From positions 1 to 57,958 of IMG/VR virus record IMGVR_UViG_3300037842_000637: a DNA stretch of 57,958 nucleotides; one strand, written 5' to 3'. Every line of letters begins with the position of its first letter. The stretch's first letter is position 1. Shown here one piece after another: positions 1 through 57,958 of the stretch. The notes under the pieces were generated by a model. It saw only the letters and a program-made list of their open reading frames with translations. It did no database searches and had not been told where the DNA came from. A program made the position numbers and the translations under genes. This DNA is from a virus. Lineage: Duplodnaviria; Caudoviricetes.

Positions 1-208
1 CTCGGTCCATGCCCTGCTGTTCACCAGCACGGTACAACTTCTCCATCAGTTCGTCGCGAGTAGTGGCTGCGGCTGCTCGTCGTGCCGGTGCCTCAGTGCC
101 AACGTCATAGAGGAAGCTGCTTCCGTATCCCGCCTCGTGTGATGCTGCATCCAGTATGTCATCAACGCCGGGGATTTCCTTGTAGCCCATGCCCCTGAGC
201 TTGGCAGG
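1..208. repeat. Terminal direct repeat / circular overlap, left copy
   Basis: Identical to 57751-57958 except T128 vs G57878; implies a 57750-bp circle. Confidence 0.97.
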
Positions 209-1159
209 GAAGCCCTCGCCGACCACATTCTCAACGACGATTGGTTTGTTCTGACCAACCAGTTGATCATGCAGCACGCGGAAGGCACCTTGTCCCTCTT
301 CGGCAGCTTCCACTGACGCTACCACTGTTGCGTCGGGAACCTGAGTGCTGCCGTTGTTCCAGTTCTGTCGACGCATATAGATGTCATTAAACAGCGGCTC
401 GTCCGCCACCCGCATCGTTGATTTGAGACCGAGTGTGCCTGTCTCGATCTGACTGAACTTATCAAGCCCTTCGATCGTGCCCGGCTGTAGTGTCGGGTCT
501 ACTCGTGGCGTAGGAAGGAAGTCATCAGACGGCCCACGGAAATCACTGATGCGATTGATGGCGTCGTCGAGAGTGTTGGTTACCCGGAACTTGGTAGCAC
601 CAGTACCACTGAGCTGAGCGATACGGGCTGCCTCGTCAGTGATGCCCGCCATCTGGCTGAGCTTGCCCATCTTGGTCAGTGCCTTGACCGGGCCAGCCAT
701 CGGTACGCCGAGCATGTCGACCGCGAACCCGGCCACGTCTGCCGCTGCGTCACCGTAGTCGATGTTGTCCCAGTCACTGCCGCCGAGACCATCGTTGTTC
801 TCGTCAGCTATACCCCATGTCTCCAACAGGTCACGACCATAGACCGTGTCCTCGTCGTCGGTCACACCGATTGAGTCATGGAACCAGCCGTCGCTCGACG
901 TGATGCCGAGTGCGTCACTGAACGGGATGGCGTTGGCAAGTTCTTCGGGACGACCAGCGAGCAGGCCACGCAGTGCGGCCATCGGCTTGTCGATTGACTC
1001 ACCGATGTACGCGAGGGAGCTGAGTCCTGCCCGCCCAAGCTGGGAGAGTAGTTCCTCTTCCTCTTCGGGAGTGATCTGCTGACCTTGTTGGCCACCGCCG
1101 AACATCCCACCGTGGCCGCCGCCGAACATCCCACTGTTACCGCCGCCGAACATCCCCAT
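1..1159 (-). CDS. N-terminal part of large polyvalent/internal virion protein (joins 54068-57958 across the junction; ~1613 aa total)
   Basis: Read manually: ATG at 1159 (MGMFGGGNSGMFGGGHGGMFGGG...), no in-frame stop down to the overlap, in frame with the ATG at 190 (=57940). Missing from the ORF track because it runs off the edge. Confidence 0.88.
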   Translation of the reverse strand, partial: MGMFGGGNSGMFGGGHGGMFGGGQQGQQITPEEEEELLSQLGRAGLSSLAYIGESIDKPMAALRGLLAGRPEELANAIPFSDALGITSSDGWFHDSIGVTDDEDTVYGRDLLETWGIADENNDGLGGSDWDNIDYGDAAADVAGFAVDMLGVPMAGPVKALTKMGKLSQMAGITDEAARIAQLSGTGATKFRVTNTLDDAINRISDFRGPSDDFLPTPRVDPTLQPGTIEGLDKFSQIETGTLGLKSTMRVADEPLFNDIYMRRQNWNNGSTQVPDATVVASVEAAEEGQGAFRVLHDQLVGQNKPIVVENVVGEGFPAKLRGMGYKEIPGVDDILDAASHEAGYGSSFLYDVGTEAPARRAAAATTRDELMEKLYRAGEQQGMDR

Positions 1160-1168
1160 AGCTGAACC

Positions 1169-3424
1169 TTATCTGTAGCCCGTACCCGGAACATGACGAT
1201 TCTGGGCCGCCCGTGCCACGCCCGCCTTGATGTCCCAAGCGACGAGCTGTTCCACAAGTGCCTCAGTCTCCGGTCCATGTTCCTTTGCTGTCACCATCGC
1301 TTCCGCGAACGTCAAGTTTCCGCTCGCCACGTCGCGGGCCAAGCTCCTGGCTGACTGATCAGTAGAACCGCCCCTTAACGCACGAGCATTAGCAGCGTCA
1401 GCGGCGGCCTTCTTTCTCAAGTCTTCAATGGTCGTCGGTGCTGGCGGTGGACCCGGTGGTGGTGGAGTGAAGTTTCCTGCTTCACCTAGTTTTGCGTTTC
1501 CTTCTCTTTGGATGTCGTCATGCTCCTTCTTGCCTATCAGGCCAGCCTCTAAGTCGTGCGTTGCCTTGGCCATCCTGTCCTTCACTGCTGGGACATTGAT
1601 CTTCTCTGGCTCTCGACGTGCTTCGCCAGTGGCTTTTACAACCTCAAGGTTCCGCTCATGAGCCAACTTGCCATCCTCTAAGGCACGACCACGATCCAGG
1701 AAGTCCTTTGCCGCAGCTTCCTTCTTAGCTTCCTCTGTCGCGGCCTCACCCCTGATGCGTTCACGCCGGGCAGTCTTCCGGTCACGCTGGTCTTTGATCT
1801 TCTTGTTCCGCTCCTCGATCTTCTTAGCCTTGAGCTGAGCCGCCGTCTGCTTCTTGGATGCCTCTGCTTCCTGAATGTCCTTGATGTACCCGAGCTTGCC
1901 ACCGCTCGCTGCGTCCGCTCCCATCAACTGTTTCTTCAGGTCATCCTGCTGCCGGGAGATAGTGTTCTGGATGGACGCTACTGCCCCGCCGACGTACTGA
2001 TCAATCTCGTCGTGGCCGGTCAGCTTCTGCTTGAACTTCTCACCGTTGCGTGCCGCTGCCTTCGCACGCTCGACGTTCTCTTTGCGTGCTGCCTCGCGAT
2101 CCTTGATGTGCTTACGCCGCATCCCGCCAGCCGTCTGCTCCTTGCCCCACCCGTTGTCAGTGCCTTCGATGCGGCGAGAGCTGATCGGTGTGCCAGTCCA
2201 CGGGCCAGCTCCTTCAGGAGCTTCCCTGCCCACGACCATGTCCCTCATCTTCTCCATCGCATCGCTGTGCTTCTGATTCTCTGCCTCTTCCTTAGCCCGG
2301 TTCGCAGTGTTGCTTGCCTGCAATCCAGCGAGCCTGCCGTTGAGGTTGGACATCGGGTCGACCTGACCAGTCTGCTTGTTGCGGAGTCTGGCCGCAGTCT
2401 TCCCCTGCTCAGTAGCTGCGTCCGGGATGTAGCTGCGTCGTCCTTCACGGGCCTTGTTGTTTCCATTGATAATGTCCCGCTGATTATCCATGTGAGTATT
2501 GATCATCGTCTCTTCAGGAGAGTTCCACGTTGGTTCGTCCATGCCCGCGAGCTTAGCCTTGAAGTTCTTGTACTGCTGCTCCGGGGACACTGAAGTCTCA
2601 GCTCTCAGCCGGTCGTTGTCCGGGTTGAAGCTCGGTGCCTGTGGCCGCTCAGGAACTGGGTCGAATCTCAGCTTGTCACGAGTCGGCATCACCGGCTGAA
2701 GCGGACCGTACTGTTCCTCTGGCATCGGTGGCATACCGGGACGTGGGTGCCCGCCCGTTGGCATCGGTGGTGCAGGTGGTCGCGGGTTGGGTGGCGGTGA
2801 GTTCTCTGGCATCGGTGGTCGTGGTGGTGTGCCCCATCCTGCTGATGGCCACCTGTGGGGGGGATTTAACACTGGCTTAATGTCATTTGACTCCATCGGT
2901 GGAGGCGGCGGCACCTGGCGGCGTGACGGTGAGTTCTCTGGCATCGGTGGTGCCGATGGTCGAGGGTGCTGTTGTTGCTGACGAAATTCCATCTCCCGTA
3001 AATTCTGTGGCATAGATGGAAGTGGATCAACGAACATATCAACACTGTCGACGTAGAAGTTAGCAACATTATCCAACATCCTGGTTGACTGCATTTGGTC
3101 GCCGTCCGCTATTCTTTTCCGAGCGTCTGCTGCCACATCACGCAATTCAGAGGTGGGCATTTGCCCCACTCTGTCCATGATTTCGCTAGGATTGAAGCGG
3201 TTCTCTGGGCCAGCCGGGGGAGTGCCACGACGTGCAGCTTTAGATGGGTACTGCAACTGCTGAGCTGCCGCCCGACGCTGCTGGGCCATCGCCTGCTGCC
3301 GCTTGGCTTCCTCGATCCGTTTAAGTTCCTCGATGCGTTCGCGTTCCGCTTGCTCTGCCATTACCTGACGTGCCATTGCTTCGGCGTCCGGGCTTTGGAT
3401 TTGTGGGATCGGCATGGTCTTCAC
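1169..3424 (-). CDS. Pro-rich/coiled-coil low-complexity protein, putative internal virion (ejection) protein
   Basis: 751-aa ORF; repeated PPMP(EN) motifs, charged coiled coils; lies between tail gene and large polyvalent gene. Confidence 0.6.
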   Translation of the reverse strand: MKTMPIPQIQSPDAEAMARQVMAEQAERERIEELKRIEEAKRQQAMAQQRRAAAQQLQYPSKAARRGTPPAGPENRFNPSEIMDRVGQMPTSELRDVAADARKRIADGDQMQSTRMLDNVANFYVDSVDMFVDPLPSMPQNLREMEFRQQQQHPRPSAPPMPENSPSRRQVPPPPPMESNDIKPVLNPPHRWPSAGWGTPPRPPMPENSPPPNPRPPAPPMPTGGHPRPGMPPMPEEQYGPLQPVMPTRDKLRFDPVPERPQAPSFNPDNDRLRAETSVSPEQQYKNFKAKLAGMDEPTWNSPEETMINTHMDNQRDIINGNNKAREGRRSYIPDAATEQGKTAARLRNKQTGQVDPMSNLNGRLAGLQASNTANRAKEEAENQKHSDAMEKMRDMVVGREAPEGAGPWTGTPISSRRIEGTDNGWGKEQTAGGMRRKHIKDREAARKENVERAKAAARNGEKFKQKLTGHDEIDQYVGGAVASIQNTISRQQDDLKKQLMGADAASGGKLGYIKDIQEAEASKKQTAAQLKAKKIEERNKKIKDQRDRKTARRERIRGEAATEEAKKEAAAKDFLDRGRALEDGKLAHERNLEVVKATGEARREPEKINVPAVKDRMAKATHDLEAGLIGKKEHDDIQREGNAKLGEAGNFTPPPPGPPPAPTTIEDLRKKAAADAANARALRGGSTDQSARSLARDVASGNLTFAEAMVTAKEHGPETEALVEQLVAWDIKAGVARAAQNRHVPGTGYR

Positions 3425-3427
3425 CTA

Positions 3428-3466
3428 ATAAAAAAGGGGCAGCCTGTCGGGCAGACAGACCACCCC
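3428..3466 (-). terminator. Rho-independent terminator
   Basis: Minus strand GGGGTGGTCTGTC-TGCCC-GACAGGCTGCCCC followed by TTTTTT. Confidence 0.7.
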
Positions 3467-3492
3467 GTGTTGAACGGAGACTGAGTTGTAGC

Positions 3493-4608
3493 TTACGCCG
3501 TTGAACTTGCCAGGAACTGGAGCAGTCCGTCACGATCAGCAGTCTGAGCGTTACGAGCATCATTCTGTGCCTTCAACATCGCCAAGCGATTAGCGTTGTT
3601 GGTGTTGGCGTACTGAGTGGTGATGCCTGTCTCACCCTGAGTGTCAGCCATTGCACGCTGCAAGGCAGCACGCTGACCATAGGCACCAGCCTGCGGTGAA
3701 GCACCGCCCCCGCCACCCGAGTTGATCATCGCCTGCTCCATCGCTGCGTTCTCGCCCTGGTTCGCAGCGATCGCTCTTGTCGGGTCGATCCTCTCGTACT
3801 GATCACCGCCGATGCCTCGGCTGCCTTGGCCGCTACCAGCATTGGCCATCCACTGCTGAACCAGCTCGTTGTTCTGACCGTACTGCTCGTGCTGGTTCTT
3901 GTACCGCAGGTTTTGCAGGTCAGCCACAGTTTCAGCAGACCGTGCCTGAGTGTCAGCAATCCCTTGCCGTCCTGTGATCTCTGCAAGGCGGCCTTCAAGG
4001 TTACGACCTGACGTCATGTCCGTCATGCCGAGCTGGTTCGCGTAGTTCGCGAGCTGCCCCTCAAGGTTCTTGTCGATGCCGTACGTCTGAACGCCCTGAG
4101 CACCTTCTTGGATACGCTCATTGGCATCGACGCCATAGTTGTTGCCACCTACCTGAGCCTCGATCCCCTGAAGCTGAAGCATCGACGCCAACATACTGGC
4201 CATCGTGTTGTTGTCAGACCCATACATCTGAGCGTCAGCACCGATGCCCGCGTTGGTGACATTCGCCCACGCCTGCTGTGCCGCATTAAACATCCCGGTG
4301 TCGTCGCCGTTTTGAATACGGAAGTCACCGTTCTGCACACTTCCGCCAGAGTTCAGACCCCTGAAGTCCAAGGGCTGAAACGTCTCACGCTGTGGTCGCT
4401 GTGGTGGACCCCAACCACTCGACTGTGCTGGTTCAGGTGCTGGTTCAGGTGCCCCGTAGGTCACGCCGCTGCCGCCACCGAAGCCTTGACCGCCACCGCC
4501 ACCGAAGTTGCTGCCGTTGCCGTATCCGCCGGAGCCAGGCTTCTGTGGTGCTCCACCACCACGTCGCATCATCTGCTCTTGGCCATAGCGTTGTTGTCCC
4601 ATGCCCAT
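3493..4608 (-). CDS. Gly/Gln/Ala-rich putative ejection (DNA pilot-like) protein
   Basis: 371 aa; GGAG RBS; composition and AQ/AN-rich helical repeats typical of podophage ejection proteins; position. Confidence 0.55.
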   Translation of the reverse strand: MGMGQQRYGQEQMMRRGGGAPQKPGSGGYGNGSNFGGGGGQGFGGGSGVTYGAPEPAPEPAQSSGWGPPQRPQRETFQPLDFRGLNSGGSVQNGDFRIQNGDDTGMFNAAQQAWANVTNAGIGADAQMYGSDNNTMASMLASMLQLQGIEAQVGGNNYGVDANERIQEGAQGVQTYGIDKNLEGQLANYANQLGMTDMTSGRNLEGRLAEITGRQGIADTQARSAETVADLQNLRYKNQHEQYGQNNELVQQWMANAGSGQGSRGIGGDQYERIDPTRAIAANQGENAAMEQAMINSGGGGGASPQAGAYGQRAALQRAMADTQGETGITTQYANTNNANRLAMLKAQNDARNAQTADRDGLLQFLASSTA

Positions 4609-4657
4609 CGTATTGTCTCCTAAAAGGTTGTTGTGTGTGGTTGAGTTGGCTTAGACG

Positions 4658-7600
4658 TTACCAGTATATGTTGTAACTCTCGAACGGGTTCTGCTTCGGC
4701 TGACTAGGCCAGTACGGTTGCCTGTACTCGCCCTGACCCGCCCGCTCCTGTGCCATCGCCGCTTCCATAGCCTCTTCCTGTGTCCTGGCCATCAGTTCTG
4801 CTTGTGATCGCTGGTCGCCGACTTGCTGTGGTGGCCCCATATAATCGGGATGGTTTACGCCACCTGGTCCGTAAGAGCTTCCGTCGCCGGGGTCACCTCG
4901 TCCCTCAAAGTAGATCGGGCCATCGTTGTCACCCCGCTGTGGAGGGATATACCCGCCTGTGCCGGGGATGCCGCTGCCGCCTGGTCCCTCGAAGTAGATC
5001 GGGTCATCTCCGCCGCCCGGCGAGTCGTGTAGTCCATCCGGTCCGACCTGAGACGGTGGTCCAAGGTAGTGGTCATCATAGGGTCTGTTCGGAGGTCTGG
5101 TGTTCGGAGGGTGACTGCCGCCTGGTCCTGTACTGCCGTCCGGGTTGTAGCCGGGGTACGGGTTGCCTGTCTCCGGGTTGGCACCGCCGCCGCCTGGGTT
5201 CCAGCCCGGTGTTTGGTATGGGTTGCCGCCGCCCGGACGCTGCGGGTAGCTGCCGCCGCCGTGACCTGGGCTGCCGTCTGGTCCAGGACCGGAAGGCTGA
5301 GAGCCTGGGTACGGGTCAAAAGGACGTGTCGTGTTCCCCGGTCCGCCTGCTGGGTCACCCCGCTCAATGGGTACTCCATCTGGTCCGATCTGCTGCTGCC
5401 ACGGTGGTGACTCAAAGGGGTTGCCGCCGCCGCTCCCTGCCGGTGCTCCGCCTGGTCCTCCGTTGTGTCCGGGGATGGGGCGGGTGCCTGGTCCCTGCCC
5501 GCCGGGCTTGACTGGTGTACCGTCTGGCCTGGTGACAGTCGGCTTGAAGCCCTGCTGAACGGATTTGTTATGGACGAGCACGTTCCCGGCGAAGTAGTTG
5601 TGCTGTCCTTCGACGGTGATGTTGTAAACAGGAACAGCGGTGGCCTGCGACTTCGGCACGATGCTGTCGATCGGCTGGTTCCCCAGGTTCCTAAGCAGTA
5701 CCTGGTCTCCAACGCTCAGGTCTTTGACTGGCACGTACGTCTGAGCGGTGACACTCCAGAACGGATGCTCGCCGGTCACTTCCAGCGTGTCGCCGCCGAC
5801 CTGTACCTTGAACGTATCCTTAGCGTCCGACACCAGCACGTCGGTGACCAGTGACTCAACCTCACTGCCCTCGTCATGATCGTAGGCTACTACTGTGTCG
5901 CCAACTTCGATCGTCTCGATCGCTGTCTCGCCATCAGGTGTAGAGATCGGCGTACCTACCACGAAGCATGTGAAGACTATGTTGCCATCCTCATTGTAGT
6001 GAGACCACGGTCCGAGGGGTGGACGGTTCGGCTGCTGGTTCGGAGGAGCCTGGAACCCGCCACCCGTTCGTCCGCTTGGGTCGTAGCCACCGTCACCACG
6101 AGGAGGACTGTTGCCACGGTCGCCCGGACCTTCGAAGGTCAGTCCGCCACCGGGATCGCCATCACCATGCTCCTGTTGGTTCCTGCGTATCCACCCGGCT
6201 GTTGTTGAGTTGGTCATGCCGCCGCCGCCGCGAGGGTCAGGCACCAGGTCCATTGTTACGTACTGAGGCGGCTGCCCCCAGGCTTCCGGGTAGCCTGTAC
6301 CTTCGGGTCTTTTCATTCGCCCGCCAGCCCCGCCTCCACCTTCGAAGCCCATTCCGCCGCCGGGACCGGACGGATACTTAGGTTGCGACGCATTATACTT
6401 CGATATCTCTTGAGGACTCCAAGTTCTCATGTCATTGGCGTCGCCAGCCCCGCCGCCAAATTGATTATACCACTGCTGGCTGCCCTGGCCGCCTCCACCT
6501 TCGAAGCCCATTCCGCCGCCGTAAATCGTGTCATTGCCTCGGCCACGCGTCGAATCCTGGGTCATGCCGCCCATGTTGTCTGGCCCACGGTTGTAGGTCA
6601 TCGGACCTTCGTAGGTTTCGAACGGGTTCTGTGAAGGCTTCGGCTGGCCGCCCTGCTGTGGTGGACCCGGTGGTTTGCCCTGGTTGTTCCAAGGATTCCC
6701 GCCCTGCTGTCCGCCGCCAGCTTCTCGTCTCGCCTTGTCCTCTGGCCGTTCGTAGATACGTGAGCTGACGTTGCCACCCATGCCTGGAGGTGGAGCCATG
6801 CCGTTGTTGATCTGCTGTTGAGCCGCTCCGTTCGCACCACGTCCACCGGCAATGCCTTGCCCAAAGTCTGCACCGCCGCCCTGCTTCGGAGGTCCGCCGT
6901 TGATCTGGTCAGGTCTCGTGCCGCCGGAGCTGGCCGCTGGTCGAGTCTGATTTTGTGGTGGACGAGGTGCCGGTGGTTTGCCCTGGTTGTTCCAAGGATT
7001 CCCGCCCTGCTGTCCGCCCTGTTGCTGGCCGCCCTGCTGTGTGAAGCCGGGGTTGTAAGTCGACTGCGGCTGCTGCCATCCACTCTGCTGCTGTCCGCCA
7101 ACAGGTATGACGGGTCCGTATGTGGTTGAGTTCTGCATGTCCTGCCACTGCTGAGCACCCTGGCCGCGTCCGCCGTTGGCACCGCCTGCGACCGGGCCTG
7201 TGTAGCTGGGAGGAAAGCCGTTGCTGCCGCCGCTCTGTTGGCCGCCGCTGCTTGGGCCTGCTCTGTATCGACCCTGATCGTCGTACCCACCTGGCGTGCC
7301 GGGGTCCATCCACCACGGGCGGTTGAGTCCACCGTTGTTACCGCCACCGCTGGGTGGTGCTCCTGGAGTTGAGCCGCCTGGTCCACCAGGTCCACCGTTG
7401 CCAGTGCCGCCTGGTCCTCCGTTGCCGCCGCCGAATCCTCCGTTGCCGCCGCCGAATCCGCCGCCGCCACCGTTGCCCATGCCGCCACCACCACCATTCA
7501 TGGTTGCCTGGTAGGCTGGATCGAACGCCATTGAGGATGGGTCACTCGCCGGATCGTACGGGTGGTCCAGTCCTAGACCTGACAGTCCTTCGACTCCACC

Positions 7601-8011
7601 GTAAGTACGAGGCCGCCCGAAGCGTTCTTCCCATGTTGGGGTTCCGCCGCCCTGATCTTCGAGGCCGTTCTGTGCCATCCAGCCGCCGAAGCCGCCATCC
7701 TCTGACATGGGTGGTGCCCCTGGCGTACCGGGCATCCCACCCTGAATGCCGTTCGATCCACCTGGTGGAATCAGCGAAGGGTCTGAACCCCACACGCCGC
7801 CCTGGTTCTGAGGGAGATTGCCCCAGCCTTGGTTAGCGTTGTGGCCGCCTGCACCGAATGATCCCTGAGTGCCGACACCGCCGAAGCCGCCACCACCAAC
7901 AGACATATTGCTGTTGTTCGACCCGAAGCCCCCGTTGTTTTGTCTGGCGGGAGGTCTGTAATTGCCGCCTGCTTGCCCGGACCTTGGATCGTAGTTGTTA
8001 TTTGTTGGCAC
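4658..8011 (-). CDS. Gly/Pro/Gln-rich disordered protein containing a Hint (BIL-A/PT-HINT-like) domain
   Basis: 1117 aa; Hint motifs CFVVGTPI, TGEHPF, VYNITVEGQHNYFA..VLVHN. Confidence 0.85.
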   Translation of the reverse strand: MPTNNNYDPRSGQAGGNYRPPARQNNGGFGSNNSNMSVGGGGFGGVGTQGSFGAGGHNANQGWGNLPQNQGGVWGSDPSLIPPGGSNGIQGGMPGTPGAPPMSEDGGFGGWMAQNGLEDQGGGTPTWEERFGRPRTYGGVEGLSGLGLDHPYDPASDPSSMAFDPAYQATMNGGGGGMGNGGGGGFGGGNGGFGGGNGGPGGTGNGGPGGPGGSTPGAPPSGGGNNGGLNRPWWMDPGTPGGYDDQGRYRAGPSSGGQQSGGSNGFPPSYTGPVAGGANGGRGQGAQQWQDMQNSTTYGPVIPVGGQQQSGWQQPQSTYNPGFTQQGGQQQGGQQGGNPWNNQGKPPAPRPPQNQTRPAASSGGTRPDQINGGPPKQGGGADFGQGIAGGRGANGAAQQQINNGMAPPPGMGGNVSSRIYERPEDKARREAGGGQQGGNPWNNQGKPPGPPQQGGQPKPSQNPFETYEGPMTYNRGPDNMGGMTQDSTRGRGNDTIYGGGMGFEGGGGQGSQQWYNQFGGGAGDANDMRTWSPQEISKYNASQPKYPSGPGGGMGFEGGGGAGGRMKRPEGTGYPEAWGQPPQYVTMDLVPDPRGGGGMTNSTTAGWIRRNQQEHGDGDPGGGLTFEGPGDRGNSPPRGDGGYDPSGRTGGGFQAPPNQQPNRPPLGPWSHYNEDGNIVFTCFVVGTPISTPDGETAIETIEVGDTVVAYDHDEGSEVESLVTDVLVSDAKDTFKVQVGGDTLEVTGEHPFWSVTAQTYVPVKDLSVGDQVLLRNLGNQPIDSIVPKSQATAVPVYNITVEGQHNYFAGNVLVHNKSVQQGFKPTVTRPDGTPVKPGGQGPGTRPIPGHNGGPGGAPAGSGGGNPFESPPWQQQIGPDGVPIERGDPAGGPGNTTRPFDPYPGSQPSGPGPDGSPGHGGGSYPQRPGGGNPYQTPGWNPGGGGANPETGNPYPGYNPDGSTGPGGSHPPNTRPPNRPYDDHYLGPPSQVGPDGLHDSPGGGDDPIYFEGPGGSGIPGTGGYIPPQRGDNDGPIYFEGRGDPGDGSSYGPGGVNHPDYMGPPQQVGDQRSQAELMARTQEEAMEAAMAQERAGQGEYRQPYWPSQPKQNPFESYNIYW
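5567..5968 (-). other. Hint/intein-like autoproteolytic domain (134 aa, no endonuclease)
   Basis: Cys1 at 5966-5968, block B TxxH (TGEH), block F VYNITV..HNYF, terminal His-Asn; +1 residue is Lys. Confidence 0.9.
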
Positions 8012-8053
8012 GTCGGCACCTTTGAATAAGCAAGCGGGGGCAGTTTCAGGATA

Positions 8054-11000
8054 TCACTCAGTACCTGCGACGGCAAGACCCAACAGCCGGAGCTGCTCAT
8101 CGTTGGTCACGCCCTCAGCAGACACCGCAATGAACTTCTCGCCGCTGACTCCTTCGGGACGATTGCCGCCGAACTCCTGCTCGACGTGACCGCGTTCAGT
8201 CAGGTCCACTTTGTTGTAGGAACTGCCCTTCGTTGTCACTACTCCGTCAGTGCTGCCCGCACGTCTCGTTTCCTTGTTGACGTAGGCTGTGGCTGACCAG
8301 TCCGGGTAGAGCTGATAGTCCATCTGTGACGCAGCCGTCGTTGGTTCCCAGAAGACTTCGATCCGTCTGACTTCCCGCTGGTTGTTGTTGGTGAATGAGA
8401 GCTTACCAGTGCGGACTGACCATGAGACGCCAGCCACCTGATAGACGCTGTCGGTTGATGGTCTGGTGCCCCAGTGCTGAGAGACAGTCAGCATCGTTGC
8501 CGACACCGTCGTAATCAATCGCTGCTGACCACGACCTGTACCCTCGACGATCGTCAGGACTGAGCCGACCAGTCCGGCGTCGAAGGCTGCGGTGCTATCG
8601 GTAAGAGTTCGACCCCCTGTGCTGGTCGCTGTGCCTCGTACCGTACCGGCCACGCTGGGCAATAGACCATCGCGGGTGCCATCAAGCGTGAACACTCTGC
8701 GGCCAGTTGACCCAAGGAAGACAACTGACTGCCCGTCGACAACTCCGACTGTGCTGCTTGTGATTGGCCACGGGTACTCCTCGACCCACCAGAATCTCTG
8801 GTCGACATTGAAGCAGAGTGCGTGCCGAGGATACGGGCCGCCGTCAAGCGTAACAAAGAATCGAACGGTCCGTTGGGTTGAGAAGTACGAGGCATGGAAC
8901 CACTCCTGATTCTTCCATTGAATTGCCGGGGTGCCACTGCCCGCGAACACTGGCTTGATTGGACTGGACACTGGGTCGAGCGTGTTGCCGTCGAACATGA
9001 ACACACCTTCGCGGTCCATGATCACCGCCAGGTCGTCAGTGAAGGCGATGCACCTCTGGTTCAGTACGCCGCGTGGAACAATGAGCCGCATCCGCCCGTC
9101 GCCATTGGGTGTCGGTGCTGGGTTCGAGTTGAACGTGTACTGGTACAGCCCGGCCTTGAAGCCGACGTAGAACTTGCCGTCGAATACAAACTCAGATGTC
9201 ATCTCACCATCACGGCTGTTGCGTGATACCTGAAAGGTCTCGCCGGGATGCACCGACTCTGGGTAGCTGTCCTCGGACGTTACCCATGAGTGATAGATGC
9301 GTTGGTCGTCCGGTGCTGCTTGCGTAATCGTAGTTGCCGCTGCTGTCTGAGCGGCTGTAGTCGATTCCGTGAGAGCTGCCGTCTGCGTGTCAGCATTGAC
9401 TGCCGCGACACCGTGTCCCGAATCCTCATAGAGCGTGCGGCCATCGAACACGTTAGGCCAGTCAGTGCCGATTCCGGTGGCAGTTGCTCCATCGACGGTG
9501 ACCATCGACCTCTCGACATGATTGACTCCATAGAACATACGGTTTTGATACGACGCTACCACCCGCTTGTACGACGGAGGGGGCGTGTGTCGGCTCAGGT
9601 TTGAATCAACTCCGTTAGCGTCCAGCATGACGACAGCATCAGCACTGCCAAGTTCTTCATCCCCTTTGGTGCTGCTGAAGGTGTTGCTGATCACGTCCTC
9701 TTCATCGACGTCAATGTAAAACACACCCGCAGAACCTGGCTTAGACCGCAGAACCTGGCGTCGGGTAATTCTTGTTGACGTCGGGATAGCGACATCGGTG
9801 TAGGTGATCTTGTTCGCACCAGTCGCCCAGCCTCCATTCAGTAAGGCTGAAGTTTGTGCAGAGATCAACCCGGCATCTGTCTCAGTCAGTGTTCCTGTGA
9901 ACTCAAAGGTGAGTGCTTCCTCTGTGAGTGGTCCGCCTGTTACGAGTGCGTTGCCGGTGCCAATCGCGGAGATCGCTTCGAAGGCTTGCTGGACCTGGCT
10001 GGCAGTTGCATCGAACGCGATGGCCGCAGATATCTGAGTCGAGTATGTCAACGTGAACGTGCCGCCCGTCACTGCGTCAACAGAGACCTCTTGCAACTCG
10101 TTGCCGCCTTCAAGTCCACTGGTCGTCACTGTGCTGTTGAGAACCGGGAATGCCTGATTCATTGAGCTGGACGCTGTGACATCACCGACGTCCTGCTGAC
10201 TGAACACTCCCTTGAACTCAGCCACCACTGCAATGGAGTGGATCGGTCCGCCTGTTGTGCCGATGTTGCCTTCCCCGATGGTCGACAACGCAGCGAGTTG
10301 TGTCTGTACCTGAGCAGCAGTGGCGTCGAACCTCAGTGCTTCTGTCGTCTGCCCACCGAACGTCAGCGTGAAGGTGCCTTCGCCGGGCGGTACGTCAGGT
10401 GCCAGGCTGACCAGTTCGTTCACACCCTTGGCACCTGCCGTCGTGGTCGTGACCTTGGCTTGTAGGCCACCATCATCTGCTGTCATCTCGTCGAGGTCGG
10501 TCGCGGCCAGTGAGCCGATGAACTCGACGTTGACTACAGCACCCGGCAGTGGTCCCGTCGTGCAGGTGACGTTGTCGATATTGCTGAGGGCTTCGAGGGC
10601 AGTCTCCACCACGGCTGCGGTCGCATTGTAGGCGATCGCACTTGTTGTCTGTCCGCTGTACGTCAAGGTGAAGTCCCCATCGGTCGGGGTTCCTGTCACA
10701 GTGATTCGTTGCTTCTCGTTCGTTGCTCCGCTGGCACCTTCCACTGTTGTGACTATCTCAGCGACAAGCTGGTTGACGTCGGACGTTAGTAACACAACAT
10801 CCTGACTGTGCAGGTCGCCTGCGAACGTGAGCGTTGTTATGGCTGGCAGTGGACCACCAGCAGTGACGGTCACGTTGCCCGTCCCGATGGTACTCAGTAG
10901 CTCAAGTGCTTCGATGAGGTCTGCATTGCTGACATTGTAATCCAGCTTGGACGTGGTCTGGCCGCCGTGGGAAATCGTAAAATCTCCAGCGACAGGCGAG

Positions 11001-14000
11001 CCTGTTAGCTCAATAGTCTGCTGCTCGTTCGTGCCCGCACTTCCCGCACCCGACAGCTCAATACCTACCCACCCGGATATAGCATTGACGTTCGTGACTG
11101 ACGCCACGACTAGCTCGCTCGCCAGGTCGCCGATGAACTCAACTTTGTAAAATGTTAAATCTGCGAATATATTACCTCCGAGCTTGGTCACCGTGACGTT
11201 GCCTGAACCAACAGTGGATAACGCTTCCAGGGCAGAGGTGACAGACGAGGCAGCCGCATCACTTGTCAAATTGGTTGTTGTCTCGCCGTCCACTGTCATC
11301 GACCAGTAACCGGCGAAGTTCGGCAGCCCCGACGTAGCCGCAGGGTCGGTAAGAGTGTACGAGCCGCCGCCTGTAAGGCTGGCACTACTCAAGGTTGCTG
11401 TCCTGGTTGAGTTGTTTCCGTCTTCGTAAATCAGGACTAGCCCGGCTGCTACAGTTTGATGGGATTCCCCGACCTTTGGGTAGACGCCGGGGCCGATACC
11501 GGCTGGGTGGTCTGCTATTGCCGCAGTGTTCACGGCGTCTGCAATTTCCTGGCCTGTCGCGTCCCATGCTATTGCCGCACTCGTAGTGCCACCCGCCGAG
11601 ATAGTGAACGTGCCTCCGCTTACTGTTCCTGATACCGCCAGTTGCCACTCTTGGGGAGACCCTGCGTGAGTGCCAAGTTCAGACCCAGCCTCTATGACGT
11701 GGTAGACTGAATTGTTACCGAGCACACCTGTCACTGTTTCAGCGTGCGAGGAAGTCACACTCGTGCCTGTTATGTTAGTGACATCGCTGGTCATCTCTGA
11801 CCTGTTGCCACCAGCCAGAGACCCGGTGAATTCAACGGTCACTGCTGCTGGCAAAGGCCCGCCAGTACAGGTGACGTCACCGGCTGCGATGTTCGACAAC
11901 GCTTCAAGTGCGGTATCAATCGTCGCTGCCGTTGCGTTGTATGCGATGTTCCCTGTGGTCTGCCCTGAGTAGGTCAGCGTAAAGGTGCCGCCGCTCGGCG
12001 TGTCGTGCATCGTGATGGTCTGCTGCTCATTGACCGTCACTCCCTCAGTGAAGTCGTACTCGTACGCCGTGCCTATCCAGAACTTCGTGCCTGAGTGCTC
12101 GTCGTTGGCCCCGTAGTAAATCTCAAGGGTGCCAGCACCCATTGCGGGAGCACCTTCCTGATGATCAAAAATGATGCCGTCGTAGGTTGCCTGATTGGTA
12201 CGCCAGGCTACTGCCAAGGTCCACTGCCTCACTGTCTCGTCGGCGTGTGACGTGTAGAGTTTTAGTCCGTCGTGCTTGAAGCTAAATCCTCTCACCCGCC
12301 CGTAGGCACTGAAGTCACCCACGTAGTTCTCGCCGCCGTCATTGTCGTACTTCGCGATGATGCCTGTCTCGCCCGCCAGGCCGTACCACCCGCTGTCCTG
12401 TAGATAGAAAGCGTCGTTCATTCCGCCACGATTCACACATGCAGTGAAGTCTGCGGCTTGGCCACCTGACTGGCGATACATGGTGTTCAGGTTCCACGCT
12501 TCACTCATGTAGTACGAATGCCCTGTCCCCTCGCTACGGTCAGCGATATACATCAGAAACCCGCCGTCCTGCGGGTCCATGCAGAGGTAGTCACCGCCAA
12601 TGCCGATACCTTCTTCAAGCTGGAACCTCTCTCCTGTATCAGTCATTCCTCCGATGATGCTTCGCGGGACGGTCAGGCTGAACTTTATGATTACGGTGCC
12701 GCCGAGGTGAGCATTGCAAATCGCGAACGCGAACTCGCCGTCCCTTCCGCCAATCACAAATGTTCTCGCGTCATTGTTTCCGTCTATGTTCTGGAAACCA
12801 GTTGTCGTGCCCAGGTAAGAGGCATCAGACAGGTTGTACGGTGTCGAAGGGGCACCTGTTGCTATGGTCGTGATCGCTACGTCCATGCCGCCTGTCAGGG
12901 ACGCTGCGTTGATCGTCATCGTGGGCACGTTAGTCTTGGCCAATGCCCCGGTGAACTCGACCGACACAGCAGTGCCAGGCAGTGAGCCACCTGAGCACGT
13001 CACGTCACCTGACCCGATGTTCGACATCGCTTCAAGAGCAGCATCGACATTCGATGCACTGGCGTTGTACGCGATAGTCCCGGACGTGACCCCGCTATAG
13101 GTGATCGTGAACGTGCCGCCTGAAGCCCCGCCGATCAGGTCTATCTCCTGAGTCTCGTTGTTCCCGCTGCTGCCTGTAGTGGTGACCGTTGCCGCCAGCG
13201 TAGACGTGGCACCTGTGAAGTCTGGTTCGATCAGTGAATGGTTGGTGATCGCGAGTGCATTCTGGAAAGTCACCGTCACGTCAGCGGAGTTCAATGCCCC
13301 GCCTGCACATACAATGTTGCCCGCTCCGATCGTTGTCAGGAGTTCCAACGCTGCTTGAATGGTTGCCGCCGTCGCGTCGTACGAGATCGAAGTCGTCTTC
13401 TCTCCGAGGAACTCCAGCGTGAAGTTGCCTGACGTGGGTGTAGCCGAGTAGCTCAGCGTCTGCACCTGACTGACACCAGGTCCGCCCGTTTTCTTGACGG
13501 TGACTTTCATTGCAGGGACAGCACTGGTTGTCCAGTCACCATTTCCTGCTGAGCCTTCTAAGGCAAACGTGTCGGTCGAGATTACCCTGACGGTCCATGT
13601 TCCATTGGCAGCGGTGTTTCCTTTTTGCCCTGATACCCTGACAGTGTCGCCCGTCGTCAGCCCATGTGAGGCAGAAGTGATTACAATCGGTGCGGCGTTT
13701 GTGGCCCCGGTGATGTCAGCCCCGGCAGACCCAAAGGTCTCATGCACATCACTGATCGGTGAGACGTTCGACACCTTGCCAGTTGAATCAAGGAATCTGG
13801 TGTAGGCATATCGTTGACCAGTGAGAGTGCCACTGCCGCTACTGGCAACAGTCGGCTTCACGCCAGGTGCTTCGATCCCTGCTGAAGTGAGTGCTCCGTC
13901 GAACCTCTGAACCGGCAACTTACCGTGAGCCATATAGGCGACGGCGTCGTCCGACTCAGCATAAGAAGGCGGAAGCCAGCGGTTGCCAGCTCCCGCCCGG

Positions 14001-14674
14001 CCTGACGGTCCAGCCAGGGTATCCAGAATCGGCAGGCTGGCACCTGACCCGCCATTGTAGAGTGCCGCACCGTCAGCCACAGTGGGCGACGTTGAGAAGA
14101 GAGCCACCTCGTCCAGCACCCCGTCAAGGTAGTTGTTCGAGAAGTCACTGCCGAGGTAGAGCAAGCCGGTCTCAGTCAGCGGAGCACGAGCGGTGCCGGA
14201 AGCATAGAGCGTGCCGTTGACTTCGATGCCCATCCGGTTGCCGTCGTTGTACGCCCTGATGTGATACCAGGTATCAATCGCCAGCGTCAGACCATCGGTG
14301 TTGATCGTCGTCGAAGTAGCACCGTCTCCCACCGTGAACGCGAGGTCCGTGTCTGAGTGGTCGTACCACAGCTTGAGTGAGGTGTTGGCGTCTGTGCCGT
14401 CACTGCCCTTGGATACAAGGCTCATGTCTGTGGCGAGCGTCGAGAACTTGACCCAGCAACAGACACCCTTGAGTGCTTGGATCGCTGAGTCGTTGGGCAC
14501 CGAGCGGAACTGCCCACCACTGAGCAGGAAGAACATCCCCTGCCTGATTTTGCCGAGTGCTGTGGAGATGACCCCGGCTGTTCCGTTGTTCGTACCGACG
14601 ACGTCCTCACTGAGTGATCGCCCATGAGTGTCGTCGCATGGGTAGTAAGCTGCGAGACGTGAGTAGAGTGTCAT
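8054..14674 (-). CDS. Large tail protein: N-terminal LamG/ConA-like domain, FCCH-like domain, about nine ~95-aa repeats, propeller-like insert, C-terminal nozzle-like region
   Basis: 2206 aa; WYHI..Y..G...LDGVLDEVALF (LamG); ITGATNAAPIVITSASHGLTTGDTVRVSG; repeats NExQxI...GGTFTLTYSGQTT..IAYNATAA.V..ALEALS.IG.G.V...GGPL. Confidence 0.75.
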   Translation of the reverse strand: MTLYSRLAAYYPCDDTHGRSLSEDVVGTNNGTAGVISTALGKIRQGMFFLLSGGQFRSVPNDSAIQALKGVCCWVKFSTLATDMSLVSKGSDGTDANTSLKLWYDHSDTDLAFTVGDGATSTTINTDGLTLAIDTWYHIRAYNDGNRMGIEVNGTLYASGTARAPLTETGLLYLGSDFSNNYLDGVLDEVALFSTSPTVADGAALYNGGSGASLPILDTLAGPSGRAGAGNRWLPPSYAESDDAVAYMAHGKLPVQRFDGALTSAGIEAPGVKPTVASSGSGTLTGQRYAYTRFLDSTGKVSNVSPISDVHETFGSAGADITGATNAAPIVITSASHGLTTGDTVRVSGQKGNTAANGTWTVRVISTDTFALEGSAGNGDWTTSAVPAMKVTVKKTGGPGVSQVQTLSYSATPTSGNFTLEFLGEKTTSISYDATAATIQAALELLTTIGAGNIVCAGGALNSADVTVTFQNALAITNHSLIEPDFTGATSTLAATVTTTGSSGNNETQEIDLIGGASGGTFTITYSGVTSGTIAYNASASNVDAALEAMSNIGSGDVTCSGGSLPGTAVSVEFTGALAKTNVPTMTINAASLTGGMDVAITTIATGAPSTPYNLSDASYLGTTTGFQNIDGNNDARTFVIGGRDGEFAFAICNAHLGGTVIIKFSLTVPRSIIGGMTDTGERFQLEEGIGIGGDYLCMDPQDGGFLMYIADRSEGTGHSYYMSEAWNLNTMYRQSGGQAADFTACVNRGGMNDAFYLQDSGWYGLAGETGIIAKYDNDGGENYVGDFSAYGRVRGFSFKHDGLKLYTSHADETVRQWTLAVAWRTNQATYDGIIFDHQEGAPAMGAGTLEIYYGANDEHSGTKFWIGTAYEYDFTEGVTVNEQQTITMHDTPSGGTFTLTYSGQTTGNIAYNATAATIDTALEALSNIAAGDVTCTGGPLPAAVTVEFTGSLAGGNRSEMTSDVTNITGTSVTSSHAETVTGVLGNNSVYHVIEAGSELGTHAGSPQEWQLAVSGTVSGGTFTISAGGTTSAAIAWDATGQEIADAVNTAAIADHPAGIGPGVYPKVGESHQTVAAGLVLIYEDGNNSTRTATLSSASLTGGGSYTLTDPAATSGLPNFAGYWSMTVDGETTTNLTSDAAASSVTSALEALSTVGSGNVTVTKLGGNIFADLTFYKVEFIGDLASELVVASVTNVNAISGWVGIELSGAGSAGTNEQQTIELTGSPVAGDFTISHGGQTTSKLDYNVSNADLIEALELLSTIGTGNVTVTAGGPLPAITTLTFAGDLHSQDVVLLTSDVNQLVAEIVTTVEGASGATNEKQRITVTGTPTDGDFTLTYSGQTTSAIAYNATAAVVETALEALSNIDNVTCTTGPLPGAVVNVEFIGSLAATDLDEMTADDGGLQAKVTTTTAGAKGVNELVSLAPDVPPGEGTFTLTFGGQTTEALRFDATAAQVQTQLAALSTIGEGNIGTTGGPIHSIAVVAEFKGVFSQQDVGDVTASSSMNQAFPVLNSTVTTSGLEGGNELQEVSVDAVTGGTFTLTYSTQISAAIAFDATASQVQQAFEAISAIGTGNALVTGGPLTEEALTFEFTGTLTETDAGLISAQTSALLNGGWATGANKITYTDVAIPTSTRITRRQVLRSKPGSAGVFYIDVDEEDVISNTFSSTKGDEELGSADAVVMLDANGVDSNLSRHTPPPSYKRVVASYQNRMFYGVNHVERSMVTVDGATATGIGTDWPNVFDGRTLYEDSGHGVAAVNADTQTAALTESTTAAQTAAATTITQAAPDDQRIYHSWVTSEDSYPESVHPGETFQVSRNSRDGEMTSEFVFDGKFYVGFKAGLYQYTFNSNPAPTPNGDGRMRLIVPRGVLNQRCIAFTDDLAVIMDREGVFMFDGNTLDPVSSPIKPVFAGSGTPAIQWKNQEWFHASYFSTQRTVRFFVTLDGGPYPRHALCFNVDQRFWWVEEYPWPITSSTVGVVDGQSVVFLGSTGRRVFTLDGTRDGLLPSVAGTVRGTATSTGGRTLTDSTAAFDAGLVGSVLTIVEGTGRGQQRLITTVSATMLTVSQHWGTRPSTDSVYQVAGVSWSVRTGKLSFTNNNQREVRRIEVFWEPTTAASQMDYQLYPDWSATAYVNKETRRAGSTDGVVTTKGSSYNKVDLTERGHVEQEFGGNRPEGVSGEKFIAVSAEGVTNDEQLRLLGLAVAGTE

Positions 14675-15090
14675 ACTGATGGTCCCTTGCGGGACTCGAC
14701 TGTCCCGGAGTCCGACATGGTCAAGATGAAGTCAGCGTTCTGGCCACGATAGAAGTGCAGTCCAGTGATCGCACCGACCGAGTTGCCGCCGGGGTCCACA
14801 GTGAAGGTCACGATGGTGTGGCGGTTGACGGCAGCACCGGCGTCGTTCCATCGCAGGATGCCCACGTAGCGGCCAGCCACGAACTCAGCCGTCACCTGCC
14901 GCTCGACGTTGTGCAGGCCAGTGGTCAGGGTCGGCGGTATCTCCTCGCCGGTCAGCACTACGTCACTGTTCTCGTCGATGACTGTGAGCGTAGGGATGCT
15001 GCGGACACTACTGCTGTCCAAGGGCCATGCGGTGCCAGTGAGCAGAGGTATCGGAATCCAATCGCCGTGCTGAAAGGTTCCCAGGTACAT
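14671..15090 (-). CDS. Hypothetical virion protein (beta-rich)
   Basis: 139 aa; ATGA overlap with the tail gene. Confidence 0.65.
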   Translation of the reverse strand: MYLGTFQHGDWIPIPLLTGTAWPLDSSSVRSIPTLTVIDENSDVVLTGEEIPPTLTTGLHNVERQVTAEFVAGRYVGILRWNDAGAAVNRHTIVTFTVDPGGNSVGAITGLHFYRGQNADFILTMSDSGTVESRKGPSV

Positions 15091-15093
15091 AGC

Positions 15094-15426
15094 TCAGTCC
15101 GTCTGAAGGACAAGGATCGCGGCAGCTTCAGCGGCGTCGACTACACCCTTGACGTACTTCCTGCCGAACAGAGCTGCGGGCAATGAGTGTGCTCTTGCTG
15201 CGGCCACCGTCTGTGTCACCGCTGCGTTGGCTGAGTCGTAGCAGGCGAGGTAGGTGCCGCCAGCTTCTGACGACGACCACCAGGTAATGCTCGTCGCGGA
15301 TGACCCGGTCGGGATATGAATCTCGCCACGCACTGCCATGCCCAACTCGATCTCGTCGGTCGTGCTGGCTGCGGTGTTCAGTGAAACTGTGCGAACCCGT
15401 GCCTTGTTCTCGAATGCGTCGGACAT
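15094..15426 (-). CDS. Hypothetical virion protein
   Basis: 110 aa in a tightly packed operon. Confidence 0.65.
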   Translation of the reverse strand: MSDAFENKARVRTVSLNTAASTTDEIELGMAVRGEIHIPTGSSATSITWWSSSEAGGTYLACYDSANAAVTQTVAAARAHSLPAALFGRKYVKGVVDAAEAAAILVLQTD

Positions 15427-15428
15427 AC

Positions 15429-15785
15429 TTATCCACCTTTTTCGGCTGTACCGTGACCGTCGTCGATCATTGTGACTGAGACGTCATGAGTGTCGGCAAA
15501 GAGTCTACCGATTACCCGGCTCATTGAGAACCTGTCCTTCAGGTCATTGTCCTGAAGCGGGACGTGGAGCACTAAGGTCTCAGCATCAGTGATGATCTTG
15601 AGTATGTGGTCCTTAGCAGCGAACCCGACTTCCTTGGTCTCTGCTGTGCCGCCCCTGACCTCTTCGCACCACAGGTCTTCGATGCGAATGATCATCTTCC
15701 GCTCGACGACCACCTCGACAGTGTCACCGTCCAGTGCTCGAATCAGTTTGACCGGCGTAGTCCAGCCGAGTGGTGGTTGTTTCAC
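15429..15785 (-). CDS. Thermonuclease (SNase/TNase)-like protein
   Basis: VKLIRALDGDTVEV...IRIEDLWCEE...G.AAK..L...DRF..RVIG motifs; probable GTG start overlapping the upstream TGA. Confidence 0.7.
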   Translation of the reverse strand: MKQPPLGWTTPVKLIRALDGDTVEVVVERKMIIRIEDLWCEEVRGGTAETKEVGFAAKDHILKIITDAETLVLHVPLQDNDLKDRFSMSRVIGRLFADTHDVSVTMIDDGHGTAEKGG

Positions 15786-16165
15786 AGGATTTCCGCTTCC
15801 ATGAATGCTTCGATGCTGGCGTCCGCTTCGATGACCGCCATGAAGTACAGGCACGCTCGATGCTCACGCGGAATCTTGAGTGCCCATCCGACCCATGACC
15901 GCTTGGCCGCCTGACGAATCAGGACGATCATGTTCTTCTGGAAGCGGAAGTCAGCGGCATCCTTGTCCGTCAACGTCTGGCCTTCGCCATAGTCCCAGTC
16001 GTGGATGTTGGCCGCAGCGTTGATGTTCAGACCCCAGATCGTGTCTGGAACCAAACAGCCTTCCCACCCGGCAGTCCCGGCCCCGTTGCAGTTCAGTGCC
16101 CGCTTCTTGGGTGACGCTGCCCAGTACGTGTCCGAGGCTTCCAAGCCGCCAACCGTAGAGAACAT
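15782..16165 (-). CDS. Phospholipase A2-like / DUF1353-like protein
   Basis: CNGAG...NIHDWDY...K.AAD..F..NM (HDxxY plus downstream Asp). Confidence 0.5.
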   Translation of the reverse strand: MFSTVGGLEASDTYWAASPKKRALNCNGAGTAGWEGCLVPDTIWGLNINAAANIHDWDYGEGQTLTDKDAADFRFQKNMIVLIRQAAKRSWVGWALKIPREHRACLYFMAVIEADASIEAFMEAEIL

Positions 16166-16168
16166 GGG

Positions 16169-16600
16169 TCACTCCGTTACAGGGTCTCCAAGGCCCAAGG
16201 TGTAACGTGGACCTTGCTCAGTGTTGATCGTCGTCGTGTCAGACTGGATGGTCGTGCCACCAGTGATGTCCTTCAACGCAGACAGTGCGAACGGTACAGC
16301 AGCACCCATCCCAACACCAGATGCAAGTAAGGCCGCAGCGATCCCAGCTTTCGCGAGGGTGCCAAGTCCTGGCTTCGGTCGAGCTGGGTGGTCACCGAAG
16401 TGGTTGTGCGTATTGCCGCTGTTGATATTCACGGCTTCGGCCTCGCCGGGCATGTCGAGCGAGCGGTACGCGGCCTTCTCTTCGAGCTTGTTTCGCCACT
16501 CACTGTTCTTCTTCCACTGCTCCCAGATCGGGTGTATCTGGCGTGGCTCCACGTCAGGCTCACCCCCCAAGGTCGGCGATGAATTCTGCGAGTCGGTCAT
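16169..16600 (-). CDS. Membrane protein
   Basis: Hydrophobic segment LAKAGIAAALLASGVGMGAAVPFAL. Confidence 0.6.
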   Translation of the reverse strand: MTDSQNSSPTLGGEPDVEPRQIHPIWEQWKKNSEWRNKLEEKAAYRSLDMPGEAEAVNINSGNTHNHFGDHPARPKPGLGTLAKAGIAAALLASGVGMGAAVPFALSALKDITGGTTIQSDTTTINTEQGPRYTLGLGDPVTE

Positions 16601-16757
16601 CGTTTTCCTCTGCTCTAAGTGCTGCTTGCTCAGCAAACTGCCGACCAGCTATCGCGAGGCTAAGAACTTGGAGCGTAGACTCCTTACGGAAGTTGATCGG
16701 CTCGTCGTTCTCAACCTGCGTTAGCAAGCCAGACAGTGTGTCACGGTTAGTGATCAA
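16560..16757 (-). CDS. Hypothetical protein
   Basis: 65 aa, overlaps both neighbours in the operon. Confidence 0.45.
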   Translation of the reverse strand: MITNRDTLSGLLTQVENDEPINFRKESTLQVLSLAIAGRQFAEQAALRAEENDDRLAEFIADLGG

Positions 16758-17011
16758 GGAGCGTCCGCCCTCGCAGCGATCTTGGCAGCGATGACATCAA
16801 ACAGGTCGTTACGCCGAGACGCTGAAGCCTCGAAGTTCTTACCCATCGTGACGTAGGTGCCACCTTGCTCGCGAGCAATGATGCTGTTCATGTTGACGTC
16901 AATGACAGCGTCATTGGCGAGTGCTTGCTGTGACTGACGTGACTCATCGGCAGACTCACGCGGTCCGAATCCAGTCCCTGACGGTGGCCCTGTTGTGGTT
17001 GCGTCCGGCAT
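16754..17011 (-). CDS. Hypothetical protein
   Basis: 85 aa, AGGAG RBS. Confidence 0.6.
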   Translation of the reverse strand: MPDATTTGPPSGTGFGPRESADESRQSQQALANDAVIDVNMNSIIAREQGGTYVTMGKNFEASASRRNDLFDVIAAKIAARADAP

Positions 17012-17023
17012 TGCTGCTCTCCT

Positions 17024-17776
17024 CTACTCTAAGAATTTCTCATTGAACTGGAGCACCACCGGAGTGCCCCGTGGGTAGGCTTTATCTTCAGACTTAGTGA
17101 CGACCTTGGTCCCGTCTGCAAGTTCTCTGATCCCCTGCATACGCACCGTGATCGGCCTGTCGTCAACCTTGGTGATCTGCTCCGTGGTGTGGGTGGCCGC
17201 AGGTCGCTGCTTCAGGATGGCGTCGAGACGCTTGAGTGCGGCAAGTTGTTCGGCAAGCTGTGACTCCAGATCGCTGACCCGCTTCTCAAGTGCAATGATC
17301 CGCTCAACCTTCTGCACGTCGGGTACGTCTCGAACGCCGGGTGCTGGTGGAGGTGGCAGCAGGTTGCGTATCGCCTTGCCAATCGGGTTGGCACAGTCAG
17401 CACGGGCGGTTGTCACTGGAGTCGGGTCGAGCTGCACTGACTTCTTCTTTGCCATTGGTGCCATTCCAGCAAGGAACTTGGCACTGAACCTGTAGCCGGG
17501 CGACTGCTCATAGTAGCGGTACTTGGCACCGTTCTTCAGGAGCATGAAGCTGGGAGTGTTCCCGATCCCGAAGAACTTGAAGGGCTGTTCGTCGTCCTGG
17601 TACTTGTGCGAAGTGATCGCGTAGCCCTGATTGACCAGCACCCTGACCATCTCATCAACTGGAGCACAAGGCGGGCAGACGGAGTGGTCCTGAGTGAAGT
17701 GGTGAAGCTCGTAGCTGTCAGCGGCATGGAGTGACTGGCACATGAGCACTGCGGGGGCGAGCAGCAAAAGTCTCAT
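17024..17776 (-). CDS. Secreted thioredoxin-fold protein with coiled-coil C-terminus
   Basis: Signal-peptide-like MRLLLLAPAVLMCQSLHAA; CPPC motif; FGIGNTPSFMLLKNG (cis-Pro motif). Confidence 0.65.
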   Translation of the reverse strand: MRLLLLAPAVLMCQSLHAADSYELHHFTQDHSVCPPCAPVDEMVRVLVNQGYAITSHKYQDDEQPFKFFGIGNTPSFMLLKNGAKYRYYEQSPGYRFSAKFLAGMAPMAKKKSVQLDPTPVTTARADCANPIGKAIRNLLPPPPAPGVRDVPDVQKVERIIALEKRVSDLESQLAEQLAALKRLDAILKQRPAATHTTEQITKVDDRPITVRMQGIRELADGTKVVTKSEDKAYPRGTPVVLQFNEKFLE

Positions 17777-17859
17777 AGGTCTTCCTCGGGTGGGGTACGG
17801 ACACAAAACCCTACCTCGTCCACCTGATCATTGCAACCAATTCTTTCGCGTCCGTCAGA

Positions 17860-18198
17860 TTACTCGACGCTTAGGACTCCTGGCAGTGCGTGGTGGTCGC
17901 GAGTCTTGAGCACGATCACGTCGTCACGCACCTGCTGTAAGGTGGTATTCATCGTCACGCACTGATTCTTCAGAGACCCCAGCGTGCCGATGACTGCCGA
18001 GTGCTGAGTCTGTGCCGTCTGAATTGCCATCAGGAGTTCAGAGTGCTGTAGGTGCCCAGCCTGCAACGCTTTCACTTCACTGGCAGTCACATGCAGCATC
18101 ACGCTGTGGTGGGCCGCAGCGATACTAGCCCCCACAAGCACCCCCCAGAGCCACTTGGGGATGAAGACTGCTTCTCCGTTCGGCTTGGTGCCTGGCAT
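17860..18198 (-). CDS. Membrane-anchored coiled-coil protein (holin/spanin-like?)
   Basis: N-terminal hydrophobic helix then heptad-like region. Confidence 0.45.
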   Translation of the reverse strand: MPGTKPNGEAVFIPKWLWGVLVGASIAAAHHSVMLHVTASEVKALQAGHLQHSELLMAIQTAQTQHSAVIGTLGSLKNQCVTMNTTLQQVRDDVIVLKTRDHHALPGVLSVE

Positions 18199-18515
18199 TA
18201 TGTGACCTTTATCGTGAGCATAGCCGCGTAGTTTGTAGAGCTGATCGCGTACGCAACATGGACTGCATAGCCGCTGTCGGCTGCATATCCATTGGCCGCC
18301 GACACAGTCAGCACAACTCCTCGAAGCCCCGTAATACTGGCAGGCGTCAGCGTCATTGTGCCTGTTTCACCAGATACAGCCACGCCGTCAGGCCCGACGA
18401 CAGTGTAGATGGGTGCCGAATCTGGCTCAACAGGGACATCACTCCCGTTCCTGCATTGCACAGGGATGAAGATCGTTCCGCCAAGCGTGGCCTCGTTTAT
18501 GAATCCATCAGTCAT
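18198..18515 (-). CDS. Small Ig-like/BppU-like virion protein
   Basis: 105 aa, beta-rich, structural operon. Confidence 0.5.
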   Translation of the reverse strand: MTDGFINEATLGGTIFIPVQCRNGSDVPVEPDSAPIYTVVGPDGVAVSGETGTMTLTPASITGLRGVVLTVSAANGYAADSGYAVHVAYAISSTNYAAMLTIKVT

Positions 18516-18696
18516 CTTGGAAGCTCACTGGCTTGAGTCCGGGTCGAGTTGTCAGCACTCCGCGTTCTTCGCAAGTCAGGTTGACCTGAGCCACCATCGC
18601 CCCGACTGGCACCGCTGTGTCAGCAACCTCAGTGATCAGCCCTGAGAACTGCTGAGCGAGCGTCTCTGAATTTGGGGAGTTCTGAGTGGTGGGCAT
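18508..18696 (-). CDS. Hypothetical protein (resembles the N-terminus of podophage nozzle proteins)
   Basis: FSGL...D....GAM...VN......GVLTTRPGL. Confidence 0.5.
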   Translation of the reverse strand: MPTTQNSPNSETLAQQFSGLITEVADTAVPVGAMVAQVNLTCEERGVLTTRPGLKPVSFQDD

Positions 18697-19844
18697 CAGG
18701 AATAGCTCACTTGCTCATAGGTGCGGGCTGCCGTGTAGGGGTCCATGCTCGTACCGCCTCTGGGTGGCGAGTGCTGATCCTGCCTGGCCGCAGCCTTCAA
18801 CGACTCATCATAGACGCCACCAGCAGCCTGACGCTGAGAGGCAGCCATCATGGTGATGTTCATGTATCGGAAGCGGGCGAGGTCCATCAGTGCCAACTGC
18901 ATCGCTCCATCGTTCACGTCGATGCGGTCGCTGATTCGGTACGCTACTGCTGAGCTGGTCAGCTCCGCGTTCGTCTTCAGTGTCACCTGTGCCGTCGTGT
19001 CAAATGTGGAGATGGCAGCCTCGTGATCATAAGGCTCATCGACATCATTGATGCTGCCGGGTACTTCAGTCGAAGCCCCGAATCGTATAACAGCGTCGGC
19101 CATCTTGCTTGTGAAGATGGTACTCGTGCCAGTTACCGTCCGTGCCCCCGCAGAAACTGCAACTGTCCCTGTAGAGTAGTCAAAAACACGAAGCAAGGTT
19201 GGCCGACGCTTAAAGAGCAAGTCGATCTTCTCGGCACTCTGCGATCCGGGGTACACCCAGAAGGCCAGTCGGGAAGGGTCTTTTGTATCGGGCATGACCG
19301 TGAAGATTCGGGGCTGGCCGCTGTACTCCAGCGACTCCCTGGCATTCTGAAACGCCTGCGGTGAGACGTAACAGCCGTTCCAGTCAGCAACACGGTCAAT
19401 ATGAAACAGGGAATCGAACCCTGCCGGTAGCGTGTACGATTCCCGAAACAGCGTGTACTCAGTGAGAGCAGCAACATCCGCCTCGGGATTCTTTGATTCA
19501 GTGAGCGTCAGAGTTGTATCGCTGAGTCGTCGGTCAACCTCGTACGGCACTGAGTCAATCAGCAGCGTTCCGTACTCAGCCCACGTCGGCCAAGTACCGG
19601 CGGCCAGCGTAACAAGACGCTCGCTGGAGCCGCCGGTATGGTCGTACGTGATCGTTGAAGATTCCTGCTGTGCTGACGTGACGATCCGATGTGGCCGCAG
19701 ATAGTAGTTCCACGTCCTTTCAGTCGGGAGGTGCTGGAGAGCTTCCTGCACAGCGATCATCGCCGCACGAACATTACGTCCGCCCGACTTCTGGCCGCCG
19801 ACAGTATCCAACACATCCAAAACTGCATCGTGCCATGTCAGCAT
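18696..19844 (-). CDS. Head-tail adaptor (tail tubular protein A-like) with inserted beta domains
   Basis: 382 aa; N-terminal helical pair then WNYY...; YTLPAGF; SGQPRIF; FWVYP motifs. Confidence 0.6.
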   Translation of the reverse strand: MLTWHDAVLDVLDTVGGQKSGGRNVRAAMIAVQEALQHLPTERTWNYYLRPHRIVTSAQQESSTITYDHTGGSSERLVTLAAGTWPTWAEYGTLLIDSVPYEVDRRLSDTTLTLTESKNPEADVAALTEYTLFRESYTLPAGFDSLFHIDRVADWNGCYVSPQAFQNARESLEYSGQPRIFTVMPDTKDPSRLAFWVYPGSQSAEKIDLLFKRRPTLLRVFDYSTGTVAVSAGARTVTGTSTIFTSKMADAVIRFGASTEVPGSINDVDEPYDHEAAISTFDTTAQVTLKTNAELTSSAVAYRISDRIDVNDGAMQLALMDLARFRYMNITMMAASQRQAAGGVYDESLKAAARQDQHSPPRGGTSMDPYTAARTYEQVSYS

Positions 19845-19846
19845 AA

Positions 19847-20017
19847 CTATTTACCTTTGCCCTTCTTTTTGGGCTTCGGTTCAGACTTAGCAGGCTTCTC
19901 GGGAGCTTGGACGTTCCCTCGACTGGCTGCTTCGTCCACGACAGCAATAATCTTCCCGGCTAAAGACGCACCAAGAGCCGTCATTAGCCGTCCCTTGTCC
20001 GGTCCAGTCAGATACAA
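19847..20017 (-). CDS. Small basic protein (56 aa, not in ORF track)
   Basis: GGAGGTG RBS, TTG start, MYLTGPDKGRLMTALG...KPKKKGKGK. Confidence 0.55.
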   Translation of the reverse strand: MYLTGPDKGRLMTALGASLAGKIIAVVDEAASRGNVQAPEKPAKSEPKPKKKGKGK

Positions 20018-20036
20018 AAGTCACCTCCACTCAGAA

Positions 20037-20480
20037 TTATGCTGCGTGAGTGACAGCAGCACTGACAGCCCATGAGCCATCAGCGAGCAGGACTCCCACG
20101 TAGCTCGTAGCCGCCCCTGACGAGAGCGTAATGGCGACATCAATGTCACCGTCAGACTCACTCCCAGCGAGCAAGACTTTGTCAGCCACCAGTTCAATCA
20201 CAAAACCGTCAGTACCGGCTGCGACTGTGGTGTAGTTGTCAGTGTTGAGTGCTGCACCAGCAGCGTCATCGAACAGGCAGATGATGACGCCTGACGGGAC
20301 AGCGATAGCATCGCCATTCTCGTCATTGAGCTGAATCGCAACTGTGATCACGTTGGCAGCCTCAGCCCCCACGGTGAGCACTGCTGCGGCCACGCCATTG
20401 CGTGTCAGCAGGTTCTTGGTCGCGGCGGAATCGCACAGCGAGTGATCAAGACGGTCGCGTGTGTTAGCAGTAATAGCCAT
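20037..20480 (-). CDS. Virion structural protein (head fibre/decoration-like)
   Basis: 147 aa, Ala/Val/Thr-rich beta protein. Confidence 0.55.
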   Translation of the reverse strand: MAITANTRDRLDHSLCDSAATKNLLTRNGVAAAVLTVGAEAANVITVAIQLNDENGDAIAVPSGVIICLFDDAAGAALNTDNYTTVAAGTDGFVIELVADKVLLAGSESDGDIDVAITLSSGAATSYVGVLLADGSWAVSAAVTHAA

Positions 20481-21022
20481 TACTTCTTACTCCCATGCTT
20501 TTCGTTGACTGCCTCTCTTGCCTCGGTGGCTGAGAGCTTTTTGTTTGACGCCATGAGCTGGGCAACTTCGGGGGCTGCCAGATCATCAGCGAGTTGCGGT
20601 GCGTTTTCGAATGGGTCGACTTCAGGCTGCCGGTGCTTCGCGACTGTCCTGCCATTGATCTCTAACTCAGCTCCCCGTTCCTCTGCAACAGCAATAGCCT
20701 CTCCCCGTGACTTCACAAATGCACGCGGGTCACCGATTTTATTAGCGATCGCGGGCTGATAGACATCGTTCGGGCTGGGATTGTAGCCCTGCTGGCGGGC
20801 GGCGGCGACCACTGCCTCGGTATATTGCTCGTCGCCGTCGAACTGGTCCTGAAGTTTTCCGAAGTTTGACAGGAAGGTTGACTCGGTCTCAGCACTCGGT
20901 GCCTTACGCATCGCCAGCATCTCAGCGAAGCCGGGCTTGTTGCCCTTCTTGATCGCCTCAGTGTAAATCCACTCGGCGGTTGGGCCGCGACTGACGATGT
21001 GACGTGGGACGTTGATGATCAT
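20480..21022 (-). CDS. Hypothetical protein downstream of portal
   Basis: 180 aa, overlapping stop/start junctions. Confidence 0.7.
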   Translation of the reverse strand: MIINVPRHIVSRGPTAEWIYTEAIKKGNKPGFAEMLAMRKAPSAETESTFLSNFGKLQDQFDGDEQYTEAVVAAARQQGYNPSPNDVYQPAIANKIGDPRAFVKSRGEAIAVAEERGAELEINGRTVAKHRQPEVDPFENAPQLADDLAAPEVAQLMASNKKLSATEAREAVNEKHGSKK

Positions 21023-23292
21023 TGTGGGGGCTGCCTTTGCTGCATCTGTTCTTCAGCCTGCATTCGGCTGAACTGGTTTCTGAGTTCTCGTTCGGCGAGC
21101 TGGGCCTTCATCATTTCGACGTTCATGTCGAGCTGTGCCGCCTGCTGGTCGAACTGGAGTTCCATCTGTTTCTGCTCGACTTCCTTACCCATGATCTGCA
21201 TCTTGAACTGATGCTCCATCTGGGCCGCCTGCATCTGCATCTGCTCGGACGCCCGCTCAGCCTGCATCCGGTCGACTTCCTGCTGCTGACCCTGCTGCTG
21301 TTCCTGCTGCATCTGCTGCTGTTGTTCCGGTGGTGGTGGTGGCGGTTGCAGCGGACCCATCTTGAGTCCTGAACCGTCCATCTCAAGCGAGTTGAACATG
21401 CGGTCGATGAGTTCGTTGAGCGGCTCGGTGTTCGTCGTGGCCTGTGCGTAGCCTTGAAGTACCGGCAGCAATGAAGGCACGATCTGTTCGAGGTTCGCCA
21501 CTTCCCGTGCCTTGTTCGGCTTCCGGGTCGTGCCCGCTTCGATCGTTACCGCAGCTTCACGCAGGATGAATTCGATCGGCTGGCTCTTGATGAGCTGGTC
21601 CCACACGCTGGCACCGTACTCACCCAGCAACGGCATGAGGTCGTAACCAGTGACGTAGGTATGCAATGTAAGCCGTTCCGCCGCTGCGACCTTCTGCTGC
21701 CACTTCTCTACCTGACCAGCCATATCGTCCGGTCTGATCTGTGACTGCTCAGCCTTGGAGCTGGTGGCCTGTGCGGAACGGTCTTGGGTCTTGGAGATAC
21801 CGTAGACCAGATCAGTCAGCCCCGTTCGCTTCTCGATCTGCTCCATCACCTCTTCGATGATTCGCCAGACGTCGAACTGCACGTTGCGGTTCTGCCAGAC
21901 TTGAATCACCTCGTTGATGTTCCGTGAGACGTTGTCCAGCTCGATGAGCACCTGGCTCTCGTCTGCGTTGAACGCTGCCTTCACGTCGTCCATCTTCTCA
22001 GCAAGGACGGCAATGATGTCCTTACTCGTATCGTAGATTCGGTTGGCCAGAGCACTCATCATCACGTTGACGAATACGATCTCGCCAAGAGCTGGCTTGA
22101 GTGGAGCGATCGGCCAAGGTGACTGCTCATCCTCGTAGAAGTCCAGCAGCGTGACGGGCCATTCCTTGTCACGCCAATGCTCGACCGGCCACGCGAATGC
22201 CTTCTTGACTTCCTCGTCGCCCTGCATCTCTGCCAGCCTCTCGCCGGGCATGTTCAATGGGTAGTTGACGCCGGGTGCTATCACCAAATGGCAGTAGTCA
22301 CCACAGGTCTCGTCAAGAGCCTTGAGTGTCTCGTTCTTCTCGCCCTTCCCCTTGCGACTCTGGTGCCGGTAACCGATCCCAGACTTGGAGAAGATGCGGT
22401 AATAGGTGATCAGGTCATGCGTCTCGCGATTCTTGCGGTCCTGTGCCTTGCGGTGCTCAGGAGCTTCACTGAGTGCTTCCGTTGATTCCTTGTGTCCCTT
22501 CAGTGCTCCGACCGGCAGGTTGTATCTCCGCTCCACCACCCATGTCGGTTCGGTCACTTCACGACTGATCCAGTAGGCGTCTGAGAGGTCAGGCGTCCGG
22601 CAGTCTGCGTCGATCAGCAGGTTGTCGACCGTGTCGAAGAACGAGCCTGCGAGCTTCCGCGAGTCGCCGGGCATGTCGTAAAGCTCGGTCCACAGGCAGC
22701 CTCGCCCCGTGACGATCGCTTCCTGCACAGCACGTCGAGCGTGAGCATACAGCCCGCCGCCCGGCTGCTCACGCGGCATGTGGTTCAGAACCTTGGCCAG
22801 CACGGTCGCCCGTAGCTTGTCGATGCTGTGCTTCTGCTGAACCTGCTGTTGAACCTTCTGCATCTGCTGCTGCATCTGCTGCTGCATCTGCTGCATGTAC
22901 TGCTGAATCTGCTCCGGCGGCATACCCGGCGGCGGCTGCAACCCACCCTCTGGCTGGAACAGTTCAGGGATGACGTCCAGTGGTTCTCTGGCTTCTGCCT
23001 GTCGGTGCGGGTTCCGGTAGTAAAGAAGCGGACCGAAGATTGCCACCGCTTCGAAGACTTTGCAGAACGTGAACTTGAATTTCGGAGAGACTCCCTTGTT
23101 CATGTACGATTCGTAGATGCCGCCATCCTGCTTCCAGAAATCTTCGGAGGTCTTGTGAAAGACCCGGCAATGCCTGGCTGTCTGGGCGAATGACTTCTTT
23201 GCCTCGCGGGCAAAGCGGATTTTCTCCATCCAACTGTCGACCAGTGGCCGCAGTTCGTCGTTCACTGGATGCTGGTTGAATGGATGTTCCAA
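21019..23292 (-). CDS. Portal protein
   Basis: 757 aa after TerL; ARRAVQEAIVTGRG, WISREV, TGLTDLVYG...SAQATS motifs; Q/M-rich C-terminal barrel-like helix as in P22-like portals. Confidence 0.8.
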   Translation of the reverse strand: MEHPFNQHPVNDELRPLVDSWMEKIRFAREAKKSFAQTARHCRVFHKTSEDFWKQDGGIYESYMNKGVSPKFKFTFCKVFEAVAIFGPLLYYRNPHRQAEAREPLDVIPELFQPEGGLQPPPGMPPEQIQQYMQQMQQQMQQQMQKVQQQVQQKHSIDKLRATVLAKVLNHMPREQPGGGLYAHARRAVQEAIVTGRGCLWTELYDMPGDSRKLAGSFFDTVDNLLIDADCRTPDLSDAYWISREVTEPTWVVERRYNLPVGALKGHKESTEALSEAPEHRKAQDRKNRETHDLITYYRIFSKSGIGYRHQSRKGKGEKNETLKALDETCGDYCHLVIAPGVNYPLNMPGERLAEMQGDEEVKKAFAWPVEHWRDKEWPVTLLDFYEDEQSPWPIAPLKPALGEIVFVNVMMSALANRIYDTSKDIIAVLAEKMDDVKAAFNADESQVLIELDNVSRNINEVIQVWQNRNVQFDVWRIIEEVMEQIEKRTGLTDLVYGISKTQDRSAQATSSKAEQSQIRPDDMAGQVEKWQQKVAAAERLTLHTYVTGYDLMPLLGEYGASVWDQLIKSQPIEFILREAAVTIEAGTTRKPNKAREVANLEQIVPSLLPVLQGYAQATTNTEPLNELIDRMFNSLEMDGSGLKMGPLQPPPPPPEQQQQMQQEQQQGQQQEVDRMQAERASEQMQMQAAQMEHQFKMQIMGKEVEQKQMELQFDQQAAQLDMNVEMMKAQLAERELRNQFSRMQAEEQMQQRQPPQ

Positions 23293-23320
23293 GGGAGAAG
23301 CTCTTTTTTAGACAGAGACT

Positions 23321-23812
23321 TTAGACAGAGGATGCGGGAGACAGTGCCCAATCGCGGACATCAGACTCCATGATCCCAAAGTTCTCAGCGATCTGAGCAA
23401 AATCAGCCCCGTCCTTCTGGACTTCGACCATCACTTTCTTCTTGATGGCCGCCTGACGTTCTTCGAGTTCTTTCTTCTGTAGCTCAGAGTCAAGAACCCG
23501 ATCGACACGCTCCTGCTCCTGCCGCTCCCGGAGCTTATCGTGTTCCTGGACAGTCGCCCATAGACCTCTCAGCTTGACAGCCTCCGGGCTGATGGGATTT
23601 GCCGTGTCTTTGAGCTTAGTCGTGTGGCTCACGGAAATGTGCTGGTACTCAACGCCGTTGTTGGTCCATGTCAGGTCGATGGTCTGGCCGTCAGGGTAGA
23701 CGCGATCAACCCTCACCTGTCGTCCGGCGTGGCGTTCAATCTGCCCGCCCTCGTACCAAACAACATTGCTGAGTTCATAGCACCTTGGTTTCGGTAGTGT
23801 CTTGCCGGTCAT
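23321..23812 (-). CDS. Hypothetical protein with C-terminal HTH-like segment
   Basis: 163 aa; [18 protein letters not shown]. Confidence 0.6.
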
Positions 23813-25488
23813 ACTGGGGCACCTAATCTAAAAGAGTCCTTATCTTCCTTCCCAAACAAACTAGCGAGACGCTCTTTCAAGAGCGTTGCCTGGGACTTAA
23901 CCACGACCGACTTCGGTCGGTGATACTTGAAGTCTGCCGCGACGATGTACTCCATGCAGTTCATGAGGTCATTGTTTCGGGCGACTGGTTCGTCGTCGTA
24001 CTCCTGCTGGCGGATACGGCGTTTGTATTTCTGGAATTCACTCAGCGTGTGCGGTAGGTTCGGCGTCCAAAACAGGAGCTTCGGCACTCCTTCTGTGTTC
24101 AGCGTATCGAGACCCTTGCGGACTTCCATCGTCCTGAACTGCACCTGATCGCTACCCCACTGGAATGAGTTCTTAGTCTTTTCAGACCAGATGCGGAGCT
24201 TCTTGAATTCGCCGACGTACTGCTCGCGTACGGTGCGGCCAAACCCCACTGGTGTCTGGCGGCCAGCACGATGGTCCATCACGAAACAGTGGAAGTGGAC
24301 ACCCTGCACACGCGGGAGCACTTCTGCGGCCAACTTGGCGGCTGAGCTGTTGACCTGGAATATCTCGTCGTAGAACACCATGTGGTTGCCGTACTCTGGC
24401 GGCGGGATCGCTGCGAACAGTACGGCGGCCTTGGCTGAGCCGGGGTCAAGACCGAGCACTCGGGTCCAGTTCGCAGGCGGGACGCCGTTGTTCTCGACCA
24501 TGATCGCTGCCACGTCACCAGGTGGGCTGCGGTCGTCAGCGATGCCATGCACCACCCTGTCAAACTCGGGGTACATCAGGACGTGATCAGTTGGGAACTC
24601 ACCCGTATCACGAGCAGCCAGAACAATGTCTCCATGAGCACCCCAGCGAGCCAGCGTACGCTTCTTATCCAAGTCCGAGAAGTAGAGGTTGTCATGATAG
24701 TTGAGCCTGAATTCCTGAATGTCAGCCTTCGGATCATGGGATTCATCTTCCGCCCGGTTGCAGAGTGCTTGCAGGGAGTCGTTACGTGCCCACGGGAACG
24801 CGGACCAGACGAACTTACCGCCGCCGGAGCAGCGTGCCTGAAGCTCGGGGACCATCTCTGGCCGCTCGATGTCTTCGTCCACCCACAGCATGTCAACCTG
24901 AATACCCTGTGCCGGATTACCGCCTGACGTGAACGCCCAGATTTCGTTGCCGTTGTGCAGGCGACAGACCTGGAACACGTTCCGCCGCTTGTCGCTCCAC
25001 GCCCATGCGTTCTGGTCGACGAACCTCTCAGGGATCAGTGGCCCGGATGGCCGCCGCTGATCTTCTCGAATAACGTCCATTGGATTCTGAGGACTCCACA
25101 CCCGTGGCTTCCCGGTGATCTCGTCGTCGATTATCCAGAATGCACCCGGTCGGAACAGCTTTCGATAGACCGTACCGCCTATGTGCTTCTCGTCGTATCC
25201 AAAAACCCAGGCCACGATGTTCCGGGTTGCTGGGTCGGGATACTTTCTTCGAATGGGGTTGCCGTCGTACCCGATGATCGTCTGCCCGGTCAGTGCTGAG
25301 GCGAACTCAGTGGCCGCAGCGATCGTCTTGCCTGACTGGTTGCCGCCACGGATGATCCGCTCGGAAGCGTCTGACTCGTGAAAGACCTGTTGCTTCTTTG
25401 TGGGTCGGTAAACTCGGAGACCCTCTTCGGACCTACGCTTTACTTCCTGATTGATTCGCCTGATCTCAGTGGCGTTAGTGTTGCTCAC
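23809..25488 (-). CDS. terL: Terminase large subunit
   Basis: Walker A GGNQSGKT, Walker B MLWVDED, nuclease GLDPG and NNDLMN; GTG start at 25488 with GGAGG RBS. Confidence 0.92.
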
Positions 25489-25882
25489 TGCTGACCTCCG
25501 CGTCGATGATGTCCGCGTTCTTCGCGAATGACGCTGCCAGCTCAGGGTCTGATCGAATGGCATCCTTGATAGCCTCAACGCGAATCTCTTCGAGTTCCTC
25601 ATCAGTGAGGTCTTCGAGAGCACGCTGTCCAGCCTTGGACGCTTTCTCCATAGTGTCGGGGATCATCTTCAAGAGGTCCGCTTCGACACGCTTGTTGTCG
25701 GTCTTCTTGCAGCGGTCCATCAGGTTGATGTACCTGTCTGCCCACCCCGTCACGCCACCGACTCGGTCGATGAGTGCGTCACTGAGTGCTGTCATGTCAG
25801 CAGCCGCACGACGTACGATCGCTTTCGTAGTCTCGGTCGACTCTTCCTTGACAGATAGCTCGGCGGGGGCGTCCGTGCTCAT
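25475..25882 (-). CDS. Probable terminase small subunit
   Basis: 135-aa helical protein overlapping the terL start; [10 protein letters not shown] tail. Confidence 0.6.
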
Positions 25883-25896
25883 GGGATTCCTATCTC

Positions 25897-25927
25897 AAAA
25901 AAGGGGCGTGGTGTGAGCCACGCCCCT
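25897..25927 (-). terminator. Rho-independent terminator after capsid genes
   Basis: AGGGGCGTGG-loop-CCACGCCCCT followed by a T run on the minus strand. Confidence 0.85.
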
Positions 25928-25956
25928 CTCGAAACAACGCAAGAAATGTCTAAACC

Positions 25957-26493
25957 TTACGAGTTGCCGCGACAGTTGATGCTCGCCACGAAGACTGCAT
26001 CAGCAGCCGCTGTCTCGGTTGCCACTCCAATGTCGAACTCAGTCGGCGTTGAAGAGTTCGTTGTGACTTCACCAGCGGCACCAGTGGCGAGAGTGTCGCC
26101 AACAGTGACCCCTGAGCCGGAGTCAATCACTTCTGTTGGGCCTTCAACGACCATCCAGAAGTATTCGTCATCAGGAACGCCAGCGGCGGCCACATGACGA
26201 TTCACGACACCGATCGGCTTGTCCGCAGTACCTGCGGCACCGAGCGTTGACGTCTTGAACAACAGCGAGGAAGCAGTGTCCGGCTTGCAAACAATACCCG
26301 GCAGCAATGCACCACCAGAGTTGTTCTTTGTCAGCCGCACAAAGACAGCTCGCGAAGAGTCCAGGGTGTCAGGCGTAGCGATGTCGTAATCGTTATAGAT
26401 GCCTTCCTTCCCTGCGATCTTCTGCTTTTCAACTTCGGTCTCTGAGATCGTCGCGGCAATCTCATGGACCATTTCTAGGATGTTAGTCCCCAT
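25957..26493 (-). CDS. Capsid decoration/cement protein
   Basis: 178 aa immediately after MCP; YFWMVVEGP..V...GD.L..G..G motif. Confidence 0.65.
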   Translation of the reverse strand: MGTNILEMVHEIAATISETEVEKQKIAGKEGIYNDYDIATPDTLDSSRAVFVRLTKNNSGGALLPGIVCKPDTASSLLFKTSTLGAAGTADKPIGVVNRHVAAAGVPDDEYFWMVVEGPTEVIDSGSGVTVGDTLATGAAGEVTTNSSTPTEFDIGVATETAAADAVFVASINCRGNS

Positions 26494-26555
26494 CTGAGTA
26501 TCCCCCCTTGGGAAAAGTTTTCATGTCTGTAAGAAGACGCACTTAGCCACCCGGC

Positions 26556-27698
26556 TTAGGATGCGTAGTTCTTGGTTTTGAAGAAAAACTTAGGTGACGT
26601 GTAGCGTGCGTTCCCGAGGAAGATGCACAGGAAGATGTAGGCAAGTCGGTCAGTGTGCCACTCTGGACCCCATGACTTGAACAGCTCATCGTGCTGGCTG
26701 TGAATAGCGAGGTTGTTAAGACTCAACCCATAACCGCTGTTCACTGGACATCCGTAGTCCACGTCCACTCCTAATCCATCATAATTGATGGTGGAAGCGA
26801 ACCCGAGGTCCATCGACTCTTTGTGAGGACTGTTGATTCGCAGACGTGATTCGAGCTTGTTCTTCAAGTCGATGCACATCTGAGACTCGGTCAGGAACAG
26901 GTCAGGACGACCTTCCGAACCGCAGAGGCGAGACTGCACTTCGATTGCAGTTCGCAGCACGGCGAGGCAGTTGTCCTGCCACGTCTGGCCGCTGGTGCCC
27001 CAGTTATTACTGGACCAGTTCCACAGCTTCGGTGACCAGTAATCGTACTGGGAATCGAGCTGACCATTGGCACCACCACCGAACGGCCAGTCCGTTGCAA
27101 TGCTGGCGTTCGGTGAAGTTGTCAGGTCTGAGGACCATGACCCACCCGCTGCACCAACCGCAGTGCTGACACCAGCGTAGGTGTCACCCGGCTTGGCGAT
27201 TTTGTCTGCGGCCACCGTGGTTGACTCGCCGTCAAACGACCCAAAACCGTGGAGCTTCTGCTCGTTGCCAGCAGCATTGCCGTCAACGTAGAGCTGAGAG
27301 TTCCAGAAGTCGGTCATGCTCCGCTTCAGGCTTTCGAGCTTGGTCCCGATCAGTTTGACCATCGCCTCCGTGCCACGGTTCTGTCTCTCATTGATATGAG
27401 TGATCAGGTCTTCCGCGTAGTAGCTGCGGAAGTCGATACCAGCCTGTTTGTGGTGATCTTTTCTGGTGAATACCAGGGCTTGACCATCACCAAGCTGACG
27501 GGGCTGCGTCTGCTTGTATTCAACGGGCCATGTGAGCTGGTCACCTGCCTCATTGAATTTGAAACGCCCCTTCTTTCGAAGCATAGCTGTGAGCAGCCTG
27601 CCTCGAATGAGCGTCTCTGTTACCTGCGGGATGTACCGCTCTCGCGTTACTTCCGCTGTCCCTTGCCACGACGTACGTGCAACACCATGCGTTGGCAT
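26556..27698 (-). CDS. Major capsid protein
   Basis: 380 aa after scaffold; LYVDG.......LHGF, GFASTINYDG..V.VDYGCP motifs typical of HK97-fold MCPs. Confidence 0.8.
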   Translation of the reverse strand: MPTHGVARTSWQGTAEVTRERYIPQVTETLIRGRLLTAMLRKKGRFKFNEAGDQLTWPVEYKQTQPRQLGDGQALVFTRKDHHKQAGIDFRSYYAEDLITHINERQNRGTEAMVKLIGTKLESLKRSMTDFWNSQLYVDGNAAGNEQKLHGFGSFDGESTTVAADKIAKPGDTYAGVSTAVGAAGGSWSSDLTTSPNASIATDWPFGGGANGQLDSQYDYWSPKLWNWSSNNWGTSGQTWQDNCLAVLRTAIEVQSRLCGSEGRPDLFLTESQMCIDLKNKLESRLRINSPHKESMDLGFASTINYDGLGVDVDYGCPVNSGYGLSLNNLAIHSQHDELFKSWGPEWHTDRLAYIFLCIFLGNARYTSPKFFFKTKNYAS

Positions 27699-27719
27699 TG
27701 TAGTCTCCCCTGTCAGACT

Positions 27720-28856
27720 TTAGTTTAATTCACCAGAGGCATTCATCGCCCCTGACTCAATGGCAACTGACCGGGCGATTGACTCTGGGTCTTCGACGAT
27801 AAAGTCAGCGGCGTCAACCACTGCCCCTGTCGTCTCTGGACCAGAATCTCGACTGGTAGTCGTAAATGCCGAACCGGGAGCGGATGCCCCCTGATTACCT
27901 ACGTGCCTGTCGAGGTACGAAGGCTGCTGCGGGGACTGTGCGTATTGTTGGACGGGTGCTGGCTGTTGCGGAGCGTACTGCTGCTGCTGAGCGTACTGCT
28001 GCTGAGCGTACTGCTGCTGAGCGTACTGCTGCTGAGCGTACTGCTGCTGCTGTGCTTCGTACTGCTGGGTCTGCCGTGCCTCGTACTGATCTCTGACTTC
28101 GTTTTCGATCGCAGTGTCCAGCATCTCCCGCTCCAGATCGCGGGTGGCCTGGCCGAATATATGCTCAGGATCGTAGTTGCGTTCACGATACTCATCGACG
28201 ATCTCACTGAGTCGTTGCCCTTCAGCCGATAGTACCTGCTGGCCATTCTGTTCTTCGTAGATGACCCCGGAGTTGTGTGCCAACCACTGATCAACTTCCT
28301 GCGACCGCTGTCGGTCATTCCACGCTTTCTCGAAGCGTTCCTTGAATTGTTCTTCCAGCCAGTCACCACCAACGTGCTGACGAATCATCGCCTGCGGGTC
28401 GGTCATCATCGCCTGCATGTTCTCGCGGCGGGTATCCATCTGAGACTGAGCAGCCTTGACCACGTCGTAGGGTACTGGTGCTCCCGCTTTCGGAAGAACT
28501 CGGCCATTGTCCTCGACGAGTAAGTGCTCCCACTTGCCCACGTCTGGTCCGGCGACTTCTGCTGGTCCGGCGGCGGTTGGAATCTGTAAGTTCTCAGCGG
28601 CGGCCTGGGCGGCCATGAGCTGATTCTGCGTCTCTGAGAGCTGACTCTGATTCGTCATGTAGCCCTGAGCTGCCTGAATGAGTGCGTCGGCGAATGCTGC
28701 CTCACCACCCTGAAACTGATTGATGTCTATTCCCTTACTCCTAGCATGATCAGCCAGACTGAATGCAGCAGGTGCCGCCTGCTGTTGTCCAACCAGGGCA
28801 GCGTACTGCTCCGGTGACATTTGAGGCTGAGTAAATTGCTGGGGGTATTGGGGCAT
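27720..28856 (-). CDS. Probable scaffolding protein
   Basis: Acidic, Gln-rich helical protein upstream of MCP. Confidence 0.6.
   Translation of the reverse strand: MPQYPQQFTQPQMSPEQYAALVGQQQAAPAAFSLADHARSKGIDINQFQGGEAAFADALIQAAQGYMTNQSQLSETQNQLMAAQAAAENLQIPTAAGPAEVAGPDVGKWEHLLVEDNGRVLPKAGAPVPYDVVKAAQSQMDTRRENMQAMMTDPQAMIRQHVGGDWLEEQFKERFEKAWNDRQRSQEVDQWLAHNSGVIYEEQNGQQVLSAEGQRLSEIVDEYRERNYDPEHIFGQATRDLEREMLDTAIENEVRDQYEARQTQQYEAQQQQYAQQQYAQQQYAQQQYAQQQQYAPQQPAPVQQYAQSPQQPSYLDRHVGNQGASAPGSAFTTTSRDSGPETTGAVVDAADFIVEDPESIARSVAIESGAMNASGELN
27971..28050. repeat. 15-bp tandem repeat encoding QQQYA
   Basis: About five copies of GAGCGTACTGCTGCT. Confidence 0.9.
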
Positions 28857-28910
28857 TTTGACTTCTCGGGATAGTTATGCGAATCTAACTGAGTAGCACT
28901 TACCGATCTG

Positions 28911-28939
28911 ACGATACCTTTGACCATTCTCCTCGTCAA
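28911..28939 (-). promoter_or_regulatory. Sigma70-like promoter of the virion operon
   Basis: TTGACG-17 bp-TATCGT upstream of the scaffold gene. Confidence 0.55.
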
Positions 28940-28953
28940 TAGGACGACACTCG

Positions 28954-38251: not shown

Positions 38252-39145
38252 ATGACCTACGCAGATACGTTTCGGCACGAAATTGTGACCGCCAGGAAGT
38301 ATGGCACCGCCGATCAAGTAGCGGCTATCGCTGAAAATTTCTTCCATCGCACCGACTTCTCCGAGTGGTCCTTTTCTGGTGCCCCGCAAGTACACGGCCA
38401 TCAGTGGACAATTTCTATCCGCTGCCATCGTGAACAAAAAGATTATTTTATTGGCTACGACTCTCACCGAAACAGGTGGGAGTGGAACGGAGGCGTCATC
38501 AGTAACGCGAGGATGTGTGAAAACCTTGGAGTCCCGATCTCCTACCTCGAAGGCATCAGTGATGCGTTGCTTCATAATCTGGAGCACTGCGACAATCTCA
38601 GCGAGCGGGAGAAGCGAGTCACTAATGCCAAAAAACTGATCTCCCAAAAAACAAGCAGTCTGAAGAAACGATCCGCAGCACTCGCCAAAAAAGAGACCGA
38701 ACTCTGCGAATCCACCTCAACGAAAAGAGCAGTCCTCGCAGCGGTCAGGAAGGCCAATAAGAAATCAGGAGAGAAGTCCGCCGCTGTGATCTCACAACTG
38801 AAGAGTCAGATTTCGGCAGCACAGGCTTCCAGCATCGTCTACCAGAATAATTACGAAGACGTGCCTACTCCGTTCTGCCCTGTCCCGTGGCGAACCGGCG
38901 ACGAGATTCCTCTGGAGAGCGGCATCTACTTCCTTTGGAGAGATTCCAAAATTGCCTACGTCGGGCAGTCCATAAAGCTCGGACAGCGGGTAACGATGTC
39001 GCATGACCGTACACGGGACGGCGACTGGGTGTCGTGGGTGTTTGTGCCGATCGAGGAACTGGACTTCGCTGAGTGCTTCTACATCGGCACAACGATGCCC
39101 CCTGACAATTTTGGCTCCCGAGCACGACGCTTACAGAAAGCCTAG
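38252..39145 (+). CDS. Coiled-coil protein with C-terminal GIY-YIG-like domain
   Basis: SGIYFL......YVGQS..L..RV..H...E; AAGGAG RBS. Confidence 0.7.
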   Translation: MTYADTFRHEIVTARKYGTADQVAAIAENFFHRTDFSEWSFSGAPQVHGHQWTISIRCHREQKDYFIGYDSHRNRWEWNGGVISNARMCENLGVPISYLEGISDALLHNLEHCDNLSEREKRVTNAKKLISQKTSSLKKRSAALAKKETELCESTSTKRAVLAAVRKANKKSGEKSAAVISQLKSQISAAQASSIVYQNNYEDVPTPFCPVPWRTGDEIPLESGIYFLWRDSKIAYVGQSIKLGQRVTMSHDRTRDGDWVSWVFVPIEELDFAECFYIGTTMPPDNFGSRARRLQKA

Positions 39146-39149
39146 CACT

Positions 39150-39420
39150 CGCCGACAATCTGTTCGGCGTCCAAGTCTGCCAAGCGGCCAAGGCGAAAGC
39201 ACAGCCCGAAGACTTGCCCAGCATTCCGAGCTGGTAGTAGTGATGCTCCATGACCGATCGGTGTTCGACGTCCGGGTCGGTGCGACAACGTGGAGCGGAG
39301 TGCGGTGCAACCTGGCGACTCCGATATCAAAATCAGTCCAGGCGGTTCGATCCCTGTCTCAGTCTGTGATCAAACCTTTCCGGCCCCAGACGGGGTCGGT
39401 ACGTCCTGAACTCGTCTGCA
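39150..39420 (+). ncRNA. Candidate structured ncRNA
   Basis: Intergenic run of at least six hairpins including D-arm-like and T-loop-like elements. Confidence 0.35.
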
Positions 39421-39487
39421 ATCAACCTTGACGTATCCTGTCATCTTGTTAAGTTTATGCGGTCAACATTAACCAAGGAACAAACAA

Positions 39488-39787
39488 ATGCAGAATCGTG
39501 ACGAACCAGCAACCGCCATCCTGATCGACAACGGCGTAGACGAACCTACCCAGCACACTGGACTGTCCAAGCTGGAGTACGCGGCCATTCATATCTTTTG
39601 CAGCTACGGAGCAGGTGGCGACATCAGTTCTGCGGCTGCCGTCCGACAGGCACACGACCTGTTCGACAAAGTTGGCATGACACGAGGCTGCCTGAACGAG
39701 CCACCCCATCGGACTGTAGAACCTGTTACCCCGCCCCCGCCCACTGAGGAGACAAAAAGCTATGGACGTGATCCTGATAACGACTGA
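39488..39787 (+). CDS. Hypothetical protein
   Basis: AAGGA RBS; GLSKLEYAAI motif seen in small phage early proteins; upstream TTGACG-16-TAAGTT. Confidence 0.65.
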   Translation: MQNRDEPATAILIDNGVDEPTQHTGLSKLEYAAIHIFCSYGAGGDISSAAAVRQAHDLFDKVGMTRGCLNEPPHRTVEPVTPPPPTEETKSYGRDPDND

Positions 39788-39980
39788 TATTCGGGATTCC
39801 TTGTGGAGTCTCGGACGTGAAGACGTGCGTGTTCTCGGCAAGCAAACGGAAACCTATGACACCGAACAGGAGTGTCTGGACCGTGCTCGAATCTTGCGAC
39901 TTCAAGGACACGCCGTCGCCATTTTCAGCACTGGTGGCCGCCCGGTTAATGCGGCTCAGTCACCTGTACTTACAACTTGA
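39762..39980 (+). CDS. Hypothetical protein
   Basis: GAGG RBS, 72 aa. Confidence 0.5.
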   Translation: MDVILITTDIRDSLWSLGREDVRVLGKQTETYDTEQECLDRARILRLQGHAVAIFSTGGRPVNAAQSPVLTT

Positions 39981-40087
39981 GAGTGCCCGTAGCCGTGGGG
40001 GCCAAACAGACGGTGGGGTTTGCCCCTTAAAACACACCGTGCGAGTCGGTGTTCTAATTCATCCTAAGCCCCCCGCAGGAACTGAAC

Positions 40088-40495
40088 ATGGACACCAGGA
40101 ATCAAGACCTCGACGATCTCCGCGAGAAGCTGGAGAGCACGTCCCGTGTGGCCCAGGAACTCCACGACCGTGCCTGTCGGTACTTCGAGGAGCTACGATC
40201 CCAGCACGCGGCCCGGCGGCAGAAGCTGTGGGCCAAGGTTGCGTACACCCACGGGTCCAACCCGGAACGCAACGCCCAGGTGGCTGATCTGACCCTTGCC
40301 AATTACGACGAGAGATTCCCATGCCCGAGTACGTCGTCACCATCCTCAGTGCCTACATCGTCACAGCCCCCAACGAGCGAGACGCCGGAGAGGCAGCCTA
40401 CGACGTCGTCACCGGAGCAGACCTCGCCCCAGCAGTCAATCGACCCGTCCGAAAACGAGGCGACGACATTACCTTTCCAGACGGACGTATACTGA
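40088..40495 (+). CDS. Hypothetical protein
   Basis: AGGA RBS; the C-terminal tail overlaps the next gene. Confidence 0.55.
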   Translation: MDTRNQDLDDLREKLESTSRVAQELHDRACRYFEELRSQHAARRQKLWAKVAYTHGSNPERNAQVADLTLANYDERFPCPSTSSPSSVPTSSQPPTSETPERQPTTSSPEQTSPQQSIDPSENEATTLPFQTDVY

Positions 40496-40776
40496 AGGCG
40501 TTCAACGCTGAGCTGGCTGTCCCGGTCGAGGAAGTGGTGGATCGGTCTGAAGCGGAGATCATGCAGAAGACCGCTGAGCTGGTCAGTGAAATGCTGGACC
40601 ATGACGCCCCCTTCGAGGTCTGGACCGTCAAGCAGGAGTCGGGCGTCTGGTGGGTGCGTGACCACGACCAGATTCCCATCTGCTCAGACAGCGTTCGCAC
40701 TGAAGCGATGGACGTGGCCGAAGCGATCGGCAACAACCAGAACCGCCAATTCAAGATCGTGATGGAGAAGAGTTGA
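40321..40776 (+). CDS. Hypothetical protein
   Basis: 151 aa, acidic. Confidence 0.6.
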   Translation: MPEYVVTILSAYIVTAPNERDAGEAAYDVVTGADLAPAVNRPVRKRGDDITFPDGRILKAFNAELAVPVEEVVDRSEAEIMQKTAELVSEMLDHDAPFEVWTVKQESGVWWVRDHDQIPICSDSVRTEAMDVAEAIGNNQNRQFKIVMEKS

Positions 40777-40964
40777 TGTTCAACGGATTGAACTGGATCG
40801 TGGCTGGTATTCTCGCGTGCGGCCTGACCTGTATGATGGCCGGGACTACAGTGCTGGTGCTGGTGCTGTTTCATAACCGGAGATACCGAAAGCTGCGGGA
40901 ACAGAACAAGGCTTGGAGCCAATGGCAGCCAAAAAGCCCTACGTCATCGAAGCGAGATACATAG
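40776..40964 (+). CDS. Small membrane protein
   Basis: Hydrophobic N-terminus, basic tail. Confidence 0.5.
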   Translation: MFNGLNWIVAGILACGLTCMMAGTTVLVLVLFHNRRYRKLREQNKAWSQWQPKSPTSSKRDT

Positions 40965-41125
40965 GCACCTCCGAGCTGGAGCATGTGCAGGTGCTACGCG
41001 AGTGGCACGAATACGGTCGCTACAAGACCGAAGCGTCCCTGTTGGCCGGTCTCAATCTGGCCCAGACACAGGCGACCACCTGCCAGCGATACGAGTTCCG
41101 CACAAAAGGACCAAAACTTTCATAG
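40922..41125 (+). CDS. Hypothetical protein
   Basis: GGAG RBS. Confidence 0.5.
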   Translation: MAAKKPYVIEARYIGTSELEHVQVLREWHEYGRYKTEASLLAGLNLAQTQATTCQRYEFRTKGPKLS

Positions 41126-41206
41126 GTTAAGATTTACCCCTTGTAAGTAATCCACGGTGATTTACAATCACGCCAGACGGAAACAATCCTCACACGGAGA
41201 AACGAC

Positions 41207-41776
41207 ATGCAGTTTACACTCGACACGACGGAGCTGACCGGACTGGTGCCTATCGAGCAGTGGTTCATTTTCCTGTTGGCTGTTGGCTGGATCGTTCGTG
41301 AGATATTCCTCATGAGCCACCTCAAGCGGCTGCGTCTGATGGACCAGATGAACAAGCGGTTGATGATGAAGATGCACCCGCGTGGATCGCTCCTGACGCA
41401 GAAGGAAGTCAACAAGCTGTTTCTGTTTACGGAATCGTTCGGCACGCTCGGTGGTGCGGGAATCTCTAACCTGATTGCTCAGACGACTTCCGAGCAGGCG
41501 TCCATTGCCGAAGCCAAGGGCATCCTGAAGCAACTCATGGAAGCCAAGCACCCGGACCCTGAAACCATCAGCGGTGCGACCATCGTCATCCCGGACGATC
41601 AGGTAGGCAACTTCCTCGCCCACATTGAAGTCGATGGATTCTCCGGTCAGGTGCTGCCCGGTCCGATGCCGAACTTCTCGTCAGTGAAAGTGCCGGTCAG
41701 TGAACCTGGCCAGATGCAGCCGCTGACCAAGTCGATCGCTACATGGGAGGCCATGAGGAAAGATGCCAGCAACTAA
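41207..41776 (+). CDS. Membrane-anchored hypothetical protein
   Basis: GGAG RBS, TM helix near N-terminus; upstream TTGTAA-16-TACAAT (41141-41168). Confidence 0.65.
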   Translation: MQFTLDTTELTGLVPIEQWFIFLLAVGWIVREIFLMSHLKRLRLMDQMNKRLMMKMHPRGSLLTQKEVNKLFLFTESFGTLGGAGISNLIAQTTSEQASIAEAKGILKQLMEAKHPDPETISGATIVIPDDQVGNFLAHIEVDGFSGQVLPGPMPNFSSVKVPVSEPGQMQPLTKSIATWEAMRKDASN

Positions 41777-42209
41777 CCTCGTCCAGTTCCTCGCTGAACT
41801 GCCCACCAATCAGCGGGTGATCTTCTACACGTCGCGGCAGGAGAATGGCCAAATCCTCGGCTGCAAGGTCGAGAACCCGCAAGGCACTGTCTGCATCGGG
41901 TTCGCCGCCAGTTTCACCGGGGACCACAACGGCACCTCTCCCGGCTGGAACGATGAACTGGCCATCGGCCTGATCGACGCCGCTCAGCACGGCGGAATCT
42001 GGGAAGAACAACGCATCGCCAAAAAAGAAGCCGAACGGCGACAAGGGGCATGGACCACCCGCCGCAAGAACGATGCCATCCGGCGTCAAGCAGAAAAGGA
42101 CCGCGTAACGAGACTACACGAAGAACGACTCAACGAAATGACGAAGAAGCCACCGACTTCGCTGACTGGCTCGACCGAGAACACAGGGGGGCCAAGTGAC
42201 AAACCTTGA
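41763..42209 (+). CDS. Hypothetical protein
   Basis: 148 aa, GAGG RBS. Confidence 0.6.
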   Translation: MPATNLVQFLAELPTNQRVIFYTSRQENGQILGCKVENPQGTVCIGFAASFTGDHNGTSPGWNDELAIGLIDAAQHGGIWEEQRIAKKEAERRQGAWTTRRKNDAIRRQAEKDRVTRLHEERLNEMTKKPPTSLTGSTENTGGPSDKP

Positions 42210-42269
42210 ATGCTTCCTCACTGGGTTCATAATCGGAACTCTGTACTTCATCTGGAAGACATACCGGCG

Positions 42270-42761
42270 ATGACCAAACGGAAACCCGATGACCCCAAAA
42301 CCTTCAAGCGGTGCCGGGATTGCCTCGGTGACTTTCCGCCCAGAAAGATGTACCACGCCTCGGGACGCCGGTGCAGACAATGTGAACGACTACGGCAGCG
42401 AGTGCTCAGAGCTGAAGCCCGGTTCCATCCGAGCATCCCGCAGACTGCCAGACGGGTTGCTCAACAAGCCAGCGACCTCGACAAGTACGCCACCATCAAA
42501 CAACAGGCAGGACTCAACCAGGCTCTCGCCGTCATGGCCGCACTCACCGATGACATAGGCGGCCCACAGGAGTTTGCTGAATGGCTCATCCACCGCGTCG
42601 AACTCGCGGAAAGATACGCCGATGAGAAGACAGCACTACGCATGATGGGCATCGTCGCCACCATCGGCGGACTGACCACCATGCTGACACCCGACGAGGT
42701 CGAGTCACGGGCGGCCAGACTCGGAGCACGTCGATCCGTCAAATCAAGGAAAGACCGATGA
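42270..42761 (+). CDS. Zn-finger protein with TerS-like C-terminal region
   Basis: CRDC...CRQC; C-terminal similarity by eye to 25475-25882. Confidence 0.6.
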   Translation: MTKRKPDDPKTFKRCRDCLGDFPPRKMYHASGRRCRQCERLRQRVLRAEARFHPSIPQTARRVAQQASDLDKYATIKQQAGLNQALAVMAALTDDIGGPQEFAEWLIHRVELAERYADEKTALRMMGIVATIGGLTTMLTPDEVESRAARLGARRSVKSRKDR

Positions 42762-43009
42762 AACAACGCAAGTTAGCCGAAGCAATCGAAGCCTGCCGGA
42801 ACGCCGCCTACGAAGCCAGTGACTTCAGTCTGGGCCGTTGTATAGAACAGCTTGCACTCGAAGCTGCCGCAAGGTGCTCAGACTCCTACGAGAACGTAGA
42901 CGGAATTTACGACTGGCTGTTCGACGATGAGCACGCCATGAAACGACTGAAGGCGAACCGGACCAAACCCGAAGACGACCGCGTCACCAAACCAAGGAAA
43001 CCAAGATGA
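42758..43009 (+). CDS. Hypothetical protein, paralog of 43293-43508
   Basis: LAEAIEACRNAAYEASDF vs LAKALEACRDAAFKAKDF. Confidence 0.7.
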   Translation: MKQRKLAEAIEACRNAAYEASDFSLGRCIEQLALEAAARCSDSYENVDGIYDWLFDDEHAMKRLKANRTKPEDDRVTKPRKPR

Positions 43010-43296
43010 AAAACGCCATCTACCAATATGCCGGACTGACCGATGAGTGCTTACTGCTCAGAGACTGCGGACCGTGGGAACATCACCCCACGATCACCAA
43101 CGCAGCAGAACAGGTCGTCAAAGAAGTCGCACCAACACTCGGAAACCGACGACTCGAATACATCGACTCCGAAGGTGTAAGGTCTCAACTGCTCGTCAAG
43201 GACGAGTCCAACTACAAAGCCAAAGTCCCAACCGCCAGCCAGACACCCGACGAACCCGAAGACGACCGCGTCAAAGCACCAAGGAAACCACGATGA
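43006..43296 (+). CDS. Hypothetical protein
   Basis: TITNAAEQVV...RL.Y.DSEG motif common in small phage proteins. Confidence 0.65.
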   Translation: MKNAIYQYAGLTDECLLLRDCGPWEHHPTITNAAEQVVKEVAPTLGNRRLEYIDSEGVRSQLLVKDESNYKAKVPTASQTPDEPEDDRVKAPRKPR

Positions 43297-43508
43297 CCCC
43301 AGAACAGGAACTCGCGAAAGCCCTCGAAGCCTGCCGGGACGCCGCCTTCAAAGCCAAAGACTTCAACGTCGCCATGCAGATCGAAGGACTCTCCGTCGAA
43401 GCTCAGGCTGTCGATGACTCGCCGGAATCCAACGAAAACTACCGCTGGCTATGGTCCGACAAGGAAGCCTGCAAACGAATCGGGGTCGAGCACAAGGACA
43501 GGACATGA
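43293..43508 (+). CDS. Hypothetical protein, paralog of 42758-43009
   Basis: ATGA overlap, AAGGA RBS. Confidence 0.7.
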   Translation: MTPEQELAKALEACRDAAFKAKDFNVAMQIEGLSVEAQAVDDSPESNENYRWLWSDKEACKRIGVEHKDRT

Positions 43509-43681
43509 CCGAACAATCACAGCAGTACCGCTGGCAGATTGCACAGAAGGCCGCTGGCAACTGCATCATCTGTGCGAAACCAAGAGGAAAAGACGGAACC
43601 AAGCGACACTGCCGGTTCCACGCCGATCGGCACTCACAGCAGAACCGGAAGTCGTTCCTCAAAATGAAGAAAGACCGATGA
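43505..43681 (+). CDS. Small Zn-finger protein
   Basis: CIIC...CRFH. Confidence 0.6.
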   Translation: MTEQSQQYRWQIAQKAAGNCIICAKPRGKDGTKRHCRFHADRHSQQNRKSFLKMKKDR

Positions 43682-43759
43682 ACCGCTGGAGACCAGAACC
43701 TGCCCCCGATGACCATGACTGGTGGGTCACCATCCCTCAGCTCTAAGGACTCAGCCCCC

Positions 43760-43942
43760 ATGTTCCAGTGGCTTCGAAACCTGCTCGACAACAAGGACGG
43801 TGCTCCCATCAGGTTCTGGCAGCCTAAGCGGTGGGACTGGGAAGAAGAGCCGGACACCGAACCAGAACCGAAGCGACCGGCATGGTGCAACTGGCCCAAC
43901 CCATGCGGATGCTACGGCTGCCGCAATGAACCGAAGCTCTGA
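43760..43942 (+). CDS. Small Cys/Trp-rich protein
   Basis: AAGGA RBS; CNWPNPCGCYGC. Confidence 0.5.
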   Translation: MFQWLRNLLDNKDGAPIRFWQPKRWDWEEEPDTEPEPKRPAWCNWPNPCGCYGCRNEPKL

Positions 43943-44023
43943 CTTGCACCAAATCGGAACCGCACTTCCGTTTTGGGGCGATGTGGGGCAATGTGGCCGC
44001 CTACCGCATTCAAGTGAACCCGG

Positions 44024-44737
44024 TCAGCCGAGTGTCTTGAAATCCGACCGACGAAGACCCAAGTGGGAAAGCTGGTCCTGAGTCGGGAGCATACTCAGGA
44101 CCAGCGAACCCGGCTTCATCCGCTCGTAGTGGTGCTCAACCCGGTGACAGGTCGGGCACAACAGCAGGCACTTGTCGCACTCAGTCATCACCTCCCTGAA
44201 ACGCAGACCGAAGTCCGCACAAGTGCTCAATGCACTGACCATCTTCGAAATCTGACCGGACTTCTCCGATGGATCGCGGTGGTGGAACTCCAGCACCGAC
44301 TGAAACTCGCGATAACCACACTTTTCGCAGCATCCACCCGAGTAATGCACCAGAACACGCTTTAGAATCTGCCTGCCAACAGTCTGACGCCTGGTTCGAA
44401 GGGCAGAGTTGATACGACGCTCGTCAGCAGCCCTGGCCCTCTCGATAGCACCAGCACGACGGGTCGCTGCACGCTGCTCACTAGACAATGCAACAGCGGC
44501 CACACGAGCACGCTTCGCTACATCCTTGCGAGCACGCTTCGCTACCTCATAAGGCTCATTGTATCGCCGCTCAAGCTCAGGAATCAGCACCTTCGAGAAA
44601 TCATCAGACCGGGACAGGATACGGGCCAGACCCGCTGGAGTGTATCCAATATCCGCTGCCCATGCTGTGACCGTTCGAGTAACACCACCGTGCTCGACAA
44701 CACTATCTGGCCAATACTTCTCGATGATCCTGCTCAT
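44024..44737 (-). CDS. HNH endonuclease with N-terminal HTH
   Basis: CEKCGY.....LEFHHRDP..K...CLLLCPTCHRVEH; N-terminal T...WA...G motif. Confidence 0.85.
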   Translation of the reverse strand: MSRIIEKYWPDSVVEHGGVTRTVTAWAADIGYTPAGLARILSRSDDFSKVLIPELERRYNEPYEVAKRARKDVAKRARVAAVALSSEQRAATRRAGAIERARAADERRINSALRTRRQTVGRQILKRVLVHYSGGCCEKCGYREFQSVLEFHHRDPSEKSGQISKMVSALSTCADFGLRFREVMTECDKCLLLCPTCHRVEHHYERMKPGSLVLSMLPTQDQLSHLGLRRSDFKTLG

Positions 44738-45317
44738 TGAACCCCCCAGTATAAAACGAATGTGAGCTGAGTAATGTATACGTGTGCCGGGGGGTGGGTC
44801 AAGCCGTTTTGAGCATAAAGCGGCAGACTTGAACCTATCAATATACAGGCCCGAACTGAATGGGGGGGTTCGGGGGTTCACATCAGCGGGAATTGATGCG
44901 TTCCGGCCTGTTTTCGTAAGTCGTTGCAGCGTAACGACTTAGCTACACTCAAGGCGACGGCAGACGATCGTCTGGAGACCTGGGGGACGAAATCACCTGC
45001 AATTCTAGCCCCGATTCTCGCCTCATTCTGCACAAATGAGCGGAAGCACTAGCACCCACAACGTCACCAGACGGACAGAACAGCCCCTAAAACGCACGGA
45101 TACCAGTTCAGACGACCTCACACCCACGAAACCAATTCAATCACGCAGGCCAGCATTACCCACGAAATGGAGACGCCGCCTGTCCTGTCGCCTGTCCTGT
45201 CTCAGTCTACTATGCAAGACGACTGAAGCTCCGCGGTCAGAACGTCCACCCCGGTAGACATTGGCCACCGGCCACAATTCCAGGCACGACGACGCACCCG
45301 CAGAAAATCACGGCACG

Positions 45318-45353
45318 AAAAAACCCCTAGTGCATCCGAGGACACACTAGGGG
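45318..45353 (-). terminator. Rho-independent terminator
   Basis: CCCCTAGTG/CACTAGGGG stem with a T6 tail on the minus strand. Confidence 0.75.
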
Positions 45354-45381
45354 ATTCATAAGCTACGCGGCTGACTGGTGA

Positions 45382-45858
45382 CTACTCCGCCGCGTTGGCC
45401 CCGTCACACTGAGCAATGATCTTTTTGCAGGCGGCCAGGTTATCAACCACCGTCCTGATTTTTTCAATGTTCACGTAGTCGTGCCGAGTCTGCTTGCCAG
45501 CGTACTTCGCAGGCAGGATGCCAATCTGTGCCGGCCACATGCCAGCACCAGGGCCAGTGATCGGAACAGGTGGCTTGCTGCCTTTGATCATCTTTACCGC
45601 ACGCTCAACGAACACCACAGGCGGCAATGCCTTGCCAGCTTTCTTTGGTGCTTTCTTTGTGGCTTTCTTTGTGGCGGCCAGTTCTGCCTTGAGTGCTTCA
45701 ATGGTCGCAGCATTCTCCGCAGCTTGGGTGGCAGCGATGGCAGCACCTTGAGTCTCCACCAGCGAACCGAGTAAAGCCTTAAAGCCTGGATCGGCCATCA
45801 TTGCAGACATGGTCGCGGCGGGATCGGCCAGAGTTTCCGTTGTAGTTGCTTTAGTCAT
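45382..45858 (-). CDS. Ala/Lys-rich hypothetical protein
   Basis: GGAG RBS; KKATKKAPKK linker. Confidence 0.7.
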   Translation of the reverse strand: MTKATTTETLADPAATMSAMMADPGFKALLGSLVETQGAAIAATQAAENAATIEALKAELAATKKATKKAPKKAGKALPPVVFVERAVKMIKGSKPPVPITGPGAGMWPAQIGILPAKYAGKQTRHDYVNIEKIRTVVDNLAACKKIIAQCDGANAAE

Positions 45859-45917
45859 CAGATCATTCTCCACAGTCAAAAGAAATCGAACAGCATCCGA
45901 GCGAACAACGCCCGAAC

Positions 45918-46493
45918 CTACGCTTCAACCGCATTGCATTCACGAGCAGCAAAGAACGCCGCGAAATCATCAGCATCGTCTCTCAGTTCAATCGAAGTAG
46001 CACCCGATGCACGCACCACCGATGCACGCTCGTGAATCACTTGATCCCGTTGTGCATTATTGAGATTGAACCAGCGATTGCGGGATGCAGTCTCATAAGG
46101 TAAAGCCGGAGCGAACGAAGCACCCTTGACACCGTAGCGGCCAGAGACTCCGTATCGCTTGCCAACCTCCAGCGATTGCACTCGCCGTTGATCAGCCTGC
46201 AACCATTCAGCATGACAGGCGGCGACATTCTCTTCACTCAATTCAGACTCAGAGCGAAGCACCTGTTTCTTTTGTTCGGCCAGGTAGTCACAAGCCCCAC
46301 GCCAAACGGCCAGTGATGCCGTTGCACTGTCATTTGTGCAGCGATAGCAAACATGAGCAGCGATATCCTGTTTGGCGTCATCAGACAGGAAAGCACCCTG
46401 CAACCGCTTACGAACTACGGACACAGCACAAGCAATCAATTCTTCCGTTGCTTCAATCACGTCAGCACCTCCGATCGAGTTAAGAAAAAACAA
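45918..46493 (-). CDS. Hypothetical protein (start uncertain)
   Basis: 191-aa ORF; GGAGG suggests a start near 46460. Confidence 0.5.
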   Translation of the reverse strand: MFFLNSIGGADVIEATEELIACAVSVVRKRLQGAFLSDDAKQDIAAHVCYRCTNDSATASLAVWRGACDYLAEQKKQVLRSESELSEENVAACHAEWLQADQRRVQSLEVGKRYGVSGRYGVKGASFAPALPYETASRNRWFNLNNAQRDQVIHERASVVRASGATSIELRDDADDFAAFFAARECNAVEA

Positions 46494-46615
46494 ACACCGA
46501 GACCCTTATACCTCAGTAACATCGACCAAGTACACAGCAATTCTTACGAAGTTGCAAAGATTCCCAAAATAAAACTAGGCGGCCTCCCTGCAATAGCTTG
46601 GGGATCGGTACGACC

Positions 46616-46669
46616 AGACCGAGTGACCAGACCGAACCACCAACAGACAGGAGACCGAGTGACCAGACC
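46616..46669. repeat. 18-bp direct repeat
   Basis: AGACCGAGTGACCAGACC at 46616-46633 and 46652-46669. Confidence 0.85.
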
Positions 46670-46847
46670 AAAACCGCTGCACTGTTCTACCATGCTACCA
46701 CACCGAACCACGCCCCGAATTCCGACCGACTTTGACGCCTGCTGAGCACCAAAAAGCTGTGTATTTCGGCCTGAAGCCGCCAGTATCAAGGCTTGAAGCC
46801 GCCAGTCTGATTGCTTACTATGCCACCAACATTACACTAATCACGCC

Positions 46848-46903
46848 TAGAAAGAGCTTGGCCAACGGTACGTTTTCGGTGTTGGTTCGGTGTTCGAATC
46901 GAC
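46848..46903 (+). promoter_or_regulatory. Conserved promoter-like motif plus hairpin, copy upstream of the AAA gene
   Basis: TAGAAAGAGCTTGG-N4-CGGTACGTTT then stem with CG-GTGTT-CG loop. Confidence 0.75.
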
Positions 46904-46934
46904 CCACAATTTCCCCTCTTATGGAGATGACGAG

Positions 46935-48023
46935 ATGAGTATTAGTCTGCTGCGAAGCACGGTGAAGGCGTCACTGATCGAACGTGATGCCGAGGTCGAC
47001 ATGCTGGTTCTGGGCTACCTGTCCGGTCAGCACGTCAACCTCTGCGGCGAACCTGGCACGGCGAAGTCGCTGCTGGTCGACAACTTCATGGCCGCTATCA
47101 GCGGTTGTGAGTTCTTCTCGGCCTTGATGCACAAGTTTGTGCCACCGGAAGAGGTGCAAGGGCCGCTCAAACTGTCGGAAATGAAGAATGACAAGTACGA
47201 GCGGAACACTACTGGTTACTTGCCGTTGGCTGAGTTCGCTTTTCTGGACGAGATTTGGAAGTCGAGTCCGGCCATCTTGAACACCCTGCTCCGCTTGCTG
47301 AATGAAAGGAAGTTCCGAAATGGAAACGTCATGCTCGACACTCCGCTACGCTCTGCCGTTTCCGCCAGTAATGAGTATCCGATCGGTGAGTCGTTCGCCA
47401 CGACCGGAGCACTGTTCGACAGGTTCCTGCTGCGGAGCGATGTGCGGCCAGTGTCTCAAGGTCGCTGGCATGACCTGGTATTCGGGACGCTGCCGGAAGT
47501 TTCGCCGGTTATCAGCATGGCTGAGTTCGACGCTGAAGCTGCGAAGGTGCCGATGATGCCCTGGTCGGTCGACGCCAAGTCAGCCTACATTCAGATTGCT
47601 TATGCAATCGCCGCTGACGGAGTCAAGTTCGGCAATCGCCGCCTCCGAGCTTCAGCAAGTGTCTGCCAGGCTTCAGCAGTGATGAATGAGCACTCTCAGG
47701 TCGAGGTCAGTGACCTGGAACCGCTGAAGTACACTCTGTGGGTCCACCCTGATCAGCAGAAGGACGTCCACAAGCTGGTGACTAAGATTTCGAATCCCAG
47801 TGGTCAGGAAGTCCTGGACATCGTCGCCAACGCTGATGAGCTGTTTGCAAGCTGCACTGACTCGAACTCCCTTGGGACGTTCAAGGCACTTCAGAAGGTG
47901 CAGATCAGCATTGCAAGTCTGGACGCCATGAAGGGGAACGATCAGGCCGACGCTGCCAAGGCAGTGATCAAGGAGCGGCTTGAGAAGCTGAGCAGTGAGG
48001 TCTTCGGGCTTCAGAAGTCCTAA
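46935..48023 (+). CDS. MoxR-family AAA+ ATPase, RavA-like
   Basis: GEPGTAKS, FLDEIWKSSPAILNTLL.LLNER, ASNE, ALFDRFL. Confidence 0.9.
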   Translation: MSISLLRSTVKASLIERDAEVDMLVLGYLSGQHVNLCGEPGTAKSLLVDNFMAAISGCEFFSALMHKFVPPEEVQGPLKLSEMKNDKYERNTTGYLPLAEFAFLDEIWKSSPAILNTLLRLLNERKFRNGNVMLDTPLRSAVSASNEYPIGESFATTGALFDRFLLRSDVRPVSQGRWHDLVFGTLPEVSPVISMAEFDAEAAKVPMMPWSVDAKSAYIQIAYAIAADGVKFGNRRLRASASVCQASAVMNEHSQVEVSDLEPLKYTLWVHPDQQKDVHKLVTKISNPSGQEVLDIVANADELFASCTDSNSLGTFKALQKVQISIASLDAMKGNDQADAAKAVIKERLEKLSSEVFGLQKS

Positions 48024-48110
48024 GCAGAGGGGCGTCGGGTTTCGGCCCGGCGTTAATGCACTGACCAGCGTGGTCAGCGGTCCCAAGTCCGCAGTTTGGA
48101 GAATGAAGCG

Positions 48111-48314
48111 ATGCCGGAAGTCACGAAGTACAAGCTGGAGGTGTTGTCTGAAGCCAATGCCCTGACGCTGGGCGTCAGCATGGATGAGTTCGACACTGAC
48201 GCCGTGGACGCTGCGAAGTACAGGTTCCTGTGCGATGACCTGGACAGTGATGAGCTGATCGCGATCATCGAAGACGTGGTCAACTCGTATCACCCTGAGT
48301 TTCCACCCGCGTAG
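48111..48314 (+). CDS. Small acidic protein
   Basis: GGAG RBS, 67 aa. Confidence 0.55.
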   Translation: MPEVTKYKLEVLSEANALTLGVSMDEFDTDAVDAAKYRFLCDDLDSDELIAIIEDVVNSYHPEFPPA

Positions 48315-48368
48315 AAAGAGCTTGGTCGACGGTACGTTTCGAGTGTGGTCCGGTGGTCGAACCACAAC
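48312..48368 (+). promoter_or_regulatory. Conserved promoter-like motif plus hairpin, copy upstream of the VWA gene
   Basis: TAGAAAGAGCTTGG-TCGA-CGGTACGTTT; loop CG-GTGGT-CG. Confidence 0.75.
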
Positions 48369-48397
48369 CTACCCCCATTTACTACAAGGAGACGCTA

Positions 48398-49795
48398 ATG
48401 GCAGCCCCGACGATTTCCGAGTTGCTGGCCCAGTTACTGGATGGTGAGGACGACGGTCTGACTCCTGATGTAGCTCTCGGCCTGGCATCGAAGACGGCGA
48501 AGCCCAAGAGCAAGAACGCTCTCTTCGTCGATGGTTGGACCCAGTCAGCGGCTGAGAAGCTGACTGACATGGACTGGAACAAGAGTCCTGACGGTTTCGA
48601 GCTGAACAGCAAGCACGAGGTGGCCGACGCCTTCTCTGCTGCGTTCGACTGGATGCCGCAGACTGACCCCAACTGCGAAGACGTTCTCCGCAAGCGGTGG
48701 TACGACTCGTTGCTTGCCAGTCCTGCCTGGAAGCAGATGCAGGTCTCGACTCAGAACAACCTGCTGCTGAGTCAGATGGCGGCAACTCAAGCCGCTGAGG
48801 ACTACTACGTCTACGCTGCGTCACTGACCGACGAAGAGAAGGATGATGCTGAAGGTGAGGATGGCGGCGGCTTTCCCGGTGAACTGAAGCGGCACAAGAG
48901 CACCAAGCAGACTGCTGAGGCCGCTGCCGGTGACGTGCAGGATGCTCAAGACCTGACCGACACGTTCGGTTTCGGTGACGGAGCAGGCAGCACTGAAGAG
49001 AACGAAGCACTGGTTGAGCTGTTCAAGAAGGCGAAGGAAGACCCGACGCTGCGACGGATCGCTGAGCTGGCTGGCCGCTATTTGAAGTTGGTCCAGTCAC
49101 TTCAGCAGGCTAAGGCGATCCACGGTGCTGACGATGTCGTTGGTGTCGAGCTGAGCAATGACATCAGCCGACTGACTGCCAGTGAGCTGGGCAACCTGAT
49201 GACTCCTGAGCTGGAGCTTGACACTCTGCGTCGGATTGTCGACGGCGAGGCTCATTGCAGGGAGTATCAGTCACTGGCATCCGAAGCACGAGGACCGATC
49301 ATGGTTCTCGTCGATGAGTCAGGGTCAATGGCTGGTGATCCAATCGCTGAAGCCAAGGCACTGGCACTGGCACTGACGTGGTTGGCGAAGACTCAGAACA
49401 GATGGATTTGTCTGGTCGGTTGGTCGAGTCAACGTCAGGTCAGGCCGCTAGTGCTGCCACCTCAGCACAACAAGCAGGCTGAGGTCATCAAGTGGTGCCA
49501 GGAAATGTGGAACGGCGGCACCTACCCACCAGTGGCTCGCATTGCTGAGCTGTTCGAAGAGACCGGAGCACCTGAAGGCCAGACCGATCTGATCTGGATC
49601 ACCGATGGTTGTTGCAACATCTACGATAGTGACATCGCTGAGTTCAATGCGTTCAGGGAAGACCACAAGGTCAGGAGCTTTGTGCTTGGCATAGGCGGCC
49701 ATCCCGCTGGGTTCGAAGAGGTTGCTGACGAGATCAAGACTGTTGATTCACTGACTGTTGAGTCTGAAGTAGTTGAGGAAATCCTGAGCATCTAA
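48398..49795 (+). CDS. VWA-domain protein, ViaA-like
   Basis: GVELSNDISRL..SEL; MIDAS VDESGSM, GGT, ITDG. Confidence 0.9.
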   Translation: MAAPTISELLAQLLDGEDDGLTPDVALGLASKTAKPKSKNALFVDGWTQSAAEKLTDMDWNKSPDGFELNSKHEVADAFSAAFDWMPQTDPNCEDVLRKRWYDSLLASPAWKQMQVSTQNNLLLSQMAATQAAEDYYVYAASLTDEEKDDAEGEDGGGFPGELKRHKSTKQTAEAAAGDVQDAQDLTDTFGFGDGAGSTEENEALVELFKKAKEDPTLRRIAELAGRYLKLVQSLQQAKAIHGADDVVGVELSNDISRLTASELGNLMTPELELDTLRRIVDGEAHCREYQSLASEARGPIMVLVDESGSMAGDPIAEAKALALALTWLAKTQNRWICLVGWSSQRQVRPLVLPPQHNKQAEVIKWCQEMWNGGTYPPVARIAELFEETGAPEGQTDLIWITDGCCNIYDSDIAEFNAFREDHKVRSFVLGIGGHPAGFEEVADEIKTVDSLTVESEVVEEILSI

Positions 49796-49802
49796 TCACA
49801 CG

Positions 49803-49867
49803 TAGAAAGAGCTTGGGGTTCGGTACGTTTTGGGTGACGGTTCGGCGTTCGGGCCGTCACCCTTTTT
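49803..49867 (+). promoter_or_regulatory. Conserved promoter-like motif plus hairpin (with U tract)
   Basis: TAGAAAGAGCTTGG-GGTT-CGGTACGTTT; GGGTGACGGTTCG-GCGTT-CGGGCCGTCACCC-TTTTT. Confidence 0.75.
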
Positions 49868-49892
49868 GTGTCTTCACTTGGGAGTATAGACG

Positions 49893-50789
49893 ATGACAAA
49901 CCCACTGGATCAGACCGGCGAGATCGTTACTTGGAATCCTCCGAGCAGCGTGCAGCACAGTATCCTCAGACTTGCCCTGAGTAATGCAGGACTCGACCCT
50001 GACCTGTCGCCACCGATGCAGCCGAAGAACGGATTCAAGCGGGCCACCACTGCCATGAAGGAAGGCCGCATCATTCGTGAGGTCGACGATGACGGCAGCG
50101 TCATGACCTTCCAGTTCACGAAGGAATTTCTGGACACTCAACAGCAGGAGTTTGAATACTCCACCGAGTGCAAGATGTATCTCCACAAGGCCAACGGCAT
50201 GATCGTTTGTGCCCGGCAGGACATGGAAGACCTGGCCAAAGAGAAGTTCGCCGAGAAGATGGCAAGCCGCAACGCTTCTGACGTCAGTCGGATTGTGCAG
50301 GCACTGTTCAAGGCGAACGGTGACCTCTTCCCGCTGAGAGATAGTGGCGGTGCCTACTTTGTCCCGGCTCAGCACCTGCCGCTTGTTCGGAAGTGTGCTG
50401 CGTTCATCAAGGAGATCGGCGGCTCGATGCCATCGTGGGAAATCCACAACACCGCCAACGCTGCTCAAGCCAACGCCGAAGCGATCCGCGACACACTGAA
50501 TGGATGGATCGACGACTACAAACTCTACGCTGAGCAGATCAACGACGAGAATCCCAAGTCTGTGAAGTGTGCGGCGGCCAAGATCGCTGAGATCAGGTTC
50601 AAGCTGAGCAACTATCGGACTCTGCTCCAGTCGTTCGACGGCGAGATCGAACAGCATATCAAGGACGTTGAAGCTGACCTGGCTGCCAAGGTGAATGGAA
50701 CTCCTGAAGCAGTGGCCGCCCCTGAACCAGTCGTTGAGGCGGCACCGATCAGTGAAGCACAGAAGTTGCTGGCTCAGTTGCTGGGCTAG
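49893..50789 (+). CDS. Conserved phage/mobile-element protein (DUF6744-like)
   Basis: G..V.W; F.RA; PLRDSGGAYFVP motif. Confidence 0.6.
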   Translation: MTNPLDQTGEIVTWNPPSSVQHSILRLALSNAGLDPDLSPPMQPKNGFKRATTAMKEGRIIREVDDDGSVMTFQFTKEFLDTQQQEFEYSTECKMYLHKANGMIVCARQDMEDLAKEKFAEKMASRNASDVSRIVQALFKANGDLFPLRDSGGAYFVPAQHLPLVRKCAAFIKEIGGSMPSWEIHNTANAAQANAEAIRDTLNGWIDDYKLYAEQINDENPKSVKCAAAKIAEIRFKLSNYRTLLQSFDGEIEQHIKDVEADLAAKVNGTPEAVAAPEPVVEAAPISEAQKLLAQLLG

Positions 50790-50878
50790 TCCTCCCCCTG
50801 GTGGCAGTGTTGCTCCGTGCTGCCCCGCACCACCCCGGCTAACGGAGCCTTTCCTACACCCCTCTCAGGAGAACTCGG

Positions 50879-51574
50879 ATGACGTGGATCAACATCCATC
50901 ACAAGCTGCAAAACCTGGTCAGCAGTCTGAAGGTCAGTCGTCGCTGCGTCAGCGTCATCAACGCTTCACTGCGGAACCTCTGGGTCACTGCTACCAATGG
51001 CAGGATGGCATTCGTCCTGCAAGCACGAGGCCACCTCGACAACGACGCTCCGCACAACGTCCCCTCTGAAGTGCTGCCCGTCAGACAGCAGGACTTGGGT
51101 CAAGACCTCGACCACCGCACCGACAGCAACGAGTACGTTCTGAACTGCAAAGTGCAGGGCAATGAGCGAGCCGACATGAATCAGGAGTTCTTTGTCAGGA
51201 AACCTCATGATGTGACGGCGGCCATCCTGCTCGACGTCAACGAGGACTACCTGCCAGTGAAGATGCTGGTGGCTGACCTGAAGCTACTGCTGGAGGTAGC
51301 TGGCAAGGAACACAACTACGTCACGTTCTTCGTCGCCGCTGACCCTGATGCCCATGCTCCCAACACTCCCCGAGACTACGTCCCTACCATGCTCGATGAG
51401 GAAGGCATCGGAGTCATGATGACTGCCAGTGGCGGCGGCAGCTATCCCCGCCAGCAGTACAACACAATGCGGGATGAGTACCTGATGGACTCCGGCCAGC
51501 AAGTGACCCGCCAGACCCCAGCCAAGACTGACGCTGCCAAACTCCTCGAAGAAATGATCGGAGCTATGGAATGA
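50879..51574 (+). CDS. Hypothetical protein
   Basis: AGGAG RBS; VTATNGRM motif. Confidence 0.65.
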   Translation: MTWINIHHKLQNLVSSLKVSRRCVSVINASLRNLWVTATNGRMAFVLQARGHLDNDAPHNVPSEVLPVRQQDLGQDLDHRTDSNEYVLNCKVQGNERADMNQEFFVRKPHDVTAAILLDVNEDYLPVKMLVADLKLLLEVAGKEHNYVTFFVAADPDAHAPNTPRDYVPTMLDEEGIGVMMTASGGGSYPRQQYNTMRDEYLMDSGQQVTRQTPAKTDAAKLLEEMIGAME

Positions 51575-51822
51575 AGGAGCAGATTACTTACGACCCGCTG
51601 CTGAGCACCAACGAGAACCTCAAGCTGAACGGACTCAGCACGAGGGACTCACCTCACCAGTACAAGAAGGTGGTTGTCGACGGCAATGACTCTGTTATTC
51701 TTGAGTCAGCGACAGCATACGAGGTGACCGACTGGCTGAAGGAGCAGGCCAATCAACCTATCACCCATGATGGAGGGCCGGATCGGATTGACGGTGCTCC
51801 CAGTGACGGAGACATTGAGTGA
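51571..51822 (+). CDS. Hypothetical protein
   Basis: ATGA-coupled. Confidence 0.55.
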   Translation: MKEQITYDPLLSTNENLKLNGLSTRDSPHQYKKVVVDGNDSVILESATAYEVTDWLKEQANQPITHDGGPDRIDGAPSDGDIE

Positions 51823-52460
51823 CAGATTCCATACTGAACTGCACCCCGGTGGTCATATTCTTTGGCTTCCTCTGGGTGCTTACTCACGGAAGCAAGGAAC
51901 CGAGGCAACCCATGCAGAAGATACCACCCCTCGACCAGATGGAACGCAACTACTGCGACTGCGGCAAGTGCAAGGCAGGATGCAAGGCCATGCCCGGCAT
52001 GTTGGCACCGGGAGACCTGAAGGCCATCGCCAGGCACATGAAGGTGCCCGACACTGACGACCACTGGCTCGTCAATAACTTCGTTGCCAGTGAGGGAGCG
52101 AAGGTCAAGCTAGGTCCGACAGTGAGGAACATCCCGACCATCACCCCAAGACAGGAGAGTGATGGCCGCTGCGTGTTCCTCGACGACGACGACAGGTGCA
52201 GCATCCACAAGGTATCACCCTTCGGCTGCCGGACGTTTCGAATCTGCAATGAGCCGGACGTCACGCCTGCTGAGCTGATCGACAAGGCAGCCGAGGATAC
52301 CGAGAAGATCAGTGCGGCACTGAAGCACTGCATCATTGACGATTCTTACAACGAATCGTGGGAGATACTTCACAACAGTGGGTGCATCGCTGAGCCACTG
52401 ACGGTACGACGCGGACTGCTCACCACCATGCTCCGGGAACTGGAGGAACCACATGAGTAA
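51819..52460 (+). CDS. YkgJ-family cysteine-cluster (Zn/Fe-S) protein; alternative start 51912
   Basis: CDCGKC...C; CVFL....CSIH..SPFGCR. Confidence 0.75.
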   Translation: MTDSILNCTPVVIFFGFLWVLTHGSKEPRQPMQKIPPLDQMERNYCDCGKCKAGCKAMPGMLAPGDLKAIARHMKVPDTDDHWLVNNFVASEGAKVKLGPTVRNIPTITPRQESDGRCVFLDDDDRCSIHKVSPFGCRTFRICNEPDVTPAELIDKAAEDTEKISAALKHCIIDDSYNESWEILHNSGCIAEPLTVRRGLLTTMLRELEEPHE

Positions 52461-53169
52461 CCCATGCGTAGCCTACTGCCGAGTCAGCACGGAAGAACAA
52501 GCGTCGGCTGGTCACTCACTGACAGCACAGCAGGAAGACATTGCTCGATGGTGCTTGACCAAGGGATTCACGGCTGAGTTCTACGTCGAAGCGATGAGCG
52601 GCAAGAACGTACGTGATAAGCGGCGGCCAAAGTTTGAGGACGCAGTGCTCAGAGCTAAGGAACTGGGCTGTCCGATGGTGGTGTATGCCGTCGCTCGACT
52701 GACCAGAAACTTCACCGATCTTGAATGGATGATCGACGAGTTCAAGGGCACCAACGCCACCCTGCGTAGTGTCACTGAGCTGGAAGGCATCGACACTGCG
52801 TCACCTTCCGGCAATGCCATGCTGAACATGATGATTGTCTTCGCCAAGCTGGAGCGTGAGCAGCGTGCTGAGAGGACACAGTCTGCTCTCAACCACCTGA
52901 AGCGGAGCGGCAGGAAGTACACCCGCGTTCCACCCTACGGATACAAATGGGTTGGCCGCCTGAAGGCACCGCATCCAGTCGAGCAGAAGATCATGGTGGC
53001 GATGGCCGCCTTCATTAAAGCTCGACCCACGGCAAGCTATGGCAAGATCGCCATCGACTTGAATGAAGCTGGTCTCCGAACACGTAAGGGTAAGAAATGG
53101 AATCGCAAAGCAGTGAGAGACGTAGTTATCAAGAACCCGCAACTGCTTACGAAAGACCCCGAGCCTTGA
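52453..53169 (+). CDS. Serine recombinase (resolvase-type catalytic domain plus recombinase DNA-binding domain)
   Basis: YCRVSTEEQ, SGK...RP, RLTRN, IDT.SP.G, FAKLERE...ERT, PYGY, IA..LN..G..TR.G..W. Confidence 0.92.
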   Translation: MSNPCVAYCRVSTEEQASAGHSLTAQQEDIARWCLTKGFTAEFYVEAMSGKNVRDKRRPKFEDAVLRAKELGCPMVVYAVARLTRNFTDLEWMIDEFKGTNATLRSVTELEGIDTASPSGNAMLNMMIVFAKLEREQRAERTQSALNHLKRSGRKYTRVPPYGYKWVGRLKAPHPVEQKIMVAMAAFIKARPTASYGKIAIDLNEAGLRTRKGKKWNRKAVRDVVIKNPQLLTKDPEP

Positions 53170-53332
53170 GTGTCAACGCCTTCCGCTTAGCGGGAGCACT
53201 GACCGGCACAGCACGACGCAAGGGAACGCTGCGTGTTGAGGTTGTGTTCGATGGCAGAGAACTGAGAGTCCAGTCCTGTGATGGTGACCCTGACGCCATC
53301 GCCATCCCCTTCGTACCTCGGAGAGTAAAGCT

Positions 53333-53770
53333 ATGAAGATCGACGAAGCCGCCACCAACCAGCGTGCTGAATGCTGCGGCCAATGCCCGTTCGCCAGGTC
53401 AACCAGCAAGGAGTACCTCGACACTCGCGGTGACAACAGCGAACGATTCCTTGGGCAGTCATTCATCAACGCCGTACTGCCCTGCCACATGGAAGACGCT
53501 GAGAACAACGCCGTCGTCGGACAGGGCCAGCAGTGTGCTGGTGCTGCCAAGTTCCGTGCCAATCTGGGTGTCAACTGGCTGCACCCTTCACTCGGTGAGC
53601 TGCCGGTCGATGAGGTTGCAGTGTTCACGACTGCTGAAGAACTGCTGGCTCATCATCGTGGCATCAGTCTGGCTGAAGCGGAGGACTACCTGAAGACCCA
53701 TACTCTTGGCTCAATGGCAGTCCGTGAACTGGAAGAAGCGATGATGAAAGGCAGGTTCTGCGATGCGTAA
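53333..53770 (+). CDS. Cys-rich protein (DUF6283-like)
   Basis: CGQCPF...PCH...CAG. Confidence 0.6.
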   Translation: MKIDEAATNQRAECCGQCPFARSTSKEYLDTRGDNSERFLGQSFINAVLPCHMEDAENNAVVGQGQQCAGAAKFRANLGVNWLHPSLGELPVDEVAVFTTAEELLAHHRGISLAEAEDYLKTHTLGSMAVRELEEAMMKGRFCDA

Positions 53771-54071
53771 ACGTATGACTCGCCGAACTCTTTGTGATGA
53801 GTGTGCTCTGGAGATACCACCCCACACTAAGCGTAAGAAATGCAGGTCATGCAGCAAAATGTTGTGCAAGTGCTGCACGACGGTGATCCAAGGCGACGGC
53901 AGTAGGTGCTCAGAGTGTAGGACTGCTGCCTTCCTCGCCTACGTTGCCCCGTTCGAGAAGAAAACAAACGACAGGCAAGTAAAGGTTTTATTTCAAGGCC
54001 ACGAAGTGTACGGCGAGCCGATGCCGGTATACCGAATGGGCGATTACATGAGGCGGCTCGATGAATGCTAG
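53763..54071 (+). CDS. Zn-finger protein
   Basis: Four CxxC pairs. Confidence 0.55.
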   Translation: MRKRMTRRTLCDECALEIPPHTKRKKCRSCSKMLCKCCTTVIQGDGSRCSECRTAAFLAYVAPFEKKTNDRQVKVLFQGHEVYGEPMPVYRMGDYMRRLDEC

Positions 54072-57000
54072 TAGCCCCTCATTGCCTTCTGTCTCTCCAG
54101 TTCCTGACGTTCCCGACGATCCCGGTCCTGCTTTGACTGAAGCATCCGCAGCATCAGAAGATGATTGAATTCTTCCGGCGTCATCCCTTCCTTCACTGCG
54201 TCCGGGATGTAGTAGTTGCTGAAGTCTCGACCACCCATGCCCTTGTACTCGTTGGCAATCATATCCATCAGCGAAGCATCTTGGGCTGAGTTCGAGACGT
54301 CGGAAACTCGTGAGCCGGTGAGCTGGTTCAGCAGCAATGGAGCACCTGCGTAGTCATACTTCCTCTTGTCGGTGACTTGACGCAGGTTGCTCATTGCTCT
54401 GATGCCAGGGATGGTCTGAAGCAGTGGCTCGATCATCCGCGTATCAACTGCAACACGCTGGTCTTCACCCGTGGCTATGCTCTTGAGGTTGCTGAGCAGG
54501 CGGCCAAGCTGCGGGTCCATGTCCTCAGTGTCACGCGGACCCTGATACCCTGACTGGAACAGTGACTTGCCAAGCACATGCTCGATCGGTGCCTTGATCA
54601 GCGGACTCAGCCTGCCCATCAGCTCGTAGCCGATCGCCTTCATTGGGTCACCAGTGTCGACCGCTCCCAGTAAGTCCTCTTCCATCAGGCCCAGCCCGGT
54701 CATGTACCGTGGCTCGCCCTCGTCGCTCTGCCCCAGCGGTATCGCCAGCGACTGAGCAATGTGCTCCGGCAAGAACTCATCGTCAGACCGTAGCCGAGTC
54801 AGTCCTTTGAAGAGTGTGCCGGTCCTGCCAGTGGGATTGTTCATCAGCTCCTTCGCCACGTACGGGATGTTGCGTGAGCTGAAGGAGTAGAACGGCATGA
54901 TGCCCAGCCGCCGGATCGTATTCTCGAACGGCGTGAATGCCCGTGTTGAGTAGTCGATCTGTGAAGCGTTGATGTTGCGTGCTGCTTGAGCTGGGTCAAC
55001 ACCCTTGTCTATCTGGTCGAGCCACGACGGGATGCGGTTGAGTGCTTCCGCTCCCTCACCGAGCTTCTCCCCTGCCGCTGACGGGACGAAGACCGTGTTC
55101 TCCCTGCCGCCTATGCCACGCAGTGCAGCAGGCCGGTTCCAGCCTTCGACCCTGTCTGCCTTGGATATGATCGGCTTCAGTTCTTTGATTGCTGCCTTGA
55201 CTCCGACTGGGTTGGTGCCGCTCAGTCCACCGAGGAACCCGATCTCTTCACCGAGGTTGTTGCCTTCAGTGATGCCGTTGAACTTGCCGCCTATGTCTTC
55301 CAGCCCGATGCCCTGCCGCTCACCGCCCATGTACTTGTGGATGTACTGCCGCAGTGCATTGGTAGCGTCAGCCTCCGGGATGTTCTGCTCCTTCATGAGC
55401 TGAGCAACGCCGGGGAACTGCATCGCTTCCTCAGCGGTGACCTCTCCCCCGTTTGACATCCGCCGCACCATGCCTGAGTACCTGAGCGGATCGTTCCCGG
55501 CGAGCACTTCGCGAGCTTGGCCTGACCCAAGGTTGCGGACATGGAAGTTGATCCACGGATTGGTTTGCAGCCCCTTCCATAGCCTGTTGTACTGCACCAG
55601 CCCATCAGTCAGCAGGTTCGTTGGGTCTGGTCCGGCCAGTGATTTCTTCAGTGTCGCCAGCGTGTCAGCGACAGGGTCAGGCACCGTCTGATTCAGGATA
55701 CTGCTCCGCTGAGCCTTGAGTATCTCGTCGGCTGGCTGCGGCCCGATGAAGTCACCGAACAGGTCCGCGTCCAGCTCATCCTGTGCCTGCCTGCTCATCT
55801 TCCCACGGATGATGTCGGCTGCCTTGTCAGCAGTGACCATCGGCCCACGCTTGGTGGTCTCGAAGCCCAGCCGGTCGAGCACCTGATTGACTGTGGTCCT
55901 GGCTGGTGTCACCTCGTCAGGCTTGATCCCGATGAACTGCTTGAGCTTGCTCATCAGTCCAGGGTCCGGCGTCTGTGACAGCTCATCCACCCTGCCACCG
56001 GACAGCAGGTTAGCCAGTGCATCAGTGGTGGTGCGGGTGTTGGCGACCGTGTCCTCGAAGCCCTCGACTCGCCGCTTGACCATGCCGATCTGGTCACCCC
56101 ACGTACCGTCAGCTCTCAGCTCCGGCGTCAGCTTACTAAGGTAAGCCGCCAGTGCCTCCGGTTTGCTCTGGTACTCCGTGATGTCAGCCTTGAGACCTGA
56201 CTCGATCTCACCCATCCCACTGAGTTCTTCGATGATATCTGCTTGCCGTGCCTCTGCTGCGGCCATGTCTGCCGGTGCATCAGACAGCGGTGACACCTTG
56301 GCCTGATCAATCTGCCGTTGCAGTTGCTTGCCACGCTCCTGCATCTTGGCAAGCTGTTCAGCGAACTTGCCCATGTCAGGCGGCGGTGCGTCAGGGAAGC
56401 CAGCGTTCGGAGAGATGATCGAGTCTGCGTCAAACGCAAGGTACTCCTTGCCACCGCTCTGCATGGTCACTTCAACGCCGTTGTATCCGTCGTTTCGTAT
56501 AGCCTCTGTTAATTCCTTGCCCCCGATGTTGCCGTACTTTTCACGCAGCTCAGCAGGAGTTGCTTTCAGGTATCCTGAAGTGTCCAGGTCTCTGGTCATC
56601 ACCTTACCAGCATCCAGTTCTCCTGCTGCAACGTCGCCGTACTGCTGTGCTCCCATCTTCTTGTCGCTGAAGTAGAACCCTTCCCCGAAGTAGCCGGGAT
56701 CGCGTGATCCCATGAGGTCCGCGTCGAACTCATCGAAACTCTTGGCTGAACCGTGGTATGCAGTGACATTGCCTTGCTTGGGTGCTGCCTGCTGAGCACT
56801 CGTCATCGGAGTGTCGAGTGGATTGGCAGGCTGAAGGCCATTCATCTCTTCTATCCAACGCTGCTGTCGTGCCTGCAACGTAGCGAGTTCACGGGCGGGA
56901 CGTCCTGCTTCACGGGTGGCCGCAGCTTCCATCGCACCGAAACTCTTCAGCTCATCCTTCAGTGCTGACCGCTGAGTCGTCAGGTCCGCCAGTTGCTGGG

Positions 57001-57958
57001 TGAAGGTATCAATCTTCGGCTGTAATTTTGAAGCCGCCAGTGCTGCTATCTCTTCCGGTCCCTGCTCCGCTGTCTGCTGTGAAATCTCCCGCAGCGTAGC
57101 GGTCATGCCCGGCCAGCCCTTGGCGAACTGCTCACGCCCTATCTGGGATGAGGGATCGACCGCGTTGAACTGCTTGGCCTGGCTCTCAAGGATGTTCTGT
57201 TGCCGACCCGTCTCACCACGAGGCAGGTAGTCACCCTCAACGTCGTCAAGGATGGCGAACTCGAAGCCTTCGTCCTCAGCCCGCTTCGGCATGTCGTCCA
57301 GGTAGTTCTTGATCCAGCGGACCTCTTCGATCTTCTCGAAGTCACCGGGTTCCAACGTCGGCCATGACGCCAGCTCGTTGATGTCTGAGGTTTCGATCGC
57401 TCGTGCGAAGCCGTTGCCCTGGTTGCCATCACCCAACCGCTTGAGTGTGTCGGCGTGACGCTCGACCGTAGCGGCCAGCCGACCCATCACATCCCGTGCT
57501 GTGTCCTGCCCGGCATCACGGTGGATGTTGTGCAGCGGACCGATCCACTCCTGACCGACCGTCTCTTTGGTGCCCGCCACGCTGGGTGCGAACGCCTGCT
57601 TGGCCAGCCTGCCCATGCCTGTGCGTCCGAGCGATCGACTGAGTTCATCGACGCCAGTGGCAACAGCCTCGTCGAGCTTCTTGGGTAGGTGCATCCCGCC
57701 GAAGCTCATGGTGTGGCCGAGTTGCTGACCTCTCATGCTATCAATCGCAGCTCGGTCCATGCCCTGCTGTTCACCAGCACGGTACAACTTCTCCATCAGT
57801 TCGTCGCGAGTAGTGGCTGCGGCTGCTCGTCGTGCCGGTGCCTCAGTGCCAACGTCATAGAGGAAGCTGCTTCCGTAGCCCGCCTCGTGTGATGCTGCAT
57901 CCAGTATGTCATCAACGCCGGGGATTTCCTTGTAGCCCATGCCCCTGAGCTTGGCAGG
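54068..57958 (-). CDS. C-terminal part of large polyvalent protein / putative ejection protein with ADP-ribosyltransferase-like (ART-PolyVal-type) domain
   Basis: Motifs VTAYHGS..FDEF..G.FGEGFYFSD...YG and GYNGV...EYLAFD (~56415-56770); coiled coils; C-terminal helical region (NPWINFHVRN, IDYS..TPFE..IMPFYSF) typical of large polyvalent/internal proteins; last gene of the virion module. Confidence 0.75.
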   Translation of the reverse strand, partial: PAKLRGMGYKEIPGVDDILDAASHEAGYGSSFLYDVGTEAPARRAAAATTRDELMEKLYRAGEQQGMDRAAIDSMRGQQLGHTMSFGGMHLPKKLDEAVATGVDELSRSLGRTGMGRLAKQAFAPSVAGTKETVGQEWIGPLHNIHRDAGQDTARDVMGRLAATVERHADTLKRLGDGNQGNGFARAIETSDINELASWPTLEPGDFEKIEEVRWIKNYLDDMPKRAEDEGFEFAILDDVEGDYLPRGETGRQQNILESQAKQFNAVDPSSQIGREQFAKGWPGMTATLREISQQTAEQGPEEIAALAASKLQPKIDTFTQQLADLTTQRSALKDELKSFGAMEAAATREAGRPARELATLQARQQRWIEEMNGLQPANPLDTPMTSAQQAAPKQGNVTAYHGSAKSFDEFDADLMGSRDPGYFGEGFYFSDKKMGAQQYGDVAAGELDAGKVMTRDLDTSGYLKATPAELREKYGNIGGKELTEAIRNDGYNGVEVTMQSGGKEYLAFDADSIISPNAGFPDAPPPDMGKFAEQLAKMQERGKQLQRQIDQAKVSPLSDAPADMAAAEARQADIIEELSGMGEIESGLKADITEYQSKPEALAAYLSKLTPELRADGTWGDQIGMVKRRVEGFEDTVANTRTTTDALANLLSGGRVDELSQTPDPGLMSKLKQFIGIKPDEVTPARTTVNQVLDRLGFETTKRGPMVTADKAADIIRGKMSRQAQDELDADLFGDFIGPQPADEILKAQRSSILNQTVPDPVADTLATLKKSLAGPDPTNLLTDGLVQYNRLWKGLQTNPWINFHVRNLGSGQAREVLAGNDPLRYSGMVRRMSNGGEVTAEEAMQFPGVAQLMKEQNIPEADATNALRQYIHKYMGGERQGIGLEDIGGKFNGITEGNNLGEEIGFLGGLSGTNPVGVKAAIKELKPIISKADRVEGWNRPAALRGIGGRENTVFVPSAAGEKLGEGAEALNRIPSWLDQIDKGVDPAQAARNINASQIDYSTRAFTPFENTIRRLGIMPFYSFSSRNIPYVAKELMNNPTGRTGTLFKGLTRLRSDDEFLPEHIAQSLAIPLGQSDEGEPRYMTGLGLMEEDLLGAVDTGDPMKAIGYELMGRLSPLIKAPIEHVLGKSLFQSGYQGPRDTEDMDPQLGRLLSNLKSIATGEDQRVAVDTRMIEPLLQTIPGIRAMSNLRQVTDKRKYDYAGAPLLLNQLTGSRVSDVSNSAQDASLMDMIANEYKGMGGRDFSNYYIPDAVKEGMTPEEFNHLLMLRMLQSKQDRDRRERQELERQKAMRGY
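57751..57958. repeat. Terminal direct repeat / circular overlap, right copy
   Basis: Matches 1-208 at 207/208 positions. Confidence 0.97.

Follow-up and report, generated by a model that had tools for sequence, protein, structure and literature searches.

A catalytically complete Hint domain of the BIL-A/PT-HINT kind, probably an accessory self-processing cassette, in a disordered phage late protein

Selfish inteins of conserved enzymes, toxin-releasing modules of bacteria and the processing domain of hedgehog are the familiar forms of the Hint domain. The window analyzed here (the whole stretch of viral DNA, 57,958 nucleotides) encodes such a domain within a phage protein that otherwise appears to be fold-less, which raises the question of what it does there and whether the phage depends on it. 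The source virus is uncultured and comes from metagenomes only. The gene and its parts are as follows:

4658..8011, minus strand: whole gene (P0001), 1117 aa plus stop codon; disordered N arm, Hint cassette, disordered C arm
5969..8011, minus strand: N arm, aa 1-681, G/P/Q/N-rich and Cys-free
7712..8011, minus strand: conserved N-terminal ~100 aa of the type MPTxxNYDPR...GGFGS...QGFGNIDQSHGGTFGTGG (alignments A2 and A5)
6611..6628, minus strand: NPFETY motif, aa 462-467
5969..6019, minus strand: N flank of the cassette, aa 665-681, PLGPWSHYNEDGNIVFT
5567..5968, minus strand: Hint domain of the BIL-A/PT-HINT type, aa 682-815, 134 aa
5966..5968, minus strand: Cys682 (Cys1), predicted nucleophile of the N-S acyl shift
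5765..5776, minus strand: block B, T746-G-E-H749, its Thr and His invariant in the 22-sequence alignment A4
5567..5572, minus strand: His814-Asn815, C-terminal motif and predicted succinimide (Asn cyclisation) cleavage site
5564..5566, minus strand: Lys816, the +1 residue
5525..5566, minus strand: C flank of the cassette, aa 816-829, KSVQQGFKPTVTRP, opening with Lys816
4661..5566, minus strand: C arm, aa 816-1117, G/P-rich and Cys-free, with PIYFEG / NPY / NPF repeats and an aromatic C-terminus

The open reading frame (4658-8011, minus strand) begins with GTG and stays open for 1117 codons; its homologues begin with MPT... from an ATG. An identical cluster representative is present in the protein database (P0002), and in two further assemblies of the same virus (L045, L046) the gene is identical over the covered parts (4658-6742 and 4658-5849). 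Since the codon of Cys682 occupies 5966-5968 and Asn815 ends at 5567, the Hint domain extends exactly over 5567-5968, and the ORF translation and Pfam confirmed to the residue what an earlier note on this DNA had described, i.e. a 134-aa Hint with Cys1, TxxH, His-Asn and a Lys at +1. Cys682 is the only cysteine of the protein.

Pfam searches revealed a match to PT-HINT (PF07591), the Hint of bacterial polymorphic toxins, well over the gathering score (E 7.3e-14, 52.6 bits against a cut-off of 27.7 for the protein; 58.2 bits on DNA), which is the single match to this family in the 57,958-base record, and a match to Hint_2 (E 4.7e-10, 40.5 bits, cut-off 28.4); Intein_splicing scored under its cut-off. 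A Hint profile built from 22 relatives and run against PDB sequences matched 71 sequences of inteins, BILs (bacterial intein-like domains) and hedgehog proteins, headed by the BIL domain of Clostridium thermocellum (2LWY, E 8.6e-40), followed by Tetrahymena BIL2 (E about 1e-23) and the best true intein, gp41-1 (E 3.5e-18); the hedgehog chains (E ~1e-8) were matched in the N half alone. The AlphaFold2 model of residues 655-835 has a core with pLDDT >94, and Foldseek placed 2lwy first (TM to target 0.92) and BIL2 next. Residues 682-815 possess the fold and the blocks A, B, F and G that define the HINT superfamily, as well as Cys1, the block-B His and the terminal His-Asn of canonical class 1 inteins (C682, T746/H749, H814-N815). 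Asn797, which we take to occupy the position of the block-F Asp of canonical inteins, falls in a column that is at least 90% conserved in alignment A4. The domain is closer to BIL-A domains than to inteins or Hog domains, ends in His-Asn and sits in a variable stretch of a protein that is not conserved, the typical location of BILs according to a passage of PMC7765530. On sequence grounds, it is a catalytically complete Hint of the BIL-A/PT-HINT kind with predicted activity; Pfam, profile and fold matches agree with the earlier view of a Hint of this class, as opposed to a canonical intein.

Three other assignments were rejected. As a canonical class 1 intein, the domain is missing the +1 nucleophile (Cys, Ser or Thr), Lys taking its place in P0001, P0003 and P0004 alike, and its host is hypervariable and of low complexity, not a conserved site of a conserved protein. 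A pre-toxin role does not suit it, as the Hint is followed by low-complexity sequence and, in agreement with the earlier note, Pfam and PHROG found no toxin or enzyme domain in residues 816-1117. As for a Hedgehog-type Hog domain, His-Asn is present, with the low-complexity C arm in place of a sterol-recognition region.

Pfam found no family in P0001 beyond the Hint-type matches, PHROG found no homology outside the Hint, and a search of the ESM Atlas gave no usable match. The ~680 and ~300 residues of low-complexity surroundings that had been noted earlier proved to be 681 and 302 residues, G/P/Q/N-rich and Cys-free: the N arm contains 27.8% G, 11.7% P, 9.0% Q, 7.8% N and 7.9% aromatics, and the C arm 22.8% G, 18.9% P and 8.6% aromatics. 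The I/L/V/M/F/C content reaches at most 17% in the arms (40-aa windows wholly inside one arm) versus 28-35% in the Hint. In a full-length AlphaFold2 model secondary structure was confined to residues ~670-832 and pLDDT was <50 at 1038 of 1117 residues; because the alignment was shallow and even the Hint obtained no confident fold, this model by itself is weak evidence of disorder. Besides the copy at residues 462-467, NPFE[TS]Y recurs at residue 1108 and NPF at residue 864, and NPFE[TSN]Y occurs in seven of the eight members of the family described below.

A profile of the N-terminal ~100 residues, a signature common to Hint-bearing and Hint-less members, retrieved eight clusters, three with a Hint (P0001, P0003 and P0004) and five without (P0161-P0165), the latter newly added by this search; the N arm used alone as a query matched only itself. 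None of the five contains a Pfam family or a cysteine, nor did hmmsearch --max at E 10 find a Hint in any of them, and they share their overall motif order with the Hint-bearing P0003. These proteins represent an uncharacterised type of phage late protein, i.e. a disordered, aromatic-studded G/Q/N/P family with a conserved N-terminus and NPFETY motifs. From the sizes of their contigs (44-60 kb), we assume that the Hint-less alleles occupy the same slot.

The distribution of the Hint is patchy. Over 548 columns of the N arm, P0003 is 60.6% identical to the Hint-less P0161, compared with about 30% (N-arm blastp piece) or 37.6% (alignment including the Hint) to the other two Hint-bearing proteins. 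On the N-arm tree the Hint label requires three changes, and single-change trees were found in 0 of 200 bootstraps. Hint monophyly received p 0.034 in the AU test, a marginal value from a low-complexity alignment in which P0001 has a very long branch and a deviant composition, and the presence of the Hint appears, marginally, to be incongruent with N-arm relatedness. Because the Hint is missing from five of the eight clusters, which are homologous in the remainder, the protein seems to function without it in most lineages; with most relatives devoid of it the Hint looks optional, not essential, and the shared motif order of the Hint-less alleles argues that the protein can fulfil its basic function without it. 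The block inserted in P0003 relative to P0164 exceeds the Hint by ~45 residues per side, and excision would therefore not be scarless.

Where present, the cassette is well conserved. The Hint of P0001 is identical to that of P0003 at 80 of 134 positions and to that of P0004 at 75 of 132 (57-60%), compared with 189/497 and 141/448 for the N arm and 61/208 and 90/273 for the C arm (arms overall 29-38%); a folded domain would, however, be expected to outscore disordered arms under no more than modest constraint. Among the three Hint-bearing proteins, invariant columns number 60 of 134 in the Hint, 113 of 681 in the N arm and 45 of 302 in the C arm. All three keep Cys1, the block-B Thr and His and the terminal His-Asn unchanged, and the ~15-aa flanks are conserved too: the N flank, modelled with moderate confidence as a short beta-hairpin and absent from the Hint-less proteins in the family alignment, is invariant at P665, G667, P668, W669, G676, N677 and F680, and the C flank at K816, S817, V818, Q820, G821, F822, P824, T827 and P829. 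The earlier note had held that a sporadic, degenerate insertion free of purifying selection would count against a function; the insertion is indeed sporadic (3/8 clusters), but it is not degenerate. This pattern suggests that the cassette is kept active where it is present.

The Lys after His-Asn, which had been regarded as a peculiarity of this domain, is in fact the modal +1 residue of its Hint subclade, being found in 242 of the 343 closest Hint domains against a Lys background of 5.1%. Of 352 complete related domains, 348 have Cys1 and 344 have HN, and +2 is Lys in all seven distinct phage tape-measure/tail proteins whose +1 is not Lys. Among the single-Hint relatives that come nearest (44-49% identity) are short proteins ending in ...VLVHN|K, whose hydrophobic, Cys-containing N-termini we read as putative signal or lipoprotein peptides and which we count towards the cleavage outcome discussed below.

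The neighbouring genes bear on the setting of the protein:

8054..14674, minus strand: upstream gene for a 2206-aa protein with Laminin_G_3 and many repeat domains matching tail PHROGs
1169..4608, minus strand: downstream genes for a 371-aa (3493-4608) and a 751-aa (1169-3424) protein, low-complexity or charged
1..1159, minus strand: 5' part of a giant gene that continues across the overlapping ends of the record into 54068-57750

The upstream protein, a putative tail nozzle in the earlier note, matched nothing other than Laminin_G_3 and these tail PHROGs, and the two downstream proteins matched no family in Pfam or PHROG. In the contiguous locus L045 the giant gene is a 1612-aa ORF with an ART-PolyVal domain. 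The P0001 gene shares its strand and block with the genes of the major head protein, terminase and portal. To judge from these neighbours, it lies in the late (virion) block, between a tail-fibre-like gene and a low-complexity run ending at the ART-PolyVal protein. Polyvalent ART proteins have been proposed to be packaged and injected (PMC5512222), and gene order is what would suggest a packaged or ejected P0001 protein.

We consider it probable that the Hint is an accessory cassette of the BIL type that excises itself or self-cleaves, carried by a hypervariable, disordered protein of the late/virion block. The family would be a small, fast-evolving one of intrinsically disordered, Cys-free G/Q/N/P-rich phage proteins, with the cassette, bearing its own conserved flanks, placed in the variable middle of some. 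Processing, as we infer it in occurrence, outcome and timing, might run as follows: (i) the Hint folds after translation, (ii) Cys682 attacks the carbonyl of Thr681 in an N-S acyl shift aided by Thr746 and His749, yielding a thioester, (iii) with the help of His814, Asn815 forms a succinimide and releases the C fragment, whose first residue is Lys816, and (iv) hydrolysis of the thioester leaves two separate disordered arms and a free Hint. Alternatively to the last step, (v) an amine of Lys816 could aminolyse the thioester and rejoin the arms, a BIL-A-style splicing without a side-chain O or S nucleophile. We favour cleavage because rejoining would be of little use to relatives with one short flank: of the 156 closest relatives outside the family, 66 combine a long C part with no more than 60 aa ahead of the first Hint, and in another 27 the N part is long and the last Hint is followed by 60 aa or fewer, although this set is dominated by one large tandem-Hint family, from which the layout argument is not strictly transferable. 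A-type BILs are unable to ligate their flanks according to a passage of PMC7765530, while the title of its reference 69 speaks of protein splicing; in these excerpts, the literature on BIL-A ligation is thus not unanimous.

A quite unlikely variant is that, in the His-Asn|Lys subclade, the Cys1 thioester is resolved by the epsilon-amine of Lys816, or by a lysine of a virion or host protein, to give a branched isopeptide product. By analogy, the chemistry of BIL2 from Tetrahymena thermophila BUBL1 provides a precedent for a Lys-directed outcome, in that a lysine epsilon-amine resolves the thioester to an isopeptide (PMC8616854). BIL2 (6Y75, 6TMM), the second-best solved relative at ~25% identity, has folded ubiquitin-like flanks and is zinc-regulated, and nothing comparable flanks the phage Hint. 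If the variant were true, the disordered, multivalent N arm would be covalently stapled to the C arm, a particle component or the cell envelope; this would be a new kind of viral protein cross-linking and a third natural class of +1 nucleophile (N, besides S and O). Mechanistic use of the lysine would extend intein chemistry and offer a compact, ~134-aa single-cysteine ligation tool.

The earlier note had instead regarded the Hint as a domesticated, required switch, whose thioester would cut a packaged protein during maturation or ejection or couple the N arm to a second molecule, for which we would think of a lysine on a protein of the virion or the host, or of an amine in the cell wall. The complete and invariant catalytic set, the conserved flanks, the neighbouring ART protein, the strong preference for Lys after His-Asn, the +2 Lys of the seven tape-measure/tail proteins and the transfer by BIL2 of its N-flank onto lysines all accord with this idea. 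However, the search for Hint-less alleles that the note itself had proposed went against it: one of the five Hint-less proteins is the closest relative of a Hint-bearing one, and a family-wide essential step cannot hinge on a domain that most clusters lack. Moreover, no partner, acceptor or regulatory element was identified and packaging is indicated by gene order alone, so that we find such a switch unlikely.

The same patchy, tree-incongruent distribution would suit a selfish or neutral mini-intein-like passenger, spread by recombination between co-infecting phages and removing itself by splicing to restore an uninterrupted protein that corresponds to the Hint-less alleles, without any gain to the phage. 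The alleles that lack the Hint run collinear with the others and have about the same net length, and junction residues of its own are expected of an element that functions in arbitrary sequence surroundings. BIL-A splicing without a +1 nucleophile has reportedly been described (Dassa et al. 2004; Aranko et al. 2013). The passenger is nevertheless improbable: at 134 aa the domain has no homing endonuclease, it carries Lys at +1 and Asn in place of the block-F Asp, and its excision would leave a scar. It has also kept all catalytic residues within a hypervariable, disordered region, from which a pure parasite should be lost because imprecise deletion would be tolerable there. This retention in three lineages also weighs against a non-processing Hint kept as a small folded beta-domain, e.g. 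a binding or spacer module, which we judge very unlikely; non-nucleophilic +1 residues slow or block canonical splicing and nothing more direct speaks for it, whereas a structural role requires no Cys1, Thr-x-x-His and His-Asn together, and the protein has no cysteine other than Cys1. These considerations leave the accessory self-processing cassette as our preferred reading.

Among known systems, the C. thermocellum BIL is the best match in sequence and fold. Both domains have Cys1, a T-x-x-H block B, a VYN...H.Y block F and a His-Asn end, measure ~135 aa without an endonuclease, tolerate a non-nucleophilic +1 and are embedded in variable sequence of proteins that are not conserved. The host of 2LWY is a bacterial secreted/surface protein; the phage Hint, unlike it, has hundreds of disordered residues on both sides, conserved flanks of its own and Lys at +1. 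The metagenomic relatives at 35-38% identity have the form NCF..GT...HN|C/T, taken as typical of pre-toxin regions, and Cys or Thr occupies +1 in 14 of 21 distinct domains from metagenomic contigs, in contrast to the Lys found here. Canonical phage mini-inteins (gp41-1, DnaB, TerL, portal) share the fold, blocks A, B, F and G and the existence of insert-free alleles, but have the +1 Cys/Ser/Thr, the conserved enzyme site and the scarless excision that the phage Hint lacks. Peptidase_S74 of phage tail spikes and fibres is a self-cleaving C-terminal intramolecular chaperone that is discarded after trimer folding; built-in, single-turnover autoproteolysis of a phage structural protein is a functional analogy only, fold and chemistry being unrelated.

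P0001 presents a catalytically complete BIL-type Hint as an apparently optional cassette in an otherwise fold-less phage protein, so that any benefit of self-processing is separable from an enzymatic host function. It points to a wider pattern on which we found little written: related Hints whose +1 residue is not a nucleophile occur in virion proteins of phages, tape measure proteins among them, and a large subclade has Lys right behind His-Asn. If the cassette merely cleaves, it would be a built-in maturation protease for proteins passing through the phage tail. Phage tape measure proteins (identified by PHROG for L003, L004, L008 and P0012, and so read by us from sequence for L006, L007 and L009) carry related Hints ~90 aa from the C-end. 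These Hints (L003, L004, L006-L009, P0012) show 32-36% identity to that of P0001, have +1 residues that are not nucleophiles (D, I, V, R or K) and likewise lie inside a large protein, one that belongs to the tail/delivery apparatus; a common logic, self-processing of a protein that must exit via the tail, is plausible by analogy. Tape measure proteins are, however, helical and recognisable by PHROG, whereas the P0001 family has neither a profile match nor predicted helices, and its Hint lies at 61-73% of the length in P0001 instead of near the C-end. The tape measure protein is listed among actinophage intein hosts in a 2025 preprint (10.1101/2025.01.02.630785). The scans that gave the tape-measure Hints also returned canonical inteins with HN|C (L013, L018-L020, L038, L042).

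All of the positions that the earlier note gave for the Hint domain of P0001 (the 1117-aa product of the ORF at 4658-8011) proved correct. Cys682 is encoded at 5966-5968, T746-G-E-H749 at 5765-5776 and His814-Asn815 at 5567-5572, with Lys816 at +1, the residue right after His-Asn. Its description of a low-complexity setting with no toxin or enzyme attached also held. The domain lies between 681 N-terminal and 302 C-terminal residues (66% and 63% G+P+Q+N+S+T, respectively), the Pfam matches of the protein are all of the Hint type (PT-HINT, E 7.3e-14, 52.6 bits vs. a cut-off of 27.7; Hint_2, E 4.7e-10), and the PHROG matches are all to Hint-bearing profiles. This is the sole Hint of the genome.

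The arms contain approx. 8% aromatic residues and no cysteine, Cys1 being the single cysteine of the protein, and I/L/V/M/F/C make up at most 17% of every 40-aa window wholly inside an arm. Secondary structure was confined to residues ~670-832 in a full-length AlphaFold2 model, which is shallow and poor throughout (eight sequences, mean pLDDT 36, even the Hint poorly folded) and is weakly consistent with unstructured arms. A search of the ESM Atlas with the N arm gave no usable match. The possibility that P0001 is a tape measure protein was rejected, as its PHROG matches are confined to the Hint and helices were not predicted in the weak full-length model. Exact internal repeats were found at residues 333-348/434-449, 498-507/551-560 and 1003-1009/1031-1037; the repeated units in the arms are GQQGGNPWNNQGKPP, GGGMGFEGGGG and PIYFEG (two copies each). 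These repeats, together with three NPF motifs, suggest that the arms grew by local duplication and carry multivalent short linear motifs. Among the 150 closest proteins, the combination of a Hint with long G/P/Q/N-rich sequence is unique to the P0001 family, in which these residues account for at least 50% of the 748-967 non-Hint residues, vs. mostly 15-30% in the other close proteins.

In order of E value, a profile of 22 Hint relatives (A4) matched, in the PDB, the C. thermocellum bacterial intein-like (BIL) domain 2LWY (E 8.6e-40), 8W20, a 1368-aa "intein C-terminal splicing domain-containing protein" (E 6.8e-30), and Tetrahymena BIL2 (6Y75/6TMM; E ~1e-23), with the top true intein at E 3.5e-18 only. 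The Foldseek ranking obtained with a fragment model of residues 655-835 (core pLDDT >94) was the same. Asn occupies, in at least 90% of the sequences, the A4 column that we take to be the block-F Asp position of canonical inteins. Judged by profile and model, the P0001 Hint is a BIL-A/PT-HINT domain and not a canonical intein: it groups with the former by sequence and is predicted to work alike, whereas it has neither a +1 nucleophile nor a conserved insertion site, the defining features of the latter. It differs from PT-HINT, where a toxin domain follows, in that none is found after it.

Residues 655-835 were compared exhaustively, by HMMER, with 1.84 billion representatives, which yielded 20,340 matches at E<=1e-3. 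The closest of these comprise 352 complete domains (158 proteins), of which 348 have Cys1 and 344 have His-Asn. After removal of the P0001 family and collapsing of duplicates, Lys was found at +1 in 242 of the 343 closest domains and Cys, Ser or Thr in 33, in a list biased by a query that itself carried Lys+1 and dominated by one large tandem-Hint family; the background frequency of Lys in the counted proteins is 5.1%. Lys+1 occurs in 15 of 29 single-Hint proteins, and at least one domain carries it in 118 of the 158 proteins. From these comparisons, Lys at +1 is the apparent rule in the subclade of the P0001 Hint. The +1 residues of distinct domains from loci gathered via internal motifs, and not via the junction, were C 9, T 5, K 2, I 2, E 1, V 1 and N 1 in metagenomes, and K 3, I 2, R 2, D 1, V 1, N 1 and C 1 in viruses; all seven viral tape-measure/tail proteins without Lys+1 have Lys at +2.

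A large family seen in the HMMER matches (P0015, P0017, P0019, P0026 and others) carries 2-8 tandem Hints with very short linkers (HN|KG|C, HN|K|C). Often the N-terminus is short and hydrophobic, and a Tim44-like domain is located at the C-terminus.

With residues 640-1117 of P0001 as query, two homologues were retrieved in full length, namely P0003 (898 aa) and P0004 (999 aa). The three proteins have in common the N-terminus, the NPFETY motif, the Hint and the junctions GPW..GN.VF[TN]|C...VLVHN|KSV.QGF.

Identity of P0001 to its Hint-bearing homologues
Hint: 80/134 vs. P0003, 75/132 vs. P0004; invariant columns, 60/134
N arm: 189/497 vs. P0003, 141/448 vs. P0004; invariant columns, 113/681
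C arm: 61/208 vs. P0003, 90/273 vs. P0004; invariant columns, 45/302

No part of the poor full-length model scores better than the N flank of the Hint (pLDDT 62-66, two short strands), and this flank may pack on the Hint, since its pLDDT is 61-81 in the fragment model.

When the N arm (residues 1-660) was used as a single query, nothing was retrieved but itself; the composition of the arms is too skewed for a lone sequence to serve as query. A profile of residues 1-100, compared with longer proteins, revealed five further clusters.

Hint-less clusters found with the N-terminal profile
P0161: 1057 aa
P0162: 696 aa
P0163: 757 aa
P0164: 857 aa
P0165: 766 aa

None of the five has a Pfam family, a Hint (unfiltered hmmsearch at E 10) or a cysteine; the largest contigs behind P0163-P0165 are 44-60 kb long. 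Hint-less alleles, for which the earlier note had proposed a search, were thus found, and they form five of the eight family clusters. They share with the Hint-bearing members the N-terminus, NPFETY motifs, YGG.NSPM.THGQTGEQIMAPG and FNPFGA..RP.MTYP. The motif order is the same in P0003 and the Hint-less P0164; in P0003 the Hint cassette, with ~45 extra residues on each side, is placed between the NPFETY and YGG.NSPM motifs. The N arm of P0003 is 60.6% identical to the Hint-less P0161; P0003 is ~30% identical to P0001 (N-arm blastp piece) and 37.6% identical to P0004 (alignment including the Hint). A "VQQG" direct repeat flanking the P0003 cassette was dropped as a candidate insertion scar, being absent from P0001 and P0004.

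Several further searches were blank. In IMG/VR, no close relatives were found for the whole P0001 protein, the C-part of the upstream 2206-aa gene or the downstream 371-aa gene. Queries with the N-terminal profile (A2), P0163 and P0165 in IMG/VR, with A1 in JGI metagenomes and with A5 in genome contigs also found none; in several of this second set, patterns matched and tblastn gave no confirmation, and these are weak blanks. The A3 profile recovered from metagenomes the same virus (L045 and L046, other assemblies of it) and unrelated Hint proteins, and no P0003 or P0004 contig.

On a tree built from residues 1-440, three changes of the Hint label are required, and the Hint-bearing trio is together in 0 of 200 bootstrap trees. 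The AU test rejects monophyly of the trio (p 0.034), on a low-complexity alignment with P0001 on a long branch. The earlier note had read the Hint as a domesticated autoprocessing switch. As five of the eight clusters do without it, the Hint cannot be essential to the function of the family; given this absence, we hold an essential switch or ligase to be improbable, and we are just as doubtful of a purely selfish splicing passenger. Every catalytic residue, as well as Lys+1, is invariant in P0001, P0003 and P0004, and an inactive domain seems very unlikely. The sequences also make it unlikely that the Hint is mere junk, because it is intact at 57-60% identity where sloppy deletions should be harmless. 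We consider it rather probable that the Hint is an accessory autoprocessing cassette, because Hint-less clusters exist and the Hint is kept intact where present.

The fold type, catalytic set, conservation, patchy distribution and context of the Hint are taken as established from sequences and models; for its processing we infer the following course. The Hint would fold between two floppy arms, Cys682 would form a thioester with Thr681, and cyclisation of Asn815 would free a C fragment starting at Lys816. Hydrolysis of the thioester, the favoured outcome, would then leave two separate arms; alternatively, its aminolysis by Lys816 would rejoin them. The latter resembles the BIL-A route reportedly described by Dassa et al. 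in 2004, in which C-cleavage is followed by aminolysis by the newly made amino end. Cleavage with hydrolysis is favoured because of the one-sided layouts of non-family relatives: in 66 of 156, no more than 60 aa precede the first Hint and the C part is long, and in another 27 the N part is long and no more than 60 aa follow the last Hint, arrangements in which cleavage would make sense and rejoining of the flanks would not. An excerpt of a review states that A-type BILs cleave and do not ligate (PMC7765530), and in an excerpt of their paper the BIL2 authors describe an isopeptide formed to the lysine epsilon-amine (PMC8616854).

The first 208 bases of the window repeat 57751-57958 with one mismatch, and the record junction is bridged by L045, a contiguous contig from another sample, and by L046. 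The virus genome is therefore ~57.75 kb long and circularly closed or terminally redundant; in IMG/VR the record (57,958 bases) is classed as linear, with an estimated completeness of 94%. The P0001 ORF belongs to a tight minus-strand block running from the head protein through the ART-PolyVal gene.

Minus-strand block, in gene order
26556-27698, minus: major head protein
23809-25623, minus: large terminase
21019-23292, minus: portal
between the portal and the 2206-aa gene, minus: about a dozen small ORFs
8054-14674, minus: 2206-aa protein, N-terminal Laminin_G_3 and many repeat domains matching tail PHROGs
4658-8011, minus: P0001 ORF, 1117 aa
3493-4608, minus: 371-aa protein without a family match (Pfam, PHROGs)
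1169-3424, minus: 751-aa protein without a family match (Pfam, PHROGs)
1-1159 and 54068-57750, minus (L045:5605-10443): giant gene across the record ends, 1612 aa in L045, ART-PolyVal domain

From its place in the gene order, P0001 may be packaged in the virion. For the repeat of the 2206-aa protein (roughly 90-100 aa, many copies; ..TFTLTYSGQTT..IAYNATAA..ALEALS.IG.G.V.C.GGPLP..), the PHROGs matched are "major tail protein" and "tail sheath", and there is a weak match to a "tail tip cage" chain (9D93). At the record ends, the 3'-open and 5'-open ORFs belong to one gene, of 1612 aa in L045, with an ART-PolyVal ADP-ribosyltransferase domain at residues 716-829 as the only Pfam match; its product looks like the polyvalent proteins proposed to be packaged and injected. 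In an excerpt of the paper on polyvalent proteins (PMC5512222), the processing role is given to MPTase and not to Hint. Queries with the terminase and portal gave no match among 50,697 GenBank phages.

Both downstream genes are partly low-complexity: the N-terminus of the 371-aa protein is Gly-rich, and PPMPE repeats form a Pro-rich stretch in the 751-aa protein. Three low-complexity late proteins therefore follow one another, with P0001 in first place. Where L045 and L046 cover the P0001 gene, neither differs from it, and 17 of 17 ungapped differences fall in the 751-aa neighbour. A patch at ~1083-1850 (minus strand), comprising the C-terminal third of the 751-aa gene and the start of the giant gene, is swapped for divergent sequence between samples, the rest of the region being >99% identical. 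The 751-aa protein and its 756-aa counterpart are identical to about residue 473, show scattered substitutions to about residue 525 and then diverge strongly, a pattern resembling a local exchange of alleles in a charged protein of helical appearance.

IMG/VR contigs encode tape measure proteins in which a Hint 32-36% identical to that of P0001 is placed ~90 aa before the C-end.

Tape measure proteins with a Hint
L003:5342-10705: assigned by PHROG
L004:6869-10717: assigned by PHROG
L008:4396-7449: assigned by PHROG
database protein P0012: assigned by PHROG
L006, L007 and L009: assigned by reading of the sequence only

D, I, V, R or K occupies +1 in these, and those without Lys there have it at +2. 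Some tape measure proteins are known to be cut near the C-terminus during maturation, and the Hint may be a built-in route to this cut. Among other viral Hints, one forms the C-end of a tail-fibre-like protein of 1227 aa (L010), and another belongs to a 400-aa protein with a "virion structural protein" PHROG match (L017/L044). Three tandem copies (each HN|K) were found in a 613-aa ORF (L005:8736-10574), followed by a linker rich in Ser, Gly and Lys and by a hydrophobic segment at the C-terminus. The nearest single-Hint proteins (44-49% identity) include short ones in which a hydrophobic, Cys-containing N-terminus, which we read as a signal or lipoprotein peptide, is directly followed by a Hint ending in ...VLVHN|K.

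Literature searches found no description of a Hint in a disordered phage protein or of a Lys+1 subclade; supplementary intein lists could include relevant cases. An excerpt of a 2025 preprint lists a tape measure protein among actinophage intein hosts (10.1101/2025.01.02.630785). As far as the searched literature goes, what is new in P0001 is the setting of the Hint, a phage late gene with entirely disordered flanks, and its nature as an optional cassette carrying its own conserved junctions; the subclade with Lys after Asn and, more widely, Hints with a non-nucleophilic +1 in phage tape measure and virion proteins are also new, the tape measure entry of that preprint excepted.

The scans also picked up ordinary inteins, which have HN|C, and pairs resembling split inteins. 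In IMG/VR contigs L011-L016 and L021-L043, two ORFs ~500 bases apart each carry half a Hint: one of ~138 aa has the N half (..C[VI]T[PL][ED]T..) and one of ~300 aa has the C half, ending ANGILTHN|CYMKR. By sequence, these pairs look like split inteins in fractured genes.
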